This document shows positions 1 to 64,000 of a stretch of 64,000 nt of DNA, piece by piece. The notes beneath the pieces were generated by a model. It was not told the DNA's origin. It searched no databases and saw only the letters and a list, made by a program, of their open reading frames with translations. The translations under genes were made by a program, and so were the position numbers. Numbering within the stretch: position 1 is the stretch's first letter; the number at the start of each line of letters is the position of its first letter. Location of the stretch: contig QHUK01000010.1 of the NCBI GenBank assembly GCA_003222085.1, forward strand, positions 3,688-67,687, read 5' to 3'. This DNA comes from Gemmatimonadota bacterium. GTDB taxonomy: Bacteria; Gemmatimonadota; Gemmatimonadetes; Gemmatimonadales; GWC2-71-9.

Positions 1-1473
1 CAGGCGCTAGGCGAGCTCGCCGGGGCCGAGGGGGCGCTCGCACGACGTTTGTTCGCGGCAGCCGTCAGTGCGCTCGAGCGGCGTGCCGCCGAGCTGGTCG
101 CCGCGGGCAAGGATCGCGATCTGTTCGGACGGCGCCGCGGGCTCCGGCCGGACGAGCGCGCGCTGCTCCGGCGGGTGCGCGCCAGTCGCCGCGAGCTCCG
201 TGCGGCCGCGCGCCGCCTCTCCCGTGAGGGTGGTGCCCCGTTCTTCGCGTTCGAATCGCACTTCGCCGACATCCTGGCACGCGGCGGGTTCGACCTCGTC
301 GCGGGGAACCCGCCCTGGGTCCGCGGCGAGCGCGTGCCCGCCCAGGTGCGGGAGACGCTGGCGACGCGCTATGCCACGTGGCGGCCGGCGCGCGGGCGCG
401 GGTTTGCGCACCTGCCCGACCTCGCGGTCGCGTTCGTGGAGCGCGCGCTCGAGCTCGTCGCTCCCGGTGGTGCGGCGGCGCTCCTCGTCCCCGCGAAGCT
501 GGCCTCGAGCGGCTACGCAGAGCCGTTGCGGCGGCGGCTCGTCGCAAGCACGCGCCTCGAGCGGGTGGCGCCGGTCGACCAGGCGGGAGCCTTCGGCGGG
601 GGAGCCGCGGTTTACCCCATGGCGCTCGTGGCTGCGCGGATCGAGCCGACCGGCCGCGAGCGCGTGGCCACTGCCCTCGGGCCCAAGACCCGAGCCCGGG
701 AGATGCCGCAGCGCGCCCTCGCGACCGACGGGCCCTGGATCCTTGGAGGAGGGGCCACACGGGTCACGCGTCACCTGCGAGCCGTGTGTCCAACGGTGGG
801 CGATCGCTGGACGCCGCAGCTCGGTGTGAAGACCGGAGCGGACGACGTGTTCCTGGTCGCGCGACCGGGACCGGGGACCCGGCCCGTCGTCCGGGGCCGG
901 GACCTGGGGCCGTGGCGCGCGACGCCGCGTGCCCACGTCTTGTGGACCCACGGACCCGACGGCCGGCCGCTCGCCCGCCTCCCGGCCGAGCTGGCCCGCG
1001 CGCTGGATCTACATCTCGATCGCCTGCGCCGTCGCAGCGACTACCGCGGCGGTCCGGCCTGGCAACTGTACCGGCTCGCCCTGGCGGACGCTCCACACCG
1101 GGTGATCTGGCCCGACCTCGCCCGGCGACTCGCCGCCGTCGTTCCCGACGCCGGGGTGGTTCCCCTGAACACCGTCTACGGGATCGCGACCCGCGTCGCG
1201 GACGACGCGTACGCGCTGGCCGCACTGCTGAACTCGCGTTGGCTCACGGCGCTCGCGCGGCTCTATGCCGATCCCGCCCGAGGTGGCTTCCGGCGGTTCA
1301 ACGCGCGCGTCGTCCGGTCACTGCCGCTTCCGCCCACGGGGGCGACGGCCTGGCGCAGCCTCGCGGACCAAGGCCGCGTGCACGTCTCGGACGACGACGC
1401 CATTGCCGACATCTACCAGCTCGACGCCGCGGACCGCCGTGCACTGGATGCATCCGCCACGGATCCTCTCTGA
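1..1473 (+). CDS. N6-adenine DNA methyltransferase, Eco57I/TaqI-like gamma class (5' end lies outside the window)
   Basis: The frame is open from nt 1, with no stop upstream of the listed start at 49. It carries catalytic motif IV 'DLVAGNPPW'. The C-terminal 'GVKTGADDVFLV' region resembles a TaqI-type target-recognition domain. The stop is at 1471-1473. Confidence 0.75.
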   Translation, partial: QALGELAGAEGALARRLFAAAVSALERRAAELVAAGKDRDLFGRRRGLRPDERALLRRVRASRRELRAAARRLSREGGAPFFAFESHFADILARGGFDLVAGNPPWVRGERVPAQVRETLATRYATWRPARGRGFAHLPDLAVAFVERALELVAPGGAAALLVPAKLASSGYAEPLRRRLVASTRLERVAPVDQAGAFGGGAAVYPMALVAARIEPTGRERVATALGPKTRAREMPQRALATDGPWILGGGATRVTRHLRAVCPTVGDRWTPQLGVKTGADDVFLVARPGPGTRPVVRGRDLGPWRATPRAHVLWTHGPDGRPLARLPAELARALDLHLDRLRRRSDYRGGPAWQLYRLALADAPHRVIWPDLARRLAAVVPDAGVVPLNTVYGIATRVADDAYALAALLNSRWLTALARLYADPARGGFRRFNARVVRSLPLPPTGATAWRSLADQGRVHVSDDDAIADIYQLDAADRRALDASATDPL

Positions 1474-3718
1474 GCATCTCGCCCCGCTCTCCGAGCCGCT
1501 CGCCTGCCTCCTCGCGCCGGGGGCGGTCGGCGCGCCGGCGGCGGTCGCGGCGCTCGGGGCGCGCGCGTTGCTCGACCTCACGCCGCTCGCGCTCGAAGGC
1601 GAAGCGCCGTGGCCGGCGTGGCTCGCCCCACACCAGCTCCCCGCCGCCGAGCGGCTCGTCGGCATCGTGGCGCGCTACGGCGGCGCCCTGCTCGCCGACG
1701 CCGTCGGGCTCGGCAAGTCGTACGTTGCGCTCGCAGTCGCCCTCGCCCTCGGCGAGCCGTTCGCGCTCGTCGTGCCAGCAGTATTGGTGGGCCAGTGGCG
1801 CGCGCTCCTCGCGGAGCACGGGACCGAGGCACCTATCCTCACCCATGAGTCGCTGAGTGCACCATCTTACCGCCCTGTACCGCCCTCCGCCGCCCGTTGC
1901 CGCCTCTGGATCATCGACGAAGCGCATCGCTTCAGAAACCCCGACACCAACCGCTACCGCGCGCTCGCGAAGATGCTGGTCGGTGCGCGCGTCCTGCTCG
2001 TCACGGCCACGCCGGTGCACAACCGGATCGCGGACCTGTTCCATTTGTTCCGCCTCTTCCTACGCGACCACGACCTCACGGCTTGGGGCGTGCCCTCCCT
2101 GTGCCGCGCGGCGCGGGGCGACGCCGATCCGCACGCCGTGGCGGCCGTCGCGGCCCGCCTGAGCGTGTCGCGCTCGCGCGAGCGCGTGCACGCGGGCTAC
2201 GGCACCGGGCCGGCCGTGCTCTCTTTCCCAGAGCGGGCCGTAGACGAGGCGATGCGCTTGGGCACGGCGCCCGACGCGGAGCTCCACCAGCTTGTGACGG
2301 GAATCGGTCGGCTCGAAGCGGGCGGCGAGGCGGCGGCGTTGTTTCGCATGCTTCTGCTGTCGCAGCTCGCTTCGAGTCTGCCCGCGTTTCGCGCGAGCCT
2401 CGATCGGTACGAAGCGTTCCTCGAGCTGGGTGTCGCGGCCGCGGCGCAAGGGAGGACGCTCGGACGCCGCGACTTCAGGCGCCTGTTCTCCGCCGGGGCG
2501 GGCGACCTGCAGCTCGCGTTCTTCCCCCTGGTCCTTCCGCCCGGACCCGCCGCCGCGACCGAGCGTGACCGCGATATGGTGCGGCGGCTGCGTGCGCTGG
2601 CTGCGTCACCCCACGATCCCAAGGCGGACGCGCTGGCGCGCCTGCTCGATGGCCGCGCGGCCAAGACGGTCGTCTTCGTCCAGTCCCGCGCCACCGTGCA
2701 TCACCTGGTGCGCCACCTCCGCGGCCACCGCCTGGCGGCGGTGACGGGAGAGCGGGGCTGGTTCGGGAGCGGGCCCGCCGGGCGGGAGGAAGTGCTGCGC
2801 GCATTCGCGCCACAGGCACAGGGCGCTCCACCGCCCGCCCGCGCACTCGAGACCGACGTCCTCGTCGCAACCGATCTCCTGAGTGAAGGCCTCAATCTCC
2901 AGGACGCCTCGCGCGTGATCCATTACGACCTGCCCTGGAGCCCCGCCCGGCTGGAGCAGCGCGTTGGCCGGATCGATCGCGCGGGCTCGCCCCATGGCCG
3001 GATCGAGACCGTTACGTTCCTCCCGCCGCAGTCGCTCGCCGACGCGCTGACGATGGAGCGCCGCCTGATCGCAAAGCGACGCCTGCAAGCCCGGGCCGGC
3101 GCCGGCCCGGACGGGCTCGATTGGTGTGATCGGCTGTACGGTCTCGCCGCCCGGGCCGGGTCTCCCGTCACGCCCGGGGCTTGCGCGGCGGTCCCGTCGA
3201 CCGAGCCCGCGGTCGTGCTGGTGGTCCGCCTCGGTGGTCTGGTGGAGGGGGTGGTGGTGACGGACGCGGGCGCGCGGGCCGATCCCGCTCGCGCTACCCG
3301 ACTCCTCGAGCAGGCGGCCGCAGCGGACCCCGCCCCGTTCGACCGCGCGGCCCTGGAGCGGGGGATCAGACGGGCGGCGCCGCTCCTCCGCGGCCGGCTT
3401 GCGGCGCTCGAGGACGCGCGCTGGCGCGCGGCCCACCGCGACCGCCTCAGTCGCCGGCTCATCCCCTGGGTGCTGGCAGCCGGGCGCCGCGCCGCCACTC
3501 GGCGACGCCACGCCGACCTGGCCCGCCTCGATGCACTCGTGTCACGGCTCGCGCTCGGCATGTCGGCGGGAGAGGAGCTGCTCCTGGAAGAGCTACTGGC
3601 TCGCCGCGGGCCGCTGACGGTACGCGACGTGTTGGCGTGGCACGAGCGCCTGCCGCGGCTCGGCACCGGCGCCGAAGCGCCCCAGGTCGAATTGGTGGCG
3701 GCGATCGTGCTCGGCTGA
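1448..3718 (+). CDS. SNF2-family helicase/ATPase
   Basis: Motif I is 'LADAVGLGKS', motif II is 'IIDEAHRFRN', motif III is 'LLVTATPVHNRIADLFHLF', and motifs V/VI are 'VLVATDLLSEGLNLQDASRVIHYDLPWSPARLEQRVGRIDRAGS'. The first plausible ATG is at 1448 (residue 62 of the listed ORF), which overlaps the MTase stop by 26 nt. Confidence 0.85.
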   Translation: MHPPRILSEHLAPLSEPLACLLAPGAVGAPAAVAALGARALLDLTPLALEGEAPWPAWLAPHQLPAAERLVGIVARYGGALLADAVGLGKSYVALAVALALGEPFALVVPAVLVGQWRALLAEHGTEAPILTHESLSAPSYRPVPPSAARCRLWIIDEAHRFRNPDTNRYRALAKMLVGARVLLVTATPVHNRIADLFHLFRLFLRDHDLTAWGVPSLCRAARGDADPHAVAAVAARLSVSRSRERVHAGYGTGPAVLSFPERAVDEAMRLGTAPDAELHQLVTGIGRLEAGGEAAALFRMLLLSQLASSLPAFRASLDRYEAFLELGVAAAAQGRTLGRRDFRRLFSAGAGDLQLAFFPLVLPPGPAAATERDRDMVRRLRALAASPHDPKADALARLLDGRAAKTVVFVQSRATVHHLVRHLRGHRLAAVTGERGWFGSGPAGREEVLRAFAPQAQGAPPPARALETDVLVATDLLSEGLNLQDASRVIHYDLPWSPARLEQRVGRIDRAGSPHGRIETVTFLPPQSLADALTMERRLIAKRRLQARAGAGPDGLDWCDRLYGLAARAGSPVTPGACAAVPSTEPAVVLVVRLGGLVEGVVVTDAGARADPARATRLLEQAAAADPAPFDRAALERGIRRAAPLLRGRLAALEDARWRAAHRDRLSRRLIPWVLAAGRRAATRRRHADLARLDALVSRLALGMSAGEELLLEELLARRGPLTVRDVLAWHERLPRLGTGAEAPQVELVAAIVLG

Positions 3719-3722
3719 CCGC

Positions 3723-5324
3723 TCACTCGTGATGGAGCATCAACTCCTCATAATCGAGGTCACGCTGGATGCGTCGCATCACGGCGTCACCGATCGCGCC
3801 GTTGTCACGTAATCGGATCAGCTGGCGCCGCTCCACGGCAAGCAGCTCGCGCGCGAGCCGCAGCTGCGCGATGGACTTGGCTTCTATCGGGCCGTCCAGG
3901 ACGCCATCGGCGTGGCCGTGCAGATGGCGGGTGCGGAGGCGGTAACGATCGCGGGAGTGCGACAAGGCGTCCGGGTGCATCCACGACTCGGTCGCGAGCT
4001 CCTCGAGTCGCGCCAGCGCCGCCTCCGAGGCCTCGATGCGCGCCGCGATCTCCTCACGGCGCTCCTCCTCGCCCGTTTCGCGCACGCCCAGCCAGCGCAT
4101 CAGCGGCGCCAGCGTGAAGCCCTGGCCCAGCAGCGTCACGACGATCACGACGAACGTGATCGCGATGACTAGGTCGCGGCCGGGGAATGGCGTACCCGCG
4201 GCGGTCATGGTGGGAATGGCGGCAGCCAGCACCAGGGACTCCGCGCCGCGCAGGCCAGCCCAGGAAACGACTGCCGGAAACTGCCATGGCGGGTACGGGT
4301 CCCGCTTTCGCACACGCGCACTCAGGAACCGAGGGAGGTAGGTCGCGGGGAACACCCACACGAAGCGCGCGACGATGATCGCCAGGCTCACCAGCACCGC
4401 TCCCGACACCAGTTCCCGCGCGAACGGACCGTTCCAGCCCCCGAGAATGGGCCGCAACGCCAGTCCGGTGATGATGAAGATGAGCCCTTCGAGCGCGAAC
4501 ACGACCACATCCCACATACCGACGTTCTGTACGCGCGTGTCCGCCGCCACGAAGCGGGGTCCCACGCGCCCCAAATACAGTCCGGTCGCGACGACCGCCA
4601 GGATGCCGGAGACCCCGAGCCGTTCGGCGGGCAGATACGCCGCGTACCCGGTCAAGAGCGAGATGGTGTTCTCCACCTCGGGATCGTGGATGTGGCGGCG
4701 CACCGCGGCCAGGAGCCACGCCACGGCCAAGCCCACTGCGACCCCGCCCGCACCCACCACGAGGAACCGGCCCGTCGCCGCGGGGAGCGAGAACGACCCC
4801 GTGACCCCAGCGGCGACTGCCATGCGGTACGCGACGATCGCGGCCGCGTCGTTGATCATGCTCTCACCCTCGAGGATGGTCACGAGGCGCCGTGGCAGCG
4901 GCAGCCGGCGCACGAACGCGGTCGCGGCCGCCACGTCCGGCGGCGAGACGACGGCGCCCAGGGCGAAGGCCGATGCCCACGGCAATCCCGGGACCGCGAG
5001 GTGCGCGACCCCGGCGACGACGACCGTCGCGAACAGGACATGCCCGACGCCCAAGAGGAGGATCGGGCGAAGGTTCGCGCGGGCATCGCGGTACGACGCC
5101 AGGAGGGACGCGCGATACAACAGCGGCGGGATGAAGACCAGAAAGACGAGCTGCGGGTCGAACTGCACCGCGGGAAGCCCCGGGAGCAACGCGACCAGCA
5201 CTCCGCCTGCGAGGAGGACCGCGGGCGTGGGAATGCCGAGCCGACGCGCCACCAGTGCCAGGAAGGCGACGCCGACGAGCAGAGTGAGGACGGTTTGGAA
5301 ATTGTGCATGACGGTTGCGCCCAT
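3723..5324 (-). CDS. Na+/H+ antiporter, CPA1 (NhaP-type)
   Basis: The 533 aa polytopic membrane protein has a C-terminal cytoplasmic helical domain and the overall sequence pattern typical of the a_cpa1 family. The ATG at 5324 is preceded by GGAAGG. Confidence 0.8.
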   Translation of the reverse strand: MGATVMHNFQTVLTLLVGVAFLALVARRLGIPTPAVLLAGGVLVALLPGLPAVQFDPQLVFLVFIPPLLYRASLLASYRDARANLRPILLLGVGHVLFATVVVAGVAHLAVPGLPWASAFALGAVVSPPDVAAATAFVRRLPLPRRLVTILEGESMINDAAAIVAYRMAVAAGVTGSFSLPAATGRFLVVGAGGVAVGLAVAWLLAAVRRHIHDPEVENTISLLTGYAAYLPAERLGVSGILAVVATGLYLGRVGPRFVAADTRVQNVGMWDVVVFALEGLIFIITGLALRPILGGWNGPFARELVSGAVLVSLAIIVARFVWVFPATYLPRFLSARVRKRDPYPPWQFPAVVSWAGLRGAESLVLAAAIPTMTAAGTPFPGRDLVIAITFVVIVVTLLGQGFTLAPLMRWLGVRETGEEERREEIAARIEASEAALARLEELATESWMHPDALSHSRDRYRLRTRHLHGHADGVLDGPIEAKSIAQLRLARELLAVERRQLIRLRDNGAIGDAVMRRIQRDLDYEELMLHHE

Positions 5325-5341
5325 CAAAGTTACCTTCCGGC

Positions 5342-5989
5342 GTGTCCCTCTCCACCTTTCTCTTCGACCTCGACGGCACGCTCATCGACTCCATCGAGCT
5401 GATCCTCCGCTCGTACCGCCACACCATGCGCCTGCACCGCGGGCATGAGCCGTCGGACGACGTCTGGATGCAGGGGCTGGGCACGCCGTTGTGGGTGCAG
5501 TTCCGCCACTTCACCGAGGACCCCGCCGAGATCGAGGCCATGGTGGCGACGTACCGCGCCTACAATCTCGCGCACCACGACGAGCTGGTGCGTCCCTATG
5601 CCGGCGTGGTCGAGGCAGTGCTGGCGCTCCGGGACCGGGGGAAGACCCTCGGCCTCGTCACGAGCAAGATGCGGAGCGGCGCCCTCCGCGGGCTCCGCGT
5701 CGCGGGGCTCGAGGACGCCTTCCAGGTGATCGTGGGCGCGGACGAGGTCACCCATCCCAAGCCGCACCCCGAGCCGGTGCTCATGGCACTCGAGCGCCTG
5801 GGCGCGCCTGCTTCAGGCGCGGTGTTCGCGGGCGACTCGCGTCACGACATCGAGTGCGGCCGCGCGGCGGGCGTGAAGACCGCCGCCGTCCTGTGGGGAC
5901 CGTTCGACCGCTCCCACCTCGAGGACCTCGAGCCGGATTACTGGCTGGAACGGCCGGAAGACCTCACTTTACTGGCACCCGACACCTAG
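5342..5989 (+). CDS. HAD-superfamily hydrolase (phosphoglycolate phosphatase / PpaX-like)
   Basis: It has HAD motif I 'FLFDLDGTLIDS', 'LVTSK', and 'FAGDSRHDIECGRAAG'. A GTG at 5342 gives the usual short N-terminus, and the listed ORF start at 5315 is an alternative. Confidence 0.8.
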   Translation: MSLSTFLFDLDGTLIDSIELILRSYRHTMRLHRGHEPSDDVWMQGLGTPLWVQFRHFTEDPAEIEAMVATYRAYNLAHHDELVRPYAGVVEAVLALRDRGKTLGLVTSKMRSGALRGLRVAGLEDAFQVIVGADEVTHPKPHPEPVLMALERLGAPASGAVFAGDSRHDIECGRAAGVKTAAVLWGPFDRSHLEDLEPDYWLERPEDLTLLAPDT

Positions 5990-6010
5990 CACCCGGCACC
6001 TGGAGGTTCT

Positions 6011-7135
6011 TTGCCCTTTGTCCCATTCGAGCTGGAGCGCTGGCAGAGCACCTGGGAGAACCGGGTGCGTTACAACCTGTCCGAGTCGGGGGTGCACCCG
6101 CTCTCGATCCAGGAGTTGCTCGACCTGGCGGGGGCGTCCCCGGCGCCGCTGCTCGACGTCCGGCTCGGCTACAGCCAGTCGAACGGCACCGACCTGCTGC
6201 GCGAGCGGATCGCGGCGCTGTACCAAGGGGTCTCGCCGGAGCAGATCTTGGTCACCACCGGCAGCGCCGAGGCGAACTTCGTCGTCTGCTGGCGGCTGGT
6301 CGAGCCCGGCGACCAGGTCGCCGTGATGCTCCCGAACTACCTCCAGACCTGGGGGCTCGCCCAGAACTTCGGCGCCGTGGTGCGCGGCTTCGCGCTGCGC
6401 GCCGAGGCGGAGTGGGAGCCCTCACCGGAGGACGTGCGGCGCGCCATCGCGCCGGGCACGAAGCTGGTCGTCGTCACCAATCCACATAATCCGACGGGGC
6501 ACGTGCTCTCGCAGGAAATGCGACAGGCCATCGTGGCTCGCGCGGCGGAGGTCGGTGCATGGCTGCTCGCGGATGAGGTCTACCAGGGAGCGGAGCGTGA
6601 CGGCACGACGACGCCGTCGTTCTGGGGCAGCTATGAGCGCGTGATCGTCGTGAACGGCCTCTCGAAGGCGTACGGCCTGCCGGGTCTGCGGATCGGCTGG
6701 GTGCTCGCGCCGCCGGGCTTCGCGGGAGAGGCGTGGGCGCGGCACGACTACACCACGATCGGGCCGGCCGGGGCGAGCGACCATCTCGCCGCCGTGGCGC
6801 TCGAGCCGCGGGTGCGGGAGAAGGTGCTGGCGCGCACGCGCGGCATCCTCCGCGCCAACTATCCGGTGATCGAACAGTGGTTGAAGCGGTTCGGCGATGC
6901 GTTCAGCTGGCACCCGCCGCAGGCGGGGGCGATCTGTCTCGTGCGCTACCGCCAGGCGATCAGCGCCCTCGACCTGGTGGAGAAGATGCGGGCCGAGCAC
7001 GACGTGCTGCTCGTGCCGGGCGACCACTTCGAGCTGCCGAACCACATCCGCTTCGGTTTCGGGGAGGAGCTGCACCACTTCCGGGAAGCGCTCGCCGAGA
7101 CCGAGCGGGGTCTGAAGCGCGTGTTCGCCGATTGA
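6011..7135 (+). CDS. PLP-dependent aminotransferase, class I/II
   Basis: It has 'VVVTNPHNPTG' and the PLP-lysine motif 'NGLSKAYGLPGLRIGW'. The TTG start is preceded by GGAGG. Confidence 0.85.
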   Translation: MPFVPFELERWQSTWENRVRYNLSESGVHPLSIQELLDLAGASPAPLLDVRLGYSQSNGTDLLRERIAALYQGVSPEQILVTTGSAEANFVVCWRLVEPGDQVAVMLPNYLQTWGLAQNFGAVVRGFALRAEAEWEPSPEDVRRAIAPGTKLVVVTNPHNPTGHVLSQEMRQAIVARAAEVGAWLLADEVYQGAERDGTTTPSFWGSYERVIVVNGLSKAYGLPGLRIGWVLAPPGFAGEAWARHDYTTIGPAGASDHLAAVALEPRVREKVLARTRGILRANYPVIEQWLKRFGDAFSWHPPQAGAICLVRYRQAISALDLVEKMRAEHDVLLVPGDHFELPNHIRFGFGEELHHFREALAETERGLKRVFAD

Positions 7136-7136
7136 G

Positions 7137-8084
7137 ATGCGGGTCGTCCCGCTCGAGGCGTTCCGGGACAAGATCCCCTTCGCCGTGGCGATCGCCGCCG
7201 TCGAACAGGGCTTCCGCGCGCTCGGGCGCGGCGAGGCCGCGCTGCCCGACCCGATGGTGCTGGAGCTGCGCGAGCAGCAGGCCGAAGTGCACGTGAAGGG
7301 AGCGCACCTCGCGGGCGCGCGGCACATCGTCCTCAAGGTGGCGACCGGATTCTATCGCAACCGCGCCCGCGGCCTCCCCTCGGGCGACGGCATGTTCCTG
7401 CTGCTCGATGCGGACACCGGGGTCCCCGCCGTGCTGCTCGAGGAGCACGGCTACCTCACCGACTTCCGCACGGCGGCGGCGGTGGCGCTCACGCTCAAGT
7501 ACCTGGCACCCAAGGACGCGCACGACGCGCTGCTCGTGGGCGCGGGTGCGCTCGCCCGGCTCACCGCCCGGGCCATGGTCGCGCAGCTGCCGCTCGCCAG
7601 GCTCACCCTGTGGAATCGCACCCGCGAGCGCGCCGAGGGACTCGCCAGGGAGCTGGCGCAGGTGGTCGACACGCGCATCGCCCCGGCGCTCGAGTCCGCG
7701 GTCCGTGACCACCGAGTGATCGTCACGGCGACGGCCAGCACGACGCCGCTCGTGATGGCCTCGTGGGTGGGGCCCGGCACACACATCACCTCCGTCGGGA
7801 CCGGCAGCCCGGAGAAGATCGAGCTCGAGCCGGCCTTGCTCCGGCGGGCCGACAAGCTCGTCGTCGACCGTGTATTCCAGACCGAGCGCTACGGCAACCT
7901 GCACCACGCCATGGCGGCCGGAATCGTCACGCGCGACAAGGTCTACGCGGAGCTCGGCGACCTCGCCGCCGGCCGGCTCCCCGGACGAGAAAACGCCAGC
8001 GAGATTACCGTCGCGGACTTGACCGGCGTGGGCGTGCAGGATGCCGCGATCGCGCAGGCGGTCGTCGAGGTCCTCGGGCTATGA
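7137..8084 (+). CDS. Ornithine cyclodeaminase / mu-crystallin family protein
   Basis: It has the Rossmann motif 'LLVGAGALARL', a length of about 315 aa, and 'ITSVGTGSPEKIELEP', all typical of the OCD family. It follows the aminotransferase by 1 nt. Confidence 0.8.
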   Translation: MRVVPLEAFRDKIPFAVAIAAVEQGFRALGRGEAALPDPMVLELREQQAEVHVKGAHLAGARHIVLKVATGFYRNRARGLPSGDGMFLLLDADTGVPAVLLEEHGYLTDFRTAAAVALTLKYLAPKDAHDALLVGAGALARLTARAMVAQLPLARLTLWNRTRERAEGLARELAQVVDTRIAPALESAVRDHRVIVTATASTTPLVMASWVGPGTHITSVGTGSPEKIELEPALLRRADKLVVDRVFQTERYGNLHHAMAAGIVTRDKVYAELGDLAAGRLPGRENASEITVADLTGVGVQDAAIAQAVVEVLGL

Positions 8085-8166
8085 GTCATCCGTCGACCGT
8101 CATCTGTCGTCCGTGGGACCGAGAGCAGGGGAAGACACGGATGACGGATGACTGAAGACGGATGAC
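8085..8166. repeat. Long imperfect hairpin built from heptamer arrays (CATCCGT x4 / ACGGATG x4)
   Basis: The left arm is gtcatccgtcgaccgtcatctgtcgtccgtg (8085-8115). The right arm is cacggatgacggatgactgaagacggatgac (8136-8166). The loop is 20 nt. The element exactly fills the gap between the convergent OCD-like and PiT genes. Confidence 0.75.
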
Positions 8167-8169
8167 GTT

Positions 8170-9204
8170 CTAGATCAGCGCACGCAAGACTAGATACGCG
8201 ACGCCGGCGATCCCCGCCGCCGCCGGGATCGTGAGCATCCACGCCCACACGATGCGTCCGGCCAGACCCCACCGTACCGCCGAGAGGCGATGCGCGGCGC
8301 CCACGCCCGAAATCGCGCCGGTGATCGTGTGAGTCGTGCTGACGGGAATACCGAAATGCGAGGCGATGAACAGTGTGATGGCGCCGCTCGTTTCGGCGCA
8401 GAATCCGCCGAACGGCGTGAGCTTCGTGAGCCGCTGTCCCATCGTCTTGACGATGCGCCAGCCGCCGGACATGGTGCCGAGCCCCATGGCCCCGCCGCAG
8501 GCGATGATGACCCACGCCGGCACCACGCCCGCGTCCGTCAGATGCAACGCCGGCACCGGGAAGTCGGTGAGGACCTGCCGCTCGGCGACCAGCAACCCGA
8601 CGATGATCCCCATCGTCTTCTGTGCGTCGTTGGAGCCGTGGCCCAAAGAATACGCGGCCGCCGAGCCCAGCTGCAGCACCCGGAAGACCCGATCCACCCT
8701 GCGCGGTAAGGAGCGGCGCAGCGCCCACGACAGCGCGACCGTGAGCACCAAGGCGAGCGTCAGACCCATCACCGGCGCGACGACGATGAAGGCCAGGGTG
8801 GAGATCCATTTGCCGGGGAAGAGCAGTGCGGCGAAGCCCGCCTTCGCCACGGCGGCCCCGCCATAGCCGCCGATGAGCGCATGGGAGGACGACGTCGGCA
8901 ACCCGAGCCACCATGTGATGAGGTCCCACACGATCGCCCCGAGGAGCCCGGCCAAGATCACGGTCGCGTCGACCACCGCGAGATCCACGAGCCCTTTCCC
9001 CATCGTCTTCGCGACCGCCGTCCCGAAGATAAAGACGGCGATGAAATTGAACGCCGCCGCCCAGACGACCGCCGCGGACGGCGACAGGACCCGGGTCGAA
9101 ACGACCGTGGCAATGGAGTTTGCCGCGTCGTGAAAACCGTTAATGAAATCGAAGGCGAGCGCGACCAACACGATCGCGAGGACGAACCAGACGGTGCTCG
9201 TCAT
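8170..9204 (-). CDS. pit: Inorganic phosphate transporter, PiT family
   Basis: It carries the duplicated PiT signature 'GFHDAANSIATVVSTRVL' and 'GSNDAQKTMGII'. The likely start, MTSTVW at 9204, overlaps the stop of the upstream DUF47 gene (TGATG). Confidence 0.9.
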   Translation of the reverse strand: MTSTVWFVLAIVLVALAFDFINGFHDAANSIATVVSTRVLSPSAAVVWAAAFNFIAVFIFGTAVAKTMGKGLVDLAVVDATVILAGLLGAIVWDLITWWLGLPTSSSHALIGGYGGAAVAKAGFAALLFPGKWISTLAFIVVAPVMGLTLALVLTVALSWALRRSLPRRVDRVFRVLQLGSAAAYSLGHGSNDAQKTMGIIVGLLVAERQVLTDFPVPALHLTDAGVVPAWVIIACGGAMGLGTMSGGWRIVKTMGQRLTKLTPFGGFCAETSGAITLFIASHFGIPVSTTHTITGAISGVGAAHRLSAVRWGLAGRIVWAWMLTIPAAAGIAGVAYLVLRALI

Positions 9205-9818
9205 CACGCGTGCTTGAGCGTGATGGACTCCAGCACGTTGGCGACGTCTTCGCCCTGGTCGAGGGTCATTTCGAGATTGTCGTAGATCTCCTTCCACTTG
9301 ATGACCTCGAGGGCGTCCCGCTCGGTCTCGAACATCTGGCCGAGGGCATCCTGGTAGATCGCGTCACCCTCTTCTTCCAGCTTCTTCGCCTCGATTGAGC
9401 ACTTCATCACGTCGTCGCCTTTCTTGAGGCGACCGACGCCCTCGGCGAGCACGCCGACCATCCGCTGAATCACCTCCGTGAGCTGCTTCACGCCCTCCGG
9501 CGCGGGACCCAGGTGGAAGATCTGGGAGCGGCGAGCGGTGCCGTCGATCGCGTCCATCACGTCGTCCAGATCGGAGGCGAGCTGATGGATGTCTTCGCGA
9601 TCGAGCGGCGTGATGAATGTGCGATCGAGCCGGTTCACCACTTCGTGCGTGACCTGGTCGGCCTCGTGCTCCAATCGCTTGATCGCCTCGACGTGGGCGA
9701 TGCGGCGCTCGGGGGGCGCGTCGAACAGCTCGCGCAGATGCTCGGCCGCGACCGTGTTGCGCTGGGCGACCGCGACGAACAGGTCGAAGAACTCTTCTTC
9801 ACGGGGCAAGAGGCGCAC
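9204..9818 (-). CDS. DUF47 / PhoU-like phosphate transport regulator (TIGR00153 type)
   Basis: The N-terminus 'LLPREEEFFDLF' and the 'EHEADQVTHEV...FITPLDREDI' pattern are typical of PiT-associated DUF47 proteins. It is translationally coupled to pit. Confidence 0.85.
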   Translation of the reverse strand: MRLLPREEEFFDLFVAVAQRNTVAAEHLRELFDAPPERRIAHVEAIKRLEHEADQVTHEVVNRLDRTFITPLDREDIHQLASDLDDVMDAIDGTARRSQIFHLGPAPEGVKQLTEVIQRMVGVLAEGVGRLKKGDDVMKCSIEAKKLEEEGDAIYQDALGQMFETERDALEVIKWKEIYDNLEMTLDQGEDVANVLESITLKHA

Positions 9819-9897
9819 GGTCGTCCTCGCGTGTTGGGGTTGTCGAGCGCCGGAGAAGATAGCGGCCTTCCGCGGGAGCCACTAGCTTACGTCGCCA

Positions 9898-11325
9898 ATG
9901 GCCGCGACCCAGCAGCCGCAGACCGACTTCGTCAAGGCGATCTCCCGGCTCGACGCCACCGCCCTCGTCGTCGGATCGATGATCGGCTCGGGGATCTTCA
10001 TCGTCTCGGCGGAGATCCTCCGAGAAGTCCAGGCCCCGGGCCTGCTGCTCGTGGTCTGGGCGGCGTCGGGCATCGTCACCCTGATGGGCGCGCTCACCTA
10101 TGGCGAGCTGGCGGCGATGTTCCCCCGCGCCGGGGGACAGTACGTGTACCTGCGCGAAGGTATCTCCCCGCTGTTCGGCTACCTGTACGGGTGGACCCTG
10201 TTCGTCGTGATCCAGACCGGCACCATCGCCGCCGTCGCGGTCGCGTTCGGGCGGTTCACGAGCGTCTTCTGGCCCGGCCTCTCACCAGACGTGTTCTTCG
10301 GGTTCACGATGCACTTCCCGAGACCGATCGGGGACATCGCCGTCGGCCTCTCGCCGCAGCGCATCCTCGCCGTCCTGTCCGTCGCCCTGCTCACCTGGAT
10401 CAACGTTCGCGGCGTGCGCACGGCGGCCTTGATCCAGACGTCGCTCACCGCGATCAAAACCGGCGCGCTCGCGCTGCTGATCCTGCTCGGCGTCACCATC
10501 GGCCGGAACGCCGAGGCGCTGGCCGCCAACTTCGGCGGCAACTTCTGGGCAACAGGCGGCGCGGCGGTCGGTCTGGGGACGATCGGCGCCGCCATGGTCG
10601 GCTCGCTGTTCTCGATGGACGCGTGGAACAACGTCGGATTCGCGGGAAGCGAGCTCAAGAACGCCCAGCGCGACCTCCCGCTGGCCATGGGGGCGGGCGT
10701 GCTGATCGTGACCGTCCTCTACGTGCTCGCCAACGTCGCCTACCTGAACGTCCTGCCCGCAGCCGCGATCGCGACCGCGCCGCAGGACCGGGTCGGCACG
10801 GCCGCGCTCCAGGCCATCCTGGGAGAACCCGGCTTGAAGCTCATGGCCGCGGCGATCATGATCTCGACGTTCGGCTGCAACAACGGCCTCATCCTGTCGG
10901 GAGCGCGGGTGTACTACGCGATGGCGCGCGACGACCTGTTCTTCAAATCCGCCGGCGTGCTGCACCCGGAATACAAGACGCCGGCAGTCGCCCTCGTCGT
11001 CCAAGCCGTGTGGACGAGTCTCCTTTGCCTTTCCGGGACGTACACGCAGCTGTTGAACTTCGTCATCTTCGCAGCGCTGGTCTTCTACGGGCTGACCGCC
11101 GTCGGGTTGTTCGCCCTGCGCCGCAAACGCCCGGCGGCAGACCGCCCGGTGCGGGCGCCCGGCTATCCCTGGCTCCCGGCGCTGTACGTGATCGCCACGG
11201 CCGTAATCGCCGTCGACCTCCTGGTGCAGGATGCCACCCGGACCTACAGCTTTCTCGGACTGGGCCTCGTGTTGATCGGTGTGCCGGTGTACTTCGGCTG
11301 GAGGGCCATGGTGCGGCGCGCCTGA
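9898..11325 (+). CDS. Amino acid permease, APC superfamily
   Basis: The N-terminal 'ATALVVGSMIGSGIFIVSAEI' motif and roughly 12 TM segments over 475 aa support the call. Confidence 0.85.
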   Translation: MAATQQPQTDFVKAISRLDATALVVGSMIGSGIFIVSAEILREVQAPGLLLVVWAASGIVTLMGALTYGELAAMFPRAGGQYVYLREGISPLFGYLYGWTLFVVIQTGTIAAVAVAFGRFTSVFWPGLSPDVFFGFTMHFPRPIGDIAVGLSPQRILAVLSVALLTWINVRGVRTAALIQTSLTAIKTGALALLILLGVTIGRNAEALAANFGGNFWATGGAAVGLGTIGAAMVGSLFSMDAWNNVGFAGSELKNAQRDLPLAMGAGVLIVTVLYVLANVAYLNVLPAAAIATAPQDRVGTAALQAILGEPGLKLMAAAIMISTFGCNNGLILSGARVYYAMARDDLFFKSAGVLHPEYKTPAVALVVQAVWTSLLCLSGTYTQLLNFVIFAALVFYGLTAVGLFALRRKRPAADRPVRAPGYPWLPALYVIATAVIAVDLLVQDATRTYSFLGLGLVLIGVPVYFGWRAMVRRA

Positions 11326-11396
11326 ACGGCCCCCTTGCCGGTCTTCTGGAGGGGTGTGATATTGAGCTTCGGACCCGAACAAATACCGAAGCCACC

Positions 11397-11537
11397 ATGG
11401 CTCTCTCGACGCCCCACCCTTCCCCCACCCCTCATCCACCGTCGCAGACGTCGTCCTGCCCCGATTGCGGTGGCGGGCTGGTGCGCCAATCGGGTTGCCT
11501 GGTGTGCGTGCAGTGCGGTTGGGCGAGGTGCGGGTAG
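11397..11537 (+). CDS. Candidate 46 aa zinc-ribbon micro-protein
   Basis: Translation from ATG 11397 gives MALSTPHPSPTPHPPSQTSSCPDCGGGLVRQSGCLVCVQCGWARCG. This contains CxxC-x9-CxxCxxC-x4-C. No clear SD is present. It is the tail of a longer artefactual ORF in the track. Confidence 0.4.
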   Translation: MALSTPHPSPTPHPPSQTSSCPDCGGGLVRQSGCLVCVQCGWARCG

Positions 11538-11542
11538 TGAAG

Positions 11543-11645
11543 CACGACGCCACGACGCCACGACGCTACGACGGACAGTCAACGCCGGGACCGCGGCAAC
11601 TCGCGCTACCCCTTGCCGTCGTGACGTCGTCACGTCGTTGCGTCG
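11543..11645. repeat. Long imperfect hairpin built from octamer arrays (CACGACGC x3-4 / inverted)
   Basis: The left arm is cacgacgccacgacgccacgacgctacgacgg (11543-11574). The right arm is ccgtcgtgacgtcgtcacgtcgttgcgtcg (11616-11645). The loop is about 41 nt. The element starts 6 nt after the zinc-ribbon ORF stop. Confidence 0.7.
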
Positions 11646-12658
11646 CCCTTCCGATTCTCGACGAGCGTCTTCGCGGCACCAAGTTCGTCTCGCTCGAAGC
11701 GAAGTCCGTCCTCAACTCGCCGCTGCAGACCGGCGTCGATTTCTGGTCGCTCAACCCCTACATCGGGTGCGAATTCGGCTGCACGTATTGTTATGCGCGC
11801 TACGCGCATCGCTATGCGGTGGAGCGAGCCCACGACGCGGGGCGGCTCTCCGACGAGGAGTTTGTGGAGTTCCGCGGACCGCACGGCTGGGAGGCGTTCG
11901 AGCAGCGTGTGTTCGTGAAGCACCAGCTGCTGGGCGCCCTGGAAGGCGATTTGCGCCGCTACTGGCGGTCCCTCGGTCCGACTGCCCGCCCGGCCACCCC
12001 CATCGTCATCGGCACCGCGACCGATCCGTACCAGCCGGCCGAGCGGCGGTTCCGGCTCACGCGAGGGATTCTCGAGCGGCTGGCGCGCTGCGAAGGGTTG
12101 AACATCGGCATCATCACCAAGAGCCCGCTCATCGCGCGCGACACCGACGTGCTGCTGCGCCTTCAGGAGCGCAGCGATCTCGAGGTCCACATCTCCCTCA
12201 CCACGGTGGACGTGGCGCTGATCCGGCAGGTCGAGGCGCGCTCCCCGATACCGGCGGTACGGCTCCGGGCGCTCAAGCGACTCGCCGACGCGGGCGTACG
12301 TGTGGGCTTGATCGTCGCGCCGGTCCTTCCGGGGATCACCGATGACCTACCCCATCTGGAAGCGCTCTTCCAGGCGGCACGGGAGGCCGGCGCCAGGTTC
12401 GTGCATGCCGGTCCGCTGCGTCTCTACTCCGCGGTGCGGGACCGCTTCCTCCCGATGCTCGAAGAGCAGTTCCCCCACCTCGTCGCGCGCTACCGGCGCG
12501 CGTACGAGGGCCGGAGCGGGGCGCCGCGCGACTATGCGCGCGCACTGGCCGCGCGCATCCAGAAGCTGCAAGCGCGATTCGGATTTCCGGTGAAGGAGGG
12601 GATGGCCGATCGCTGCGGGCGACGGCTGGCACCGGCGCAGCAAGAGCTCGGATTGTGA
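11621..12658 (+). CDS. Radical SAM protein (COG1533 / SplB-like 'DNA repair photolyase' family)
   Basis: It has the CxxxCxxC cluster 'NPYIGCEFGCTYCYARY'. The start is uncertain. I prefer the GTG at 11621 because upstream candidates (11537, 11465) would translate the octamer hairpin and overlap the micro-ORF. Confidence 0.8.
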   Translation: MTSSRRCVALPILDERLRGTKFVSLEAKSVLNSPLQTGVDFWSLNPYIGCEFGCTYCYARYAHRYAVERAHDAGRLSDEEFVEFRGPHGWEAFEQRVFVKHQLLGALEGDLRRYWRSLGPTARPATPIVIGTATDPYQPAERRFRLTRGILERLARCEGLNIGIITKSPLIARDTDVLLRLQERSDLEVHISLTTVDVALIRQVEARSPIPAVRLRALKRLADAGVRVGLIVAPVLPGITDDLPHLEALFQAAREAGARFVHAGPLRLYSAVRDRFLPMLEEQFPHLVARYRRAYEGRSGAPRDYARALAARIQKLQARFGFPVKEGMADRCGRRLAPAQQELGL

Positions 12659-12662
12659 CGGC

Positions 12663-13082
12663 TCAGGCGACTTCGCTCGCCGCTTTGCCCCGGCGCGGCT
12701 GGTAATGCCGCACCAGATCCTGTACCCAGCGAGGGGGGGAGAGCCGACGCGCCTCGTACGAGTCGACGAGCAGCCCGGCGAGAGCCCGTCCCAAGTCGAG
12801 CGTGTGCTCGGGGGAGAGGTCAACCGACAGCTCGTTCAGCAGGCGGACGAACTGACCCACGTTCGGCGGTCGCGTGACCTTGCCCTGAGCGGCGAGCCAG
12901 CGCTCTAACCTGATTCGGGTGACGCTGCGGGGAAGCGCTCCGATCAGAAAGCCGCGCAGCCCGTTGGGGCTCATGCCCACTTCGCGGGCGACGCGCCGCA
13001 GCGAGGAACGCGCCGCCTCGCGCGCAAGTCCGTCCCGCAGCAATGGCACCGGGAGGGTGGGAACGGCCGAGCCAGCGGTCAC
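12663..13082 (-). CDS. Hypothetical HTH-containing protein, paralog 1 of a tandem array
   Basis: The 139 aa protein has the HTH-like segment 'SLRRVAREVGMSPNGLRGFL'. It is roughly two-thirds identical by eye to the 13414-13836 product, and both share the C-terminus 'RRGKAASEVA'. Confidence 0.6.
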   Translation of the reverse strand: MTAGSAVPTLPVPLLRDGLAREAARSSLRRVAREVGMSPNGLRGFLIGALPRSVTRIRLERWLAAQGKVTRPPNVGQFVRLLNELSVDLSPEHTLDLGRALAGLLVDSYEARRLSPPRWVQDLVRHYQPRRGKAASEVA

Positions 13083-13105
13083 GTGACGCCCGGGGACGGG
13101 GCGCG

Positions 13106-13354
13106 CTAACGCGCCCGCTTCCGCCCGTAGTAGGCGATCAGCTGTCGGACCCAGCCCGGGACTTTTCCTTGCTTTGCGCGGTACGCGTCTCGTAACAGGT
13201 CCGCAATGCCGCGGCCCAGCACGACGCCGTCGTGCGAGCCAACCCCGGTGCTCAGCGCCTCTACCAGGCGGACGATTTCCGCGGCCTTGGGAGACGCGGT
13301 CCGCTTGCCACGCTTAGTCGCCACGTCAGCACGCTTCGAAGAGGAACTGCACAA
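13106..13354 (-). CDS. Hypothetical protein resembling the C-terminal module of the flanking paralogs
   Basis: In the 82 aa protein, 'IVRLVEAL...LGRGIADLLRDAYRAKQGKVPGWVRQLIAYY' parallels 'FVRLLNEL...LGRALAGLLVDSYEARRLSPPRWVQDLVRHY' of paralog 1. Confidence 0.5.
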   Translation of the reverse strand: MCSSSSKRADVATKRGKRTASPKAAEIVRLVEALSTGVGSHDGVVLGRGIADLLRDAYRAKQGKVPGWVRQLIAYYGRKRAR

Positions 13355-13413
13355 ACTTCACAAGAAGATGTAGCGCATGCGCACCGGGGTCGCAAGGCCC
13401 CTGGGAACTCACC

Positions 13414-13836
13414 CTAAGCGACTTCGCTGGCCGCTTTGCCCCGGCGCACCCGGTAATGCCGGAGCAATTCCTGCACCCAGCGAGGTGGGGACAGCCGGCG
13501 CGCCTCGTACGCGGCGGCGAGCAGCCCCGCGATGTCGCCTGCGAGTGCCGCCGTCTGCTGGGTGGAGAGGTCGCCCGCCAGCTCATTCAGCAACCGCACG
13601 AGCTGACCGACGTTGGGGGGCCGGCTGACGCGCTGTCGCGCGGCGAGCCAGCGCTCGAGCTTGACGCGGGTGGCGCTGCGGGGCACCGAGCCGTTGAGGA
13701 AGTTCCGCAGACCGTTGGGACTGATGGAGATCTCGGTTGCGGCGCGCCGCAAGGACAACCGGGCGGCCTCCCGCCCGACGGCGTCACGCAGTACGGGAAC
13801 CGGCAGCGTGGGAACGCCCCGGCTGCTAGCGCTCAC
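13414..13836 (-). CDS. Hypothetical HTH-containing protein, paralog 2 of a tandem array
   Basis: The 140 aa protein has the same architecture as the 12663-13082 product. Nucleotide similarity is clearly visible at the 3' ends (…gacttcgct.gccgctttgccccggcgc…). Confidence 0.6.
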   Translation of the reverse strand: MSASSRGVPTLPVPVLRDAVGREAARLSLRRAATEISISPNGLRNFLNGSVPRSATRVKLERWLAARQRVSRPPNVGQLVRLLNELAGDLSTQQTAALAGDIAGLLAAAYEARRLSPPRWVQELLRHYRVRRGKAASEVA

Positions 13837-13885
13837 GGGAGCCGTGCACTTTGTGCGGTATTGCAGGCCTTACACGGGAAATAGC

Positions 13886-14893
13886 CTAGCTCGAGTCGGG
13901 AAAGCTCGCAAGCGTGCCGACGCTCCCCCCCCTCTCTGCCATCATCTCCACGAGCGCCCGGATGGTCCCCGGCGCGTTGCCCTCGAGCCGGTTGTTCACG
14001 AGGATCAGCGCCTCCAAATGGCGCCGCATGACCTCGGCGACCAGGCGCCGCAGATCGTGTCGCACCTCCGGCTGGGGATCGCGGATGCGGTCGTAGGGCT
14101 CGAACAGCCTTACCGCGTCGGCGTACGCCCGCCCGGGGCGGAGCAGCGCGCGCGCCACGGTGAAGCCGGCGGGGAACGCCCACGGCAGCTCGAGCTGCTC
14201 GCCGATCGCCGGCATTTCGTTCCACGAATTGAACACATGGGCCACCCCGTGCCGCGCCAGCACCGCACCGTGGGCGTCGGTCAAGAGCTCCCGGTTCCGC
14301 AGCTCCACCGCGTAGCGGAAGTCGCGGGGCAGTCGCCGCAGGAAGCCGTCGAGCTCCTCCGCCCACCTGGCCGCCTCGGGGAGATCATGCCCTCGCATCG
14401 CCTGAAACTCGAACACGAAGGCGCCGGCATGGTCCGAGAACGCCCGCGCGTACGGCCCGAGCACTGCCTCCTTGAAAAGATCAGCGTTCAAGAAGTCGGG
14501 GTTCCGCTGACCCGCGAGGTTGCCCCAGCGCGGGTCCTGCGTGAAGCGCCGCGCCGTGATCCGATCCCACACCTTGCTCACGCACGGAAAGCCGGGGGGC
14601 AACGCCCGCGCGTACGCCGTGAGCACCTCTTCTGACGGCGGCTCGTAGAACGCGCTGTCGATCCCCACCGTGCGGAACAAGGGATAGCGCACGTACTCCT
14701 CGAGCCGACGGGCCGGCTGGGCGCTGCGATAGGGCCGATGATAGACCTCGCCCGCCCAGCCGTCGTACGTCCACGTGGAGGTACCGAACCGAATGGACGG
14801 CGGGATGTGTTGGGCGAGCGAGATCAGGGCGGCGGGCGGTGCAGGCAGCGCGGCGACATCGTCGAAGAGATTCGGCTGATCACGCCTGGACAT
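13886..14893 (-). CDS. DUF72 (UPF0759) family protein
   Basis: The N-terminal 'IRFGTSTWTYDGWAGEVY' signature and the roughly 335 aa length fit the family. Confidence 0.75.
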   Translation of the reverse strand: MSRRDQPNLFDDVAALPAPPAALISLAQHIPPSIRFGTSTWTYDGWAGEVYHRPYRSAQPARRLEEYVRYPLFRTVGIDSAFYEPPSEEVLTAYARALPPGFPCVSKVWDRITARRFTQDPRWGNLAGQRNPDFLNADLFKEAVLGPYARAFSDHAGAFVFEFQAMRGHDLPEAARWAEELDGFLRRLPRDFRYAVELRNRELLTDAHGAVLARHGVAHVFNSWNEMPAIGEQLELPWAFPAGFTVARALLRPGRAYADAVRLFEPYDRIRDPQPEVRHDLRRLVAEVMRRHLEALILVNNRLEGNAPGTIRALVEMMAERGGSVGTLASFPDSS

Positions 14894-15039
14894 TAGAAGT
14901 TGAAATATATCAATAGCTTACCATCGAAGTAACGGGCCTTGCGATGTCCTTGATCTTCGGGATATATTCGGGTCCCATTTACTACCCGACAATGCCAAAA
15001 ACTCCCCACCTGACGAGCGAGTCCGCGGCTTGCTGTTGG

Positions 15040-16284
15040 ATGCCGCTGTTCGCGTTGCGCTCCGAACTGGCGCGGCGGCCCGAACTCGCGTCCCACCCCG
15101 TGGCGCTCGTCGCACCCGACACCGCTCGCACCCCTCGGGTGTGGCAGGTCGTGCCGCTCGCCCGGCACGCCGGGGTGAAGCCGGGAATGACGGTCAGCCA
15201 GGCGATCGGACTCTGTCCCGCGCTCAAGCTGTGCGAGCCCGACCCGGTGCATTACGACGAGCAGTTCGAGCAGCTCATCGCTGCACTTGCCGTGGTAAGC
15301 CCCGTCGTGGAGCCGGTGGAGTTGGGGCGGGTGTTCGTGGGCACCGACGGATTGGAAGGGCTGTACGGAGGGCCGGAGGAGATCGTCGAGGCGATCAAAC
15401 GCGGAACGCGGAAGTGGGAACGCGGAACAGGCGAGCGATCTTCCAGCCCCTGTTCCGCGTTCCGCGTTCCGCGTTTCGCGTTTCGGGTGGGCTGGGGCCG
15501 CGGGAAATTCGTTTCCTGGGTGGCCGCGACCCGCGCAAAACCCGGAGCTGCGGTCATAGTGCCGGTGGGAGGGGAGGCGAAGTTTCTCGCTTCCCAGCCG
15601 CTCGCCGTGCTCCCGCTCGACCCCGACACACATCGCCGGCTGCAGCAGCTCGGCGTCAAGACGCTGGGCGCGCTCGTCGCGCTTCCGGAGGAAGCCGTCG
15701 TGTCGCAATTCGGTGGCCCGGGCCGGCGGCTGTGGCGGCTCGCGGCGGGACTCGTGTCGGAGCCGGTGGTGGGACGGGTCGTGCCCGAGCCGATCGTGGC
15801 CGCTCTCACGTTTTTCACCCCGGTCGGCGAGCGGGACCTGCTCGCCCACGCACTGGACAAGCTCGTCGACCGCGCGCTCGGAGATCCGCGTCGCAGCGGC
15901 TGGCGCGTGCAGGTCGTCCGGGTGCGCGCCGAGCTCGAGCACGGCGCCTCCTGGCTCGTCACCGCGACCCTCAAAGACCCATCCGCGACGCGGGAGCACA
16001 TCGCGGCACCGCTCAAGACGCAGCTCGAGCGGTCGCCGCCCGTCGGTGCGGTCGAGCGGCTCGTCGTCGAGTTTACCGCCTTCGCTCCCGGCACCGCCGA
16101 GCTGCAGCTGTTCGCGCATGATGCGAGCGCCGCGGCTCGCGCCGGGCGACGGCGTGCGCTCCAAGGCGCCGCCCGGGAGATCGCGCTCCGAATCAGACGG
16201 CCGATGCTGTATCACGTCATCGAGGTGCAGCCATGGTCCCGCCTTCCCGAGCGGCGGTACGCGCTGATCGACTATGAACCGTGA
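15040..16284 (+). CDS. imuB: ImuB-like Y-family DNA polymerase homolog (mutasome subunit)
   Basis: 'MPLFALRSELARRPELASHPVALV...ARHAGVKPGMTVSQA' is the typical ImuB N-terminus, and the gene lies directly upstream of dnaE2. The ATG at 15040 is chosen over the listed 14944 start. There is a possible clamp-binding 'LQLF'. Confidence 0.8.
   Translation: MPLFALRSELARRPELASHPVALVAPDTARTPRVWQVVPLARHAGVKPGMTVSQAIGLCPALKLCEPDPVHYDEQFEQLIAALAVVSPVVEPVELGRVFVGTDGLEGLYGGPEEIVEAIKRGTRKWERGTGERSSSPCSAFRVPRFAFRVGWGRGKFVSWVAATRAKPGAAVIVPVGGEAKFLASQPLAVLPLDPDTHRRLQQLGVKTLGALVALPEEAVVSQFGGPGRRLWRLAAGLVSEPVVGRVVPEPIVAALTFFTPVGERDLLAHALDKLVDRALGDPRRSGWRVQVVRVRAELEHGASWLVTATLKDPSATREHIAAPLKTQLERSPPVGAVERLVVEFTAFAPGTAELQLFAHDASAAARAGRRRALQGAAREIALRIRRPMLYHVIEVQPWSRLPERRYALIDYEP
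15397..15486. repeat. GGAACGC-type heptamer hairpin element inside imuB
   Basis: The left arm is ggaacgc ggaagtg ggaacgc ggaacag. The loop is 17 nt. The right arm is cctgttcc gcgttcc gcgttcc gcgtttc gcgtttc. The ORF stays open and reads KRGTRKWERGTGERSSSPCSAFRVPRFAFRV. Confidence 0.8.
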
Positions 16285-16582
16285 ACAAACGCGGAAGTTG
16301 GAGCGCGGAACGCGGAACAATGCGGACAGGCTTCGGGCGCTCAACGTTCAGCAGCAGGTGAAGGTCGATCTGGATGACGGTGGAGTGCCGGTAGTCGTGA
16401 CACGGGAAACGGGAGATGGGAAACGTGTTGAGTCGATCGGTGAGACGTGGCGGATCGATGATGAATGGTGGCGATTGCCTATTGTGCGGCGATATGTGGA
16501 AGTGATTCTCGAAGGTGGCGGGCGGGTTGTGTTGTTCGAAGATCTGTCGACGGGCGAGTGGTGGATCCAGAAGCCCGCCTGA
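16274..16582 (+). CDS. Small ORF between imuB and dnaE2 with a 'WRIDDEWWR' motif (possibly a DUF6504-like ImuB-associated domain)
   Basis: The 102 aa ORF ends '...GETWRIDDEWWRLPIVRRYVEVILEGGGRVVLFEDLSTGEWWIQ'. It overlaps the imuB stop in the +1 frame. Its first ~20 codons are repeat-derived, so the true start is uncertain. The family assignment is from memory. Confidence 0.55.
   Translation: MNREQTRKLERGTRNNADRLRALNVQQQVKVDLDDGGVPVVVTRETGDGKRVESIGETWRIDDEWWRLPIVRRYVEVILEGGGRVVLFEDLSTGEWWIQKPA
16287..16320. repeat. GGAACGC-type heptamer array (left arm of a split pair)
   Basis: The sequence is aaacgc ggaagtt ggagcgc ggaacgc ggaacaa. It lies immediately after the imuB stop. Confidence 0.75.
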
Positions 16583-16617
16583 ACGTTCCGCGTTCCGACT
16601 TCCGCGTTCCAACTTCC
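16583..16617. repeat. GGAACGC-type heptamer array, inverted (right arm of a split pair)
   Basis: The sequence is acgttcc gcgttcc gacttcc gcgttcc aacttcc. Its reverse complement, ggaagtt ggaacgc ggaagtc ggaacgc ggaacgt, matches the 16287-16320 arm. It fills the whole spacer between the small ORF stop and the dnaE2 ATG. Confidence 0.75.
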
Positions 16618-19600
16618 ATGTACGTCGAGCTCCACTGCCACTCCGCTTTCTCGTTCCTCGACGGCGCCTCGCTCCCCGAGCAGCTCGCGCTCACCGCGTC
16701 GCAGCTCGGCTACCCCGCGCTCGCGCTCACCGACCACAACGGCCTGTACGGCTCGATGGCGTTCGCGCAAGAAGCGAAACAGCTCGGCATCCAGGCGATC
16801 ACCGGCGCGGAGCTGACCCTACTCGACGGCTCTCACGTGACGATTCTCGCGGAGACGCCTGAGGGGTACGCGAACCTCTGCCGGTTGATTACGGAGGCTC
16901 ATCTCGGTCGTGAAGACCGGCGCGACCCGCGGCTCGATTTCGCCTCGCTCGAAGCCCGGCACGCAGGGCTCATCGTGCTGTCGGGATGCCGCAACGGGCT
17001 GCTCCCTCAGGTGCTGCGGCGCGACGGCCCGGCCGCTGTCCGTCGCGTCGCCGAGCGGTGTCGTGCGGTGTTCGGGAAGGACAACTTTGTCGTCGAGCTG
17101 CAGCGCAATTATGTACGGGGCGATCTGGCCCTGACCCGGGCGCTGAAAGCCCTCGCGGACGACGCGCAGCTGGGCGTCGTGGCGTCGGGCAACGTGCATT
17201 ATCACGCCCGCCCGCGTCACCGTCTGCACGACGTGCTGGTGGCGATCCGGCACCGCACCACGCTCGACGGCTCGCACGACGTGCGGCATGCGAACAGCGA
17301 GTTCTTCCTGCGCCCGCACGAAGAGGTCGAGGCGCTGTTTCGTGACTGTCCGAATGCTGTCGCTAATACTCTAGCCCTGGCGGAGCGCTGCCGGGGGTTC
17401 GATCTCACGCGGGATCTGGGATATCGGTTTCCCGATTTCAACGGCGCCGAGCGCGCCCCCGCCCCGCGAGCGCTCGCCGAGCTGTGCCGGGCGAGACTGG
17501 AAGAGCGCTACCCTCCGGATTCCCCCCACCGCGACGCCGCGGAGCGGCGGCTCGCCGAGGAGCTGCGGCTGGTCGAGCACCATGCGCTCTCGGGGTTCTT
17601 TCTCGTCTATCACGACCTGTTCGACCTGGCCCGGGAAGTCGCCGTCGACGTGCGGCGCGGCTCGCGGCGGGCGCAGGGCGGCCTGCTCCCCGGTCGCGGT
17701 CGCGGCTCATCGGTCTCCTCCGTCGTGTGCTACCTGCTCGGCCTCTCGCACATCGACCCGGTCGCGACCCGGCTGTTCATCGGGCGGTTCCTGAGCGAGA
17801 CCCTCGCCTCGGTGCCGGACATCGACCTCGATTTCCCGCGCGAGATCCGCGAGGAGCTGATCCGGCGGGTGTACAAGCGGTACGGCGACGAGCACGTCGG
17901 GCTCGTCTGCTCGTTCCCCACCTATCGCCTGCGCTCGACGGTGCGGGAGATCGGCAAGGCGCTCGATCTGCCGCCGGGCGAGATCGAGCAGGTCGCGAAA
18001 CTGGCGGACCGGCGATCCGGCGGACTGGCGGACGAATTGGACCAGCTTCCCGGATTCGCGGGGCGACGGAGCGCGCCGCTCTGGAAAGAGCTGTGCGAGC
18101 TCGCCGAGGAGATCGCGGGGCTGCCGCGGCACATTTCCCAGCACGTGGGCGGGATGGTCATCTCGAGCCGGCCGCTCGTGGAGATCGTGCCGCTCGAGCG
18201 CGCCGCCATGGAAGACCGGGTGGTATGCCAGTGGGACAAGGATGCCTGCGACGACGCACGCTTCATCAAGATCGACTTCCTGGCGCTCGGCATGCTGTCG
18301 CTCGTGGAAGAGTGTGTCGAGCGGATCGCCGTGCACCAGGGAGCGCCACCCGACCTCTCGCGCATCGACTTCGAGGACCCCGCGGTGTACGACCGCATCT
18401 GCCGGGGCGACACGGTTGGACTGTTCCAGATCGAGAGCCGGGCGCAGATCCAGATGATCCGTCGCACCCGACCCACCAACCTCGAAGACCTGGCGGTCGA
18501 GGTCGCGATCGTGCGGCCCGGCCCGATCGTGGGAGGAGCGGTGAACCCGTACGTGCGACGCCGCGAGGAGCAGCGCCGCGCCCGGGCCGCCGGTCGCGCC
18601 TACGAGCCGCCGCTCGAGCATCCCCTGCTCAAGGAAGCGCTCGACGAAACGCTCGGCGTGATCCTCTATCAGGACCAGGTGCTGCAGGTGTGCCAGGCGC
18701 TCGCCGGATTCACGGCGGGCCAGGCCGAGGCCTTGCGGCGGGCGATGAGCCGGCGGCGCAGCCGCGAGTTGATGGCGGGGTTCTGGGAGGAGTTCAAGGA
18801 GGGCGCGGCGGCGCGCGGCGTCCCCGAGCAGACAGCAGAGCGCGTGTTCACACAGGTGATCGCGTTCTCGGAGTTCGGTTTCCCCAAGTCGCACGCCGCG
18901 GCGTTCGGCCTGCTCGCCTACCAGTCGGCGTGGCTCAGGCATTATCACCCGGCCGAGTACTATTGCGCCCTCTTCAACAACCAGCCGATGGGGTTCTACT
19001 CGCTCGACGCGCTGGGACGCGATGCCCAGCGGAACGGCGTCGAGATCCGGCTGCCGGATGTGAATCTGAGTGACGTATGGAGCACGATAGAGCGGGAAAG
19101 GGGAAACGGGAAACGGGAAACGGGAGGCGTTCGGATCGGGCTTGGGTTCGTGCGCGACTGGAGCGAGGAGACGGCGACGGCGGTCGTGATCGAGCGCGAG
19201 CGGCGCGGGCCGTACGCGAGTATCGGCGACTTCGTGCGCCGGGCGCCGCCCAAGCTCAAGCGCACCGCGATCGAGCATCTCGTGTGGGTGGGAGGATGCG
19301 ACGGCTTCGGGCTCACCCGGCGCGAGCTCCTGTGGCAGGTGGGGCTGTGGCTGCCTCCGGAATCGGAGCACGGGGTGGACGCGCGCGCACGGCGGCAGCT
19401 CGAGCTGGCGCTCAATCATCCCCACGAGGGACTCCGATTCGGCGGCCTCGAGGCGGCCGAGCGGCTGCTCGCGGAGTATGACGTCCTGGGGTTCGCCGCG
19501 AGCGGCCATCCGCTCTCGCTGCTCCGCGGGGCGCTGCCGCCGGGTATCGTGCAGAGCGACACGCTCCCCCGGCTCGAGCACGGAGCGTGGGTCGAAGTCG

Positions 19601-19953
19601 CCGGGCTGGTGGTCGCGCGCCAGCGACCCGAGACGGCGAAGGGATTCATATTTGTGCTGGTCGAGGATGAGGCGGGGATGGTGAACGTGATCGTGCGGCC
19701 CGACGTGTACGAGCGCTATCGCACCGCGGTCCGCGGCGAGCCGCTCTTGTGGGTGCGCGGTAAGCTCGCCAAGGACGACGGGACGGTGAACGTGATCGCG
19801 GAAGAGGCGAGGGGGCTCAAAGTCGGAACGTGGAACGCGGAAGGCGGAACGGACGGCGGGCCTGCCAGTTCCGCGTTCCCACTTCCGCATTCCGCGTTCG
19901 ACTTTCTTAAGTCCATGCGTCGCCTCGCGCCGGAGTCCAAGGATTGGGGGTAG
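16618..19953 (+). CDS. dnaE2: Error-prone DNA polymerase III alpha-like subunit DnaE2
   Basis: It has the PHP-domain N-terminus 'MYVELHCHSAFSFLDGASLPEQL...LALTDHNGLYG', a length of about 1111 aa, and sits in an imuB-dnaE2 arrangement. Confidence 0.9.
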   Translation: MYVELHCHSAFSFLDGASLPEQLALTASQLGYPALALTDHNGLYGSMAFAQEAKQLGIQAITGAELTLLDGSHVTILAETPEGYANLCRLITEAHLGREDRRDPRLDFASLEARHAGLIVLSGCRNGLLPQVLRRDGPAAVRRVAERCRAVFGKDNFVVELQRNYVRGDLALTRALKALADDAQLGVVASGNVHYHARPRHRLHDVLVAIRHRTTLDGSHDVRHANSEFFLRPHEEVEALFRDCPNAVANTLALAERCRGFDLTRDLGYRFPDFNGAERAPAPRALAELCRARLEERYPPDSPHRDAAERRLAEELRLVEHHALSGFFLVYHDLFDLAREVAVDVRRGSRRAQGGLLPGRGRGSSVSSVVCYLLGLSHIDPVATRLFIGRFLSETLASVPDIDLDFPREIREELIRRVYKRYGDEHVGLVCSFPTYRLRSTVREIGKALDLPPGEIEQVAKLADRRSGGLADELDQLPGFAGRRSAPLWKELCELAEEIAGLPRHISQHVGGMVISSRPLVEIVPLERAAMEDRVVCQWDKDACDDARFIKIDFLALGMLSLVEECVERIAVHQGAPPDLSRIDFEDPAVYDRICRGDTVGLFQIESRAQIQMIRRTRPTNLEDLAVEVAIVRPGPIVGGAVNPYVRRREEQRRARAAGRAYEPPLEHPLLKEALDETLGVILYQDQVLQVCQALAGFTAGQAEALRRAMSRRRSRELMAGFWEEFKEGAAARGVPEQTAERVFTQVIAFSEFGFPKSHAAAFGLLAYQSAWLRHYHPAEYYCALFNNQPMGFYSLDALGRDAQRNGVEIRLPDVNLSDVWSTIERERGNGKRETGGVRIGLGFVRDWSEETATAVVIERERRGPYASIGDFVRRAPPKLKRTAIEHLVWVGGCDGFGLTRRELLWQVGLWLPPESEHGVDARARRQLELALNHPHEGLRFGGLEAAERLLAEYDVLGFAASGHPLSLLRGALPPGIVQSDTLPRLEHGAWVEVAGLVVARQRPETAKGFIFVLVEDEAGMVNVIVRPDVYERYRTAVRGEPLLWVRGKLAKDDGTVNVIAEEARGLKVGTWNAEGGTDGGPASSAFPLPHSAFDFLKSMRRLAPESKDWG
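19094..19128. repeat. GGGAAAC heptamer tandem array inside dnaE2
   Basis: The array is gggaaag gggaaac gggaaac gggaaac gggaggc, translated as ERERGNGKRETGG. A related array, gggaaac gggagat gggaaac, occurs at 16404-16424 in the small ORF. Confidence 0.7.
19825..19899. repeat. GGAACGC-type heptamer hairpin element in the dnaE2 3' coding region
   Basis: The left arm is ggaacgt ggaacgc ggaaggc ggaacgg. The loop is 15 nt. The right arm is gttcc gcgttcc cacttcc gcattcc gcgttc. It shares a 21-nt identical stretch (gttccgcgttcccacttccgc) with the reverse complement of the imuB element arm. Confidence 0.8.
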
Positions 19954-19958
19954 CGGCA

Positions 19959-19986
19959 TTGACATCGTCACGGCGCCGGATAGCCT
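19959..19986 (+). promoter_or_regulatory. Candidate sigma70-type promoter giving a leaderless transcript
   Basis: The layout is TTGACA (19959-19964), 16 nt, then TAGCCT (19981-19986). The ATG of the downstream gene lies 6 nt after the -10 element. Confidence 0.35.
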
Positions 19987-19992
19987 TGCTCC

Positions 19993-21057
19993 ATGCCGAT
20001 CCCCACCGAACCCATTGGCAGCATCCCCAGACCCCCGGAGCTCGTCGCGGGGATGCAGCAGCTCGCCACCGGTCGCCTCACGCGCGACCAGTTCGCCCGA
20101 CTCCAGGACGCGGCGATCCACGACACCATCCGGCGGTTCGAAGCGACCGAGTCCCCCGTCATCACCGACGGTGAGCAGGCGAAACCCAGCTTCGCCACCT
20201 ACCCGATCCACGGGCTCACGAACCTCGCACCCGACGGCGTCACGATCCCGTTCGCCGACGGACACACGCGGCAGCTCCCCCGGCTCACCGCCGGGCCGTT
20301 CCGCTATCAGACGTACGCCGACGCATATCTCGCGAGCGCGCGAGCGCACGCCCACGTGCCCGTCAAACAGGCGGTGATCGCGGCCTCGGCGCTCAGCCTG
20401 CTCTATCCGGAGGACGGCATCACAGGGTATCCGCGCGAAGCGTTTCTCAAGGATCTCGTGCGCGAGGCGGAGACGGACATCCGCCGGTGTCTCGCGAAGG
20501 GTGCCCACGTGGTGCAGCTCGATTTCACCGAAGGCCGGCTCGCGGTGAAGTTCGATCCATCGCTGGGCCTGCTCAGGATGTTCGTGGACCTGAACAATCA
20601 GGTACTCGAGCGCTTCACGGCCGACGAGCGCCGCAGGATCGGCGTTCACACCTGTCCGGGCGGCGACCGGGACTCGACGCACAGCGCGGACGTGGACTAC
20701 GCGGAGCTCCTGCCCACGCTGTTTGAGCTGAAGGCGACGAACTTCTACATCCAGTGCGCGAGTGAGCCGGACCGCGGCAGGGTGCTGCGCCTCATGAAGG
20801 AGCACAGCAAGCCCGGCCAGCGGATTTTCGTCGGCGTGATCGATCCGATCGATCCACGGGTTGAGACGCCCGACGAAGTCCGGGACCGGGTCCTGGAGGC
20901 GGCGGAGTACATCGCGCTCGACCGGCTCGGCACCACCGACGACTGCGGCTTCGCGCCCTTCGGCGACGACACCTCCACCGACCGCGAGACGGCATTCGCC
21001 AAGATCCGCGCACGCGTGGCCGGCACCGCGCTGGCGGCCCGGGCGCTGCGGGCGTGA
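19993..21057 (+). CDS. Cobalamin-independent methionine synthase (MetE C-terminal-like) family protein
   Basis: At 354 aa, '[14 protein letters not shown]' and '...[14 protein letters not shown]...[13 protein letters not shown]' are typical of the COG0620/methionine synthase II family. Confidence 0.7.
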
Positions 21058-21112
21058 TCACGCCTTGCCGCTCAGGCTAACTTTCGCAAGAACGCGGAAA
21101 GGGGATGTGCGG

Positions 21113-21661
21113 ATGCCGCAACGCGAAGTGGCAACCCTCGCCGGCGGGTGCTTCTGGTGTCTGGAAGCCGCCTTCCAGGACTTGAAGGGTGTCGAGAAGG
21201 TTCAGTCGGGCTACGCCGGGGGGCGCGTGGCGAACCCGTCGTACGAGGACGTCTGCACCGGCACCACGGGCCACGCCGAGGTCGTGCAGATCACCTTCGA
21301 CCCCACCGTCGTGTCGTTCAACGACCTGCTCCACATCTTTTTCACGATTCACGATCCGACCACGCTCAACCGCCAGGGCGGGGACGTGGGCACCCAGTAC
21401 CGCTCGGCCGTCTTCTACCACACCCCGGAGCAGAAGACCGTGACGGAGCAGGTCATCAGGGAGCTCGAGGCGGAGCACATCTGGGACGATCCGATCGTGA
21501 CCGAGGTGAAGCCGCTCGAGGCCTTCTATCCGGCCGAGGAGTACCACCGCGACTACTATCGCCGCAACCCGAACCAGGGCTACTGCCGCGCGGTGATCGC
21601 GCCCAAAGTGGCCAAGGTCCGCAAGCTCTATTTCGACAGGCTGAAGCAATCGGCGAATTGA
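21113..21661 (+). CDS. msrA: Peptide-methionine (S)-S-oxide reductase
   Basis: It has the active-site motif '[15 protein letters not shown]' and '[12 protein letters not shown]'. The ATG at 21113 is preceded by AAAGGGGA. Confidence 0.9.
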
Positions 21662-21670
21662 GGAGACACG

Positions 21671-22105
21671 ATGCGCTGGTCGATATTTGCGCTGCTTGTC
21701 GCGGCGCCGGTGTTGGCGGCGGCCCAGGCGCCGCCCGCCGGCGCGAGTGAGCCGTTCGTGGTGGAGTATTACTACAAGACCCGCTGGGGCTTCGCCGACG
21801 AGTTCATCCGGCTCTTCAAGAAGAACCACTTCCCGGTATTGAAGCGCGAGATCGAGCTGGGGCACATCCAGCGGGTCACCGCGGAGGCACCGAGGTTCCA
21901 CGGGACCGAGGAGGGCCGCTGGGACTATCGCATAACGATCGTGTGGAAGAACGCCGCCGCACCGCACGAGCCGTTCCCCGAGGCGGAGCTCAAGCGCCTG
22001 TTTCCTGACCAGGACACGTTTCGGCGCGAAGAGCAGCGGCGTTTCGAAATCCTCGCCGCGCACTGGGACCTGCCGGTGGTCAGCGTGGATCTGACGCGGC
22101 CGTAA
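21671..22105 (+). CDS. Hypothetical secreted protein
   Basis: It has the signal peptide '[20 protein letters not shown]' and no recognisable family. Its 3' end overlaps the convergent lhr by 26 nt. Confidence 0.5.
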
Positions 22106-25100
22106 AGGCGGGCCGGCTCTTTCCGAGATACGTCCGCACGAGCGGAGCCACGCGCCCGCGCACCAGAGCGGACTTGAGCCGCTCCCGTTCATCCGGCGCG
22201 ACCTCCACCAGGTACCGCTCGCCGCTCCCAGCTCCCTCCTTGATCGCGACGGGGATCCCGTCTCGATACAGGATCCGGTTCGTCGCAACCCCGGCGAGCA
22301 CGTCTCCCGGCGTCACGATCCCTACCAGGTTGAGCGGGTCGGCCCCGCTCACGGCCACCAGCTCCCCGCGGGGCTCCTCGCGCCGCACGCGGCGGAGCAA
22401 CCCCACGGCTTCCGGCAGGGCGTATTGCTCGCCCGAGAACCCGCCCACGAAGCGCCCGCCGCGAATCTCGCCGCGCGCCTCGAGCCGGCGGTACACCCGC
22501 AGGATGTCGCGCCACGGCGTGAGCAATGTCTCGCGCGTCACCAGCCGACGGAACACCACCCCGTAGCGGCGCAGCAGCTGCCACGCGACCGCTTCCGCGA
22601 CGGCCTCTTCCTGGAGCGGCGCTGCCAGGCGCCGCACCCGCGACCATCGCCCCGCCGTCTCGACCCCGAACGGCGCTACACGCCCCCGTCGCCGGAACCC
22701 GCCCCCCCCGATAGGGCGGCGCCGGTCGGACGGCACGAGCAGCGCTCGCAGCCCGGCGAAGCTGTCCGAGGTCACCAGCCCCCACGCGACCAGCTCCCCG
22801 AGTCCCTTCTCGACTTCGGTGCGTAACAGTCCGGTCGCGTTCGTGAGGTCGCCAAAGAACGACGCGCCGCGCTCGTCGAGCGCCTCGAGCACGGCCCGGG
22901 CCGAGTGTGACAGTGACAGGTGCGCTGGATCGGCCTGCACCGTGAGGGACTGCCAGACCACTCCCCGCTCCCTGCGAAACAGCGCAATCGGCGTGGTGCG
23001 AATCGGCCCGGCTTTGTGACCCCCCCCGTTCGACGGCGCCGCCGGCGACAACCGGCCCCAGGCGATCTCCCCGGACAGGCACAGGCCGTCGAGCCACAGA
23101 GGGTCGTAGTCGCCGAGCCGCGCGGGGAGCACGTCCGCCTCCCAGGCCGCCGCCGGCGCCTCGTATCCGTCGAGCAGCTCGAGCACTGCACCAAGCCCGT
23201 CCGGCCCCTCGGCCCGGGCATCGGGTGCGGCGCGCTGCCACTCGAGCAGGAACCGCATGAAGTCCGCCGCGGTGACCGGCTCGATTTCCTGGCGCAGCCG
23301 GTCGAGCGTGTAGCGGTGGATGCGGGCGAGCAGGCGCCGCTCGCACCATTCGAGCTCCACGACGCCGGGAGTGAACCGGCCGCGCAGCACGAAGCCCTCG
23401 TGCTCGAGCGCGCCGAGCGCGAAGTCCACGTCCCCGGCCGGGACGCCCAGCGATCGTGCGATGTCGGCGGCCGTCGTGGGACCGACCGCCTCGAGCCGGC
23501 CGCGCACCAGCTCGCGCACCGCATCCTCGCGCGTCCATACCTTGGCCCGATCTCGTTCCGGCACCACCAGCGGCGGCTCGCACCGAGCTCCCGGGAACAC
23601 CGCCTCCAGCATCGGCAGCCGCTCGGCGGCCACGCACAGGTGCGGGTCGTGCGACAGCATCCCCGCTCGTCCAGCTCTCGCCAGCTCCTCGAAATACCCT
23701 TGCTGTTCCGCGTTCCGCGTTCCGACTTCCGCGTTGGGAATGGCGCCCATCACGAGCAACGCATCGTGCAGCTCGTCGGCGCTCGCGACCTCCGGCCACG
23801 CCTCCTCCTTCACCCGATCAATCGCCGCCTGATCGAGCTTGCCCAGCTCCTCGGCGGTCTTCACGTCAAGGCCGCGCCGTGTGATCACGGCCTGAGTGCG
23901 GCGCTCCTCGAGCGGCGCGTCGTCGAGGAAGGCGTAGGGCTTGGCATTGATCACCTCGTGGGCGAGCGGCGACGGCTCCGTCGTGTCGCGCGCCACGAGC
24001 GTGAACTGTCCCGCCGCCATCCCCTCGAGCACGCCCTTCAGACCCGGGAAGTCCATCGCTTCCAGCAGACAGTCCGCGATGGTCTGCTGCACCAGCGGAT
24101 GGTCGGGAATCTCCCGGTCCCCCACGAGGTTCTCGGGGCACGCGAGCTGGTCGGGGAACACGGCGGCCACCAGGTCCTCCGCGTCCATGCGCTGGAGCGG
24201 CGTGGGCACCTTCTTCCCGCCTCGCGCGCGCAGCACGGCGAGCGCCCGCGTCGCGTTCCAGCGCCAGCGCGAGCCGAACATCGGCGCGTCCAGCATCGCC
24301 TGCACCAGCAGGTGCTCCGCCGTCTCGGGCTTCAGATACTGGAACACGTCCTCGAGCGGGAAGCTGTGCTGGGGCCCGAGCGACAGGACGATCGCGTCCT
24401 CGGTGGCCGCGGCCTGGAGCTCGAAGTTGAAGCTGCGGCAGAACCGCTTGCGGAGCGCGAGTCCCCACGCGCGGTTCACCCGACTCCCGAACGGCGCGTG
24501 CAGCACCAGCTGCATCCCCCCCGCCTCGTCGAAGAAGCGCTCCAACACGAGCGTCTCCTGGGTCGGGGTGACCCCGAGGATCCTCTTCGAGGCCTCGAGA
24601 TACTCGACCATCTGCCGGGCCGCGGCCTCGGGGACGCCCGGGATCTCGCGCGCGAGCCACGTATTCGCCTCGCGGACGTCACCTAGCCGGGCGTCGACGT
24701 CCCGGCGCAGGCGAGACACCTCTTGCGATAGCTCCGGCGTGCGACCCGGCGCCTCCCCCAGCCAGAACGGGATCGACGGGGGCTGGCCCTGGGCGTCCAC
24801 GACGCGCACCTGGCCCGACTCGATCCTCTCGATCCGATACGATCGGTTGCCCAGCTGGAAGATGTCGCCGGGCATGCTCTCGATGGCGAAATCCTCGTTG
24901 AGCGTTCCGACGAAGGTCTCTGTCGGCTCGAGGATAACGCGGTAGTCGCCGATGTCCGGAATCGCCCCGCCCGACGTGAGCGCGGCGAGTCGGGCGCCGC
25001 GCCGCGCGCGCAGCCGGCGATTCACGCCATCGTAGTGGACGTAGGCGCCGCGCCGCCCGCGCCGCGTCGTGAATCCGTCGGCGAGCATCTGCACCACGGC

Positions 25101-26456
25101 GTCGAAGTCCTTGCGCGACACGTCGCGATACGGGTACGCCCCGCGCACCAAGTCGAACAGGCCGTCCTCCTGCCACTCCTCGCACGCCACCGCGGCCACG
25201 ATCTGCTGCGCCAGGATGTCGAGCGGGTGCGCCGGGATGATCAAGCGGTCGAGGCGGCGCTCCCGTGCGGCCCGCACCAGCGCGGCGCACTCGATCAGCT
25301 CGTCGCGCGACAACGGGAACAGCCGGCCCTTGGGAACGGCGGCGAGATGGTGTCCCGAGCGACCTACGCGCTGCAACAGCGTCGCGATCGAGCGGGTCGA
25401 GCCGATCTGACACACCAAGTCCACCGCACCGATGTCGATCCCTAGCTCGAGCGACGCCGTCGCGACCAGCGCCTTGAGCTTTCCCTCCTTGAGCCTGGTC
25501 TCCGCGTCGAGGCGCTTTTCCTTGGAGAGGCTGCCGTGGTGCGACGTCACTTGATCCGCGCCCAGCCGCTCGGAGAGATGCAGCGTCAACCGCTCCGCCA
25601 GCCGGCGCGTGTTCACGAACACCAGCGTGGTGCGATGCTCGAGGATCAGCTGGACCAGGCGCTCGTAGATCTCCTCCCACACCTCGGCCGCCATGACCGC
25701 CTCGAGCGGCGAGGAGGGAATCTCGATCGCCAGGTCGAGCGTGCGGGCGTGGCCGGAGTCGATCACGCTCGGGGCTTGGGACTCGGGGCTGGGGGCTCGT
25801 TTGGTGCCCACCAGAAACTGGGCGATGTCCTCGATGGGCTTCTGCGTCGCCGAGAGCCCGATGCGCTGGAGACGCCGCCCGGCGAGGTGCTCGAGCCGTT
25901 CGAGCGACAGCGCCAGGTGGCTCCCCCGCTTGTCGCGCGCCACGGCGTGGATCTCGTCCACGATCACGGTGCGCACGCCGCGCAGCATCTCGCGGGCGCG
26001 CTCGGACGTGAGGATGAGATAGAGAGACTCGGGCGTGGTGACGAGGATGTGCGGGGGCCGCCGCACCATCTCCTGGCGCTCCGCGCCCGGCGTGTCGCCG
26101 GTCCGCACCAGCGTGCGGATCTCCACATCCGGCAGGCACGATGCTTCCAGCGTGCGGCGGATCTCGGCAAGGGGCTCTGCCAGGTTCTTCTGAACGTCGT
26201 TCGAGAGCGCTTTGAGCGGCGAGACGTACACGACCTGCGTGCCGTCGGTGAGGGTGCCGTCGAGGCCCTGACGCAGCAGTGAATCGATGGCGGCGAGAAA
26301 GGCCGCGAACGTCTTACCGGAGCCGGTGGGCGCGGCGATCAGGGCGTTCCGGCCCGCCTGGATGAGTGGCCACGCGCGCCGCTGTGGCTCGGTGGGCTCG
26401 CGGAATCGCGACCCAAACCAGCGCTCGATGACGGGGTGAAAGCCAGACAACGACAT
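22080..26456 (-). CDS. lhr: Lhr-family ATP-dependent helicase (large DEAD/DEAH-box)
   Basis: It has '[39 protein letters not shown]', 'VIVDEIHA', '[10 protein letters not shown]', and the long C-terminal Lhr extension. The start MSLSGFHPV at 26456 is chosen. Confidence 0.9.
23703..23735. repeat. Solo GGAACGC-type heptamer array inside lhr
   Basis: The array is ctgttcc gcgttcc gcgttcc gacttcc gcgtt. No partner arm lies within about 100 nt. On the minus strand it is translated as [14 protein letters not shown]. Confidence 0.7.
25771..25798. repeat. GGGGCTN heptamer array inside lhr
   Basis: The array is ggggctt gggactc ggggctg ggggctc, translated on the minus strand as ...[11 protein letters not shown]... 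Confidence 0.5.
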
Positions 26457-26475
26457 ACTCAAATATGGCGAAGAT

Positions 26476-27672
26476 TTACCGAAGCAGCGACACCCCTCGC
26501 GCCGCGGCGATCCGCTCGACCGTCTCCCCAATCTTGTTGTTCGGGGTCGACGCGCCCGCGGTCACTCCCACGGTCAGGGGCCCCGCAGGGAGCCACCCGC
26601 TCACGCGCCGCTCCTGCGTGGCCCCCGGAGGGCGGAACCGGATCGTCCCGGCCTCCGGGTCGATGCAGCTCGCATCCTCGATGTGATAGGTCGGCGCCTT
26701 GTCGTGGCAAATGGCGGCGAGGTGCGTCGTGTTGCTCGAGTTGTATCCCCCGATCACGACCATGAGGTCGAGCGGCTCGGCGATGAGCTTCAGCACTGCA
26801 TCCTGACGGTCCTGCGTGGCCGAGCAGATCGTGTCGAACGTGCGGAAGTGCTCGGGCAGCGCGGCCTCACCGTACCGCTGCGCCATGCTCCGCCGGATCT
26901 CGGCCGCGATGGCGAGCGATTCCCCGGAGAGCATCGTGGTCTGATTGGCGACGCCCACGCGGACGAGGTCGCGATCGGGATCGAACCCGGGCGACAACTT
27001 GTCCGCAAAGAGCTCAAGGAACCGCTCCCCGCTCCCCGCTCCCTCGATGTAGGCGCAGACTTCACGCGCTTCCGCCATGTCGCGCACGACGAGGTACTTC
27101 CCGCCCGGGTATTTGGTGACTTGGCTCGAGGTGGCCTTTGTCTCCTCGTGGTAGTACTTGCCGTGGACGACGGCGGTGAACCCGTCCTTCGCGTAGGAGT
27201 CGACGCGCTTCCAGACGTTGAGCACCGATCCGCACGTCGTGTCCACGAGGACGCATCCGACCGCGCGCAGCCGCTCGAAGTCCTTCACGGTGACCCCGAA
27301 GGCCGGAAGAATGACGACGTCCGCGGGGGTGATCCCGCGGAAGTCGAACTCACCTTCGTCCGGCCGGTGCAGGAACTCGACCCCCATGCTCTGCAGCTTC
27401 TTGTTGACGTGCGGATTGTGGATGATTTCGCCGACCAGGAACACCCGCCGCTCGGGGAACTTGGTGCGGGTTTCGTAGGCGTATTCGACGGCGCGGTCCA
27501 CTCCGTAGCAGAACCCGAACTCGCGGGCGAGTTTGAACGTGAGGTCGCCCATCGTGAGGACGTAACCCTGGGCGCGAATGCGATCCACCACGCGGCTGTG
27601 ATAGTCCGCCGTGAGCGCACCCTCGATGTCGCTCTTGAGGCCGAAGCCGCGTCGAAAGTAGGTCTGCTCCAC
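26476..27672 (-). CDS. ispH: 4-hydroxy-3-methylbut-2-enyl diphosphate reductase (long form)
   Basis: It has '[13 protein letters not shown]', 'HNPHVN', '[14 protein letters not shown]' and '[12 protein letters not shown]'. Confidence 0.9.
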
Positions 27673-27676
27673 GAGG

Positions 27677-28738
27677 TCAATCTAACCGCGCGCCCCGCCC
27701 GTCGCGCACGGCGTCCATGACGCGCTGCACCGCGAGGCCGTCGTAGAACGTGGCGGGCTCCCCCGCGGCGCGCCGACCGTCGAGCAGGGCCACCAGATCC
27801 CGCATCAACCGCACGAACGAGCGGGCCCACATGTTGTTGGGAACCGTCTGCTCCCACAGATCATCGGGGACGCTGGCGTCCTCGAGCGGCCCGCCCGAAC
27901 GGCCCACCTCGAGCGTCGTCTCGCCCGTCAGCACGAGCGTGCCGTCGCGGCCCGTGACTTGGGCAAAATGCCCGGGCCCGTGCGCCCCCACCGTCGTCAG
28001 CGTGATCGTGGCGACCGCGCCGCTCGCGAGCCGCATCACGAAGCTCGCGTATTCGTCGGCGGTCACCGCATGCCGCACCCGCCGCTCGTCGGAGCGCTCG
28101 GACACGAACGTGGCCGTCCGGCCGCTCACTTCGACGACCTCACTCCCGGTCCAGAACCGGCACAGGTCGATGAGGTGCGACCCGACCGCGCCCAAGATGC
28201 CGCCCCCTCTCGCAGCATCGTACCACCAGCTCCAGGGAGCATCGAACGCCTGCGGCCGCCCGTCACCGCGCACATAGGGCCTGAGCACGAGCTCGAGATG
28301 GAGAACCGGGCCGATGGTGCCCACCTGGATCAGCTGCCGCACCTTGCGCCGATTGGGCTCGTAACGCAGCTCGTGGTCGATGCGGGCCAGCCCGCGGCTC
28401 CGCTCCGCGACCTCGAGCATCTGCTCCGCCTCCCGGACCGTGAGCGCCATCGGCTTCTCGCACAGCACGTGCTTCCCCGCCTCCAGCGCCGCGATCGTGT
28501 GGCGCGCGTGGGCATCGGGCGTCGAGGATACGATGACGAGGTCGACCTCGGGAGCGCGGGCGAGCGCTTCACCGCCCTCGAATGCGTTGGGAACACCGAA
28601 CTCCGCCGCGACGGCGCGGGCGCGCTCCACGCTCCCGCTCGCGATCGCCGTCACCGCGACACCCGGCACGAGGCGCAGTGCCGGGATCTGCACCCGACGC
28701 GCGAACCCCGTGCCGATCAGCCCGACCCGGAGCGTCAC
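27677..28738 (-). CDS. Gfo/Idh/MocA family oxidoreductase
   Basis: It has the N-terminal Rossmann segment 'LRVGLIGTGFARRVQIPAL' and 'HVLCEKPMAL'. Confidence 0.85.
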   Translation of the reverse strand: MTLRVGLIGTGFARRVQIPALRLVPGVAVTAIASGSVERARAVAAEFGVPNAFEGGEALARAPEVDLVIVSSTPDAHARHTIAALEAGKHVLCEKPMALTVREAEQMLEVAERSRGLARIDHELRYEPNRRKVRQLIQVGTIGPVLHLELVLRPYVRGDGRPQAFDAPWSWWYDAARGGGILGAVGSHLIDLCRFWTGSEVVEVSGRTATFVSERSDERRVRHAVTADEYASFVMRLASGAVATITLTTVGAHGPGHFAQVTGRDGTLVLTGETTLEVGRSGGPLEDASVPDDLWEQTVPNNMWARSFVRLMRDLVALLDGRRAAGEPATFYDGLAVQRVMDAVRDGRGARLD

Positions 28739-29250
28739 GGTCTTGCCCAGCAGGAAACGCTGTCCGTCTCGAGCGGCACCGCGTCGAACGACGCTTCGAG
28801 CGCCACGCGCCCCGCGGCCATCGTCTCATGCCCGGTGCCACGCGCGACGACGGTAAAGACGTGGGCGGTCTCCCGCACCTCGACCGCGCCGCTGTCGAGC
28901 GGCAGGCCGTGCGCCACGGCGTTCAGCATGTAGCGCACGCCGACCGTCCCGCCGCGCGGCGACAGGGTATCGCCCCGCTGCAACAGCGGCCACGGGCCGC
29001 CCGCCAGCGAGTCGGTCTCGCCCCCACGCAGCCAGATGAACACACCGTTGCCGTCGCTCGACCCCTGGAGCACCAGCCCGCTCCGAGGACCGCCGCTGCA
29101 GTGGTGCGCGCGAGCCGGAGCTTCGAATCGGATCGTGTCCTTGGGCGGGCGGGCCACGAGAGCGCGGACCCGCCCCGCCTGCTCGGGCGCGCTGCCGCAC
29201 GCCCCGCCCAGCAGGGCGAGTGGGAGGGCGACGATCTGGGCCGATCTCAG
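28735..29250 (-). CDS. Hypothetical lipoprotein (probable CTG start)
   Basis: The in-frame peptide '(L/M)RSAQIVALPLALLGGACGS' is a textbook lipoprotein signal with a lipobox. No ATG, GTG or TTG is available nearby. The CTG at 29250 overlaps the thioesterase stop (CTGA). The 3' end overlaps the next gene's start by 4 nt. Confidence 0.45.
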   Translation of the reverse strand: MRSAQIVALPLALLGGACGSAPEQAGRVRALVARPPKDTIRFEAPARAHHCSGGPRSGLVLQGSSDGNGVFIWLRGGETDSLAGGPWPLLQRGDTLSPRGGTVGVRYMLNAVAHGLPLDSGAVEVRETAHVFTVVARGTGHETMAAGRVALEASFDAVPLETDSVSCWARP

Positions 29251-29729
29251 GGGGACGCTCGCGCGCTCGGCGGGGTCGTGATGCCCAGTGTCGCGCGCGC
29301 GGCGGCGGGCACCAGGGTGTGCGGAGCGAGCGCCGCGACCAGCCGCGGAGGCAGGGGGTGTGGCTTCAGCCTTTTCCGGTCCACGCAGACCAGCACCATC
29401 CACCCCGCCGCCCCGAGCTGCGGCGGGTCGTCGCGCAGCACGTCGAAGTTGAGGGTCATCGACTTGGTGCCGACGCGGCCGACATACGTCGCCACGCGCA
29501 GCCGGTCGTCCAGCCGCGCGGGGAGGTAAAACTCGCTGTGCACCGCCTTGCGCGGCAGAAAGATGTCGTAGCGGTCGAACACCTGGGCATAGGCGAGGCC
29601 GCAGGCACGAAACAGCTCCGTTTCCGCGATCTCGAAAAAACGGATGTAGGACCCGTAGAAAATGATGCCGGCGAAGTCCACGTCGGACCACCGGACATAC
29701 TCTTCGATGATGTACGGCGTGGCGGGCAT
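29247..29729 (-). CDS. Acyl-CoA thioesterase, 4HBT/YbgC-like
   Basis: 'VRWSDVDFAGIIFYGSYIRFFEIAETELFRACGL' fits the hotdog fold. The start MPATPY is at 29729. Confidence 0.8.
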   Translation of the reverse strand: MPATPYIIEEYVRWSDVDFAGIIFYGSYIRFFEIAETELFRACGLAYAQVFDRYDIFLPRKAVHSEFYLPARLDDRLRVATYVGRVGTKSMTLNFDVLRDDPPQLGAAGWMVLVCVDRKRLKPHPLPPRLVAALAPHTLVPAAARATLGITTPPSARASP

Positions 29730-29800
29730 CGCTTCCCGAACGATGAAGCTCGAGCGGGAAGCTAGAGGGGGGCAAACGCCCACGCCAGGACGGCGCGGGG

Positions 29801-30274
29801 TTAGACGCGTGTGGCCGGTCCCTGGCCTCCCCGCCCGTTGGCCGGCAGCCCATAGGCTCGCAACCGGCGCCACAGCGTGGTACGGCTGATGCCGAGCCGT
29901 CGTGCGGTCTCCGCCAGTTTGCCGTGCGTCGCCTCGAGCGTGTCGAGGATGGCCTGGCGCTCGCGCTCGGCCAGCGTCGGACTGTCGCCGCCGTCCGGCA
30001 GGAACACTACTTCACCGAGCTCGAGCGAGCCCTGTTTCAGGGTTCGGGCTCGGCCGCCGAACGCCATGAGCCGGTCGCGCAGGTTCTCGCCCCGATGCGG
30101 CGTGCCGTCCGCGAGGGCGTCGAGCGTGTGCCGGGCCCGCTGGTTCGCATACAGCATCCGGCCGTAGGGGTCGAACACGACCACACCCTCGCTGAACGTT
30201 TCCATCACCGCCTGCCCGAGGGGGGCGAAGCCGGGTGGAGTGGGGAGACTGGGGTTCTTTTCTCTCGCAGCCAT
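29801..30274 (-). CDS. Small PAS-like sensor fused to a Fis-type HTH (HTH_8) regulator, with no AAA+ domain
   Basis: The C-terminal 'ILDTLEATHGKLAETARRLGISRTTLWRRLRAYGL' is a Fis-type HTH. The N-terminal 'FSEGVVVFDPYGRMLYANQRARHTL' is PAS-like. The start MAAREKN is chosen. Confidence 0.65.
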   Translation of the reverse strand: MAAREKNPSLPTPPGFAPLGQAVMETFSEGVVVFDPYGRMLYANQRARHTLDALADGTPHRGENLRDRLMAFGGRARTLKQGSLELGEVVFLPDGGDSPTLAERERQAILDTLEATHGKLAETARRLGISRTTLWRRLRAYGLPANGRGGQGPATRV

Positions 30275-30373
30275 AGTCCTTGGATAGCCGAGTTGCTGGG
30301 TCAAAGTTCCAGAGAGCACCGCCATAAGCAAGACCCGCAGAGCGTCCAGAAGTCACAGCGCCCGGGCGGAGTC

Positions 30374-32929
30374 TTAGCGACGCCGACCCCGCCTGCCGCC
30401 CCGCGCCAGGCGCTGCCGTTCTCCCCGGGAGAGGCCGCTCAACTGGCGACGCAGGTCCTCCAGCGAGTCCGACCGCACCGCCTCCCGCTTGCCCCGCAGG
30501 ACCGTGAAGCGGACCGGCCGGTCGAACGGGGGCACATCCCGCGGTTGCAGGCGCCGCGCCTGGCCTTCCTTGAGGCGCAGCCGCACCACGCCGATCCCCT
30601 GCTCCACCTCGTAATCGACCGGCACACGGTCTCCGTAGAGGTGGGCAGATGCCGGGAGCGCTTCCAGCGCGTGCCGCTCAGCTTCGGGGACCACTTCGTT
30701 TACGTCGAGCACCAGCCGAGCGTTGATGAACTCATCCCACGAGCCGACCCGTGAGAGCTGGGCGCCGAGCCTGGCGCTCAAGTGCTCGGTCGCCGCTTGC
30801 GTGAGCCGCCCGCCCGAGCGCCGCCAGTAGAAGCCGAGGCGCTCGAGGGCGCGCCGCACGCGTGCCTGATCCGGGTGTGGCGAGTGCCCGGCGAGCAGCG
30901 CCTCGACCAGTGCCGCCCGCGCCGCGTCGGCGAGGTCCGGTGGGAACGGGCTCGGGAGCGGCTCGACGTCGCGCTCGAGCAGGAATCCGAAATAGGTGAC
31001 CGTCCGGACCCGCATCAAGCCCTCGTGACGGCGTTGCCGCTCGAACACCACGGTGGGCGCGCCGCGCCGTGCGTAGCGGCGAATCGCGCGCTCGCTCAAC
31101 TCGGTACCCTCTACGCTGGCGCGCGGCACGCCGAAGCGGTCGGCGAAGTAGCGCAGCGTGCCGGCGACGGCGCCCCAGCTCGAGCACACCGACCCGCGGC
31201 TCACGCGGGCCTCGCGGCCGTCCGCCGTCTCCTCGTCGATCACCAGGTCGAACGGCTGGATCTTGGCCACGAGATCCGCGAACGCCGCCAGGGTCTTCTC
31301 GCCCGCGTGGGGCAGCCGCCCGGGCAGTGGCAATTCGAGCTGGCGGTACACGGACGCCATCCCCAGAGCCACATCCTCGATCGCCTTGACGAGCACGCCG
31401 CGGTCTTCGGCCCAGCGATCGATGCTCTCGCGGAACAGGTGGCGGGGCAGCCCGTACACCTCCCCCAGATCACCGTGCTGGTTGACCGCTTCGGCGTAGA
31501 CATTGTACGCCGTGAGATGATCGCTTCCGGAGACGATCAGGCCCCGCAGGTCTCGCTCCTCGCGGGTCATGCGGTGCAGCGACTCGACACTCGCCGCGAC
31601 GGCCACCATCGGAACGAGCTCGGGATCGACGTGATAGAGCAGCTCGCCCCAGGGTCGCTCGACCGGCATCGCTTCCACCTCGCGGCCGTAGCGGGTCAGC
31701 CGCCCGCGCTCGATCAACCCGCGCTCGGTGAGCAGCGCCACGGCATCGCGGTACGCCTTACGGTCCAGCGGCACAGGCAGATCGAGCTCGCGCGCGTCCA
31801 CGCCCAGCGCCGCGCAGGTGATTGCCACCCGCTCCGCGTCTCCGGCGAGCTGGAACTCCGGCGCCGTCGGCTCGAGCTGCTCGAATACGAGCTCCCGGTC
31901 GCTCAGGATGTAGACCTCGCCGCTCTCCACGCGGCCGTGCACGCGGCCGGCCATCTGGAGGATTTCGTTTGCGCCGAGGTACGCCCTCGTCAGCACGTTG
32001 CGACCCCGCTCAACGACATTGGCGTAGCGCGCGTCGTAGATCACCACGGTGTCCAGTCCGCGGATGTTGAGGGCGGACTGACCCGCCGCGGTCATCGCCA
32101 GCAGGAACGGGCGGCGCACCTGACCGTCGAGGAACGGTCGAATGACCCGGATCGGCTCGCCCCCGTGGTAGAACGCGGTCGGCAGTCCCTGCCAGCGGTC
32201 GCCGAGTTCTTTGGCGATCTGCTCCACTTCGGCGCGGGTGGGCACGAACACCGCCACGCCGCGCCGCTCCCGCAGGACGCGCTTCACGAAGCGATCGTTC
32301 AGGAACTCGAGCGGCTGCTGGGGCAGGACGCGCACATCGGCCGCCCGCGCGGGATCGAACGCCCGGGTCTCGAGGACCTCGACCGACCTCAGGTAGCGGG
32401 CGTAGAAGGCGGGATCCACGGTGGCGGAGAGCCAGATGAAGCGGCAGCCCGCCCGCTTGCCGAGCGCCAGGCACAGCTCGAGTTCCGCCGACGTCTGGTG
32501 GATCTCGTCCACCACCAGCGTGTCCCGCGCCGTGATGAGGCCGTCCTCGAACCAGCGGCGCGCGATCCCGGTCGTCACGATCACGACGTTCCACGTCGGC
32601 GTTTCGGGCGTGGCTTCGCGCTCACGGTTCACGACGCCGACCTTGAGCGGCGCCTGCAGAATGGTCGTCGCGATCGACCGGATGGCGAGCGTCTTGCCGG
32701 TACCCGTCCCCGCAACGATGCCGAATCCCGGCCCCGACGCCGCCAGGCGGCGGATGTCGTCCCCGTGCTCCCGCGCGAGCAGGGTGTCGATGTCGAGGCT
32801 CATCGCCAGCTCGATCGTTTCGCAAGCCGCGCGCGTCGGGGCGATCACCACGACCCGGCCGGTGGCGGGCTCCGCGGCGCGGAAGGCGTTGGGATCGGGG
32901 GGAAGGAAGTGGTCTCGGGAGACTCGCAC
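30374..32929 (-). CDS. DEAH-box ATP-dependent helicase, HrpA/HrpB-like
   Basis: Motif I is 'IVAGTGTGKT', motif II is 'LVVDEIHQTS', and 'IWLSAT' is present. It has a long C-terminal region and an Arg-rich tail. The start is GTG. Confidence 0.75.
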   Translation of the reverse strand: MRVSRDHFLPPDPNAFRAAEPATGRVVVIAPTRAACETIELAMSLDIDTLLAREHGDDIRRLAASGPGFGIVAGTGTGKTLAIRSIATTILQAPLKVGVVNREREATPETPTWNVVIVTTGIARRWFEDGLITARDTLVVDEIHQTSAELELCLALGKRAGCRFIWLSATVDPAFYARYLRSVEVLETRAFDPARAADVRVLPQQPLEFLNDRFVKRVLRERRGVAVFVPTRAEVEQIAKELGDRWQGLPTAFYHGGEPIRVIRPFLDGQVRRPFLLAMTAAGQSALNIRGLDTVVIYDARYANVVERGRNVLTRAYLGANEILQMAGRVHGRVESGEVYILSDRELVFEQLEPTAPEFQLAGDAERVAITCAALGVDARELDLPVPLDRKAYRDAVALLTERGLIERGRLTRYGREVEAMPVERPWGELLYHVDPELVPMVAVAASVESLHRMTREERDLRGLIVSGSDHLTAYNVYAEAVNQHGDLGEVYGLPRHLFRESIDRWAEDRGVLVKAIEDVALGMASVYRQLELPLPGRLPHAGEKTLAAFADLVAKIQPFDLVIDEETADGREARVSRGSVCSSWGAVAGTLRYFADRFGVPRASVEGTELSERAIRRYARRGAPTVVFERQRRHEGLMRVRTVTYFGFLLERDVEPLPSPFPPDLADAARAALVEALLAGHSPHPDQARVRRALERLGFYWRRSGGRLTQAATEHLSARLGAQLSRVGSWDEFINARLVLDVNEVVPEAERHALEALPASAHLYGDRVPVDYEVEQGIGVVRLRLKEGQARRLQPRDVPPFDRPVRFTVLRGKREAVRSDSLEDLRRQLSGLSRGERQRLARGGRRGRRR

Positions 32930-32975
32930 GGTCGCAATATAGATTGGCGGAGCAGGGGAGAGAGGCTCTGCGCGC

Positions 32976-33015
32976 GACGAAAAGAAAACGGGAGGCGTGC
33001 GTGCGCGCCTCCCGT
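32976..33015 (-). terminator. Rho-independent terminator
   Basis: On the minus strand there is a 12-bp GC-rich stem (aaacgggaggcg / cgcctcccgttt) with a 6-nt loop, followed by TTTTCTTTTCG. It lies downstream of the selW-small ORF pair. Confidence 0.65.
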
Positions 33016-33037
33016 TTCGCGACCTTACCTGCCCACC

Positions 33038-33280
33038 TCAGTCATTGTCACCGTCGTAATCGTAGTCATAGGCGTGATGATGCCGACGATGCCGGGCCAC
33101 GTAACCGCGCCGCGCCACGAGCAGCGAGGGCCGGTACCGGTAGACGTGCGGCCTTCCAACGATCACGACGCCAGTCACGTACGTCCGCGGTACGCCGAAA
33201 CCAACCGCGACGCTGACGCGCGTCTGCCCCGCCATGGGCGCGGCACCGAGCGCGAATGCCAGTCCAACTGCCAAGAGCAC
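33038..33280 (-). CDS. Hypothetical small secreted protein with a His/Tyr/Asp-rich C-terminus
   Basis: The 80 aa protein has an N-terminal hydrophobic segment 'LLAVGLAFALGAAPMAGQ' and the tail 'HRRHHHAYDYDYDGDND'. It lies between selW and a strong terminator. The start is GTG and there is no homology call. Confidence 0.4.
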   Translation of the reverse strand: MLLAVGLAFALGAAPMAGQTRVSVAVGFGVPRTYVTGVVIVGRPHVYRYRPSLLVARRGYVARHRRHHHAYDYDYDGDND

Positions 33281-33358
33281 CCGTTCCGGGTGCGGAACCG
33301 GCGGGAGCGGGGAGTGTCACCTGCCCGGGTCACGACTGTCCTCCGCGCCGGCAACGGA

Positions 33359-33601
33359 TCAACGTGAGGGCGGCGGCGTCGGCTGCCGCATCAGCCCTAC
33401 GACTTCACCGGGCTCGGCGTGGCGTCCCTGGGCCTTCTTGGAGAAAATGCGGCGACCGTCGACCTCGACCTCGAAGACGCCGCCCGACGACTGGATCAGC
33501 TTCACGTCGGCGTGGGGGTAGGTCTTGCGAATTTCGGCCGCCAGACCGGCGGCGCGCGGCTCGTAGTTTCAGACGACGCAGTATTCGATCGTGACCCGCA
33601 T
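33359..33601 (-). CDS. selW: SelW/Rdx-family selenoprotein (in-frame UGA = Sec at codon 11)
   Basis: Manual translation gives MRVTIEYCVV[U]NYEPRAAGLAAEIRKTYPHADVKLIQSSGGVFEVEVDGRRIFSKKAQGRHAEPGEVVGLMRQPTPPPSR. The CxxU lies where the family has CxxC/CxxU. The 'GGVFEV..DG..IFSKK' core is present. The TGA is at 33569-33571, and a SECIS-like hairpin follows. Confidence 0.8.
33537..33553 (-). promoter_or_regulatory. Candidate bacterial SECIS hairpin
   Basis: On the minus-strand RNA, GCCGCC-GGUCU-GGCGGC forms a 6-bp stem with a 5-nt loop containing GU. It starts 15 nt after the in-frame UGA. Confidence 0.55.
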
Positions 33602-33665
33602 GCCGTAAACGATAGTCGCGCTTGACAGGTCATGCCAAGGGGCCGACTTTGCTCCCAGCTTCCCC

Positions 33666-35792
33666 ATGGCTGCCCTCTCCCGCCTCAAAGCGTCGCCGGG
33701 CCTGCTGGTACGGACGCTCGTCGCGCTCGGTGCCGTCGCAGCGATCGCCGCGGGGCTGGCGGCGTTCGCGACTCGACGGGTGCCGCTCGGCGCGGATGTC
33801 GCGGAGGAAATCGTGGTGCTCGTCGTGGTCGGCGCGCTGACCCGCCGCTACGGCATCGCCCTCCCGGGCAACGGGTTCGCCTCGTACATCCTCGGCGTCA
33901 CGGCGTACGCCATCCTCGACCGTGGCTGGCCTTTCGCCGTCCTCGTCGCGCCGCTCGCGGTGGTCGCGGGCGACCTCGCACTGCGCCGTCTGCCCGTGGC
34001 CGCGGCGCTCGACAACGCGGCGCACCTCACGACGGGCGCGGCCCTCGCCGGGCTCGCATACGCGCGACTCGGCGGGGCCAAGGACGCCCAGGCGCTCGCC
34101 GCGGGCAACCTCGTGCCCCTCGTCGTGTTCCTCGTCCTGCTTCCTTGCGTCGTGAACGGGACCTTCTACATCGAGTTGGCGCTCGGGCGTACGCTCGCCT
34201 GGGTCGACGCCGCACTCACCGCCCGATGGGAGGCCGTCGTCTACGCCTGCTCGGTGGGTCTGGCCCTCGCGTCCGTCGACCTTGCGCACGCGGGCCTCGA
34301 CATGATCGGGCTTCTGGTGATCGGCGCTCTACTCGTGGGCGCCGCCGTCGCGAGCGTGTCGGTCATCCGGCGGGGGGTTCGCGCCGATGAGCTCGCGCTC
34401 ATTCAGGGGTTGTCACAGGCGATGGCGCGGGACATCAGCCTGGCGAAGAGCTTCCCGCGGATTCAGGAGCTCGCCCGACGCCTGGTCCCGTGGGAGCACA
34501 TGGGCTTCGCGCGGTACGACGCGGGGACGAACGAGATGGAGCTCGTCGCGGACACGGCGACGGGCGATCGGGAGGGGCGAACGGTCCGCTTCGACGCGAA
34601 TGCGGGGCTCGCCGGCGAGGCCGTGCGGCTGCGGCGGCCGGTCGTGGGCCACGCGGTCTCCCCCGAGCACGTGCTCGTGCCGGGGCGGGAACCACCCGGC
34701 TCGGAGGTGCTGCTGCCGCTGTACCACGCCGGACAGCTGGTGGGCCTGTGGAGCGTGCGGCACTCGGATCCCACCATGTACCGTGACGCCGACGCCGACT
34801 TGCTGGAGCTGTTGGCGCCACAGCTGGCGCTGATGCTCGCGATCGAGGGCTCGGTTCTGCCGGTCGTCGGGGCGTCGGGTCGCACAAGCGCTTACGTGCA
34901 GACCCTGACCGCGACGGCCGAGGAGATCCACGCCGCGAGCCAGGAGGTGGCGGCCTCGGCGCGGCGCGCCAGCCAGGGAGCCGCCCAAGCGGCGAGCCTC
35001 GTGAGCGCGCTGGCCCGCGACTCGGAGCAGCTGACCCAGCACGCCGGCGAGGTGGCTGCCGCGGGGGCCCAGACCCGCGATTCGGGTGCACAGATGGAGC
35101 AGACCACCGAGAAGGTCCGTCTCGCGACCCAGACGGCGGTCCGTCGCCTCACGGATCTCGGTGTGACCACCGAAGAGAGTGCCCGCGAGGTGCGGCGCCT
35201 GCGCGACGTGGCAGAGCAGGTCGAGAAGTTCTCGGAAACGATCGGCTTCATCGCGAATCAGACGAACCTGCTCGCGCTCAACGCCACAATCGAAGCGGCG
35301 CGGGCCGGCGTGCACGGCCGCGGTTTCGCGGTGGTCGCGGACGAGGTCCACAAACTCGCCGAGGCGAGCGGTCGAGAGGCGCGCAACGTCGGCAAATCCG
35401 CCCAAGAGACCCGCCGGGCGCTCGACCGGGCCGCGCAGCTGCTCGAGCGTGTCCGAGGCGACCTCGGAGACGTCGTGCGCTCTTCGACCGACTGGGTGCA
35501 GGACCTGACGCGAATCGCGGAGGCAGCGGGCGGCACGGCGCGCGCCGGGAAGCAGGTCGCGGAGCTGGCGCAGGGCATCAGCGAGCGGGCGGGCAGGATC
35601 AGTCAGTCACTCGAGCAGGCCAGGGCGGGTGCTCACGCCTCTACTCAGGAAGCCGAAGCCGTCGCCGCCGCCGCCGCGGAACAGCTGCAGGCCATCGAAG
35701 GACTCGCTCACGGCGCGACCGAGCTGGCGGCGCTCGCCGACAACCTCGCCAGGGCCGTCCGGTTCGTGCGCGGCGAGAACGGGCGACAGTAG
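33666..35792 (+). CDS. Methyl-accepting chemotaxis-type protein with a polytopic membrane N-terminus and a GAF domain
   Basis: It has the highly conserved MCP hairpin '[38 protein letters not shown]', a GAF-like middle region ('...[21 protein letters not shown]'), and multiple N-terminal TM helices. Confidence 0.8.
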
Positions 35793-35886
35793 CTCGGTGA
35801 CCCACGTCACCACGTCCGTTCTCCGGGGTTTCTAACCGGAGCCCGAGTTATTACCGTAGGGCCGGCCCTAGAGGAGAAGCCGGTCC

Positions 35887-37335
35887 GTGCGGACACTCGC
35901 GGTCCTGGGAGTAGCGCTCGCGTGCGGGACCTCCGGCCTCGGTGCGCAGCGCGCGCACGAGTTCGAGTTCGGCGCGTTCGGATCGTTCACACGCTACGAC
36001 AGAGCCTTCAACCTCGACAACCGGATGGGCGGCGGCGGCCGGCTGGGCTATTTCTTCAGTAACGTCGTCAGCGCGGAGCTCGACGGGGGATATCAGAGCC
36101 CCAATCCGAAGACGGGCAGCGCCTCCCCCACACTCGCCCACGGCAGCGCGAGCCTGGTGCTGAATTTCGGCACCGCCCGCAACCTCTTCTATCTGCTCGG
36201 CGGCTATTCCCGGCTCGACTTCGAGAAGACGGCGCCATACCGCTTCACCGACGACGCCGTCCACGGCGCGATCGGCGACCGCATCTTTCTGGGCGACCGA
36301 GCCGCCCTGCGCCTCGAGGTGCGTGGCGTGTACGCGCCCAGCACGGGATTCGCCGGCGGCGACTGGGCGGGGCACGTCGTCGGCTCCCTCGGCTTGTCCG
36401 TCTTCACCCGGGGCGGCCCGGCAGCGGACACGGACACGGACCACGACGGGGTTCCCGACCAGCGGGATGTGTGCCCCGACACGCCCCTCGGCGCAGCGAC
36501 GGACGCGCGCGGCTGCCCCACTGACTCCGACCACGACGGGGTGTACGACGGCCTCGACCGGTGCCCCGGCACGCCCGCGGGGGCACGCGTCGACTCCAGA
36601 GGCTGCCCCGCCGATGCCGACGGCGATGGCGTGCTCGACGGCCTCGACCAGTGCCCCAGCACACCCGCCGGCGCGAGCGTGGACGCCAAGGGCTGCCCCG
36701 CCGATGCCGACGGCGACGGCGTGCTCGACGGCCTCGACCAGTGTCCCAGCACGCCCGCCGGCGCGGTGGTCGACGCGGTCGGCTGCCCGCTCGACGCGGA
36801 CAAGGACGGCGTCCCGGACGGACTCGACAAGTGTCCCAACACGCCGCCCGGGGCGGAGGTGGACGACGTCGGCTGCCAGCGCTTCAAGGACTCGGACGGC
36901 GACGGCGTGGACGACACGAAGGACCGCTGCCCGGGCACGCCCACCGGCACGCGCGTGGACGCCGCCGGCTGCCCGATTCTGTTCACGCCGGAGCGGACGC
37001 CGGTCATCCTGCGCGGCGTGATCTTCGAGACCGGCAAGTCGGCGCTCAAGCCCGAGTCGTTCACGGTCCTGGATATCGTCGCCCAGTCGCTCAACGCCAA
37101 TCCGGACATCCGGATCGAAATTGCCGGCTACACCGACAACACCGGCTCGGACGCCACCAACCTCCGCCTGTCGCAGGCCCGGGCGGACGCGGTGCGCGCG
37201 TACCTCGGGAGCAAGGGAGTCGCGCCGGGCCGCATGGTGACGAAGGGGTACGGCGCGACGAAACCGATCGCCCCGAATACGACGGTCGCGGGGCGCGCGC
37301 AAAACCGGCGCGTCGAACTGCACCAATTACCTTGA
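35887..37335 (+). CDS. OmpA-family outer membrane protein with a beta-barrel N-domain and thrombospondin type-3 repeats
   Basis: It has a signal peptide and about 6 repeats of 'D.D.DGV.D..D.CP.TP.G..VD..GCP'. The C-terminal OmpA domain reads 'IEIAGYTDNTGSDATNLRLSQARADAVRAYL...NRRVEL'. The start is GTG. Confidence 0.85.
   Translation: MRTLAVLGVALACGTSGLGAQRAHEFEFGAFGSFTRYDRAFNLDNRMGGGGRLGYFFSNVVSAELDGGYQSPNPKTGSASPTLAHGSASLVLNFGTARNLFYLLGGYSRLDFEKTAPYRFTDDAVHGAIGDRIFLGDRAALRLEVRGVYAPSTGFAGGDWAGHVVGSLGLSVFTRGGPAADTDTDHDGVPDQRDVCPDTPLGAATDARGCPTDSDHDGVYDGLDRCPGTPAGARVDSRGCPADADGDGVLDGLDQCPSTPAGASVDAKGCPADADGDGVLDGLDQCPSTPAGAVVDAVGCPLDADKDGVPDGLDKCPNTPPGAEVDDVGCQRFKDSDGDGVDDTKDRCPGTPTGTRVDAAGCPILFTPERTPVILRGVIFETGKSALKPESFTVLDIVAQSLNANPDIRIEIAGYTDNTGSDATNLRLSQARADAVRAYLGSKGVAPGRMVTKGYGATKPIAPNTTVAGRAQNRRVELHQLP
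36427..36969 (+). repeat. 90-bp (30-codon) tandem repeats encoding TSP3 calcium-binding repeats
   Basis: There are six consecutive units. Units 3 and 4 (about 36601-36780) are nearly identical at nucleotide level over their first ~70 nt. Confidence 0.8.
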
Positions 37336-37358
37336 GCGCGTTGCGCGCGGGAGCCGAC

Positions 37359-38957
37359 ATGAGACGGTTCGGGATGCTGGCGGCGGGGCTGGTGCTCGCC
37401 GCAGGACGCCTCGCAGCGCAGCACGCCGGGCAGGTCGAAGTCGGCGCGTTCGGCTCCTATACGCGTTACGACGCCACGTTCGGGCTCGCCCACAAGATCG
37501 GGGGCGGCGTCCGGCTGGGATACCTGCTGGGCAACATCGTCGGCGTGGAAGGCGACATCCTGTTTCAACCCGAGTACACCGTCTCACCGGGCGGCACGCC
37601 CACCACACTCGAGCCGTTGATCGGCAGCGCGTCCCTCGTGATCAACGCGGTGCATACGAGCCGACTCATGGTCTACGTGCTCGGCGGCTACTCGCTGCTC
37701 GACTTCGGCACGCGCGCGCCCTACAGCTTTACCGATAACGGCGCCCACGGCGGCGCCGGTATGCGCCTGTTCCTGACCGAGCGCATCGCGCTGCGCGCGG
37801 AGGGGCGGGCCATTTACAGCCCCAGCACCCGGTCGACGTTCGGCCCCAAGACGGCGACGCATTACGTTGCCACCGCGGGGCTCTCCGTGTTCCATCTGGG
37901 TACCCCGTCCAAGGATTCCGACCACGACGGCGTCCCCGACGCGAAGGACGCCTGCCCGGACACCCCCGCCGGAGCGGCCGTCGACTCGAAGGGTTGCCCC
38001 ATCGATTCCGACCATGACGGCGTGTACGATGGGATCGACAAGTGCCCCGGCACGCCGACGGGCGCGCACGTCGATGCGACGGGTTGCCCCACCGATAGCG
38101 ACGCCGACGGCGTCCCCGACGGGATCGATCAGTGCCCGGCCACGCCGGCGGGCGTGCACGTGGACGCGAAGGGCTGTCCGGTCGACTCCGATGGCGACGG
38201 CGTCCCCGATGGCGTCGACCAGTGTCCCAATACGCCCGCGGGCGTAACGGTCGACGCGGCCGGCTGCCCGCTGGACTCGGACAAGGATGGCGTCCCCGAC
38301 GGCATCGACAAGTGCCCCAACACGCCGGCCGGAGCCACGGTGGACGCGAGCGGGTGCCCGCTGGACGCGGACCTCGATGGCGTACCGGATGGGCTCGACC
38401 AATGTCCCAACACGCCGGCGGGCACCAAGGTAGATGCGGCAGGCTGCCCGCTGCCCGTCGGAGCGGTCAAGGCACCGGCGGCGGCGCCGCTCCCCACCCC
38501 CACCCCGCCCGGCAAGTGCCCGCCCACCCCGCCGGGGAGTCAGGTGGATGCGAACGGCTGTCTCATTCTGTTCACGCCCGAGGCCGCGCGGTCTGCGACG
38601 CCGGGTGCGCCGCCACGGCCCACGCTGATTCTGACCGGTGTGAACTTCGAGACCGGCCGGTCGGCCCTGACGCGCGACTCCTACATGGTGCTCGACGCGG
38701 TCGCGGCCTCGCTGCTCGCGAACCCGGACATCCGGATCGAGATCGCCGGATACACCGACAGTACCGGCACGAAATTCATGAACCTCCGGCTGTCGCAGGG
38801 GCGCGCCGCCGCCGTGCGCTTCTACCTCGCGCGCAAGGGCGTCGCGCCTGCCCGTATGGTTGCCAAGGGGTACGGCGCGTCGGGCTACATCGCGCCCAAC
38901 AGGACCGCGGCCGGGCGCGCGCAGAACCGTCGGGTGGAGCTGCACAAGCTGCCGTAG
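37359..38957 (+). CDS. OmpA-family outer membrane protein with TSP3 repeats (tandem paralog)
   Basis: It has the same architecture as the upstream gene. The signal peptide is 'MRRFGMLAAGLVLAAGRLAAQ'. It has about 6-7 TSP3 units and the OmpA domain 'IEIAGYTDSTGTKFMNLRLSQGRAAAVRFYL'. Confidence 0.85.
   Translation: MRRFGMLAAGLVLAAGRLAAQHAGQVEVGAFGSYTRYDATFGLAHKIGGGVRLGYLLGNIVGVEGDILFQPEYTVSPGGTPTTLEPLIGSASLVINAVHTSRLMVYVLGGYSLLDFGTRAPYSFTDNGAHGGAGMRLFLTERIALRAEGRAIYSPSTRSTFGPKTATHYVATAGLSVFHLGTPSKDSDHDGVPDAKDACPDTPAGAAVDSKGCPIDSDHDGVYDGIDKCPGTPTGAHVDATGCPTDSDADGVPDGIDQCPATPAGVHVDAKGCPVDSDGDGVPDGVDQCPNTPAGVTVDAAGCPLDSDKDGVPDGIDKCPNTPAGATVDASGCPLDADLDGVPDGLDQCPNTPAGTKVDAAGCPLPVGAVKAPAAAPLPTPTPPGKCPPTPPGSQVDANGCLILFTPEAARSATPGAPPRPTLILTGVNFETGRSALTRDSYMVLDAVAASLLANPDIRIEIAGYTDSTGTKFMNLRLSQGRAAAVRFYLARKGVAPARMVAKGYGASGYIAPNRTAAGRAQNRRVELHKLP
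37914..38444 (+). repeat. 90-bp tandem repeats encoding TSP3 repeats
   Basis: There are six consecutive 'CP.DSD.DGVPDG.D.CP.TPAG..VDA.G' units. Confidence 0.8.
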
Positions 38958-38995
38958 CGGCGGTGGGCGGGGCCTCGGTATGTTCTCCTGCCCCC

Positions 38996-41365
38996 ATGCT
39001 CCGCCCGCAGGTGCTCCTGTTCGCGTTGGCGATCACCGTCGCGCCGGCCCCCCCTGGCGCGGCCCAGCAACCGCGCCGCACGCCGCCGGCCCGGCGCCGC
39101 CCACCGCCGGTGACCGCCCACCGGATACCAACCCCGCGGTCGATCCTGGGCTTCGAGCCCGGCGACGATCGGAAGCTCGCCGACTGGCCCACCCTCGTCC
39201 GGTACTACCAGGCGCTCGCTTCCGCGAGCGATCGGATGCGGTACCGCGAGCTGGGGCACAGCACCCTCGGAGCCCCGCTCATTGCGCTCGCGATCTCGAG
39301 CCCGCAGAACCTGCGGGGCCTGGACCGCTACCGTGAGCTCAACGCGAAGCTCGCAGACCCGCGCGGGTTCAAGACCGCCCGGGAGTCGGAGGACGTGCTG
39401 CGTGACGGCAAGGCCGTCGTGCTCATCACGTCGGGCATCCATTCGACGGAAGTCGGCGGACACCTGACCCCTGCCGTGCTCGCGTACCGGCTCGCGAGCG
39501 ACACCAGTCTCGCGACCCGGACGATCCTCGACAACGTGATCCTCTGGCTGGTGCCGTCGCTCAACCCCGATGGGGTCTCGATCGTGACCCGTTGGTACAA
39601 CCGCACGATCGGCACGGCAGCCGAGGGGACGGATCCACCCGAGCTGTATCATCACTACACCGGGCACGACAACAACCGCGACTGGTACGCGTTCACACAG
39701 ATCGAGACGCAGGTGGTCGTGGACTCGATCCACAACGTGTGGCACCCGCAGATCGTGCACGACATTCACCAGCAGGACACCGACGGGTCGCGGCTCTTCC
39801 TGCCCCCCTACCTCGATCCCATCGAGCCGAACGTCGATCCCCTGCTGGTCGACGGCGTGAACGCCCTCGGCACCGCCATGGCGTGGGCGCTCGCGGGGCA
39901 GGGGAAACCGGGGATCGTCATCAATGCCGTCTACGACGCGTGGACGCCCGCCCGCGCCTACCAGCACTACCACGGCGGCGTCCGCATCCTCTCGGAAGCG
40001 GCGAGCGCGAACCTCGCGTCGCCCCTCGATCTCGCGGCCGACCAGCTCGCCACGCGCGGCCGGGGCTTCAATCCGCGCGAGCGCTCCTGGAACTTCACGA
40101 ATCCGTGGCAGGGCGGTCGGTGGACCCTGCGCGACATCGTGGCCTACCAGACGGACGGAGCCTACGCGCTGCTCGAGAACGCGGCCCGCTACCGGGACCG
40201 CTGGCTCGCGAACTTCCTGACGGTCGAAGGGCGCGCGGTCCGCGGGTGGAAAGGCTGGCCCTACGCGTACGTCATGCCTCGACAGCATCAGGATTCGGTC
40301 GGACTCGCCACGCTGCTTGGCATCCTGCATCGCGGCCAAGTCGAGATTCGCACCGCGCTCCACCCGGTTGCGCTCGGTGGCCAGCGGTTCCCGGCCGGGA
40401 GCTACGTCGTGGTGCTGCGGCAGCCGTATGCCGGGTTCGCCAAGACGCTGCTCGAGCCGCAGCGCTATCCCGACCTTCGACTGTTTGCGGGTGGTCCGCC
40501 ACTCCCGCCGTACGACGTGACCGCCCACACCCTGCCGTTGCTGATGGGCGTGACCGCCGTGCCGGCGCGCGATTCACTGCGCTTCGCCCTGTCCGCCCCG
40601 GTCGAGCCGCCCGCCGCGAGCCCTGGGTATCCCGGCTTCGCCGGCCCGGAGGCGCCGCGGATCGGGCTGTACCGCTCGTACGCCGCGCCGATCGACGAGG
40701 GGTGGACGCGCTGGGTGTTCGATACGTGGAAGGTGCCCTACGTGTCGGTCGTCGACTCGGTGGTGCGGGCAGGGAAGCTCAGAGACCGTTTCGAAGTGAT
40801 CGTCCTGCCGGATCAGTCACCCCACGAGCTGTTCGACGGGCTGCCGAGCCAATATCCCGCGCCCTACGCCGGAGGCCTCGGCCAGGAAGGCGTGGAGGCG
40901 CTGCGCCAGTTCGTGACCGACGGCGGCACGCTCGTCGCCCTCAATGACGCGAGCCGCTTCGTCGTCCAGCGGCTCCTGCTTCCCGTGCGCAACGTCCTCG
41001 AGAGCGTGGCCGACGATGAGTTCTACGCTCCCGGATCGATCTTCCGGCTCGAGCTCGACGCGAGCGACCCGATCGCTCGAGGCTTGCCCCCCCAATCTGT
41101 GGCGTGGTACGAAAGCGGTCCCGCGTTCGAGGTGCTCGATTCCAGCGCCGCGCGTATCGTAGGGCGCTATCCGGTTGATGCGGATAAGGTGCTGCTTTCC
41201 GGCTGGGCCTTGCATCCCGAGCGGGTGGCAGGTCGCGGCGCCCTGGTGGAAGCCAAGCTCGGCACCGGTCGGGTCGTCCTGTTCGGGTTCCGGCCGCAAT
41301 ACCGAGGGCAAAGCATCGCTACTTACCCATTGCTATTCAACAGCTTGCGGCTGACGCCACGGTAA
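38996..41365 (+). CDS. M14-family zinc carboxypeptidase-like protein (secreted)
   Basis: It has a signal peptide, the zinc-ligand motif 'ITSGIHSTEVGG' (HxxE), and 'SLNPDG'. The ATG at 38996 lies inside a longer artefactual ORF. Confidence 0.75.
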   Translation: MLRPQVLLFALAITVAPAPPGAAQQPRRTPPARRRPPPVTAHRIPTPRSILGFEPGDDRKLADWPTLVRYYQALASASDRMRYRELGHSTLGAPLIALAISSPQNLRGLDRYRELNAKLADPRGFKTARESEDVLRDGKAVVLITSGIHSTEVGGHLTPAVLAYRLASDTSLATRTILDNVILWLVPSLNPDGVSIVTRWYNRTIGTAAEGTDPPELYHHYTGHDNNRDWYAFTQIETQVVVDSIHNVWHPQIVHDIHQQDTDGSRLFLPPYLDPIEPNVDPLLVDGVNALGTAMAWALAGQGKPGIVINAVYDAWTPARAYQHYHGGVRILSEAASANLASPLDLAADQLATRGRGFNPRERSWNFTNPWQGGRWTLRDIVAYQTDGAYALLENAARYRDRWLANFLTVEGRAVRGWKGWPYAYVMPRQHQDSVGLATLLGILHRGQVEIRTALHPVALGGQRFPAGSYVVVLRQPYAGFAKTLLEPQRYPDLRLFAGGPPLPPYDVTAHTLPLLMGVTAVPARDSLRFALSAPVEPPAASPGYPGFAGPEAPRIGLYRSYAAPIDEGWTRWVFDTWKVPYVSVVDSVVRAGKLRDRFEVIVLPDQSPHELFDGLPSQYPAPYAGGLGQEGVEALRQFVTDGGTLVALNDASRFVVQRLLLPVRNVLESVADDEFYAPGSIFRLELDASDPIARGLPPQSVAWYESGPAFEVLDSSAARIVGRYPVDADKVLLSGWALHPERVAGRGALVEAKLGTGRVVLFGFRPQYRGQSIATYPLLFNSLRLTPR

Positions 41366-41419
41366 AGTGACGCCCGTCTCTTGTCCGATTGTCGGGTGAT
41401 TCCTATCGTGTAGCCCCCT

Positions 41420-42658
41420 ATGATTGTGGTCCGGCAGGCAGGCGTTCTCTTGCTGGCCGCGCTCCTCACGAGTCGCGGCCTTTTTGCGCAAGACAGCGCC
41501 GCGGTCGCGACCGCCAGTCCCACCGACCAAGTCGCCAGTCCCGCTGATCAAGTCAAGGTTCTGCTGCGGCCAACCGAGATCCGGTACGTCCACCAGGAGT
41601 CCGTGCTGCTCCCGCCGACCGCGAAGATCAAGGGACTGTACGTCAACGCGTGGGCGTTCGGGTCGCCAAAGCTCTGGCAGCTCGTGCGCCTCGCCGACGA
41701 AACCGAGATCAATGCCTTCGTCGTCGACGTGAAAGACGACACCGGCTGCCTGCTCTACCCCTCGACCGTGCCCACCGCCGAGCAGATCGGCGCGAACCGG
41801 TGCGTGCGTGCGAAAGACGCACGTGCGCGGCTCGATACTCTCGCGAAGCACGGCATCTATGCCATCGCGCGTATCGTGGTCGCCAAGGATCCCCTCCTCG
41901 CGGAACGGAAGTCCGGGTGGTCGGTCAAGGAGCGCGGGACGGGTCAACTGTGGCGGGACCGGATCAACATCGCGTGGGTGGACGCCTACAACGACTCCGT
42001 CTGGATCTACGCCGCCCAGCTGGCGCAGGAAGCCGCGCAGATGGGATTCCGGGAGGTGCAGTTCGACTACGTGCGGTTCCCGGACGAGCCCCGGGAGCGG
42101 ATGGCCACCGCCATCTTCCCGGCGCACCGGTCGGGGCAAACCCAGCGCGAAGCGGTGCGCGAGCACGTAGCGCTGCTCAAGGACCGGCTGAAGGCATCGG
42201 GCGTACCGGTCACGTTCGACATCTTCGGGCTCACTGCGTCCGCCACGAGCGACCTCGGCATCGGGCAGGTGTGGGAGGACTTCGTCAGCGTGGCCGACGT
42301 GGTGCTGCCGATGGTGTATCCGAGTCACTACTACCGAGGCGCCTTCGGGTACGCATGGCCCAACGGCCAGCCGTACCGCGTCGTGCGCCGCGCCCTGACC
42401 GAGGCGCTGAAACGCTCAGAACCGCTCCCCGGCTCGGCCGAGATCCGGCCCTTCCTGCAGGCGTTCACGCTCGGGCGCCGGCTCCCCCGCTACACCCCCT
42501 TCGAGATCCGCGAGCAGATCCGTGCGGTCGAAGACCTGGGGATCACCTCGTGGGTGCTGTGGAATCCGCGGAGTGTGTACCAGCGCGGCTCGCTGCGACC
42601 GAAGCAGGGCGCCGAGTCGGCGGCGGGACAGGGCCTCTCCAGCCGCGGCGGCCGCTAA
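41420..42658 (+). CDS. Putative glycoside hydrolase (DUF4015 / COG1306-like), secreted
   Basis: It has a signal peptide and 'KGLYVNAWAFGSPKLWQLVRLADETEINAFVVDVKDDTG', which is typical of this family (recalled from memory). Confidence 0.65.
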   Translation: MIVVRQAGVLLLAALLTSRGLFAQDSAAVATASPTDQVASPADQVKVLLRPTEIRYVHQESVLLPPTAKIKGLYVNAWAFGSPKLWQLVRLADETEINAFVVDVKDDTGCLLYPSTVPTAEQIGANRCVRAKDARARLDTLAKHGIYAIARIVVAKDPLLAERKSGWSVKERGTGQLWRDRINIAWVDAYNDSVWIYAAQLAQEAAQMGFREVQFDYVRFPDEPRERMATAIFPAHRSGQTQREAVREHVALLKDRLKASGVPVTFDIFGLTASATSDLGIGQVWEDFVSVADVVLPMVYPSHYYRGAFGYAWPNGQPYRVVRRALTEALKRSEPLPGSAEIRPFLQAFTLGRRLPRYTPFEIREQIRAVEDLGITSWVLWNPRSVYQRGSLRPKQGAESAAGQGLSSRGGR

Positions 42659-42670
42659 TCGGCCCGACCG

Positions 42671-44698
42671 TCAAGCCGACGGTTCGGCGAGCGCCATCCC
42701 GGGCTGCCACTCGGCGATGTAGCCGGCGATGGCCGACGCGGCGACGGTGTAGGGATTGGCGAGGTAGAGTAGTCCGGGCCCCGAGCGACCCGGGAAGTTG
42801 CGGTTGATCGCGCTGATCGTGACTTCGTCCTTGGTCTTTGAGACCCCGGGCCCCGCGTTGATGCACGCGCCGCAGGAGGGCTCGAGGAACGTGGCACCCA
42901 CCTTCCGGAACAGCTCCAGGTACCCCCGCTCCTCACAATACCGCTTCACGTCCTGCGACCCGCACTGGATGTAGAAGCGCACCCAGGGCGCCACGCGCTC
43001 GCCGCGCTCAGCCGCCTCCTCGAGGACGCGGGCGTACATATCCATGTCTTCCTTCTTGCCTGCGGTGCAGGAGCCGGCGTACGCGATGTCCACCCTCACC
43101 CGCTCCGCCGCCTCGGCGATATAGCGTCCATTCCCCGGATCGCCGGGCAGCGCGATCAGCGGTCGGATTGCGGCTGCGTCGATCTCGATCACTTCGCAAT
43201 ACTCCGCATCCGCATCGCTCGCGAGGCCCCGACACAGCCGCTCTGCCGCTGCGCGGGCCATCCCGCGGTACGCCATCAGGTACGCGACGGTCTTCTCGTC
43301 GGGAGCGACGTAGCCGGTGAAGCCGCCCACCTCGGCCGTCATGTTGGTCATAGTCGCGCGCTCGTCTACCGACAGCGACTCGACAGCATCACCACAGTAT
43401 TCCACCAGTTTCCCGATCGCGCGGCCGCTCTTCACGTACGGGTGGCGCAGGATCTCGAGCATGAAGTCCTTCGCCGTCACATTGTCGGGCTTCCTGCCGC
43501 GCACGACGACCTTGACGGTCTCGGGCACCGTGAGCCGCACGTCCTTCGTGATCCAGGAGTTGAAGACCGCCGTCGTGCCGACCCCGAAGGCGACGCACCC
43601 CACGGCGCCGGCATGCGGCGTGTGGGAGTCGCTGCCGATGATCACCATTCCCGGCTCGGCGTGTCCCTCGAGGATCTTGGAATGGCAAATCGCCTCGGAC
43701 CCGTGGTGGCCCAGCCGCAGCTCGCCGTACAGCCGGATCCCTTGCTTCTGCGCGAAGGCGCGCTGCTTCTTCTCCAGCTCGAGGGCGACGTCGAGCAGGC
43801 CCTCTTTCACGCGCTCGGGCGTCATGGCGTCGCCGAGGAAGGTGAGGTGATCGCGGAACATCAGGATCGAGCCCGGGTCGAGCACCTTCTCGTCCGGTCC
43901 CACGAGCTGCTCGAAAAAGATCGCCGCCATAGGGGTGACGTACTCGTGGCTGAACCGGACATCGGTGACCACGAACCCTTCGTCTCCCGGCTTGACCGCC
44001 GGGACGCCGATCGTCCCCTTGGAGGGATCCACGACCCAATGGCGGGCGATGATCTTCTCGCCGAGCGTCATGGGGCGAGGCGGGGTGGCAGGGGGTGAGA
44101 GCACGACGTTCCCCTGGAGTCGAGCCACGTTGAAGTTGAACAGCCCGCCGTACTCGATGATGCCGCGGGTGATCTCGCCTTCGCCCGCCGTGAACGCGCT
44201 CAGCGGGATCGTCTCGCCGCGCCGCACCCTGTCGATGATGGAGAAGTCCGTGGTGGTCAAGACGCCCAGGTTCTGACAGTTCTCCCGGTAGATGCGCTCG
44301 ATGTTCTGCGCGACCACGAGCTTGATCCCGGCGCACATCTCGGCGTAGGGAGACTGCTCACGCGACGAGCCCTTGCCCCGGCGCTGGCCGCTCACCGAGG
44401 CGACGAAGCCCGCGCGCTTCACCGCGCCGCGGGTGATGGGAAACTCGTCGCCGCATTTCAGCCCCAGGTAGGGAAAGTCGCCCAGGGTTTCGTCGTAGTA
44501 GTAGCAGATGTACGCGGGGGTGATTTCGTCGGTGGAGATGTTGTCGCGGAGCTTGGTTGCGGGCTGCCAGTCGATATCCTGCCCGTCGAGCTGTCGGCGC
44601 ACCAGCGCCGCGTCCTCCGTCAGAAACAGGATCCGCCCCCGGAGCATCACTTGATCCGGCAGCTTCTCGACGCGACGGGAGCGCAACGCAGCGAGCAT
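42671..44698 (-). CDS. Aconitase-family hydro-lyase with an N-terminal swivel (LeuD-like) domain fused to the LeuC-like catalytic domains
   Basis: The N-terminal part has 'NISTDEITP' and 'RRGKGSSREQSPYA...NIERIYRENCQNLGVL'. The rest has 'MTLGEKIIARHW', 'IGSDSHTPHAGAVG', 'YAGSCTAGK', 'CGACINAGPG' and 'AINRNFPGRSG'. The start at 44698 is chosen over 44809. Confidence 0.8.
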   Translation of the reverse strand: MLAALRSRRVEKLPDQVMLRGRILFLTEDAALVRRQLDGQDIDWQPATKLRDNISTDEITPAYICYYYDETLGDFPYLGLKCGDEFPITRGAVKRAGFVASVSGQRRGKGSSREQSPYAEMCAGIKLVVAQNIERIYRENCQNLGVLTTTDFSIIDRVRRGETIPLSAFTAGEGEITRGIIEYGGLFNFNVARLQGNVVLSPPATPPRPMTLGEKIIARHWVVDPSKGTIGVPAVKPGDEGFVVTDVRFSHEYVTPMAAIFFEQLVGPDEKVLDPGSILMFRDHLTFLGDAMTPERVKEGLLDVALELEKKQRAFAQKQGIRLYGELRLGHHGSEAICHSKILEGHAEPGMVIIGSDSHTPHAGAVGCVAFGVGTTAVFNSWITKDVRLTVPETVKVVVRGRKPDNVTAKDFMLEILRHPYVKSGRAIGKLVEYCGDAVESLSVDERATMTNMTAEVGGFTGYVAPDEKTVAYLMAYRGMARAAAERLCRGLASDADAEYCEVIEIDAAAIRPLIALPGDPGNGRYIAEAAERVRVDIAYAGSCTAGKKEDMDMYARVLEEAAERGERVAPWVRFYIQCGSQDVKRYCEERGYLELFRKVGATFLEPSCGACINAGPGVSKTKDEVTISAINRNFPGRSGPGLLYLANPYTVAASAIAGYIAEWQPGMALAEPSA

Positions 44699-44744
44699 CG
44701 GCCGAAAGATTACCCCTTGCCTAGTCCCGAGCAAGCGGATTTCC

Positions 44745-45620
44745 TTGGGGGCCGTGCTCCTCCTCCTCTTCACACTGCAAGGCATCCCCAGCGTCGCGCT
44801 GACGGCCACGTTTCACAGTCCGCGCGTGAGGGAGAGCTCGGGCATTGCCGTGAGCCGCGCGCACCGCGGCGTCCTGTGGACCCACAATGATTCGGGCGAT
44901 GATGCCTACGTGTACGCCACGGACCTCGCCGGCACGGATCGCGGCGTCGTCCGAATCCGCGGCGCCCGTGCGGTAGACTGGGAGGACATCGCTCTCGGCT
45001 CCTGCCCCACGCAGGAAGGTGCATGCCTCTACATCGCGGACACGGGCGATAACGACAGGACCCGCAAATCCGTAGTGATTTACGCCGTGCCCGAGCCCGA
45101 TCCGCCTGCCAGGGGCGGGGGTCCGGGGCGCTCCGCGGCGGCCGCGACGCTACGCCTCAGATACCCTGGGGGCCCAGATGACGTGGAGGCGATTTACGTC
45201 TCGCCTCGGGACAGCGCGCTCTACCTCGTGACCAAGGGACGCTCCGGTGTCATTCGATTGTACCGCGTATCGCGCCAGGCCTGGGGCGGCGACACGGTGG
45301 TCACCGCCACGCCGCTCCAGCAACTGCCGGTCGCTCCGTTCGCGCCCGTCGGGCGCCTCGTGACCGGCGCTGCGATTCGACCGGATGGCCGCCTGGTCGC
45401 GATCCGCACATACACCGAGATCTATACCTTCGTCCCCGGTGCGGGGGGGCTCCTGACCCCCAGCGGGTGGCCCGTGTGCAATGTCTCCGGGCTCGAGCCG
45501 CAGGGTGAGGCGATCGCTTTCCTCGACGACTCGACGTTCGTGCTCACAAGCGAAGCCGCCCCCACACGGCGCGGGCTCATCCACGCGGTGCGCTGCCCCA
45601 GCCGACTTCGAAAGGAGTGA
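44745..45620 (+). CDS. Hypothetical secreted protein (beta-propeller-like; 'WTHNDSGD' motif)
   Basis: It has an N-terminal hydrophobic signal, 'ESSGIAVSRAHRGVLWTHNDSGDD', and 'VDWEDIALG'. No confident family name can be given. Confidence 0.55.
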   Translation: MGAVLLLLFTLQGIPSVALTATFHSPRVRESSGIAVSRAHRGVLWTHNDSGDDAYVYATDLAGTDRGVVRIRGARAVDWEDIALGSCPTQEGACLYIADTGDNDRTRKSVVIYAVPEPDPPARGGGPGRSAAAATLRLRYPGGPDDVEAIYVSPRDSALYLVTKGRSGVIRLYRVSRQAWGGDTVVTATPLQQLPVAPFAPVGRLVTGAAIRPDGRLVAIRTYTEIYTFVPGAGGLLTPSGWPVCNVSGLEPQGEAIAFLDDSTFVLTSEAAPTRRGLIHAVRCPSRLRKE

Positions 45621-45626
45621 CCACAC

Positions 45627-47270
45627 GTGTCCCGGAAATGGTCGATCACCGTCGCGATGATATCCGTCGGCTGCGCCGGCGCGTCACGGCCCGGCGGCAC
45701 GCCGGCGACCCGCGCTGCCCCCCTCCCGGCCGTGAGCACCACGGCGATGGACGCCCACCTGAAATATCTGGCCGACGACCTGCTCGAGGGCCGCGCGCCT
45801 GCGACGCGCGGCGGCCTCCTGGCCGCGAGGTACATCGCGGCCCAATTCGAGGCGCTCGGCCTCGAGCCCGCGGCGAGGGACGGATCGTACTTCCAATCGG
45901 TGGCACTCGTCGGCATGACGCCGCACCCGTCCCTCGTGTTGGGCAAGGGCGGGGCGACCCGCCCGCTCACCTATCTCGACGATTTCGTAGCCTGGGCGGA
46001 GCGGCCGGAGCGTCATATCGTCGCCGACGGCGAGGTCGTGTTCGTCGGCTACGGCGTCGCAGCGGCGGAGTGGCGGTGGGACGATTACAAGGACATGGAC
46101 GTTCGCGGCAAAGTGCTCTTGATGCTCGTGAACGATCCCGGCCTCCAGGACTCGACCGTCTTCAACGGGCGGGCCCTGACCTACTACGGCCGCTGGACCT
46201 ACAAGCTCGAAGAAGCGGCGCGTCGTGGCGCGGTGGGCGCGATCCTGCTCCACACCGCCGAGAGCGCCACGTACGGATGGGACGTGGTGCGCGGGTCCTG
46301 GTCGGTGGAGCAATTCAAGCTCGACCAGCCGGTGGCGCAGAGCATCGCGTTCGCGGCGTGGGTGACCCACGACGCCGCGCAGGCCGCCCTCGCCCGGGCC
46401 GGCCTCAACCTCGACTCCTTGACGCGGGCGGCGGCGCACCGCGAGTTCCGTCCCGTCGCGACCGGGATCAACGTTGCGGTCGAGGTCACGAGCGCGCTGC
46501 GTCACGTCCGCTCGGAGAACGTCGTGGCGAGGATCCCCGGGAGCGACCCCGCGGTGGCCCGCCAGGCGGTGCTGTTCACGGCGCACTGGGATCACAAGGG
46601 GATCGGCCCGGTCGCGAACGGCGACTCGATTTACAACGGCGCGGAGGACAACGCGTCGGGCGTCGCGGCGATGCTCGGGGCCGCCGAGGCGCTGGTTCAG
46701 GTACAGCCCCGCCCCCGGCGCACGCTGCTGTTCGTGGCGACCACGGCCGAGGAGAGCGGCTTGCTCGGCAGCGAGGCGTACACGCGAGACCCGCTCGTCC
46801 CGCTGGACCAGACGGCGGCGGTGCTGAATCTCGATGTCGCCAACGTGCGGGGGGCGACGCGCGACATCGACGCCCTGGGCCTGGACCGGTCGACCTTGGG
46901 CGCCGCGTTCGAGGAGGCCGCTCGTGCCGAATCGCTGGCGGTGGTGCACGAGCCCGACGTGCGCGGCTCGTTCTACCGGTCGGACCACTTCCCGTTTTCC
47001 AGAGCGGGCGTGCCGGCGCTGTCGATCGAGCCCGGGAGGGACTTCGTCGGTCGACCCCCTGGCTGGGGCGAGCAGGAAGCCGCCCGCTACAACCGCGAGC
47101 GCTACCATCAGCCGAGCGACGAATACCGCCCGACGTTCAGCTACGCGGGGATGGCGCAGGAGGTACGAGTGGCGATGCGAGTCGCGCTGGCGGTCGCGAA
47201 CGCGCCGGCGCTGCCCGAGTGGCTGCCGAATTCAGAATTCCAGCGACCGAGCGGGCGGGCTCACCCCTGA
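45627..47270 (+). CDS. M28-family aminopeptidase with a PA domain (lipoprotein)
   Basis: It has the lipobox 'MISVGCAG', 'HLKYLADDLLEGR', 'FTAHWDHKG', 'NGAEDNASGVAAML', 'ATTAEESGLLGS' and 'RSDHFPFSRAGVPAL'. Confidence 0.85.
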   Translation: MSRKWSITVAMISVGCAGASRPGGTPATRAAPLPAVSTTAMDAHLKYLADDLLEGRAPATRGGLLAARYIAAQFEALGLEPAARDGSYFQSVALVGMTPHPSLVLGKGGATRPLTYLDDFVAWAERPERHIVADGEVVFVGYGVAAAEWRWDDYKDMDVRGKVLLMLVNDPGLQDSTVFNGRALTYYGRWTYKLEEAARRGAVGAILLHTAESATYGWDVVRGSWSVEQFKLDQPVAQSIAFAAWVTHDAAQAALARAGLNLDSLTRAAAHREFRPVATGINVAVEVTSALRHVRSENVVARIPGSDPAVARQAVLFTAHWDHKGIGPVANGDSIYNGAEDNASGVAAMLGAAEALVQVQPRPRRTLLFVATTAEESGLLGSEAYTRDPLVPLDQTAAVLNLDVANVRGATRDIDALGLDRSTLGAAFEEAARAESLAVVHEPDVRGSFYRSDHFPFSRAGVPALSIEPGRDFVGRPPGWGEQEAARYNRERYHQPSDEYRPTFSYAGMAQEVRVAMRVALAVANAPALPEWLPNSEFQRPSGRAHP

Positions 47271-47516
47271 GTGCAACACATTGCAGTAGACGTAAGATGC
47301 TGTGAATAACCAATATACAAATATTGGGAGAGTTGCTCGTGGGTGCCTCTGGCCGATTGGGAGGCACCCACATAAGTTTGCGCCCGCCTTGCGGCAGTCG
47401 CATCTCCCGCACTCCGGAGTGGGCACCTGGACCTCCCCACATCGCATCGGCTGCCGCTATCCTGGCTCGCGGAGGCAGCGAGCCCGCCGATCGTCTATCG
47501 AGCCTACAGCGAAGTC

Positions 47517-48566
47517 GTGCCGGAGGGCCAGCGGGATCCGGCGCGCCTCGAGGCGCTGCGCCAGTCTGTGTCGCAATACAAGGCGGCTCAGGCAATTGCT
47601 CGCAAGCAGAAGACCACGGGGCTGTGGGGGGGGAACCTGCTCGCGCCCGCGGCGTCCAAAGCGTACGGCTGGACCGATCCAGGCACGGTGTACCAGTACC
47701 GGCGCCTGCTCGAGCTGGGGTGGCCGCCATCGGAGCGGGTGTTTCGCAACGCCGACCGATTCCTGTTTCAGCTGCTGTCGCGCATCGAGCCAGACGATCC
47801 CGATCGCACGGTCGCCCAGCGGGCGCTCGAGCTGCTGGTCGAGTTCCAAAGGGCTGCCAAGACAGACCCCGGGCTGGGGCGCTGGGCGCGCCGTATGGGG
47901 CGCGAGGGAGCGGCCTGCGCACTGGCGCGTGGCGGGCACAGCGACGATCCGCGGGTGCGCGGCACGGCGCATACCATCGCCAGCAACATCTCGCAATACT
48001 TGCGCAGCGAGCTTGCCGCCAACCCCTTCAAGCGGGCGCAGGGGAGGACCGTGCTCGATCCCCATGCGTGCCCCCCGACCATCTTCGCCGTGGAGATGCT
48101 CGCATTCCTGCCCTCCGTACAGCGGGAGCGGGCCGGCTTCATCGAGCGGCTGGGGCACTACTTCTCCTCGCCCGCGCCACGACGGGCGTTTTTCATCCTC
48201 GCTGGCAAGAAGCTCCTGAAGCCGCTATTCGAGATCCTCGGCGACCCCCTGCGATCCGACGCCCAAGGCCACATCACCGACGTCCCGCTCGCGCTCTACT
48301 GGATCGAGCTTCTGGCTCGACTCGGTCTCGTACGCCAAATCCCGAGCGCCAGCCGCGTGCTGGCGCGGCTGTTCAATGAATGCGACGATCGGGGGATCTG
48401 GAGCCCAAAGAGCCTGCGCGCGATGCCTAAGGCGACGAGCCCCCTCACGGCTCACTACTTTCCGCTCGAGGGCCCGGGGAAGAGCCCGGCGCAACGGCAA
48501 ACAGACGCAACGTTCCGGCTCGGGCTCATCGCGCGGTTGCTGGGGATTCCGGTCGAAATCCTCTAG
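47517..48566 (+). CDS. Hypothetical protein
   Basis: The 349 aa ORF has coherent GC3-rich coding and no recognisable catalytic motif. 'TTGLWGGN' is faintly reminiscent of alpha/alpha-toroid repeat proteins. The start (GTG 47517 or an upstream CTG) is uncertain. Confidence 0.5.
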   Translation: MPEGQRDPARLEALRQSVSQYKAAQAIARKQKTTGLWGGNLLAPAASKAYGWTDPGTVYQYRRLLELGWPPSERVFRNADRFLFQLLSRIEPDDPDRTVAQRALELLVEFQRAAKTDPGLGRWARRMGREGAACALARGGHSDDPRVRGTAHTIASNISQYLRSELAANPFKRAQGRTVLDPHACPPTIFAVEMLAFLPSVQRERAGFIERLGHYFSSPAPRRAFFILAGKKLLKPLFEILGDPLRSDAQGHITDVPLALYWIELLARLGLVRQIPSASRVLARLFNECDDRGIWSPKSLRAMPKATSPLTAHYFPLEGPGKSPAQRQTDATFRLGLIARLLGIPVEIL

Positions 48567-48595
48567 GTTTCCCATTGCTTATGGGGACGTCTTTA

Positions 48596-48617
48596 CGTAG
48601 TAGTAATTACTACTACG
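48596..48617. promoter_or_regulatory. Perfect 22-bp palindrome, candidate operator
   Basis: The sequence cgtagtagtaattactactacg is its own reverse complement. It ends 3 nt before the ATG of the TrmB-family gene. Confidence 0.5.
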
Positions 48618-48620
48618 CAC

Positions 48621-49289
48621 ATGCCCATCGAGATCGATCTCACGCCTTTCGGGTTCACGGCCACTGAGTCCGAGGCGTACGCCGCGCTTCTCAGGCTCGG
48701 TCCCTCGACGGGCTACGCGGTCGCCCATGCCACGCGGGTGGCGCGCGCCAACACCTACGGTGCCCTGGAGGGTCTGGTAGGCCGCACCGCGGCGCTGCGG
48801 CTGCCGGGGCGTCCCGCCCGCTATCGGGCGACGGACCCTGCGGCACTGATCGTCCAGCTGGCGGCACAGCAGGGCGAGGCCCTCGACCGCCTCAGCCGGT
48901 CCCTGCGCGACGCCGCTGGTCCCGCCGAGCCGGAAACCCGGAGCGTCACGGGCGGGCGGGCCGTTGCCAACTTGATCATCCAGGTCGTCGCCCGGGCCGA
49001 ACGACGCGTGGAGGGCGTGCTCTCGGCCGAGCTGCTTCGCCCTACGCTGCCTGCCTGGCGCCGCGCCAAGGAACGCGCGGCACTCGAGCTGCGGGTCGCG
49101 GGGGACGTGCCCGCAGAAGCGAGCCCAATCCTCAGCGGGACCGTGTCGGCGGACGCACCCATCGTGCTGCTGATCGACGACGTGCAAACGCTGGTCGTGG
49201 CGGGGAGCGGCGAAACAGCCGCAGGGATGTGGAGTTCGCACCCGGCGGTCGCCGCCCTGGCCCGCGCGTGGATCCGGGGCCCCGCGTGA
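48621..49289 (+). CDS. TrmB-family transcriptional regulator
   Basis: The N-terminal winged HTH reads 'LTPFGFTATESEAYAALLRLGPSTGYAVAHATRVARANTYGALEGLV'. Confidence 0.7.
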   Translation: MPIEIDLTPFGFTATESEAYAALLRLGPSTGYAVAHATRVARANTYGALEGLVGRTAALRLPGRPARYRATDPAALIVQLAAQQGEALDRLSRSLRDAAGPAEPETRSVTGGRAVANLIIQVVARAERRVEGVLSAELLRPTLPAWRRAKERAALELRVAGDVPAEASPILSGTVSADAPIVLLIDDVQTLVVAGSGETAAGMWSSHPAVAALARAWIRGPA

Positions 49290-50221
49290 GGCGCCTGCTT
49301 CTGCTGCTCCTTTGCGCCGTCGGCGCATGCCGGGCCGCCGCCCTGCCGGAGGCTCAGCTGTTTCCCACCGGGACTCAGTTTACCGCCCGCTACCTCCGGG
49401 TCGAGGGGACGAGGATCCGCTACATCGACGCTGGGCGCGGCGCCCCAGTCGTCTTTCTACACGGCCTCGGCGCCTCGATGTACGCCTGGCGCAACAACCT
49501 CGGAGCCGTGGCCGCGGCGGGCTTTCGGGTGATCGCGTTCGACAACCGCGGATTCGGTCTGTCCGACAAGCCACCGGCCCCCTACGACAACGCCGCCTAT
49601 GCTCGCCTCGCGATCGCCTTCATGGACTCGCTCGGTCTCCCGGATGCTGTGCTCGTCGGGCACTCTATGGGCGGCGCGATTGCCGCGGAGGTCGCGATCG
49701 AGCATCCACAACGGGTGCGGGGGCTCGTACTGGTTGGCTCGGCCGGGCTGGGCACCCGCGAGCCGCTTCTGTTCCGGCTGGTCCGGTGGCCAGTGCTCGG
49801 ACCGGCAGTACTCGCGTTCCGCGGGCGAGGCCTCACCGCCCGTCTCCTCAAGTCCACGTATTTCGATCCTCGCAAGGTGACCGAGGCCGACGTGGATCAG
49901 TATTACGCCCCTGTCGCGCTGCCCGACTACGGACGGGCTCTCCGGGGTGCGCTCCGGCAGTTCCGCTTCGACGATCTCGGCGGCCGGCTCGATCGCATCG
50001 CGGCTCCGACTCTGGTGCTGTGGGGGGAAGAGGACCGCTGGGCGCCTCTGGGACTGGGCCGTGCCCTCGCGGGCGGAATCACCCGCTCCGCCTTCCTCAG
50101 CGTGCCGCACGCTGGCCACTCGGTCCAGGAGGAGGCGCCAGACGAAGTGAACCACCTCTTCATCGCGTTCCTGAGGGACGGCCTGCCACGGATCCCCGCG
50201 GATCTGGCGCTCGCGCGGTAG
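49286..50221 (+). CDS. Alpha/beta-fold hydrolase (secreted or lipoprotein)
   Basis: It has 'PVVFLHGLGASMYAW', the nucleophile elbow 'GHSMGGAIA', and a C-terminal 'HAGHSVQEE'. The GTG at 49286 overlaps the TrmB stop (GTGA) and gives the signal peptide 'RRLLLLLLCAVGAC'. Confidence 0.85.
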   Translation: MRRLLLLLLCAVGACRAAALPEAQLFPTGTQFTARYLRVEGTRIRYIDAGRGAPVVFLHGLGASMYAWRNNLGAVAAAGFRVIAFDNRGFGLSDKPPAPYDNAAYARLAIAFMDSLGLPDAVLVGHSMGGAIAAEVAIEHPQRVRGLVLVGSAGLGTREPLLFRLVRWPVLGPAVLAFRGRGLTARLLKSTYFDPRKVTEADVDQYYAPVALPDYGRALRGALRQFRFDDLGGRLDRIAAPTLVLWGEEDRWAPLGLGRALAGGITRSAFLSVPHAGHSVQEEAPDEVNHLFIAFLRDGLPRIPADLALAR

Positions 50222-50233
50222 TCGCCTATATTT

Positions 50234-50251
50234 CTCAACCGGCCGGTTGAG
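50234..50251. promoter_or_regulatory. Perfect 18-bp palindrome, candidate TetR operator
   Basis: ctcaaccggccggttgag lies between a TATATT box (50226-50231) and the TetR ATG (50262). Confidence 0.5.
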
Positions 50252-50261
50252 GAATCATCAC

Positions 50262-50855
50262 ATGAAGCCTAAGCTCAGCAATTCCAGTGCATTGCGGATC
50301 ATCGCCGCGGCCCGCGAGGAGTTCTCGCGCCGCGGTTTCGACGGGGCGCGAGTCGAACAGATCGCGCGTCGGGCGGGAGTGAACAAGCAGTTGCTCTTTT
50401 ACTATTTCCACTCCAAGCGTGGCTTGTTCACCGCCGTGCTCGCGCGTGGTGCGGCTGAGCTCGAACAGGCACTGGCCGGCCCGCCGACCGGGGGCGAGCG
50501 CCCGCTGGACCGGATCCGCCTGGCACTCGGCGCGCAATTCGACTTCCTCGCTGCGCACCCTGACCTCGTGACGTTACTCACCCAGGCCGGCCGCTCCGAC
50601 GCGCGCCCCTTCGCGCCCGCGATCAAGCGGCTGGTCGTGCTCCTCGCCGAGGGCCAGGGGCGCGGGCAGGTGCGGGACGATCTCGACCCACATCTTGCGG
50701 CCGCCCAGGCGCTCGTGCTCATGGTGGCCTATCTCGGTCTCGAGTCGCTCATCGCGATGAGCGCGGCCCCGCTCGGCGCCGACGAGCCGGCGCTCCGCGA
50801 GCGCTGGAAAGAGGCTGCGGTGAGGCTGGTGCTGGATGGCGTGGCGGCGCACTGA
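50262..50855 (+). CDS. TetR/AcrR-family transcriptional regulator
   Basis: It has the HTH 'AAREEFSRRGFDGARVEQIARRAGVNKQLLFYYFHSKRGLF'. The ATG at 50262 is preceded by GAGGA. Confidence 0.85.
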   Translation: MKPKLSNSSALRIIAAAREEFSRRGFDGARVEQIARRAGVNKQLLFYYFHSKRGLFTAVLARGAAELEQALAGPPTGGERPLDRIRLALGAQFDFLAAHPDLVTLLTQAGRSDARPFAPAIKRLVVLLAEGQGRGQVRDDLDPHLAAAQALVLMVAYLGLESLIAMSAAPLGADEPALRERWKEAAVRLVLDGVAAH

Positions 50856-50859
50856 TGCC

Positions 50860-53406
50860 CTACCAGTTGATCCAGTAGGATGCTTTCACGAGGAACGTGT
50901 TCTCCGGATGCAGGTCGAAGAGGTCACGGAAGTCGCCGCCCATGGAGCGCGGCCCTTCGGCGCCGTCGCGATGTTGCCGTCCCTGCGTCCAGACGAGGAA
51001 CAGAGCGGAGCCGGGTCGGTACTCCCAGCGCAGCACGGCGGTCGAGTTGAATGCCTTCTTGTTGAACCCGTCGGAGGCGGCCGGGTACGGCTGGTAACGA
51101 TCGTCAAAGGCGGCGGCGTTGGGATCGGCGAGCTCGCGCACATCTGAGAACGTGCCCTTACTGACGAACGGCTGCGCATACAATTGGAGGGTGAGGGTGG
51201 TCGACAGCGTGTAGTCGACCCGGCCGGTGAGCGACACCTCCTTCTGATTCAGATGAGCGAACGTGTAGTGCGTCGCGAACGGCGGGGTCGGGTCGGTGAT
51301 GACGCCGTGCGGCTGGACGTCCTTCACGTTGTGCGTGGCGCTCAAGGTCAGGGACGTTCTGAACTGGGATGCGATGCGAAACGCGACCTGGACGTTGCCG
51401 TTGAACCGCTCGGACCGTCCCACGTCACCGCGCCGGTAGTTGAACCACACGTACGGCGTGAACGCGGGACGTTCATCCCCGTCCACCTCCCCCCAGGCCG
51501 ACAGGTAGGGATCGACGCGCACGGCCGGCCCGCCGCGAGTGCAGTCGCGATCACAGAAGGTGGCGCCGAGCTGGCCCGCCGTCACGCCGCCGTGCACCCA
51601 CCACCGGTTGTTGAGCTGAGCGTGCACGTTGGTGTTGGCGGCGCGCTCGACGGCGGTGCCCGCAGCCGTCCAGAATTGCCACCAGTTGAAGTTCCAGAAC
51701 GCGGTCTGATAAAACGAGCTGGGGTGCCGGGACTGAAACGCGAACCACGTGTTCCAGCTCTGCTGGTCCGCCTGCAACAGGAAGCCGAGGTCGTTCACCT
51801 CGAAGCCCTGAGAGCGGCGCTGGTAGCTGGTCTCGAACCGCGTGATACCACCACCGACTTTTCCGAACTTGAGCTCTTCGGCGTCGCCCGCGAGCGAGGT
51901 CCGGGTCGAGTCGTAGGAGACCCCGGCGCCGGGCCGCTGATAGTAGTGCACCGGATCTTGCTGGGTGGCGGCGATCGCGGACGGCGTCCCGGCGACGCGG
52001 CTCAGGTCCAACGATCCCGAGATCTGGTAGCGGCGGCCGAAAAAGCGGTGCCGGAAGTCGACGGCCCCCACGTAGGCGCTACCGTGTAACAAGCCTTCGG
52101 TCCACTGGTCGAGGTCGCGGTTCACCGCCGTCCCCATGGCGCCGATGCCGCTCTCGCCGTTCCGGAAGTCCTGTTGGGCCCGCACTGCCGCATAGTTGGT
52201 GGTCGGCTCCATGGTGCGGTCCAGCGAACCGACCTCGCGCCCAGTCACCGCGTCCAGCACGCCCACCGTTTGGCCGCCGGGAAGGCGTCCCGTCAGCTTC
52301 GCCGCGCCATCGATCGTCGTGGCGGTGGGGGGGTTGGGGTCGCCGTAGTCCAGCTGCGGGGCGCGCCCGATCCGCCGCGAGTAGAACAGGCCCTCGCCGG
52401 TGTTGCAGTCGTTCACGGCGCTGCAATTCACGTCGAACCGAAAGATTCCCGCCCCCTGGACGAAGAAGGGGCGCCGTTCCTGAAAGAATGTCTCGAACGC
52501 GGTCAGGTTGAGGACCGCCGGATCCGCTTCGACCTGCCCGAAATCGGGGTTGATCGTGGCATCGAGCGTGAGACTCGGCGTGAGCCCGTACTTCAAGTCG
52601 GCGCCGCCCGTCACCTTCTGGGAGCGGTCGAACCTGGTGCCGGTCGGCACCGACACGTTCTTCGTCACCACGTAGGGCGCAATCTCGGGCCGGCGCGGCG
52701 ACGGCAGCCCCTCGAGGCCGGTGAGCTCGCCCAGCTGCGACGAGATTCCCGCCTGGGAGTTTCGGTACAGCGGCCAGCTGACCCGCTCGGAGTAGCGCTG
52801 GATGTCACGCCACACCGCGAACCCGAAGGTGTTCACGGCGCGGGGGACGTAGCGTAGCTGCGAGAGCGGAATCCGGAACTCGGCGGTCCACCCGAGCGAG
52901 TCGACCTGCGTGCCGACGTCCCAGACCGCGTCCCAGGCGTCGTCCTCCTGCGCGTCGTTGTACATCGCGTAGTCACGCTTCACGCCGGCCGGGTTCACGG
53001 CGAACTCGAAGCCGGAGCGGCGGTCGTGGTACGAGTCCACCATGATTTTGAGCTGATCGGTGGCGGCGCGCACGTCCCGCCGCGCAAGCAGCTTCAGAAT
53101 GCTGTCCGGATGCGGGTCGAAGGCCCGGATAAAGACGTAGAAGTAGCGGTCGTCGTAGGCGACCCGGGCTTCGGTCGGAAAGCGGGGATCCCCGTCCTCT
53201 TTCGGTTGGAACTCCCGGAACTGGGTGATCGGCTGGGCGATGCGCCAGACTTCATCGTCGTCCCGGCCGTCGATCACCACGGGGACGGCCGCTCGCACGG
53301 CGGTTGCCCGAGTGGTGCTGGCGGGTTGGGGCGCGGCGACACCACCGGCGGCGGAAGGTGGTGTGGCGGTTTGCAGGACGATCGCGAGCAGGACGGCAGC
53401 CGGCAT
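50860..53406 (-). CDS. CBM9-like / DUF5916 domain protein (secreted, beta-rich)
   Basis: It has a signal peptide and 'VIDGRDDDEVWRIAQPITQFREFQPKEDGDP...YDDRYFYVFIRAFD'. The C-terminus ends 'WINW'. The family assignment is from memory. Confidence 0.65.
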   Translation of the reverse strand: MPAAVLLAIVLQTATPPSAAGGVAAPQPASTTRATAVRAAVPVVIDGRDDDEVWRIAQPITQFREFQPKEDGDPRFPTEARVAYDDRYFYVFIRAFDPHPDSILKLLARRDVRAATDQLKIMVDSYHDRRSGFEFAVNPAGVKRDYAMYNDAQEDDAWDAVWDVGTQVDSLGWTAEFRIPLSQLRYVPRAVNTFGFAVWRDIQRYSERVSWPLYRNSQAGISSQLGELTGLEGLPSPRRPEIAPYVVTKNVSVPTGTRFDRSQKVTGGADLKYGLTPSLTLDATINPDFGQVEADPAVLNLTAFETFFQERRPFFVQGAGIFRFDVNCSAVNDCNTGEGLFYSRRIGRAPQLDYGDPNPPTATTIDGAAKLTGRLPGGQTVGVLDAVTGREVGSLDRTMEPTTNYAAVRAQQDFRNGESGIGAMGTAVNRDLDQWTEGLLHGSAYVGAVDFRHRFFGRRYQISGSLDLSRVAGTPSAIAATQQDPVHYYQRPGAGVSYDSTRTSLAGDAEELKFGKVGGGITRFETSYQRRSQGFEVNDLGFLLQADQQSWNTWFAFQSRHPSSFYQTAFWNFNWWQFWTAAGTAVERAANTNVHAQLNNRWWVHGGVTAGQLGATFCDRDCTRGGPAVRVDPYLSAWGEVDGDERPAFTPYVWFNYRRGDVGRSERFNGNVQVAFRIASQFRTSLTLSATHNVKDVQPHGVITDPTPPFATHYTFAHLNQKEVSLTGRVDYTLSTTLTLQLYAQPFVSKGTFSDVRELADPNAAAFDDRYQPYPAASDGFNKKAFNSTAVLRWEYRPGSALFLVWTQGRQHRDGAEGPRSMGGDFRDLFDLHPENTFLVKASYWINW

Positions 53407-53510
53407 GACGGGATCCCCCGTGGCCTGGTCGGACGGTTAGACAGGTCTTACGGGGAAAGGGTTGGGCGGGTTCCGGCCGTGACAAAAACCGAACAAGCCC
53501 CCGGGGGGCC

Positions 53511-55940
53511 TTAGTTGTGCCTCGCGAGCAGGCTTGGCTCGACCGGTGCTTCGCCGTCGAACACGAGGTGACCGGCCTCGAAGCGCGCGCCGCGCAGCGC
53601 CAATGTCAGGACTTCGTCCAGATCTTCCACGAGGTGCACGTCGAGTGACGAGCGGACGTCCTCTGGAAGATCCTCCAGGTCGGGGCCGTTCTCCTTCGGC
53701 AGCACGATGGTGTGGATGCCCGCCCGCACCGCGCCGAGCACCTTTTCCTTTACGCCGCCGATCGGCAGGACCCGGCCCCGTAGGGTGATCTCACCGGTCA
53801 TGGCGAGGTCGTGGCGCACCGGCCGGCGGGACAGCGCCGACACCAGCGCCGTCGCCATGGTCACGCCCGCCGATGGGCCGTCCTTGGGGATGGCGCCTGC
53901 GGGGACGTGGATATGGACGTCGGTGCCGGCGAAGGCCTCCTCCTGAATCCCGAGCTGATCGGCGTGGGACTTCGCGTAGGTGAGCGCAGCCCGGGCCGAC
54001 TCCTTCATGACGTCGCCCAGCTGGCCCGTGAGCACGAGCTCGCCCTTGCCGCGCATCACGCTCGCCTCGGCGAACATGATATCCCCGCCGACCGGCGTAT
54101 AGTACATGCCCGTGGCCACGCCGACCTGGTCCTCGCCCTCCTTGTGCTCCGGATGGACCTTGGGGCGCCCGAGCAGGTCGTCAACGTCCTTGGCGTCGAC
54201 CGTGACGCGCTCGAGCTCGCCGCCGGCGATTTGGCGCGCGACCTTGCGCCCGAGCTTCCCGATCTCCCGCTCCAGCTGGCGGACGCCCGCCTCACGCGTG
54301 TAGCTCGTGATGATCTCGCCGAGCGCAGCGTCCGTGACCGTGAGCTGCTCCAGCGTGAGGCCGTTCTCACGCACCTGCCGCGGGACCAAATAGCGCTTCG
54401 CGATCTCCAGCTTTTCACGCTCGGTGTAGCCCGCGAAGGTCACGGTCTCCAGCCGGTCGAGCAGCGGGCCGGGGATGCTCTGCGGAAAGTTCGCGGTCGC
54501 GACGAACAACACTTCCGACAGGTCGAAGGGCACTCCCAGGTAGTGATCCGTGAACGAATCGTTCTGCGCCGGATCGAGCACCTCGAGTAACGCCGCCGCC
54601 GGGTCTCCCTGGAACGAGACGCCAAGCTTGTCGAGCTCGTCGAGCAGGAACACCGGGTTCTTGGCGCCCGCCTGCTTCATGCCCTGGATGATCCGGCCGG
54701 GCATGGCGCCGACGTACGTGCGCCGGTGGCCGCGGATGTCCGCCTCGTCGCGGGCGCCGCCCAGCGAAATGCGAACGTACGGCCGGCCCATAGCGCGCGC
54801 GATGGACTTGGCGATCGAGGTCTTGCCGACGCCCGGAGGGCCGACGAACAGCAAGATCTGGCCCCGCGCCTGCTTGTCGTCTTCGTTGCCCTGCGCCACC
54901 GCGTCGGGCGAGCGCTGGCGGAGCTGCCGCACGGCCAGGAACTCGAGGACCTGATCCTTCACGTCCTTGAGGCCGTAGTGATCCTGCTCGAGGATCTCCG
55001 CCGCCCGCTTCAAGTCGAGCGACTCCTCCGCCCGCTTGTTCCACGGCAATTCCGCCATGTTCTCGAGGTAGGTCCGAATCACCTGGCCTTCCATCGAGTC
55101 GCGGTTCGCCCGCTCCAGGCGGTCGAGCTCGCGGTCGACTTCTTTGCGCGCGGCCTCGGGGAGCCCGAGGGCCTCGAACCGCTTCCGCAGCTGCTCCACC
55201 TCGGTCCCTTCGTCCTCTTCGCCGAGCTCCTTGCGGATCGCCTTCATCTGCTCCCGCAGGAACATCTCGCGCTGACGCTCGCCCAGCTCTTCCTGCACCT
55301 GCGACTTGATGTGCTCCTGGGCGTCGAGCACGCCGATCTGGCGCTGGACGTGAATGAGGACGCGCCGCAGCCGCTCCTCCACGGACAACGTCTCGAGCAA
55401 CCCCTGCCGCTCCGCCGGTTGGATCTCAAGGTAGCCGGCCACAAGATCCGCGAGCCTGCCGGGGTCGGTGACCTCTTCGAGCACCTGCCGGACGACGTCC
55501 TCGGGGAGTCCTGATTTCTGGCCCAGCTCCGCGGCCCGCTCGCGCGCCTCGCGGTGCAGGCCGACGAACGCTGGATCCTCGGCGTTCAGTGGCGGCATAT
55601 CGTCGACCTCGTGGACCACCGCCTCGAGGTAGCGGCCGTTATCCCGGTAGTGCAGCGCGGCGCCCCGGCGCTCGCCGTGCAGCAGCAGCTGCACGCCGCC
55701 GAGGCCCCGCTGGATCTGGCTGATCTTGGCGATCGTGCCCGTCGTGTATAGCACCTCGGGGCTGACCGCATCGACGTTCTCGCGCTGCGCGACGGCAAAA
55801 ATCAGGCGGGAATCGCTCTTCAGCGCCGCCTCGATGGCACGCAGCGTGGTGGGGCGTCCGGCGCCGACCGGCGCCGACACGCCCGGAAACAGCACGACCT
55901 CCCGGAGCGGAAGCACGGGAAGGGTCAGGCGTTCAGACAT
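53511..55940 (-). CDS. lon: ATP-dependent Lon protease
   Basis: It has the LON N-domain 'LPVLPLREVVLFPG', the Walker A 'GPPGVGKTS', and the protease motif 'PKDGPSAGVTM'. The ATG at 55940 (MSERL) is chosen. Confidence 0.95.
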   Translation of the reverse strand: MSERLTLPVLPLREVVLFPGVSAPVGAGRPTTLRAIEAALKSDSRLIFAVAQRENVDAVSPEVLYTTGTIAKISQIQRGLGGVQLLLHGERRGAALHYRDNGRYLEAVVHEVDDMPPLNAEDPAFVGLHREARERAAELGQKSGLPEDVVRQVLEEVTDPGRLADLVAGYLEIQPAERQGLLETLSVEERLRRVLIHVQRQIGVLDAQEHIKSQVQEELGERQREMFLREQMKAIRKELGEEDEGTEVEQLRKRFEALGLPEAARKEVDRELDRLERANRDSMEGQVIRTYLENMAELPWNKRAEESLDLKRAAEILEQDHYGLKDVKDQVLEFLAVRQLRQRSPDAVAQGNEDDKQARGQILLFVGPPGVGKTSIAKSIARAMGRPYVRISLGGARDEADIRGHRRTYVGAMPGRIIQGMKQAGAKNPVFLLDELDKLGVSFQGDPAAALLEVLDPAQNDSFTDHYLGVPFDLSEVLFVATANFPQSIPGPLLDRLETVTFAGYTEREKLEIAKRYLVPRQVRENGLTLEQLTVTDAALGEIITSYTREAGVRQLEREIGKLGRKVARQIAGGELERVTVDAKDVDDLLGRPKVHPEHKEGEDQVGVATGMYYTPVGGDIMFAEASVMRGKGELVLTGQLGDVMKESARAALTYAKSHADQLGIQEEAFAGTDVHIHVPAGAIPKDGPSAGVTMATALVSALSRRPVRHDLAMTGEITLRGRVLPIGGVKEKVLGAVRAGIHTIVLPKENGPDLEDLPEDVRSSLDVHLVEDLDEVLTLALRGARFEAGHLVFDGEAPVEPSLLARHN

Positions 55941-55991
55941 GGACCTCAACTCTGATGAGGGTAAGCATGCACATAGTTCACACAGGCCTAA

Positions 55992-56006
55992 GCATCGTCC
56001 GTGCCA
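55992..56006 (-). promoter_or_regulatory. Sigma54-like -24/-12 element upstream of lon
   Basis: The minus strand reads TGGCACGgacgATGC, against the consensus TGGCACG-N4-TTGC. It lies about 50 nt upstream of the lon ATG. Confidence 0.3.
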
Positions 56007-56132
56007 CTACAAAACGCTCCCCTGAGCACGCGCGTTCCGGCGACCGGCGGCCAATAAGGCAGATGCTGCCGAATAGCCACCGCGCGGGCGCCAACCCGGC
56101 TACCGAAGCGTAAGTCAAAAGCCGCTTACAGG

Positions 56133-56161
56133 TTGCACGCTCGTCGCCCTGCGGCTAATCT
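56133..56161 (+). promoter_or_regulatory. Candidate sigma70-type promoter of the kinase gene
   Basis: The layout is TTGCAC, 17 nt, then TAATCT. The -10 element ends 27 nt before the ATG at 56189. Confidence 0.35.
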
Positions 56162-56188
56162 ATCCGCGCGCACTTCACGCGACGCTCG

Positions 56189-58039
56189 ATGAACGACGCA
56201 GACAAGGCACTCGCCACCCGCCTCAGCCAAGCCCTCGGCAGCTCCTACACGCTCGAGGGAGAGATCGGCCGGGGCGGAATGGGCGTGGTGTTCAACGCCC
56301 GCGACGAGCGGTTGAAGCGTCAGGTCGCCGTCAAAGTGCTCCCGCCGGAGCTCGCGTTCCGGGAAGAAATCCGGCTGCGCTTCCTGCGCGAAGCCGAGAC
56401 GGCGGCGCGGCTGTCGCACCCGCATATCGTGCCGATCCACTCCGTCGGCGAGGGACGAGACGGGCTGGTCTACTTCGTCATGGCCTACGTGGACGGCGAG
56501 TCGCTCGGCGCGAAGCTCAAGCGGCGCGGGAGGCTGCCACCGGACGAATCGCGTCGCATCATGCAAGAGACCGCCGATGCACTGGGAGCCGCGCACGCGT
56601 TTGGGATCATCCACCGCGACGTGAAGCCCGACAACATCCTGCTGGAGGGAAGTCGCGGCCGCGTGGTCGTCACCGACTTCGGGATCGCCAAGGCGCTATC
56701 CTCGACGACCGGCGGAGCGACACTCACCGCCACGGGTGTGGCGATCGGCACGCCGCACTACATGAGCCCGGAGCAGGCGGCGGGAGACCGCGAGATCGAC
56801 GGACGGTCCGACATCTATAGTCTGGGTGTGGTGACCTACCAGATGCTCGCGGGGGAGCTGCCCTTCCAAGCCCCCACGGTCCCCGGGATCCTGATGAAGC
56901 ACATCACGGAGCGGGCGCCACTGATCACCGACCGGCGGCCGGAGGTGCCCGAGGACCTCGCGGCCTGCGTGATGCGATCGCTCGAAAAGGATCCGGAGGA
57001 CCGCTGGCCCACCGCGGACGCGCTGCGGCGTGCGCTCGAGGCCCGGAGCGCGACCATGTACAAGCCGCGTCGCTCGAGCGGCCCCTCGCCGTCGCGCGGG
57101 GTGCGAGCGCCGCCCCTACCCCCACCGCCGCCGTTGCGGGGGCGGCCGGACGTGCTCGCTCAGCGTGCCCGGCGGGTCGACCGGATGAGCGACCGACCGA
57201 CACTCGCCCCCAGCGGCGAGCCCGAGATCGTGCGCGAGCTGCGCAGCCGATTCGTCACCTGGGCCTCGGTGTGCGGATCCCTGTTCATCATCGATGTCGC
57301 CACGGGCAACCATACGCCCGGGTGGTCGCTCTTCGTGGCGGCGGTCTGGGGTGGCACCGCGCTCGTCCCCCGCTACATCCGGCTGTGGCACGCCGGCTAT
57401 TCGTGGCGCGACGTCTTCGCCCGGCCACCGGCGCCGGACGCGATGGAAGCCCGTCTCGCCGCGGTGGGGAGCCGCCCCGTCGACCTGCCGCGCGCGACGA
57501 CCGACGAGTTCGGCGGCCACGCCGAGCCGATCCAGCAGGCCCGCAGCGATCGCAAGGCCATTCTGCGGGTCGTGGATCGTCTCCCCAAGTCGGAGCGGAA
57601 GCTGCTGCCCGACGTGATCGCGACCGCGGATGCGCTCCTGAATCGGGCTGAAGACCTAGCGCGGACCCTGCACTCCATGAGCGGGAGCGTGGACCGGGGC
57701 GCCCTCGCACGCCTCGAGGAAAAGATCCAGGCGACCAAGCATCAAGGGGCCAGCACGGAACGGGATCGACAGGTAGGCCTGCTCGAGCGCCAGCGCCAAG
57801 CGGTCACGGATCTCCTGACCAAGCGTCAGCTCGTCGCGGACCAGCTCGAGTCGTGCGTGCTGGCAATGCAGAATGTTCGGTTCGACCTGCTGCGCCTCCG
57901 CTCCGCGGGTGTGGCGGTGGCCCTCGATGATCTCACCCGTGCCACCCAGCAGGCCCGCGCGCTGTCGCGCGACGTCGATCACGTAATCGCAGCGGCGGGT
58001 GAGGTCAAAGCGATCCTGGGCGAGCAAAGCGGTGTCTAG
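56189..58039 (+). CDS. Ser/Thr protein kinase with C-terminal 2-TM and coiled-coil region
   Basis: It has 'IGRGGMGVVFNA...VAVKVL', 'HRDVKPDNILL', 'DFGIAKAL' and 'GTPHYMSPEQ'. Two hydrophobic segments lie around 'WASVCGSLFIIDV' and 'WSLFVAAVWGGTALV'. Confidence 0.9.
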   Translation: MNDADKALATRLSQALGSSYTLEGEIGRGGMGVVFNARDERLKRQVAVKVLPPELAFREEIRLRFLREAETAARLSHPHIVPIHSVGEGRDGLVYFVMAYVDGESLGAKLKRRGRLPPDESRRIMQETADALGAAHAFGIIHRDVKPDNILLEGSRGRVVVTDFGIAKALSSTTGGATLTATGVAIGTPHYMSPEQAAGDREIDGRSDIYSLGVVTYQMLAGELPFQAPTVPGILMKHITERAPLITDRRPEVPEDLAACVMRSLEKDPEDRWPTADALRRALEARSATMYKPRRSSGPSPSRGVRAPPLPPPPPLRGRPDVLAQRARRVDRMSDRPTLAPSGEPEIVRELRSRFVTWASVCGSLFIIDVATGNHTPGWSLFVAAVWGGTALVPRYIRLWHAGYSWRDVFARPPAPDAMEARLAAVGSRPVDLPRATTDEFGGHAEPIQQARSDRKAILRVVDRLPKSERKLLPDVIATADALLNRAEDLARTLHSMSGSVDRGALARLEEKIQATKHQGASTERDRQVGLLERQRQAVTDLLTKRQLVADQLESCVLAMQNVRFDLLRLRSAGVAVALDDLTRATQQARALSRDVDHVIAAAGEVKAILGEQSGV

Positions 58040-58061
58040 CGCGCCTTAGGGGCGGGCCGCG

Positions 58062-60182
58062 CTAGAACGCATGCAGGTCGCGCATCGCCCCCGCGAGATC
58101 CTCCACCTGCGGCAGGATGAAATCTTCGAGCCTGGGCGCGTAGCCGACGAAGGTGTCGGTCGAGGCCACCCGCTTCACGGGCGCGTCCAGCCACGGAAAG
58201 CACTCGTCGGCGATCCGGGCGGCGAGCTCGGCGCCGTAACCCCATGACCGCGCGTCCTCGTACGCGACGAGCACCTTGCTCGTCTTGGTCACCGACGCCG
58301 TGATGGCTTCCCAATCGACGGGCGAGAGGCTGCGCAGGTCGATCACCTCGACGCTCACGCCGTCCCGCTCCTCGAGCTCCTTCGCCGCAACGAGCGCGCG
58401 CTGCACCACGGCGCCGTAGGTCACCACGGTGAGGTCCCGGCCTTGCCGGACGACCTTCGCCTTGCCGAAGGGGATCATGAAGTTCGGCCCGGGATTGGGC
58501 GCCTTGTTGTACGTCTGGCGATAGAGGTGTTTGTGCTCGAGGAACAACACCGGGTCGTCACACCGAATCGCCGTGCGCAACAGGCCGTTGGCGTCGAGCG
58601 CCGTACTGGGGCAGATGACGCGGAGCCCGGGAACGGCCGTGAACACCACGGCCCCCGTCTGGGAGTGGTAGATCGAGCCGCCCTTCAGATAGCCGCCGTA
58701 GGTGACGCGCACCACGACCGGGCACGAGAACGCGTTGCTGGAGCGCCACCGCAGGGTGGCGAGCTCGTTGCGCAGCTGATGATAGGCGGGCCAGATATAG
58801 TCGAAGAATTGAATCTCGACGACCGGTTTCAGGCCGCGGGTCGCGAGACCGATCGCGCGGCCCACGATGTTCGCCTCGGCGAGGGGTGAGTTGTAGACCC
58901 GATCACTTCCGAACTGGCGCTGGAGCCCCCACGTGACCTTGAAAACGCCGCCTTTCCCCTTCACGTGCTCCAGGTGCTGCTCGCGGCTGACGTCGGCCAC
59001 ATCTTCGCCGAACACCACGATGCGGGGATCACGCCCCATTTCGTCTTTCAGACAGGCGTTGAGCAGGTCCACCATCGTGGTGGGATCGCCCCCGAATTGC
59101 GGATCGTCCTCCGTATCAAACTGCTCGGACGTGGGGTCCACCTCGGGGGAGTACACGTACAACAGTGCCGTCTCCGGCTCGGGCTGAGGCGAGGCCAGCG
59201 CCATGTCGGCAGCGACGCCGACTTCCTCATCCACCTGGCGCTGGATGGCCTCGATCTCGGCTGCGGTGGCCGCGCCGTCGGCGATGAGCCGTTTCGGGAA
59301 CAGGGTGAGGCAGTCCCGGCGTGCCTCCTCTTCCCGCTCTTTGGGCGGCTTGTACAACACTTCGTCGTCCGAGAGGGAGTGCGAGTAGGGCCGGGTCACG
59401 TGGGCGTGCACCAGAGCCGGGCCCTTGCGCTGGCGGACGTACTCCGCGGCCCGCAACAGGACGTCATAAGCGGCGATCGGATCGCAGCCGTCTACTTCCT
59501 CGACCAGGAGGCCGGGGAAGCTCCGGACGAGCTTCGACACCGAGCCACCCGCGGTCTGCACCTCGACCGGCACCGAGATCGCGTACTTGTTGTCCTCGAT
59601 GAGGAACAGCACGGGCAGCTTCAGGTTGCTGGCGGTGTTGAGCGCTTCCCAGAACTCGCCTTCGCTCGTCGTACCATCCCCGGCCGAGACGTACACGAGC
59701 TCGTCGCCGTGGACCGGTTTCTCCGCGATGGCGTCGATCCGGGTGTAACGGAGCCACGCCTCCGCGCAGCCCACGGCTTGGAGCAGCTGTGTACCGGTCG
59801 GGCTCGACTGACTGACGATGTTAAGCGCCTTGTGGCCCCAGTGGGACGGCATTTGGCGGCCCCCCGAGTTGGGATCCTCGGCCGCACCGACCGCGGAGAG
59901 GAGCATCTCGGTGGGGGTCATGCCGAGGCTGAGGCAGAGGGCGCGGTCGCGATAGTACGGATAGAACCAGTCGTATGCAGGACGGAGCACTCTCCCGGCG
60001 GCGACCAGGACGCCCTCGTGGCCGGCCCCGGAGATCTGGAAGAAAATCTTGTTTTGCCGCTTGAGCTGAATCTCCTTATCGTCGATGCGCCGCGACAGGA
60101 ACATCAGCCGATACATATCCAGCAGGTCGGCCTTCGACAGGGACTTGGCGGCCCGGGGCCGGGGTTGAGCGCGCGTCGCCAT
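58062..60182 (-). CDS. Fused alpha/beta E1 component of a 2-oxoacid dehydrogenase (TPP-dependent)
   Basis: The alpha part has '[17 protein letters not shown]'. The beta part has '[10 protein letters not shown]...[29 protein letters not shown]' and '[11 protein letters not shown]'. Confidence 0.85.
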
Positions 60183-60212
60183 GGGACAAAGATAGTATCA
60201 TATTCCCTCCCC

Positions 60213-60695
60213 ATGAACGTAGCCGCCAAACAGACGGTCCTCCGGCATTTCACGTACGGCCTGTACGCGCTCACCGTGAAGCGTGAGGGCGATGAGCACG
60301 GCATAACGGCCAATTGGGTCAGCCAGGCCTCGTTCGATCCGCCCATGGTGGTCGTAGCGGTCGAAAGCACGTCCAAGATGATCGAGATGATCCGCGACGC
60401 GCATCACTTTGCCATCAGTATCTTTCACGAGCGGCAACGCGACCTGGCCGACAAGCTGGGGCGGGGGTCGGCGGGCGCGTCGTCGAAGCTAAAGGGGATC
60501 AAGACCAGGCCGGGGCCGATCTCCGGTGTTCCGGTGCTCGCCGAGGCGCTCGGCTGGCTGGAGTGTCGCGTCGTCGCAACCCTGCCAAGCGGAGACCATA
60601 CACTGGTGCTGGGTGAGGTGGTCGAGGCAGGCGTGGAGCACGAGGGAGCGCAGCCCCTCACGCTTCAGGAGTCGGGGCTCAAGTACTCCGGCTAG
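60213..60695 (+). CDS. Flavin reductase-like FMN-binding domain protein
   Basis: At 160 aa, 'HGITANWVSQASFDPPMVVVAV' and 'GDHTLVLGEVVEA' are typical of the flavin reductase domain. Confidence 0.8.
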   Translation: MNVAAKQTVLRHFTYGLYALTVKREGDEHGITANWVSQASFDPPMVVVAVESTSKMIEMIRDAHHFAISIFHERQRDLADKLGRGSAGASSKLKGIKTRPGPISGVPVLAEALGWLECRVVATLPSGDHTLVLGEVVEAGVEHEGAQPLTLQESGLKYSG

Positions 60696-62344
60696 CGCCG
60701 GTAGACCACCCTGCCACCCACGATCGTGTACCGCACCCTTGCCTGATCGAGCGAATCGGCCGGCGTCGTGAAGAGATTGCGGTCCAGCACGACAAGATCC
60801 GCATCAGCGCCCGGTGTGAGCGTGCCTCGTCTGGCCTCGTCGAACGTCGCATAGGCGTTGCCCGCCGTGTAGGCACGCAGCGCCTCTGCCACCGAGATCT
60901 TCTGCTCCGGTACCCACCCATCAGGATGCCTGCCGTCGAGCGTGCGGCGAGTGACGGCCGCGTACACGCCGAGGATCGGGTCGAGCGGCGCGACCGTCCA
61001 ATCCGACCCGAAGGCGAGCCTGGCGCCCGTGTCGAGCAGCGTGCGGAACGGGTAGGTCGTCTTGATGCGGACCGGCCCGATGCGCTGCTCCACCCAGCGC
61101 CCGTCGTCAATGGCGTGATAGGGCTGCACCGACGCGATCACGCCGAGCTTTCCGAACAGGGGGATGTCCTGTGGGCGCAGGTGCTGGGCGTGCTCGACCC
61201 GGAAACGTCGGTCGCGCGGCCCGTGTGCCCGCGCCACGCTGTCGTAGATCGACAGGAGAACCGCGTTGGCGCGATCGCCGATCGCGTGGACGGCGATCTG
61301 GAGACCCGCCGAGTCGGCGCCGCCGATCCAGCGGCGCATGTCCGCCTCCGGATGCTGCAACAGCCCTTGATAGCCTGCCGAGTCGCTGTAGGGTTCGAAA
61401 AAGTAGGCGGTGCGGGACCCCGCCGAACCGTCCATGTAGCCTTTGAGCCCGCCGATCTTCACCCAATCGTCGCCGTGCCCCGAGCGGCTCACCGTCTCCG
61501 CGACGGCCTGCCATGACTCGAGCGGGAGATAGAGCGCCACCCGCACGGTGAGCCGGCCCGCCCGCTCGAGGCGGTGGTAGGTCTCGAGATCGGCCCACGA
61601 CGCGGACACGTGGGACGTGGCCGTGACGCCCAACGACGCGGCGTACGCGAGCGCGCGAGCGAGGGCCGAATCACGCTGGGCGGGAGATGGGTCCGGGATC
61701 GCACGGCCGACGAGGTCGAGCGCACGGTCTTTGAAGATGCCCGTCGGCTCGTCGGTCCTCGGATCCCGCAGGATCTCACCACCTGAGGGAGTAGGGATGG
61801 CCTTCGTGACCGCAGCAGCGCGCATGGCTGCTGCGTTCGCCAGCGCCTCATGGCCATCCAGCCGGTTCACGAATACCGGATTGCTCGGCGTGACCGAATC
61901 GATCCACTCGTGATGGGGGAGCGGCTGGCCGGGCCACAGCGTATGGTCCCAATCACCGCCGGTGATCCATTCGCCGGGCTTCAGGGTCTTGGCGTAGTCC
62001 TTGATGCGCCGGATGAACTCCTTGGGCGTCGCCGCATTCCTGAGATCCACCGAGGCGAGCTGGAAACCGCCATCGACGAAGTGCGTGTGTCCGTCGGTGA
62101 AGCCGGGCAGGACGAGCCCACCGTTGGCCTGAATCCATTGCGTCTTGGGGCCCGCGTACCGCCCGACCTGCGCGCTGTCGCCGATCGCGAGGATCTTGGC
62201 GTCGGCGATGGCAACCGCGCCCCGCTGGGGTGCGCCGGTCGAAAGGCCGGTCCAGACCATCCCGTCGGAGATGATGATGTCCGCCTTCCGGGCGCAGGCC
62301 GCGAGGGTCAGGCAGAGGAGTCCCAGAGACAAACGCAGGCGCAT
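60692..62344 (-). CDS. Amidohydrolase-family metallohydrolase (amidohydrolase 3 type), lipoprotein
   Basis: It has the lipobox 'LCLTLAAC', 'LPGFTDGHTHF', 'IAVHAIGDRAN' and 'FGSDW'. Confidence 0.85.
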   Translation of the reverse strand: MRLRLSLGLLCLTLAACARKADIIISDGMVWTGLSTGAPQRGAVAIADAKILAIGDSAQVGRYAGPKTQWIQANGGLVLPGFTDGHTHFVDGGFQLASVDLRNAATPKEFIRRIKDYAKTLKPGEWITGGDWDHTLWPGQPLPHHEWIDSVTPSNPVFVNRLDGHEALANAAAMRAAAVTKAIPTPSGGEILRDPRTDEPTGIFKDRALDLVGRAIPDPSPAQRDSALARALAYAASLGVTATSHVSASWADLETYHRLERAGRLTVRVALYLPLESWQAVAETVSRSGHGDDWVKIGGLKGYMDGSAGSRTAYFFEPYSDSAGYQGLLQHPEADMRRWIGGADSAGLQIAVHAIGDRANAVLLSIYDSVARAHGPRDRRFRVEHAQHLRPQDIPLFGKLGVIASVQPYHAIDDGRWVEQRIGPVRIKTTYPFRTLLDTGARLAFGSDWTVAPLDPILGVYAAVTRRTLDGRHPDGWVPEQKISVAEALRAYTAGNAYATFDEARRGTLTPGADADLVVLDRNLFTTPADSLDQARVRYTIVGGRVVYRR

Positions 62345-62353
62345 GCGGTTCCC

Positions 62354-62638
62354 TCAGCGCAGTCTCGTGATGCGGTGGATGGTCTCGAGCGCGGTGATCG
62401 GGTCGGGTCCGGGGGTCTTCCCGGTGCCTGGCTCGGCAACCGCCGGAAGGGACGTGAGCGCGTCGCGGATGTCGAGCAACACCTCGAGGAGGAGCTGCTC
62501 GCGCTGGTAAGCGGCGTCGAGATCCGCCATGCGCACCTGGTCGCTCGCGGCCTTGGCGCGCTCGTAGGCCTCGCGGTAGATGGACTCGAGATTGCCGAGG
62601 ATGCGGTCGCGGGAGCGGGGGGAGGCGGAAGGAGACAT
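62354..62638 (-). CDS. Hypothetical small helical protein
   Basis: The 94 aa ORF starts at ATG 62638 and is the only coherent part of a longer artefactual ORF. No family is recognised. Confidence 0.4.
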   Translation of the reverse strand: MSPSASPRSRDRILGNLESIYREAYERAKAASDQVRMADLDAAYQREQLLLEVLLDIRDALTSLPAVAEPGTGKTPGPDPITALETIHRITRLR

Positions 62639-62676
62639 GGGGAGAAAATATAGAGGCGACGGCCTGCCGCCGCCTT

Positions 62677-63996
62677 CTAGACCGCCCGGATCACCAATCC
62701 ACTCGGCACCTTCGGCACGAAGTACGTCGACTTGGGCGGCATCACCTCCCCCGCGTCGGCGACGGCGAACACGTCCCGCACTTTCGTGGGATTGAGGAGG
62801 ACCGCGGCGGCCGCCCGGCCGTTCCGGACCGCATCGAAGGCCGCTCGTGGATCGGGCGTGTAGGCGAGCGACGGCGTCGCCGTGCCGGCCCCGAGGATGC
62901 GCTGCACGACGAGCGATTCGATGCGGGCCACGTCCAGGGCGCGGACCGCGGGGGTCTTTCCCAGGTCCGGGACCTTGTCGAGGGCCGCGTCGTTCTTCAG
63001 CACGAGCGTAACGTCGTAGGCGTCGGGGAACGCCACGATGCACGCGGTGCGCTCCCGCCCGAGCTCGGCAAGCCGCTCGACTCGGTCCATGCACGGTGCT
63101 ACCCGCCCGACCTCGAACCACTCCCGCCAGGCCGCGACCAGCTTCGCCGCATCGCGCCCCGCGCCGAAGATGATGCGGTGGGTAGGGAGGACCGTAAGGC
63201 CGGGATCGCCCGCGGACACGATGAACGAGAGCACGCGGTCGGCGCTGGGGTGCTCCCGCGCATACGCCACGGCGGTCTCGTAGCGGTGATGGCCGTCCGC
63301 GATGTAGAGCTGCGCCCGGCCCGCCAGCCGGGCGAGCTCCGCCGCCTGATCACCCGACATGATCCAGAGGCGGGTCCCCACGCCGTCGAGCTCCGCGCGC
63401 GCGGCCGGCACGCCGGAGGCGCCCTTCACCAGGGCTTGCGCGAGCGTCCGGTCGGGGTCCGGGGCGAGCAGGAAAATCGACTCGAGGTTCGCACCGGTGG
63501 CGCGCAGCAGGGCGAGCCGGTCGGCCTTGGGCGCCGAGTGCGTCTGCTCGTGCGGCCGCACGCGCCGCGTCGCAAACGGCTCGGCGCGCACGGCGGCCAG
63601 CATCCCGATGCGCGTCCGGCGTTCGCCCGACGGCACGGCGTAGTCCTGCGCGACGATGTACACCGACTCCGCCGGATCCGGTCGCACTACCCCTCCCTCC
63701 CGCCACGTCGCGAGCAGCGTCGCGGCGTGCGCGTAGCGGTCCCCGCCTGCGCCCGACGGCGCTTCCGGCAGAATGAGATGCACGATATTGTGGAGATCGC
63801 GCGCCGCGTAGCGGGTGCGGTCCTCGTGAGAAATGACATCGTAGGGGGGCGCGATGAGGGCGCTCAACTCTCTCGCGGTGTACCGCTCTCCGCGGAACGG
63901 CGCGACGAGCGGCGGCAGCTCGGCGTTCACGATTGCCCGGAGCCTCCCGTGTCCCTGCGCGAAACCCAGCAGACGGTCGATCGGTGGATCGGCCAA
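62677..63996 (-). CDS. DUF1015 family protein (start near or beyond the window edge)
   Basis: It has 'PFRGERY...LIAPPYDVISHEDR' and 'YIADGHHRYETA'. The frame is still open at the window end, so the start is uncertain. Confidence 0.8.
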   Translation of the reverse strand: MADPPIDRLLGFAQGHGRLRAIVNAELPPLVAPFRGERYTARELSALIAPPYDVISHEDRTRYAARDLHNIVHLILPEAPSGAGGDRYAHAATLLATWREGGVVRPDPAESVYIVAQDYAVPSGERRTRIGMLAAVRAEPFATRRVRPHEQTHSAPKADRLALLRATGANLESIFLLAPDPDRTLAQALVKGASGVPAARAELDGVGTRLWIMSGDQAAELARLAGRAQLYIADGHHRYETAVAYAREHPSADRVLSFIVSAGDPGLTVLPTHRIIFGAGRDAAKLVAAWREWFEVGRVAPCMDRVERLAELGRERTACIVAFPDAYDVTLVLKNDAALDKVPDLGKTPAVRALDVARIESLVVQRILGAGTATPSLAYTPDPRAAFDAVRNGRAAAAVLLNPTKVRDVFAVADAGEVMPPKSTYFVPKVPSGLVIRAV

Positions 63997-64000
63997 TATA

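Follow-up and report, generated by a model that had tools for sequence, protein, structure and literature searches.

Organization of the locus

The window, i.e., the whole stretch of 64,000 nt analysed from contig QHUK01000010.1 of a Gemmatimonadota bacterium (assembly GCA_003222085.1), carries three tightly packed co-directional genes at 14992-19953 on the forward strand, encoding a Y-family polymerase, a protein of 102 aa and DnaE2, of which the first two overlap by 11 nt and the last two are separated by a 35-nt spacer. The genes and the features around them are as follows.

13886-14893 (-): DUF72 gene, divergent upstream neighbour (PF01904, E 8e-26)
14939-14968 (+): predicted sigma-70-type promoter, -35 TTGCGA, 18-nt spacer, -10 TATATT (consensus match only)
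14956-14972 (+): candidate LexA operator, direct repeat TTCGG-GATATA-TTCGGG (shared motif)
14992-16284 (+): iPolY (imuY), putative Y-family polymerase scaffold of 430 aa without fused ImuB-C (PF00817, E 4.8e-15)
15395-15485 (no strand): palindromic (GGAACGC)n/(GCGTTCC)n hairpin, in frame within iPolY, arms of 35 nt
16274-16582 (+): imuB-C, predicted standalone ImuB C-terminal domain protein of 102 aa (homology to Sphaerobacter ImuB-C)
16287-16319 (no strand): GGAACGC-type repeat arm, coding for ImuB-C residues about 5-16 (repeat pairing)
16584-16617 (no strand): inverted repeat arm filling the 35-nt imuB-C/dnaE2 spacer (92% complementary to 16288-16312)
16618-19953 (+): dnaE2 (DnaE2X type), error-prone C-family polymerase of 1111 aa (NF004225, 970.7 bits)
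19819-19901 (no strand): palindromic hairpin, in frame, in the variable linker ahead of the conserved DnaE2 C-terminal tail (repeat pairing)

The preliminary description had reported an imuB-dnaE2 cassette without imuA, a 102-aa ORF between the two genes and a divergent DUF72 gene upstream of imuB, and all of these features are present. The comparison of gene order in relatives, which it had also proposed, gave the same order of Y-family polymerase, imuB-C and dnaE2 in 80/80 related Gemmatimonadota loci.

The Y-family protein

The Y-family ORF, matched by PF00817 in a Pfam scan, ends at 16284 and has in-frame starts at ATG 15040 (the one assumed earlier), ATG 14992 and ATG 14944 (the longest ORF). 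ATG 14992 is the likelier start, since the resulting 430 aa is the commonest homolog length and this codon is a short way downstream of the predicted -10 element, while ATG 14944 was rejected as lying upstream of that element and overlapping the candidate operator. The protein stops short of ImuB-C, and this domain is encoded by the separate gene.

At the active site, the position of DinB's catalytic Asp-Glu pair is taken by Gly-Arg, and Trp stands in place of the N-terminal Asp; among 47 homologs G112 is invariant and W16 nearly invariant at these carboxylate positions. The active site of this Y-family protein is thus inactive. It aligns end to end with the iPolY-wE2X of Sphaerobacter thermophilus (ACZ39475; 38% identity, E 7e-62), and the alignment takes in the conserved terminal peptide EV.PWSR.PERR..LI. 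In the AF2 model (mean pLDDT 81) the Y-family fold extends across residues 4-366.

The conserved parts of the iPolY tail are LQLFARDA, ARAGRRRAL..AA.EI..R and EVQPWSRLPERRYALI. LQLFARDA, conserved to at least 90% across 83 tails, aligns with QETLF of Sphaerobacter, its likeness to a clamp-binding motif being a pattern match only. The segment ARAGRRRAL..AA.EI..R....L, which is helical in the AF2 model, was placed in register with RecA residues 14-44 by a weak hhalign match (E 0.006, probability 6%), and in pairwise Smith-Waterman comparison of the tail with the RecA N-terminus the score was not above that of shuffles.

The 102-aa protein

The small ORF (16274-16582) lies in the +1 frame relative to the polymerase gene, overlaps its stop codon by 11 nt and encodes the motifs WRIDDEWWR, RRYVEV, LFEDL and GEWW. 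It had been considered beforehand that this ORF might have no homologs, which is not the case: 370 close homologs were found, together with 918 cluster representatives at E<=1e-3, and the wider family occurs in other phyla too. The median dN/dS is about 0.2, so that the ORF is under purifying selection and did not arise by chance.

In BLASTP the protein is 42% identical to the published ImuB-C of S. thermophilus (ACZ39476; E 4e-20) and matches residues 278-331 of the Thermogutta ImuB (E 2e-5), and its family profile matches the canonical fused ImuB C-terminus (hhalign 95%, E 2.4e-8) as well as the C-termini of four fused Gemmatimonadota ImuBs. The 102-aa protein is thus ImuB's C-terminal domain on its own, and it is the only ImuB-C match in this genome. 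Two roles had been proposed for it, a third mutasome subunit or a detached ImuB C-terminal module; the homology to ImuB-C bears out the second and not the first, and the idea that the locus encodes this part as a separate polypeptide holds, the gene being homologous to the published standalone ImuB-C.

A search of Pfam and NCBIfam with the small ORF gave no match at any threshold. For PF20114 (DUF6504; gathering score 24.2 bits), the family named in the preliminary description, the window protein was without a match even at E 10 and none was found in a six-frame scan of the genome. The suggested link to DUF6504 nevertheless holds in substance, since three of the five ImuB-C proteins published for systems of this type score above the cut-off, and 12 of 47 members of the wider family of the window protein are matched at E<=1 (best 3.3e-5). 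The protein is thus a diverged relative that the model does not reach.

The AF2 model of ImuB-C (pLDDT 85) has six beta strands over residues 27-99 and 20 disordered N-terminal residues. Foldseek with the confident model found nothing better than E 0.3 in the PDB, which fits the published description of ImuB-C as a new fold; when PDB sequences were searched with the family profile, the sole match was a spurious de novo TIM barrel, which was discarded.

DnaE2

The dnaE2 gene starts at ATG 16618 (MYVELHCHS...) and ends at 19953. Its product scores 970.7 bits against NF004225 'error-prone DNA polymerase' (cut-off 939) and contains the PHP, pol3 alpha, finger, HhH and OB domains, with a linker, of variable length among relatives, that joins '...EEARGLKV' to the conserved tail 'FLK..RR.AP.SKDWG'. 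Over the N-terminal 400 aa it shares 59% identity with Sphaerobacter DnaE2X and 29-35% with DnaE2A. Plasmid DnaE2 copies are no more than 37% identical to it. In a small tree of the N-terminal 400 aa with no outgroup, in which DnaE2X as a whole was not recovered as one clade, the protein and Chloroflexi DnaE2X make up a clade (100/100) separate from DnaE2A. Judged by these comparisons, the iPolY and DnaE2 of the window are orthologs of the published system's iPolY and DnaE2X.

Absence of imuA

Profile and single-query searches turned up no ImuA-like gene, either at the locus or elsewhere in the genome, which is 93% complete. An ImuA HMM built from seven sequences was used in place of NF033429, because the latter stays below its own cut-off in every control genome including Caulobacter; its best match in this genome is RecA. 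The custom HMM likewise found only RecA genome-wide, so that the absence of imuA noted earlier also stands in the genome-wide profile searches suggested then. When seven single ImuA queries were added, the only further match was an ORF on contig 4, which is a KaiC-like ATPase and not ImuA (PF06745, E 4e-90). As a positive control, in four other Gemmatimonadota genomes the same HMM picks up an ImuA adjacent to the fused ImuB. The recA-recX genes are on contig 28.

Predicted promoter and candidate operator

The predicted promoter at 14939-14968 is the only promoter-like site in 14700-20300 (shuffle mean 0.4), and the direct repeat TTCGG-N6-TTCGG(G) overlaps its -10 element. The same motif is found just upstream of recA and, in two copies, of lexA in this genome, where lexA lies outside the operon on contig 55; genome matches number 15, vs 3 for a reversed-pattern control. 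Among 69 related loci, at least 48 have the repeat upstream of the polymerase gene with almost no variation (background 0.009 per 190 nt), and in other Gemmatimonadota genomes two tandem copies stand ahead of lexA in 5/5 and ahead of recA in 3/5. Because the motif also precedes lexA and recA, it suggests that the operon is under LexA control through the direct repeat, a candidate phylum-specific LexA box, with LexA expected to bind at 14956-14972. No paper describing a TTCGG-N6-TTCGG LexA box in Gemmatimonadota was found.

Palindromic repeats

The hairpin within iPolY (15395-15485) has 35-nt arms that are 89% complementary and a 17-nt loop. It corresponds to an 18-residue gap in the alignment with Sphaerobacter iPolY, sits in a loop of hypervariable length across relatives and encodes a segment that is disordered in the model (pLDDT 42-63). 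At the arm within imuB-C (16287-16319), close relatives retain 'TRNAEGGTRN', and distant ones are without the arm and begin 'MVTHTRTPLRADRLRALN'. Since the small ORF is in place in 80/80 loci, most of them without repeat copies there, the repeats entered both gene junctions later, in one subclade.

The hairpin family fills four linker or junction positions of the operon. Both recA and lexA also have copies some 0.5-0.9 kb upstream, and a half-copy is in frame in an Lhr helicase gene. The operon itself would be repressed via the direct-repeat LexA box. That the (GGAACGC)n hairpins are functionally tied to the SOS regulon, e.g., by an effect on transcript stability, on translational coupling or on DNA structure, is considered unlikely, the alternative being neutral REP-like DNA.

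Comparison with known systems

The arrangement is already in the literature, and the 102-aa gene is real and not a new component. A solo ImuB-C accompanying DnaE2 and an inactive DinB was described in 2013 (PMC3765255), the Kyrpidia tusciae type operon with a RecA-NT motif by Timinskas & Venclovas 2019 (PMC6511836), who found no imuA in genomes with this type of system, and the DnaE2X group and the 'split ImuB' in NAR 2026 (PMC12926913). The supplement of PMC12926913 lists five such systems modelled with AlphaFold-multimer, at confidence scores of about 0.8, and the published models seat ImuB-C on the DnaE2 PHP domain.

The S. thermophilus system (ACZ39475/ACZ39476/ACZ37666) has the same three products, a dead Y-family site, no imuA and the same conserved ...EV.PWSR.PERR... 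tail, with identities to the window of 38% for iPolY, 42% for ImuB-C and 59% for the DnaE2 N-terminus. Relative to the published DnaE2X-iPolY-ImuB-C-RecA system, the window differs in its host, Gemmatimonadota being unnamed in the main text and the available supplement parts of PMC12926913, in an ImuB-C subtype that falls under the Pfam DUF6504 threshold, and in the palindromic repeat insertions in two linkers and both gene junctions.

The cassette of Deinococcus deserti, the one member of this kind that has been studied genetically, shares the order imuY, imuB-C, dnaE2 and the lack of imuA; it is SOS-controlled, for which the window offers a candidate operator only. UV mutagenesis of D. deserti was abolished without imuY, dnaE2 or recA (PMC8072749). 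There lexA is first in the operon, whereas in the window lexA is elsewhere and the operator-like repeat alone precedes the operon, and the two DnaE2 proteins are 31% identical over the N-terminal 400 aa.

The canonical ImuA-ImuB-DnaE2 system (ImuABC) of Mycobacterium tuberculosis, Caulobacter and Pseudomonas likewise combines a dead Y-family scaffold with DnaE2 and a homologous ImuB-C and is damage-inducible, as the motif suggests for the window cassette, but in it ImuB and ImuB-C are one fused protein, there is an ImuA subunit and its DnaE2 belongs to the DnaE2A clade. This canonical form occurs in other Gemmatimonadota families. With Escherichia coli Pol V (UmuD'2C-RecA-ATP) the cassette would share the logic of a Y-family protein, a small beta-rich accessory and RecA under LexA, an analogy made in PMC6511836; in Pol V the Y-family subunit is the active polymerase, the UmuD' fold is different and no C-family polymerase is involved.

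Predicted mechanism and alternative explanations

The locus is very probably a member of the published split-ImuB DnaE2X-iPolY-ImuB-C-RecA system, i.e., an imuY-imuB-C-dnaE2 cassette forming an SOS-type mutagenesis operon in which ImuA is absent. By homology to the published systems, DNA damage would lead to RecA-stimulated LexA cleavage and free the direct-repeat operator over the -10 element, and the three genes would be co-transcribed, with imuB-C translationally coupled to the polymerase gene through the observed 11-nt overlap. The Y-family protein, whose catalytic carboxylates are lost, would serve as a scaffold with a tail bearing the clamp-binding-like LQLF motif, the helix weakly resembling the RecA N-terminus and the conserved terminal peptide. 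The beta-barrel ImuB-C, a fused part of ImuB in canonical systems, would dock DnaE2 for lesion bypass, in a complex in which it may contact the PHP domain, and RecA itself is presumed to stand in for ImuA, which is not encoded.

A different role for ImuB-C, mainly that of a damaged-DNA sensor or DNA-binding recruiter guiding polymerases to lesions and not of the DnaE2-docking module of a split scaffold, was proposed by Aravind et al. 2013 (PMC3765255), based on solo ImuB-C found with DinB, UmuC, Ku/ligase or SplB-like enzymes where DnaE2 is absent, and the fold is without a PDB relative that could settle its function. We regard this as unlikely, since in this phylum ImuB-C always lies between iPolY and dnaE2 and the published models place it on DnaE2 (PMC12926913), although sensing and docking are not mutually exclusive. 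A canonical imuA or imuA-imuB working with this cassette could be hidden in the unassembled ~7% of the genome, considering the completeness of 93% and the canonical cassettes of other Gemmatimonadota families; this is very unlikely, as published surveys give genomes bearing this system type without imuA (PMC6511836), the Y-family genes detected in this genome number just two (iPolY and one that is DinB-like), and in the Gemmatimonadota sample strong standalone and weak fused ImuB-C matches fall in different families.

It is still harder to credit that the 102-aa protein is a functional replacement of ImuA, a new third subunit unrelated to ImuB: its gene does fill a slot in an imuA-less cassette, but its homology lies with the ImuB C-terminal domain and with neither RecA nor ImuA, its some 80 residues form an all-beta barrel and lack a P-loop fold, and it is exactly the ImuB-C domain that is missing from the polymerase here. 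The small ORF lies between the two inverted arms (16287-16319 and 16584-16617), the left one encoding part of its first ~15 residues, which might make the ORF a cargo or by-product of the palindromic repeat and not a genuine cellular gene; this explanation was rejected as having next to no probability, given the same ORF position in 80/80 loci, the repeat-free relatives, the wider family in other phyla and the dN/dS of about 0.2.

Under the preferred reading of a split-ImuB cassette, one soil Gemmatimonadales lineage would use an ImuA-less DnaE2 mutasome. The analysis provides better annotation for a small gene missed by Pfam and NCBIfam and, for a phylum where no LexA operator was found described, a candidate for one. 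Sister families have the canonical fused imuA-imuB form, and this contrast within one phylum could be of help in testing the proposal, made in the literature, that ImuABC descends from the split form.

Organization of the Locus

Within a 3.54-Mb Gemmatimonadales-type assembly (93% complete, about 68% G+C), the window occupies positions 3688-67687 of contig 14. Three co-directional ORFs were found on its + strand, and the upstream divergent gene was assigned to DUF72, both in agreement with the preliminary description.

14992 (most likely start) to 16284, +, Y-family polymerase homolog iPolY (PF00817, E 4.8e-15)
16274-16582, + (+1 frame), 102-aa ORF, with its ATG 11 nt ahead of the polymerase stop codon
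16618-19953, +, dnaE2, real start ATG 16618 (MYVELHCHSAFSFLDGAS), NF004225 "error-prone DNA polymerase" at 970.7 bits against a cut-off of 939

For iPolY, ATG 14992 is preferred because the resulting 430 aa is the commonest homolog length and because this codon lies just downstream of the sole promoter-like site (predicted -35 at 14939, -10 at 14963-14968).

The 102-aa Protein and ImuB-C

The 102-aa ORF is a real gene. Its product has 370 homologs with 64-96% identity, every one about 90-105 aa long, and when its family profile was run against 1.84 billion cluster representatives, 918 matched at E<=1e-3, the best 150 of them all small proteins. Pairs drawn from 81 orthologs differed on average by 0.31, 0.25 and 0.56 at first, second and third codon positions, with a median dN/dS of about 0.2. 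The AlphaFold2 model (47-sequence alignment, pLDDT 85) consisted of six predicted beta strands over residues 27-99, preceded by 20 disordered N-terminal residues. In some orthologs, large insertions of up to about 50 residues were located between predicted strands 2 and 3 (locus L093, 4916-5368; also L072 and L084), and the N-terminal segment "DRLRPL" is duplicated in the ortholog at L072.

Several independent comparisons show clear homology, by which the 102-aa protein is identified as a standalone ImuB-C domain. It shared 42% identity (E 4e-20) with Sphaerobacter thermophilus ImuB-C ACZ39476 (sequence from the supplement of PMC12926913), and its family profile aligned with the C-terminal 50 residues of a canonical ImuB encoded in a lexA-imuA-imuB-dnaE2 operon (hhalign 95%, E 2.4e-8) and, in other Gemmatimonadota families, matched four fused ImuBs at their C-termini. 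Two further alignments of the window protein covered residues 444-530 in another canonical ImuB and residues 278-331 in the 334-residue Thermogutta ImuB1 (BLASTP E 2e-5). The earlier suggestion of a separate polypeptide representing a detached ImuB C-terminal module is supported by this homology, and the link it drew to DUF6504 is broadly correct: PF20114 (DUF6504) was matched at E<=1 by 12 of 47 diverse family members, while Pfam and NCBIfam scans of the window protein itself gave no match. PF20114 scored above cut-off for the published standalone ImuB-C of Kyrpidia, Deinococcus deserti and Alicyclobacillus, and missed those of two Chloroflexi, whose subtype resembles the window protein's. 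A Foldseek search of the ImuB-C model against the PDB found no relative, which agrees with the published view of ImuB-C as a novel beta-barrel (PMC12926913).

iPolY and DnaE2

The Y-family protein is catalytically dead, since the Asp-Glu pair of DinB is aligned with Gly-Arg; the catalytic-site substitutions were kept in 47 homologs. It aligned end to end with Sphaerobacter "iPolY-wE2X" (38% identity, E 7e-62), including the terminal peptide EV.PWSR.PERR..LI. This peptide is one of three conserved segments in the tail, together with LQLFARDA, which resembles a clamp-binding motif by pattern match only, and ARAGRRRAL..AA.EI..R, which lines up in register, though weakly, with RecA's N-terminal helix (hhalign E 0.006; pairwise not significant). 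In the AlphaFold2 model, residues 4-366 formed a confident Y-family fold and the tail was of low confidence, as would be expected of a partner-binding region.

The iPolY loop after GLEGLYG.PE is hypervariable across the phylum (homolog alignment A3, columns about 140-245; window residues about 135-170), with low-complexity inserts ranging from none to about 100 residues, and it is here that the palindromic insert of the window is found.

The N-terminus of DnaE2 was 59% identical to Sphaerobacter DnaE2X versus 29-35% to DnaE2A proteins, and identity to any plasmid-borne DnaE2 was at most 37%. In a small tree, the window DnaE2 and Chloroflexi DnaE2X formed a 100/100 clade apart from DnaE2A, whose side includes one canonical Gemmatimonadota DnaE2.

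Absence of ImuA and Distribution of the Two Architectures

In the window's genome, the best match of NF033429 (ImuA) was RecA, followed by recX, and RecA was the only match to an HMM made from seven ImuA sequences spanning five phyla. In four other Gemmatimonadota genomes this HMM detected ImuA (E 5e-10 to 2e-20), in each case directly ahead of a fused ImuB, so the negative result is meaningful within the 93% completeness of the assembly, and the lack of imuA noted in the preliminary description is upheld. One single ImuA query also touched a double-domain KaiC-like ATPase (contig 4, 6823-8451, +; PF06745, E 4e-90), which apart from RecA was the only RecA-superfamily match to the ImuA queries and was rejected as a candidate.

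The order iPolY, ImuB-C, DnaE2 was kept in all 80 Gemmatimonadota loci retrieved. Among 151 sampled Gemmatimonadota genomes, 56 had an ImuB-C match: strong standalone matches came mostly from the window's own family, and weaker ones from 440-985-codon frames in other families, four of which were checked and are canonical fused ImuBs. Canonical imuA-imuB with fused ImuB-C was found in other families at L095-L098 (genomes G029, G051, G135 and G027), with dnaE2 adjoining at L095, indicating that both architectures coexist within Gemmatimonadota.

Candidate LexA Operator

At 14956-14972, the -10 hexamer is overlapped by a direct repeat, TTCGG-GATATA-TTCGGG. At least 48 of 69 related loci have this repeat ahead of iPolY in nearly unchanged form, while their proteins diverge to 52% identity. 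In the window's genome, TTCGG-N6-TTCGG(G) was also present just upstream of lexA in two copies (contig 55, 124532-124575) and of recA (contig 28, 25657-25673), with 15 genome-wide matches versus 3 for a control pattern. Two copies preceded lexA in all five other genomes tested (6/6 with the window's; L099-L107), and the motif preceded recA in three of the five (4/6 with the window's). It resembles the alphaproteobacterial LexA box, GTTC-N7-GTTC, and our literature search yielded no description of a LexA motif for Gemmatimonadota. TTCGG-N6-TTCGG(G) is a candidate LexA box of Gemmatimonadota, to which LexA would bind.

A further TTCGG-N6-TTCGGG copy (11375-11390, - orientation) directly precedes a Cys-rich micro-ORF of 46 codons (ATG 11398) and a gene for a radical SAM protein (11465-12658, PF04055), reversed relative to them; both genes may be members of the SOS regulon.

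Palindromic and Heptamer Repeats

About 55 complete copies of the (GGAACGC)n/(GCGTTCC)n hairpin, mostly intergenic, occur in the 3.5 Mb genome, and four sites of this family lie within the 5-kb mutasome operon.

15395-15485, hairpin element, in frame in the hypervariable disordered iPolY loop
16287-16319 and 16584-16617, hairpin arms at both junctions of imuB-C
19819-19901, hairpin element, in frame in the variable linker ahead of the conserved DnaE2 tail

An origin of the imuB-C gene from these repeats was considered. The operon sites are common to close relatives (L016, L017) and absent from distant ones, which possess an ImuB-C beginning MVTHTRTPLRADRLRALN; this rules out such an origin and indicates that the hairpins are later invaders of tolerant linkers.

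Further copies precede recA (contig 28, 25074-25188) and lexA (contig 55, 123616-123717) by about 0.5-0.9 kb, and the Lhr helicase gene (22080-26531, -) carries an in-frame half-copy (23706-23723). The nearness of these hairpins to genes of the SOS response and of repair may be non-random. Separately, a GGGAAAC x3 heptamer run (19094-19128) inside dnaE2 encodes ERERGNGKRETGG, and a related run lies inside imuB-C (16396-16425).

Relation to Known Systems

ImuB-C was defined by Aravind et al. 2013 (PMC3765255), who also pointed to solo copies that accompany DnaE2 and an inactive DinB. The Kyrpidia-type operon, which combines inactive PolY with standalone ImuB-C and DnaE2, was described by Timinskas and Venclovas 2019 (PMC6511836), who detected no imuA in the genomes concerned and proposed RecA as the replacement. 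A 2026 survey (PMC12926913) named the DnaE2X-iPolY-ImuB-C-RecA system, presented it as a "split ImuB" from which ImuABC may have evolved, and listed AlphaFold-multimer models for five systems of this type. In Deinococcus deserti, imuY, dnaE2 and recA are all needed for UV mutagenesis (PMC8072749).

At the sequence level, the locus has the defining features of the DnaE2X-iPolY-ImuB-C-RecA system, and we infer that its products form a protein complex. The kind of system is already known; the novelty lies in the host phylum, unnamed in the main text of the papers on this system.

Follow-up and report, generated by a model that had tools for sequence, protein, structure and literature searches.

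The window analysed here, a stretch of 64,000 nt, comes from a 3.5-Mb Gemmatimonadota metagenome assembly (G000, 93% complete). It carries imuB and dnaE2 with a small ORF between them, and within and around these genes lie arms and hairpins built from heptamer repeats of the GGAACGC family:

14992..16284, + strand: imuB, a catalytically inactive homolog of Y-family polymerases (PF00817 IMS, E = 4.8e-15)
15397..15431, + strand: G-rich left arm of the imuB hairpin, AAACGCG GAACGCG GAAGTGG GAACGCG GAACAGG, encoding KRGTRKWERGTG
15432..15448, + strand: loop of 17 nt, CGAGCGATCTTCCAGCC, containing the loop core of the family, GCGAGCGAYC
15449..15483, + strand: C-rich right arm, CCTGTTC CGCGTTC CGCGTTC CGCGTTT CGCGTTT, encoding about CSAFRVPRFAF
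16274..16582, + strand: conserved small ORF of 102 aa with a WRIDDEWWR motif, between imuB and dnaE2
16287..16318, + strand: lone G-rich arm, GGAACGC family, in the interval from the imuB stop to the main part of the small ORF
16583..16617, + strand: lone C-rich arm, GGAACGC family, exactly filling the gap from the small-ORF stop to the dnaE2 ATG
16618..19953, + strand: dnaE2, error-prone Pol III alpha paralog (PHP, DNA_pol3_alpha, finger, HHH_6 and OB all matched)
19819..19905, + strand: second complete in-frame hairpin, GGAACGC family, 16 codons before the dnaE2 stop, encoding KVGTWNAEGGTDGGPASSAFPLPHSAFDF
23700..23735, + strand: lone C-rich arm (half element), GGAACGC family, found by motif search

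The imuB ORF opens at 14944, and we take Met17, at 14992, as the probable start because it yields 430 aa, the length of most close homologs. The top PDB matches of the product are DNA polymerase IV, and, as read from the sequence, the usual acidic residues are replaced (WMPLFAL at the D-x-D of DinB, TDGLEG at DE). This Y-family fold without catalytic carboxylates, together with a dnaE2 gene 334 nt downstream, identifies the gene as imuB. Neither imuA nor imuA' lies immediately upstream, where the neighbour is a divergent DUF72 gene. The 102-aa ORF, for which no Pfam family was matched, is bracketed by the lone arms at 16287..16318 and 16583..16617, and relatives carry arms of their own unit type at the same place 3′ of the imuB stop.

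A repeat search delimits the imuB inverted repeat to two arms of 35 nt each (15397-15431 and 15449-15483) that are 89% complementary and 17 nt apart; by our count they form 31 Watson-Crick pairs and one G·U pair, with three mismatches. The predicted RNA fold of 15390-15495 has a free energy of -68.3 kcal/mol compared with -43.4 ± 3.7 for 200 dinucleotide shuffles (z = -6.8), none of which folds as well. The palindromic heptamer element that a sequence-only reading had described inside imuB is therefore real, and its in-frame palindrome stands; its size does not, as the proper element spans 87 nt (29 codons, 15397-15483) rather than 90, and the stem of ~29 bp is corrected to about 35 bp. The arms are composed of 4-5 tandem 7-nt units each, GGAACGC and the variant GGAAGTG, and the window contains 15 occurrences of GGAACGCGGAAC (at most one mismatch) where 0.95 would be expected. 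Rfam returned nothing above the gathering threshold for 14800-20100, and the only hit, a miRNA-precursor match on the hairpin (30.6 vs 96 bits), was treated as a generic hairpin artefact. As the same reading had stated, the frame is uninterrupted: the ORF 14944-16284 is open and reads ...IVEAIKRGTRKWERGTGERSSSPCSAFRVPRFAFRVGWGRGKF..., identical to the peptide given before, so that the hairpin contributes about 29 residues to ImuB.

These residues fall where an insertion had been proposed, between an ImuB helix and the conserved 'vGiA' strand. Distant ImuB homologs (28-45% identical, n = 17) are without about 23-29 residues exactly at the hairpin position, and the Pfam IMS match ends at the insert. 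In the AlphaFold model, the insert forms the last part of helix 144-163 and the coil directly before strand 181-186, with a pLDDT of 58-65 that drops below 50 at 169-173; a coil of such low pLDDT, set between conserved helix and strand, agrees with the suggested surface position. As modelled, the hairpin segment is an insertion tolerated in a low-confidence surface loop of ImuB.

Could the insert instead be an assembly artefact, or a low-complexity peptide selected for ImuB function? The genome is a metagenome assembly, repeats are prone to misassembly, and the left arm appears as a helix extension in the AlphaFold model. However, over 100 metagenomic and genome assemblies, independent of one another, have an insert at this site with an intact frame, and the encoded peptide differs among orthologs (RGTRKWERGT, CGVRNAECGI, LRIADCGLRI) whereas the nucleotide palindrome is conserved. 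Orthologs sharing the peptide without the nucleotide repeat were not found; the orthologs have the hairpin in common, but not the peptide. We consider both versions of this explanation extremely unlikely.

The hairpin belongs to a dispersed family, as the proposal of a mobile or expanding repeat had anticipated. The GGAACGC family has 101 BLAST matches in G000, with about 54 complete hairpins of G-arm and C-arm and 28 arms standing alone, and the G000 arrays are of period 7 in 238 cases and of period 8 in 28. Several unit families coexist. The G-rich arm lies 5′ and the C-rich arm 3′ in all 54 complete hairpins, the ends read (T/A)(G/A)AACGCGG...CCGCGTT, and the sequence between the arms is short and variable (10-75 nt), with the loop core of the imuB copy, GCGAGCGAYC, present in 7 of 54 paralogs. 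Most hairpins lie outside coding sequence beside unrelated genes, and for 28 of the 54 a stop codon is found within 4 nt of one end. Approximately five of the 54 are genic and in frame (imuB, dnaE2, ksgA, a comF-like gene and an ALDH-ALDH linker), as called from spanning ORFs, GC3 patterns and Pfam, a codon log-likelihood classifier having proved too noisy and misjudged the imuB control. In ksgA the PF00398 match spans the in-frame hairpin, and in both ksgA and the small ORF two arms flank native coding sequence. A tie between the family and DNA-repair genes was rejected: copies lie beside pdh, queA and rsmD, inside ksgA, the comF-like gene and an ALDH gene, and at other places in the genome.

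Next, we compared the imuB site among relatives. The hairpin or a remnant of it is present in 19 of 19 same-genus orthologs, always between ...IVEAI and RVGWG, and its boundaries agree within 1-2 nt across four unit types: GGAACGC (C), GGAATGC (T), GGAGTGC (G) and GGATTGC (TT). Occupation of the site goes back at least to the genus ancestor. In other genera of the family, the same loop of ImuB holds heptamer or octamer arrays that are quite different, or no array. One metagenomic homolog (P0100, L029), in which EAVRRTFPPV resembles distant homologs, was considered as an ancestral empty site and rejected: its DNA at the site is a 26-nt mini-palindrome of the GGCGGTCA octamer family, also found elsewhere on its contig and in G003, and its gene nests among hairpin-bearing alleles. 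We did not count it as empty.

Metagenomic and species alleles of the element expand, contract and nearly vanish, always in frame; these are variants of the kind that the sequence-only reading had proposed to check. Among 120 metagenomic homologs, the insert changes from 40 to 33, 38 to 31 and 46 to 39 residues, in each case by seven codons (21 nt), and in three of them (P0082, P0076 and P0119) it is almost entirely deleted. Half forms (G015, G002) and a decayed form (G016) likewise keep an intact imuB. Half, deleted and decayed forms alongside an intact gene mean that the hairpin is dispensable.

This dispensability bears on whether the hairpin is a cis-regulatory structure under selection. 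In the imuB-dnaE2 mRNA it could, for example, be a target of RNase III, make ribosomes pause or couple translation, and in DNA it could dampen or time expression of the mutagenic cassette. The very stable fold would suit such a role, and so would the persistence of the site throughout the genus and the presence of five family arms or hairpins in the 4.6-kb cassette, one of which adjoins the dnaE2 start codon, where a Shine-Dalgarno sequence is not visible. Furthermore, pairing survives changes on both sides: across eight equal-length orthologs 91% of cells are paired and 10 of 32 pairs have changed on both sides, a result reached by 2 of 500 shuffles. Nevertheless, imuB stays intact next to half, near-deleted and fully decayed forms, and the sense-strand arm mismatches (37 G·U vs 30 A·C) show no G·U excess and therefore no RNA-strand signature. 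The copies, mostly noncoding near unrelated genes and also in ksgA, comF-like and ALDH genes, have nothing specific to the mutasome, and selection in cis for pairing leaves the match between unit and genome, described below, unexplained. We judge a regulatory role improbable. For ImuB function, too, the hairpin is probably without a role of its own; its likely side effect is to give the mutasome operon a strong structure in mRNA or ssDNA.

The unit at the imuB site matches the dominant family of the genome for GGAACGC and GGARTGC units, and the match is imperfect. Genomes with a C-type imuB copy have 16-79 GGAACGC trimers; those with a T/G-type copy have 0-2 and mostly 15-121 GGARTGC trimers, the 65%-complete G005 having a single one. 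TT-type genomes fit less well, with 17 TT vs 31 C trimers in G021, 14 TT vs 28 C in G024 and no exact TT trimers in G003. G016, whose imuB site is decayed, contains none of the three counted families, and neither do G042 and G011. The same pattern recurs at the dnaE2 site, in ksgA and at one intergenic site. At the dnaE2 site, orthologs have arrays of their own unit type, with none in G016 and G018. Unit types differ between sites within single genomes (G014, G012 and G007, for example), and unrelated units (GGGGCTC, GGTGTCC, GGGATGC, GGGAGAC) occupy orthologous ksgA and dnaE2 sites. On the ImuB tree, which may be blurred by recombination or chimeric metagenome contigs and which joins non-independent relatives, the unit types are scattered, and near-identical genes (branch lengths <0.03) bear T, TT or C.

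This turnover could arise in place. Under this hypothesis, the element is a coding microsatellite that changes by local slipped-strand mispairing and intrastrand template switching (quasipalindrome correction) under shared mutational pressure, such as deamination of methylated CpG converting GGAACGC to GGAATGC, with no exchange between loci. The 21-nt indel steps are consistent with this, as are the higher-order 14-nt alternations in the arms (GGAATGC/GGAGTGC, GGAACGC/GGAAGTS) and the C-to-T unit difference, which is a CpG-to-TpG transition in every unit; some C/T mosaics are changed in one arm only. However, a mutational hotspot does not explain the A to G or T steps or the jumps to unrelated units, and among very close relatives the element differs at about 10-16 positions in genes that elsewhere have diverged by about 3%. 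The loop also points to exchange between copies. Its core is shared with paralogs, and in G000 it is flipped, aligning to the reverse complement of seven of seven orthologous loops (scores 2 to 12, compared with -2 to -6 for the direct orientation). This flip is a difference between species; an intragenic inverton is a candidate at most. We regard evolution purely in place as very unlikely.

We think it rather probable that the hairpin is a repeat element that ImuB tolerates and that DNA-level exchange keeps uniform with its paralogs, and not an adaptation of ImuB. The 87-nt palindrome is a copy of a lineage-specific dispersed family whose members consist of a row of 7-nt units followed by a short loop and the same row inverted; the family behaves like REP, MITE or long simple-sequence-repeat DNA. 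A permissive ImuB loop has hosted such a copy since at least the genus ancestor, and hosts other arrays in other genera. Purifying selection on imuB would ask of the insert only that it stay in frame and free of stop codons; neutrality beyond this is our assumption. No stop codon occurs in any of the six frames of the GGAACGC, GGAATGC, GGAGTGC and GGATTGC units, and this, with the constraint on frame and stops, would lead to length changes in 21-nt steps (three units, seven codons) or other multiples of three.

Under the same reading, the arms would not be conserved by descent but repeatedly overwritten by exchange with paralogous copies, probably through ectopic gene conversion, or through template switching where the hairpin or array stalls or breaks replication. 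Such exchange would explain why the unit tracks the abundant family, why loops flip and why mosaic arms (C/T, T/TT) occur. We infer this mechanism from a comparison of present-day copies. Several observations count against it: different unit types share only 5-6 of 7 bases and would be a poor substrate for RecA-type conversion, conversion alone explains badly the unrelated units at the ksgA and dnaE2 sites, and a single inserted palindrome does not account for arms that bracket native sequence in ksgA and at the small ORF.

Alternatively, the ImuB loop, along with the dnaE2, ksgA and intergenic sites, may be a preferred target at which copies of an actively transposing hairpin element insert recurrently and independently, a fresh copy of the genome's own family displacing the earlier occupant and the resident hairpin possibly attracting the next. 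A clean presence/absence case shows whole units being gained or lost: an intergenic site reads TGA-AT-GGGG in G014 and TGA-[85 nt]-GGGG in G000 and G041, with no target duplication of at least 2 nt at this one empty site. The unrelated unit types at one site in different species, and the differing arrays or absence of arrays in the ImuB loop of other genera, also fit. Boundary agreement within 1-2 nt is, however, hard to obtain by repeated insertion with exact removal of the predecessor, mosaic arms resemble partial replacement, and the ksgA arms astride native sequence are not simple insertions. Furthermore, RAYT or Y1_Tnp (PF01797) gave no match in the 93%-complete G000 assembly, in a search that was positive in 6 of 14 control genomes, although a negative in a metagenome-assembled genome does not prove absence. 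No transposase candidate or parent IS is among the genes that have a complete element on either side, which are queA, a NUDIX gene and an AraC-type regulator. We view recurrent insertion as possible, though unlikely.

More speculatively, and with a similarly small chance of being correct, a trans-acting factor or break repair, independent of any transposase, may re-install the current 7-nt unit at fixed 'landing pads' (the ImuB, DnaE2 and KsgA loops and gene junctions), sometimes with arms astride native coding sequence. If true, such rewriting would amount to a new kind of concerted evolution, or of mobility, among bacterial repeats.

Over-representation of heptamer simple sequence repeats (SSRs) is known in many bacteria, and their origin and spread are unexplained. 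The imuB locus provides an unusually clean natural experiment on this, drawing on some 25 related genomes and upwards of 100 metagenomic alleles: the site is fixed in a conserved gene and selection polices the frame, while unit, orientation and length turn over fast and in step with the genome. It makes testable how dispersed short repeats stay homogeneous, and whether repeats move by transposition, conversion or repair synthesis. In practical terms, such inserts enlarge and diversify protein loops, break homology-based domain calls and place very stable hairpins inside an error-prone polymerase operon.

The closest known systems are the convergent long heptamer SSRs, with the unit GGGAATC in Xanthomonas and GGGGAYT/STRR in Nostoc (Rehm et al. 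2015, PMC4692102) and with 70-75 convergent array pairs able to form stem-loops in Xanthomonas (PMC4692102), and the TAACTGA heptamer repeats in Beggiatoaceae, cyanobacteria and Bacteroidetes (MacGregor 2015, PMC4679880). Common ground with the present family is that 7-nt units are repeated in tandem, that each genome has tens to hundreds of such arrays, dispersed and mostly near gene ends, and that the units are lineage-specific and their mechanism of spread is not known (PMC4692102, PMC4679880). The Xanthomonas and Nostoc units have G3-4 tracts, whereas GGAACGC has only GG, so a G-quadruplex rationale is inapplicable here. In the present family, by contrast, the hairpin form is the rule (54 complete vs 28 lone arms) and several copies are translated in frame within conserved genes. 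The tracking of the dominant family by the unit at orthologous sites, seen here, finds no mention in the available portions of PMC4692102 and PMC4679880.

The palindromic elements of Rickettsia (RPE; Ogata et al. 2000, reviewed in PMC10969869) are in-frame palindromes in unrelated housekeeping genes, and share with the imuB hairpin a palindrome translated as an extra peptide at fold-compatible positions. RPE are about 100-150 bp long, conserved in sequence and peptide, free of 7-nt tandem units and mostly inside genes; here genes contain only 5 of the 54 copies, the peptide is unconserved, the arms turn over between species and Rfam gives nothing above threshold. REP and REPIN sequences are likewise short imperfect palindromes, of 20-40 nt, in dozens of copies, placed just after stops and persisting vertically at orthologous sites. 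Unlike them, the present elements have no GTAG/CGTC ends, no Y1_Tnp/RAYT gene was detected with them in the 93%-complete G000, and their arms are tandem heptamers of variable number in several coexisting unit families. With MITEs (Correia, ERIC, Chunjie) they share terminal inverted repeats, a length in the range of about 80-150 nt, in-frame copies inside some genes and a presence/absence polymorphism. They differ in having no target-site duplication (one site), a short variable interior (10-75 nt) and no parent IS among the genes flanked on both sides by elements, and in that the arms can separate and bracket native coding sequence, as in ksgA and at the small ORF.

The inverted repeat in ORF 14944-16284 of the window (G000:C14:3688-67687, where G000 is the source genome, a 3.54 Mb assembly of 70 contigs with 68.8% G+C) has arms of tandem 7-nt units, GGAACGC and the variant GGAAGTG. 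Its RNA fold reaches -68.3 kcal/mol (z = -6.8 against shuffles), and the ORF stays open through the hairpin, with the translation ...IVEAIKRGTRKWERGTGERSSSPCSAFRVPRFAFRVGWGRGKF.... This ORF is imuB: the top PDB relatives of its product are DNA polymerase IV, the acidic catalytic residues are substituted, and close protein homologs carry Gemmatimonadetes / Gemmatimonadales MAG labels. PF00817 covers residues 32-153 only, the match stopping just inside the insert. No imuA / imuA' is present 5′ of imuB, where a divergent DUF72 gene lies instead. The features discussed here are, in the window and then elsewhere in G000:

14944-16284: imuB
15397-15483: imuB inverted repeat, 35-nt arms, 89% complementary, 17-nt loop
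16274-16582: small ORF, 102 aa, overlapping the imuB stop, motifs WRIDDEWWR and VVLFEDL...GEWW
16287-16318 and 16583-16617: complementary small-ORF arms, one each side
16618-19953: dnaE2, 3′ of imuB after the 102-aa ORF
19819-19905: complete in-frame hairpin of dnaE2, 16 codons ahead of the stop
23700-23735: lone C-rich arm, GTTCCGCGTTCCGCGTTCCGACTTCCGCGTT
G000:C50:21470-21582 (locus L057): arms in ksgA (rRNA adenine dimethylase), outside the window
G000:C62:103150-103235 (locus L006): pdh hairpin, after the pdh E2 stop, in the E2/E3 spacer
G000:C55:12273-12343: in-frame copy between ...GAF and VLVDDV of a comF-like phosphoribosyltransferase
G000:C23:3038-3093: in-frame copy in the linker of two aldehyde-dehydrogenase domains within a single 798-aa ORF

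Seventeen distant ImuB homologs (28-45% identical, plus one at 55%) are ~23-29 residues shorter between the helix and the 'RxGxAxGKF' strand. In an AlphaFold2 model of ImuB built with the distant-homolog alignment (mean pLDDT 84), the left-arm peptide prolongs helix 144-163 and the remaining insert is coil (pLDDT 58-65, <50 at 169-173) directly ahead of strand 181-186. In ImuB the hairpin is an inserted segment, and it occupies a surface loop.

BLAST of the imuB element against G000 gave 101 matches spread over many contigs, and a motif scan found 54 complete hairpins along with 28 lone arms. The lone arm at 23700-23735 has no partner within 200 nt. All 54 complete hairpins have the G-rich arm 5′ and the C-rich arm 3′, and their ends read (T/A)(G/A)AACGCGG...CCGCGTT. 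Loops range from 10 to 75 nt, seven of them with the core GCGAGCGAYC, and a stop codon adjoins half of the copies. Five copies of the GGAACGC (C) type are translated in frame (imuB, dnaE2, ksgA, the comF-like gene and the aldehyde-dehydrogenase linker, whose 798-aa ORF may be two genes joined through the element), an approximate count that follows from spanning ORFs, the GC3 pattern and Pfam; the other copies fall within spacers or leaders. G000 contains more than 20 families of heptamer unit side by side (e.g. GGAACGC, GGGAAAC, GGATTGC, GGGAGCA and GGATGAC), and one rule applied throughout yields 238 period-7 arrays, with 28, 23 and 28 of periods 8, 9 and 10, respectively. Of 82 genera sampled in the phylum, 7 have GGAAYGC arrays, and with one exception the genomes that match are members of the same taxonomic family. 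Collectively, these results demonstrate a dispersed heptamer-hairpin family, one copy of which is translated in a permissive loop of ImuB.

The imuB element works like the convergent heptamer arrays of Xanthomonas (PMC4692102) and the heptamer SSRs of cyanobacteria (PMC4692102, PMC4679880) and Beggiatoaceae (PMC4679880), which have been described with no mechanism, and it is placed in its gene as are Rickettsia RPEs, the classic in-frame palindromic DNA (PMC10969869). It falls outside both REP-RAYT elements and MITEs on the tests that define them; a Y1/RAYT transposase is not detectable in G000, and the genes that have an element on either side are ordinary ones.

In each of the 19 ImuB orthologs from the same genus (71-87% identical), a hairpin or what remains of one lies between ...IVEAI and RVGWG, indicating that the site has been occupied since the genus ancestor at least. 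The unit is GGAACGC (peptide RGTRNAERGT), GGAATGC (T; MRNAECGM), GGAGTGC (G; CGVRSAECGI) or GGATTGC (TT; LRIADCGLRI), and C/T mosaics also occur; therefore it is the palindrome that is conserved and not the peptide. Across eight orthologs of equal length, pairing holds in 91% of cells and both sides have changed in 10 of the 32 pairs; 2 of 500 column shuffles do as well. Sense-strand arm mismatches comprise 37 G·U versus 30 A·C, so that there is no visible preference for RNA pairing in the transcript above symmetry at the DNA level. Compared with seven orthologous loops, the G000 loop matches all 7 as reverse complements and none directly; those seven align to each other directly. Hence either the loop or the entire element has been flipped. 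In 120 metagenomic homologs (>=80% identical) the segment spans 19-56 residues, with recurrent exact steps of 7 residues (21 nt, or three units: 40→33, 38→31, 46→39) that probably come from slippage within the array, and with near-total deletions. Accordingly, unit, orientation and length turn over rapidly under frame constraint.

The related genomes also include half forms lacking the right arm (G015, G002), a shortened form (G005) and a decayed form (G016), and the hairpin is dispensable. The hairpin could have a dedicated regulatory role in the mutasome operon, but this is unsupported: forms that are half, deleted or decayed are tolerated, and members of the family also occur away from repair genes.

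Next we compared the unit at the imuB site with exact trimers counted per genome, the genomes other than G000 being read through searches only.

imuB unit type and number of exact GGAACGC and GGARTGC (T plus G) trimers
C or C/T (G000, G014, G023, G006, G022, G017): GGAACGC 16-79; GGARTGC 5-23
T/G (G012, G020, G010, G009, G004, G015, G002, G005): GGAACGC 0-2; GGARTGC 15-121 (G005, 65% complete: 1)
TT (G001, G021, G024, G003, G007): GGAACGC 3-31; GGARTGC 1-30
None, decayed (G016): GGAACGC 0; GGARTGC 0

The dominant genomic family is the imuB unit for the C and T/G types, a match that rests on counts among related genomes and for which we claim no formal statistic. The TT type fits more poorly: G001 is TT-rich (69 trimers), G007 has 2 and G003 no exact TT trimer, and C trimers outnumber TT trimers in G021 (31 vs 17) and G024 (28 vs 14). 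The match is also imperfect in that families are mixed between sites in G014, G012, G007 and G021. G016 (95% complete) has none of the three unit families, and its imuB, dnaE2 and ksgA sites all lack a hairpin. On single-gene ImuB trees with the insert excluded, unit types are interleaved, with T, TT or C alleles at branch lengths <0.03. We infer that the arms are held similar to their paralogs through DNA-level exchange, likely by ectopic conversion or template switching that hairpin or array fragility would trigger. The main rival, repeated targeted insertion at an identical spot, would suit the unrelated unit types found at one site, but constant boundaries and mosaic arms argue against it.

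The same unit turnover occurs at three more orthologous places. At the dnaE2 C-terminal site, after the OB domain and before the conserved tail FLKSMRRxAPESKDWG, genus orthologs carry an array (C, T/G, TT, GGGATGC, GGGAGAC or GGGGAAA type) except in G016 and G018, where a linker of similar length without repeats (rich in proline in G016) takes its place. One intergenic site holds the C unit in G000 and G041, T in G008, TT in G014 and G/T in G012, and in G010 it is empty. In ksgA, the arms sit in two separate loops enclosing native conserved coding sequence (LTVVHGDALRVDW; 63 nt in G000, 63-80 nt overall). This bracket holds for most of the genus with seven unit types in all; the two arms usually share one unit within a species (G003 excepted) and are absent in G016 and G042. 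Insertion of a single palindrome does not explain the ksgA arms, and neither repeated targeted insertion nor DNA-level exchange explains arms that bracket native sequence.

The pdh E2/E3 spacer holds an 85-nt element in G000 and G041 versus TGA-AT-GGGG in G014, a clean empty site that favours targeted insertion; no target-site duplication was seen at this one site. What is new here is that the unit at a site has been linked quantitatively to the dominant genomic family, together with the loop flip, the steps of 21 nt, the duplication-free empty site and the ksgA bracket.

The small ORF, for which Pfam has no family, is conserved throughout the genus as well as on metagenome contigs. The two arms around it resemble those of ksgA in their behaviour. 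Its right arm occupies the entire gap to the dnaE2 ATG, in which no Shine-Dalgarno is visible. In relatives the arms have each genome's own unit type or are missing (G021, G016, G002 and the metagenomic locus L029).

Elsewhere in that taxonomic family, genera carry different heptamer or octamer arrays and hairpins at the same ImuB loop (GGGGAAC, GGTGAGT, CGGACGGT and GAGGGGC among them), or have nothing there. The ImuB of L029 (JGI contig Ga0137397_10082920), 85% identical to that of the window, has at the site, around AINEAVRRTFPPVRL, nothing but a 26-nt mini-palindrome from an octamer family (GGCGGTCA), and its peptide there happens to look like the un-inserted loop of distant homologs.

Follow-up and report, generated by a model that had tools for sequence, protein, structure and literature searches.

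Tandem arrays of a GGAACGC-type heptamer in and beside the repair genes imuB, dnaE2 and lhr of a Gemmatimonadota bacterium belong to a wide class of heptanucleotide tandem-repeat elements that spans many phyla and occurs in unrelated genes, and their link with repair genes seems due to copying among neighbors and to tolerance, not to targeting. The explanation we favor, and hold to be probable rather than secure, is that the repair-gene arrays are STRR/REP-like heptad modules of ~35 nt, spreading by local copy-and-overwrite and retained in permissive loops of genes that are presumably seldom expressed.

Heptad arrays from imuB to lhr

We searched both strands of the 64-kb window (i.e., the whole stretch of DNA analyzed here) with the pattern (GGAA[CG]NN){3,}. 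Matches were confined to five places, comprising seven arms, each within or abutting imuB, the small ORF orfX, dnaE2 or lhr, with the rest of the 64 kb free of them; this agrees with the first-pass annotation, which had also rightly likened the arrays to STRR-kind heptanucleotide tandem repeats (TRF period 7, 3.9–4.7 copies). TRF and an inverted-repeat finder returned identical arrays and pairings in the window. The places comprise a hairpin in imuB, two inverted junction arms, a second hairpin within the final 45 codons of dnaE2 and one unpaired arm in lhr, so that three of the five are within coding sequence. Only the tandem arrays are special, not single GGAACGC words, which show no enrichment in the window (26 seen vs 19.9 expected). 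As had been stated before, other hairpins in the window use other units, i.e., ACGGATG at 8085–8167 and an 8-mer, CACGACGC, at 11543–11638; Rfam 15 gave no match at gathering score over the whole window. When period-7 elements of any unit are counted, 8 of 13 lie in the imuB-to-lhr interval of 11.6 kb (binomial P = 6e-4), a density ~7 times the background (8 elements per 11.6 kb vs roughly 1 per 10 kb).

The imuB-like Y-family polymerase gene (14944–16284, + strand; Pfam IMS, E = 4.8e-15) likely has its true start at 14992, in line with relatives, whose imuB starts at the residue equivalent to aa 17. Its hairpin has an in-frame 5′ arm (15397–15431, +; units AAACGC, GGAACGC, GGAAGTG, GGAACGC and GGAACAG) and, after a 17-nt loop, a 3′ arm of (GCGTTCC)n that is 89% complementary to the first (15449–15483, +; the regex matches are 15403–15430 on + and 15450–15470 on −). 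The predicted RNA fold of 15390–15492 reaches −67.1 kcal/mol (z = −6.4). Of the junction arms, one sits at the imuB stop/orfX start (16288–16320, +; inverted-repeat finder and regex) and its complement between the orfX stop and the dnaE2 ATG at 16618 (16583–16617, feature on +, regex match on −). Inverted and 270 nt apart, they flank orfX between imuB and dnaE2 and pair with each other in the MFE fold of 16265–16640.

The enclosed gene, orfX (16358–16582, +; an alternative start is possible at the ATG at 16274), encodes a small all-beta protein of 74–102 aa with no match in Pfam, NCBIfam or PDB. It is called as a 90-aa gene in relatives, its 242 homologues are all of Gemmatimonadales type, marking it as lineage-specific, and its diversity at third codon positions is twice that at positions 1 and 2. 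A GGGAAAC-type heptamer array lies inside it (16396–16423, +), with units that vary in relatives (GGGAAGC, GGGATGC).

The error-prone DnaE-type polymerase gene dnaE2 (16618–19953, +; Pfam PHP, DNA_pol3_alpha, finger, HHH_6, OB) scores 970.7 bits against NCBIfam NF004225 “error-prone DNA polymerase” (cut-off 939). Its C-terminal tail carries a hairpin with an in-frame 5′ arm (19824–19852, +) and a 3′ arm (19866–19906, +), corresponding to regex matches at 19825–19852 (+) and 19866–19886/19906 (−), and the predicted fold reaches −50.8 kcal/mol (z = −4.4). Within the HHH_6 region there is also a GGGAAAC array of 4.7 copies (19091–19130, +), a site filled in 22/32 relatives with varying units.

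The large helicase-related protein gene lhr (22080–26531, −; Pfam DEAD, Helicase_C, WH_Lhr, DEAD_assoc, WH3, WH4; also NCBIfam PRK09751) holds a single GGAACGC arm, without a partner, at aa ~936 in the DEAD_assoc–WH3 interval (23702–23732, −; regex match 23703–23730, −). Its GGA strand has the sense of the mRNA, and no structure is predicted for the arm beyond shuffles (z = +0.9). Two further arrays use other units: a CCGCTCC-type one in the C-terminal tail (22214–22237, −; 20/23 relatives) and a GCTCGGG-type one between the RecA-like domains at aa ~250 (25767–25799, −; 10/10 relatives, some with a different unit, CGGGTGT).

Persistence and turnover in Gemmatimonadales relatives

Chance does not account for the co-location of arrays from imuB to lhr: about 80 Gemmatimonadales relatives carry arrays at these sites too (imuB in 82/84, the dnaE2 3′ end in 27/27 and lhr aa ~936 in 17/17). 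One or other of the junction arms is missing in 16/84 and 11/72 relatives. Insert positions in imuB, dnaE2 and lhr are at or between Pfam domain boundaries, and no frameshifted alleles were seen at arrays in the consensus assemblies of relatives. Specifically, the imuB insert is in frame in every recovered case (about 78 of 84 loci), with quantized lengths of 42 to 141 nt, all multiples of 3, and an empty site of 39 nt; dnaE2 tails are likewise in frame in all variants seen. The peptides encoded by imuB inserts are not conserved (e.g., GTRNAER, GMRNAEC, GVRSAEC). Distant ImuB homologues have a short loop at this position, where one (P0129) bears an independent insert.

The arrays themselves turn over. 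Units in relatives switch among GGAACGC, GGAATGC, GGAGTGC and GGATTGC, with both arms changing together, and within single genomes (L002, L004, L026) they differ across the imuB, dnaE2 and lhr sites; in every unit variant the GCGGA core recurs with a strict 7-nt period. Among 20 distinct relatives, 87.7% of cells in the imuB hairpin are paired, and 10 of 35 pairs are altered on both sides. A second lhr site, at aa ~1168, is empty in 12 lineages and arm-filled in L048/L054, L056 and L077, which form one subclade; the new arm has taken the place of about 40 nt. L048 and L077 have sequence at both sites, and there this arm shares a distinctive third unit, GGAAGGC, with the genome's own imuB/orfX junction arm. 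The newly filled lhr site copies the junction arm 8 kb away, the one case of such copying observed directly.

These patterns can be drawn together in a model. The module consists of four to five heptads in which a GCGGA core is fixed and two bases vary (GGA-NN-GC), and it occurs singly or in inverted pairs that are predicted to fold as very stable hairpins. In an ancestor of the Gemmatimonadales clade, modules entered putatively permissive places in the imuB-orfX-dnaE2 operon and in lhr: a surface loop of ImuB, both junctions between cistrons, the C-terminal tail of DnaE2 and Lhr inter-domain linkers. Since that entry the modules have been vertically inherited, and whole arms have been replaced in concert. 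We infer that new copies arise from a neighboring arm by copy-and-overwrite, through ectopic gene conversion or template switching, and such exchange between neighbors would leave neighboring genes sharing one unit type. Persistence may reflect hosts that are large, linker-rich and presumably rarely expressed, in which in-frame hairpins would be cheap—the low-expression tolerance being our assumption. Effects on expression (slowed ribosomes, RNase III substrates, REP-like protection of upstream mRNA) would then be a by-product of residence and not its cause. Local copying within one family fails to explain the whole imuB-to-lhr density, because several units occur in lhr and dnaE2. Near-universal retention over 25% protein divergence, together with kept hairpin pairing, could also point to selection for the structures.

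The wider distribution and known repeat systems

Our census covered species-representative genomes and viral contigs, with the source genome itself represented by the 64 kb of the window. Three tandem copies of GGARYGC occur in at least 120 genome tiles, which represent more than ten phyla, as well as in 85 stretches of viral contigs, and GCGGA-core heptad hairpins are found in Acidobacteriota, Verrucomicrobiota, Planctomycetota, Chloroflexota, Gemmatimonadota and their phages. Among the listed matches, the median arm is 36 nt, an inverted partner exists for 61 of 141 arms, and 70 of the 141 fall in CDS by crude gene calling; arms typically hold four GCGGA cores. The G-rich array forms the 5′ arm on both strands in all 41 listed pairs across phyla (41/41), and other heptamer units show the same trend (25/32 pairs).

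Hosts elsewhere are diverse: ValRS, an aminotransferase, histidine kinases, a molybdopterin oxidoreductase, MTHFR, HflX, a RluD-like protein, MutL, a MutS-like protein, Mfd, HrpB, HypF and CheR, besides many intercistronic sites. In other Gemmatimonadota the sites include YceG-RuvX, Dtd-GlmS, MurG, AcrB, ZIP and NrfD/LemA. Neither imuB nor lhr appears in any of the 205 listed tiles with a GGARYGC unit (1.7 Mb, other genomes and phage contigs), and the lone weak dnaE2-type match among them (L094) is a mere PHP-domain gene. Copies in the window are all clustered, and dispersed copies at unrelated loci occur in other Gemmatimonadota and other phyla. The random spread proposed earlier as grounds for abandoning a repair-gene link is therefore largely what the listed tiles of other genomes show, with the source genome entering the comparison through its 64 kb.

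Heptanucleotide repeats of this general kind have precedents. STRR sequences were reportedly described from heterocystous cyanobacteria by Mazel in 1990, and heptameric SSRs in general are said to have been treated by Mrazek in 2007, as cited in PMC4692102 and PMC4679880. The arrays here resemble STRR in their 7-nt unit, few-copy tandem arrays, several unit types per genome and, as judged from other Gemmatimonadota and other phyla, many dispersed copies, but differ in their GC-rich Gemmatimonadales host, GCGGA-core unit, narrow copy number (about 4–5 units), strict inverted-pair polarity and frequent in-frame residence in protein-coding genes. The cyanobacterial units CCCCAGT, TTGGTCA and CAACAGT are not matched by the GGA-NN-GC unit of this Gemmatimonadales lineage, and the repeat kind has no obvious earlier description there, as the first-pass annotation had supposed.

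Two papers present heptamers as an over-represented class of long SSRs in bacteria (PMC4692102, PMC4679880). The GGGAATC repeats of Xanthomonas and GGGGAYT repeats of Nostoc lie between genes, and G-quadruplex formation has been proposed for them (Rehm et al., 2015, PMC4692102). Like the arrays here, they are G-rich heptamers with fixed and variable positions, mostly of four units and sometimes in inverted pairs, that occupy the same gene intervals in related species with varying length and sequence (PMC4692102); the present arrays differ in lacking G-runs, in forming duplex hairpins and in lying in coding sequence and operon junctions. REP elements and REPINs (Bertels and Rainey, 2011, PMC3116915) are alike in being ~35-nt modules found as singlets or as fixed-polarity inverted doublets that form hairpins, in their intercistronic habit and in evolving as a family within a genome. 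The arm length, pair polarity (listed matches) and folds reported above are features of this type. On the contrary, a single arm here is not palindromic (as in lhr) and is built of tandem heptads, many copies lie within genes (as at three of the five window places), and spread looks like overwriting, not insertion. No RAYT-type transposase was seen adjoining the arms in the window, where the sole arm-flanked ORF is orfX.

Two further systems share features with the modules. The palindromic elements of Rickettsia, reportedly described by Ogata et al. in 2000, are said to measure 100–150 bp, to occur in Rickettsia only and not to consist of tandem heptads; they too are hairpin repeats in frame within coding genes, adding unrelated peptide segments at tolerated or, for the heptad modules, putatively tolerated sites, but bear no sequence relation to the heptad modules. 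In eukaryotic Foldback transposons, as in the arm pairs here, the inverted arms consist of short tandem repeats and the variable loop between them can hold an ORF, but Foldback arms are kilobases long against 35 nt here, Foldback hosts are eukaryotic and the heptad modules give no evidence of transposition.

Competing explanations

One alternative is that the mRNA hairpins act as a post-transcriptional brake, with the imuB and dnaE2 tail hairpins slowing ribosomes or attracting RNase III and the orfX-enclosing stem masking the region upstream of the dnaE2 AUG. The great predicted stability of both stems, the pairing of the junction arms (the 3′ arm abuts the dnaE2 start codon), the retention of pairing despite both-side changes in relatives and the near-complete site occupancy at imuB and dnaE2 would all suit such a role. 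We nevertheless consider it rather doubtful: similar hairpins occur in housekeeping genes and at many operon junctions in other taxa, the lhr arm has neither partner nor structure, a junction arm is missing from the relatives counted above, and the both-side changes are concentrated in few lineages and would also be yielded by hairpin-templated correction.

An insertion preference for SOS genes, in which modules favor stretches that become single-stranded or undergo heavy transcription in the damage response, had been offered by the first-pass annotation and appears quite unlikely given the diverse hosts and the absence of imuB and lhr among the listed tiles. The sevenfold local density with several independent units in lhr and dnaE2, the fresh lhr gain in one subclade and the occurrence of three repair proteins (MutL, a MutS-like protein, Mfd) in the set of 20 mid-gene hosts from elsewhere speak for it, but this excess of repair hosts (3/20) is non-significant (P = 0.075), the insert is absent from distant ImuB homologues, and the two other helicase genes in the window (SNF2-type and DEAD-type) are array-free. 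Nor do the arrays have the promoter-overlapping position of SOS/LexA operators; they lie inside genes or between cistrons.

The annotation's other proposal, a shared cis-regulatory factor, also fares poorly. It is very unlikely that one repeat-reading DNA- or RNA-binding protein coordinates imuB, dnaE2 and lhr via the arrays, even though the GCGGA core and strict period are kept in all unit variants and a typical arm has four cores. That the unit differs among sites of one genome argues against a single sequence-specific factor, and unpaired arms within coding sequences (20 sense and 18 antisense among the listed matches, i.e., no strand bias) argue against a sequence-specific RNA role; the sites are in coding sequence, not promoters, and the same arrays occur in unrelated genes of many phyla. 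The imuB operon moreover has its own conserved promoter/operator-like block, which counts against array-based shared regulation. This candidate promoter/operator, a TTCGGG-N5-TTCGGG block overlapping a −10-like TATATT (14956–14972, +), is not a heptamer array; it sits at the imuB −10, is identical in the 14 relatives examined and has a single perfect copy in the window, where a promoter-like match also lies upstream of imuB at 14939–14968.

That the arrays are contingency loci, where one-unit slippage would shift the frame and toggle the mutasome or Lhr, is improbable in the extreme. In its favor, a 7-nt unit is not divisible by three, and repeats of this length are reported to drive phase variation in Haemophilus, but the arrays are short and interrupted, and the imuB inserts (in consensus assemblies) and dnaE2 tails keep frame as described. 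Chance co-occurrence of unrelated low-complexity sequence, which the chance-level frequency of single GGAACGC words might suggest, is refuted by the restriction of tandem arrays to five places, by site occupancy in about 80 relatives and by the clustering test, and its probability is practically nil.

Beyond local copying and tolerance, a more tentative possibility is that GCGGA-core heptad hairpins, with arms of four to five units and loops of any sequence, are a single family of templated or mobile repeats that spans phyla and has not been described before. Extension of both 3′ ends of a break with one and the same unit, followed by joining, should produce their absolute G-rich-5′-arm polarity, which would also fit an enzyme that acts on single-stranded hairpins and copies the module. 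Should such a family exist, the elements would mark where a specific DNA transaction had taken place, and their density at imuB, dnaE2 and lhr would be meaningful.

Heptamer arrays of the imuB-to-lhr region

The window has a G+C content of 69%, and the nearest relatives of its proteins are Gemmatimonadales MAG proteins. On its forward strand lie an imuB-like Y-family gene (14944/14992-16284), a small ORF termed orfX (16358-16582) and dnaE2 (16618-19953; NCBIfam "error-prone DNA polymerase," score above cut-off), followed on the same strand by a MetE-like gene, msrA and a 144-aa ORF; lhr is on the reverse strand (22080-26531). The imuB-orfX-dnaE2 cassette lacks imuA, and its upstream neighbor is a divergent DUF72 gene. 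As the first-pass annotation had it, GGAACGC-type arrays are confined to the imuB/dnaE2/lhr region of the window, both as matches to the regular expression (GGAA[CG]NN){3,} and in the concurring output of TRF and an inverted-repeat finder. Specifically, the 64-kb window holds seven arms at five places: the imuB hairpin (15403-15430/15450-15470), a junction arm (16583-16617) with its partner (16288-16320), the dnaE2 tail hairpin (19825-19852/19866-19906) and a single arm in lhr (23703-23730). Lone GGAACGC words occur at chance level (26 seen, 19.9 expected); only the tandem arrays are special. Period-7 arrays of other units are also present in orfX, dnaE2 (aa ~831) and lhr (aa ~250, ~1436).

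Hairpins elsewhere in the window are indeed built from other units, i.e., ACGGATG heptads and CACGACGC octamers. The former make up an intergenic hairpin at 8085-8167 (-53.8 kcal/mol, z = -7.1), and the latter another at 11543-11638. Tandem repeats of 90 and 180 nt (36471-36901 and 37914-38453; at most 4.8 copies, 73-79% matches) are rich in GAC/GGC codons and sit within large ORFs, where they look like repeated Asp-rich protein modules.

Occupancy, turnover and probable copying among relatives

We compared these sites across 83 syntenic relative loci. Arrays occupy the imuB loop in 82 of 84 loci, the imuB/orfX junction in 68/84, the orfX/dnaE2 junction in 61/72, and the dnaE2 tail (27/27), lhr aa~936 (17/17) and lhr aa~250 (10/10) throughout, whereas the preceding 10 kb, with nine genes, is nearly free of them. 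Among ImuB homologues of 80-98% identity the insert is almost the sole difference; its peptides (GTRNAER, GMRNAEC, GVRSAEC or RIGNEK/SAIRNPQ) are translated (GGAACGC)n, (GGAATGC)n, (GGAGTGC)n and (GGATTGC)n. The insert is missing from a few homologues. All recovered imuB inserts (~78 of 84 loci) are in frame, with quantized lengths. Units vary by lineage and by site within one genome: in the closest relative (L004) the imuB unit is GGAACGC, whereas the dnaE2 tail and lhr have GGAATGC/GGAGTGC, and two others (L002 and L026) mix units across sites. The two arms of the imuB hairpin change together: 87.7% of cells pair across 20 distinct 93-nt inserts, versus 32-51% when the partner is slid, and both sides are altered in 10 of 35 pairs.

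Since the insert site holds no more than a short loop in distant ImuBs (34-58% identity), the insert arose within the clade, at a permissive loop. Insertions seem to have landed at this loop more than once. One homologue (P0129; 58% identity over the N-terminal part, 43% over the whole alignment) has a long independent insert there with heptad-like coding (GKRETGS...PSAFPP), unrelated to that of the clade. Two relatives without the imuB insert (L044 7897-7986 and L073 8800-8886) retain at the site a 6-bp palindrome, GGCGGA-cctt-TCCGCC, which is the constant heptad core on both arms and could be a hairpin seed or a remnant.

A further site, lhr aa~1168, is filled in L048/L054, L056 and L077, whereas the window and 11 other lineages have no arm there. 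This glycine-rich linker includes a poly-G run (window ~23000-23060, lhr aa ~1160-1175; orthologous sites in L002-L063) that encodes SNG(G)nHK and differs in length among relatives by three-base steps. The new arm stands in place of ~40 resident nt and lengthens the site by only 6-12 nt, without breaking the frame. The sequences of L048 and L077 cover both this site and the imuB/orfX junction, and in each genome the two arms, 8 kb apart and oppositely oriented, share a distinctive third unit, GGAAGGC. All arms have a common layout of (A)AACGC, three heptads, then GGAACAG. The shared layout and the GGAAGGC unit argue that arms are modules copied between neighboring sites by overwrite. From this one directly observed case we infer that modules spread when a neighboring copy is written over resident sequence, perhaps by conversion or template switching; such copying would yield both a single unit type in adjacent genes and the replacement of whole arms in concert. 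As to why these genes, the arrays appear to lie in a loop and a tail, in linkers and in the spacers between cistrons, and their hosts are long, multi-domain proteins that are presumably repressed outside the damage response, so that stable in-frame hairpins may cost little there, and the proximity of sites may promote more copying.

Folding, regulation and orfX

The main rival reading holds that the stems are used to repress expression. The predicted RNA folds of the imuB element (-67.1 kcal/mol, z = -6.4) and of the dnaE2 tail element (-50.8 kcal/mol, z = -4.4) are very stable, and the MFE fold joins the two junction arms across orfX, with the 3' arm stopping at the dnaE2 AUG. The lhr arm is unpaired (z = +0.9), no Rfam family matches were found in the window and no intrinsic terminators were called at the hairpin stems. 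We consider repression by these stems unlikely. Clade-wide, an error-prone polymerase operon retains hairpins of -50 to -67 kcal/mol within its reading frames; those of imuB and dnaE2 offer a clean natural system for studying the effects of structure on translation and mRNA decay.

The first-pass annotation had also named a shared cis-regulatory factor as one possibility. Against this, units differ between sites within one genome and the imuB operon carries a conserved promoter/operator-like block of its own: cTTGCg-N18-TATATT plus a TTCGGG-N5-TTCGGG direct repeat (14939-14972, 5' of imuB). The block is identical in 14 of 14 relatives examined and is a candidate for both a promoter and a damage-response operator. 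On the reverse strand, a radical-SAM gene beside DUF72 is preceded by a copy with one mismatch (11374-11390). Given that separate block, and wrong location and geometry, GAAC-containing units were rejected as LexA boxes. A sequence-specific RNA role for single arms was likewise rejected for want of strand bias (20 sense and 18 antisense unpaired arms in coding sequence, among the matches listed in tiles outside the clade), as was phase variation, frameshifted alleles being absent among the recovered imuB inserts.

orfX (74-102 aa; window 16274/16358-16582, L001 11301-11573, L002 11326-11598) has 242 homologues, all Gemmatimonadales-type. Its GC3 is 0.64, versus ~0.87 in its neighbors, and its diversity at third codon positions is twice that at positions 1 and 2. 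A role as the transposase or cargo of a mobile element bounded by the junction arms found no support: it is a real lineage-specific coding gene, all-beta in its AF2 model (pLDDT 82.8) and without a match in PDB, Pfam or NCBIfam. It may be a mutasome accessory protein.

Census beyond the clade and arm polarity

Scanning one genome per species for three tandem GGARYGC units gave at least 120 tiles, with listed matches in Acidobacteriota, Verrucomicrobiota, Planctomycetota, Chloroflexota, Gemmatimonadota, Nitrospirota and others. From base composition, 17 matches (at 50% GC) to ~140 (if all were 65% GC) could be expected by chance, so the count itself is weak evidence. Yet the listed arms have a median of 36 nt against the 21 nt demanded, 61 of 141 have an inverted partner, and the listed tiles also carry other heptamer units; this excess length, the 41 inverted pairs and the co-occurring units mark the matches as real arrays. 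A scan of viral contigs (IMG/VR) found 85 stretches with GGARYGC x3, indicating that phage/prophage DNA is colonized too.

A repeat that targets repair genes would, if true, be a striking regulatory or mutational mechanism. The cross-phylum census (205 listed tiles, from viral contigs and from genomes other than the source) is of the kind that the first-pass annotation had set as its own refutation, and it speaks against the targeting raised there: imuB, lhr and orfX are absent from these tiles, and the one dnaE2-type match, a weak one (L094), is a PHP-domain gene only. The 20 mid-gene hosts identified among the matches listed are diverse (ValRS, two class-III aminotransferases, two histidine kinases, molybdopterin oxidoreductase, DUF11, MTHFR, HflX, RluD-like synthase, TPR protein, MutL, HypF, DUF4129, MutS-domain protein, GT87, Mfd, HEAT/cytochrome c protein, HrpB and CheR), and the 3 repair proteins among them are no significant excess (P = 0.075). 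Nine tiles from other Gemmatimonadota have modules at the YceG-RuvX and Dtd-GlmS junctions, at the N-termini of MurG and ZIP, after AcrB, after a chlorite dismutase-Rieske gene, between NrfD and LemA genes and within HflX. Chance is a very unlikely cause of the clustering in the window, where 8 of 13 period-7 elements lie between imuB and lhr, a span of 11.6 kb (P = 6e-4).

Around the hairpins of other phyla we saw no conserved outer termini or target-site duplications, and nothing recurrent among other arm-bracketed ORFs in the tiles. Two class-III aminotransferase genes, in a Pedosphaera bin (L089 3952-5457) and a "Bifidobacteriaceae" bin (L148 3420-4907), have an array at the same residue (~104); either the insertion is old and common to both, or a contig has been mis-binned.

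Heptamers are the long SSR class over-represented in bacteria (PMC4692102, PMC4679880). The Xanthomonas GGGAATC repeats likewise show a four-unit habit, occasional inverted pairs and conserved sites with variable sequence (PMC4692102). The window elements resemble STRR in make-up, REP/REPIN (PMC3116915) in module size, inverted doublets and intercistronic habit, and RPE in in-frame residence inside genes, but each of these three families has defining features that they lack. Literature searches with the unit strings returned primer matches only, and heptanucleotides go unmentioned in a 2025 STR survey.

Whichever strand is read, the G-rich array comes first, as the 5' arm, in all 41 inverted GGARYGC pairs among the matches listed across phyla, as in the window's three GGAACGC-type pairs (15397-15483, 16288-16617 and 19824-19906). 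Other heptamer units keep to this order in 25 of 32 pairs; within the window, the hairpin at 8085-8167 departs from it. As duplex energy is equal either way, this polarity implies a directional mechanism or common descent.

The evidence says that the imuB-to-lhr arrays are a local colony of a common repeat class, and annotation of imuB, dnaE2 and lhr should therefore expect repeat-encoded in-frame loops. More broadly, over-representation of heptamer repeats in bacteria has reportedly been noted since 2007, with no explanation known to us, and the strict cross-phylum polarity of the arms points to a directional mechanism underlying such repeats.
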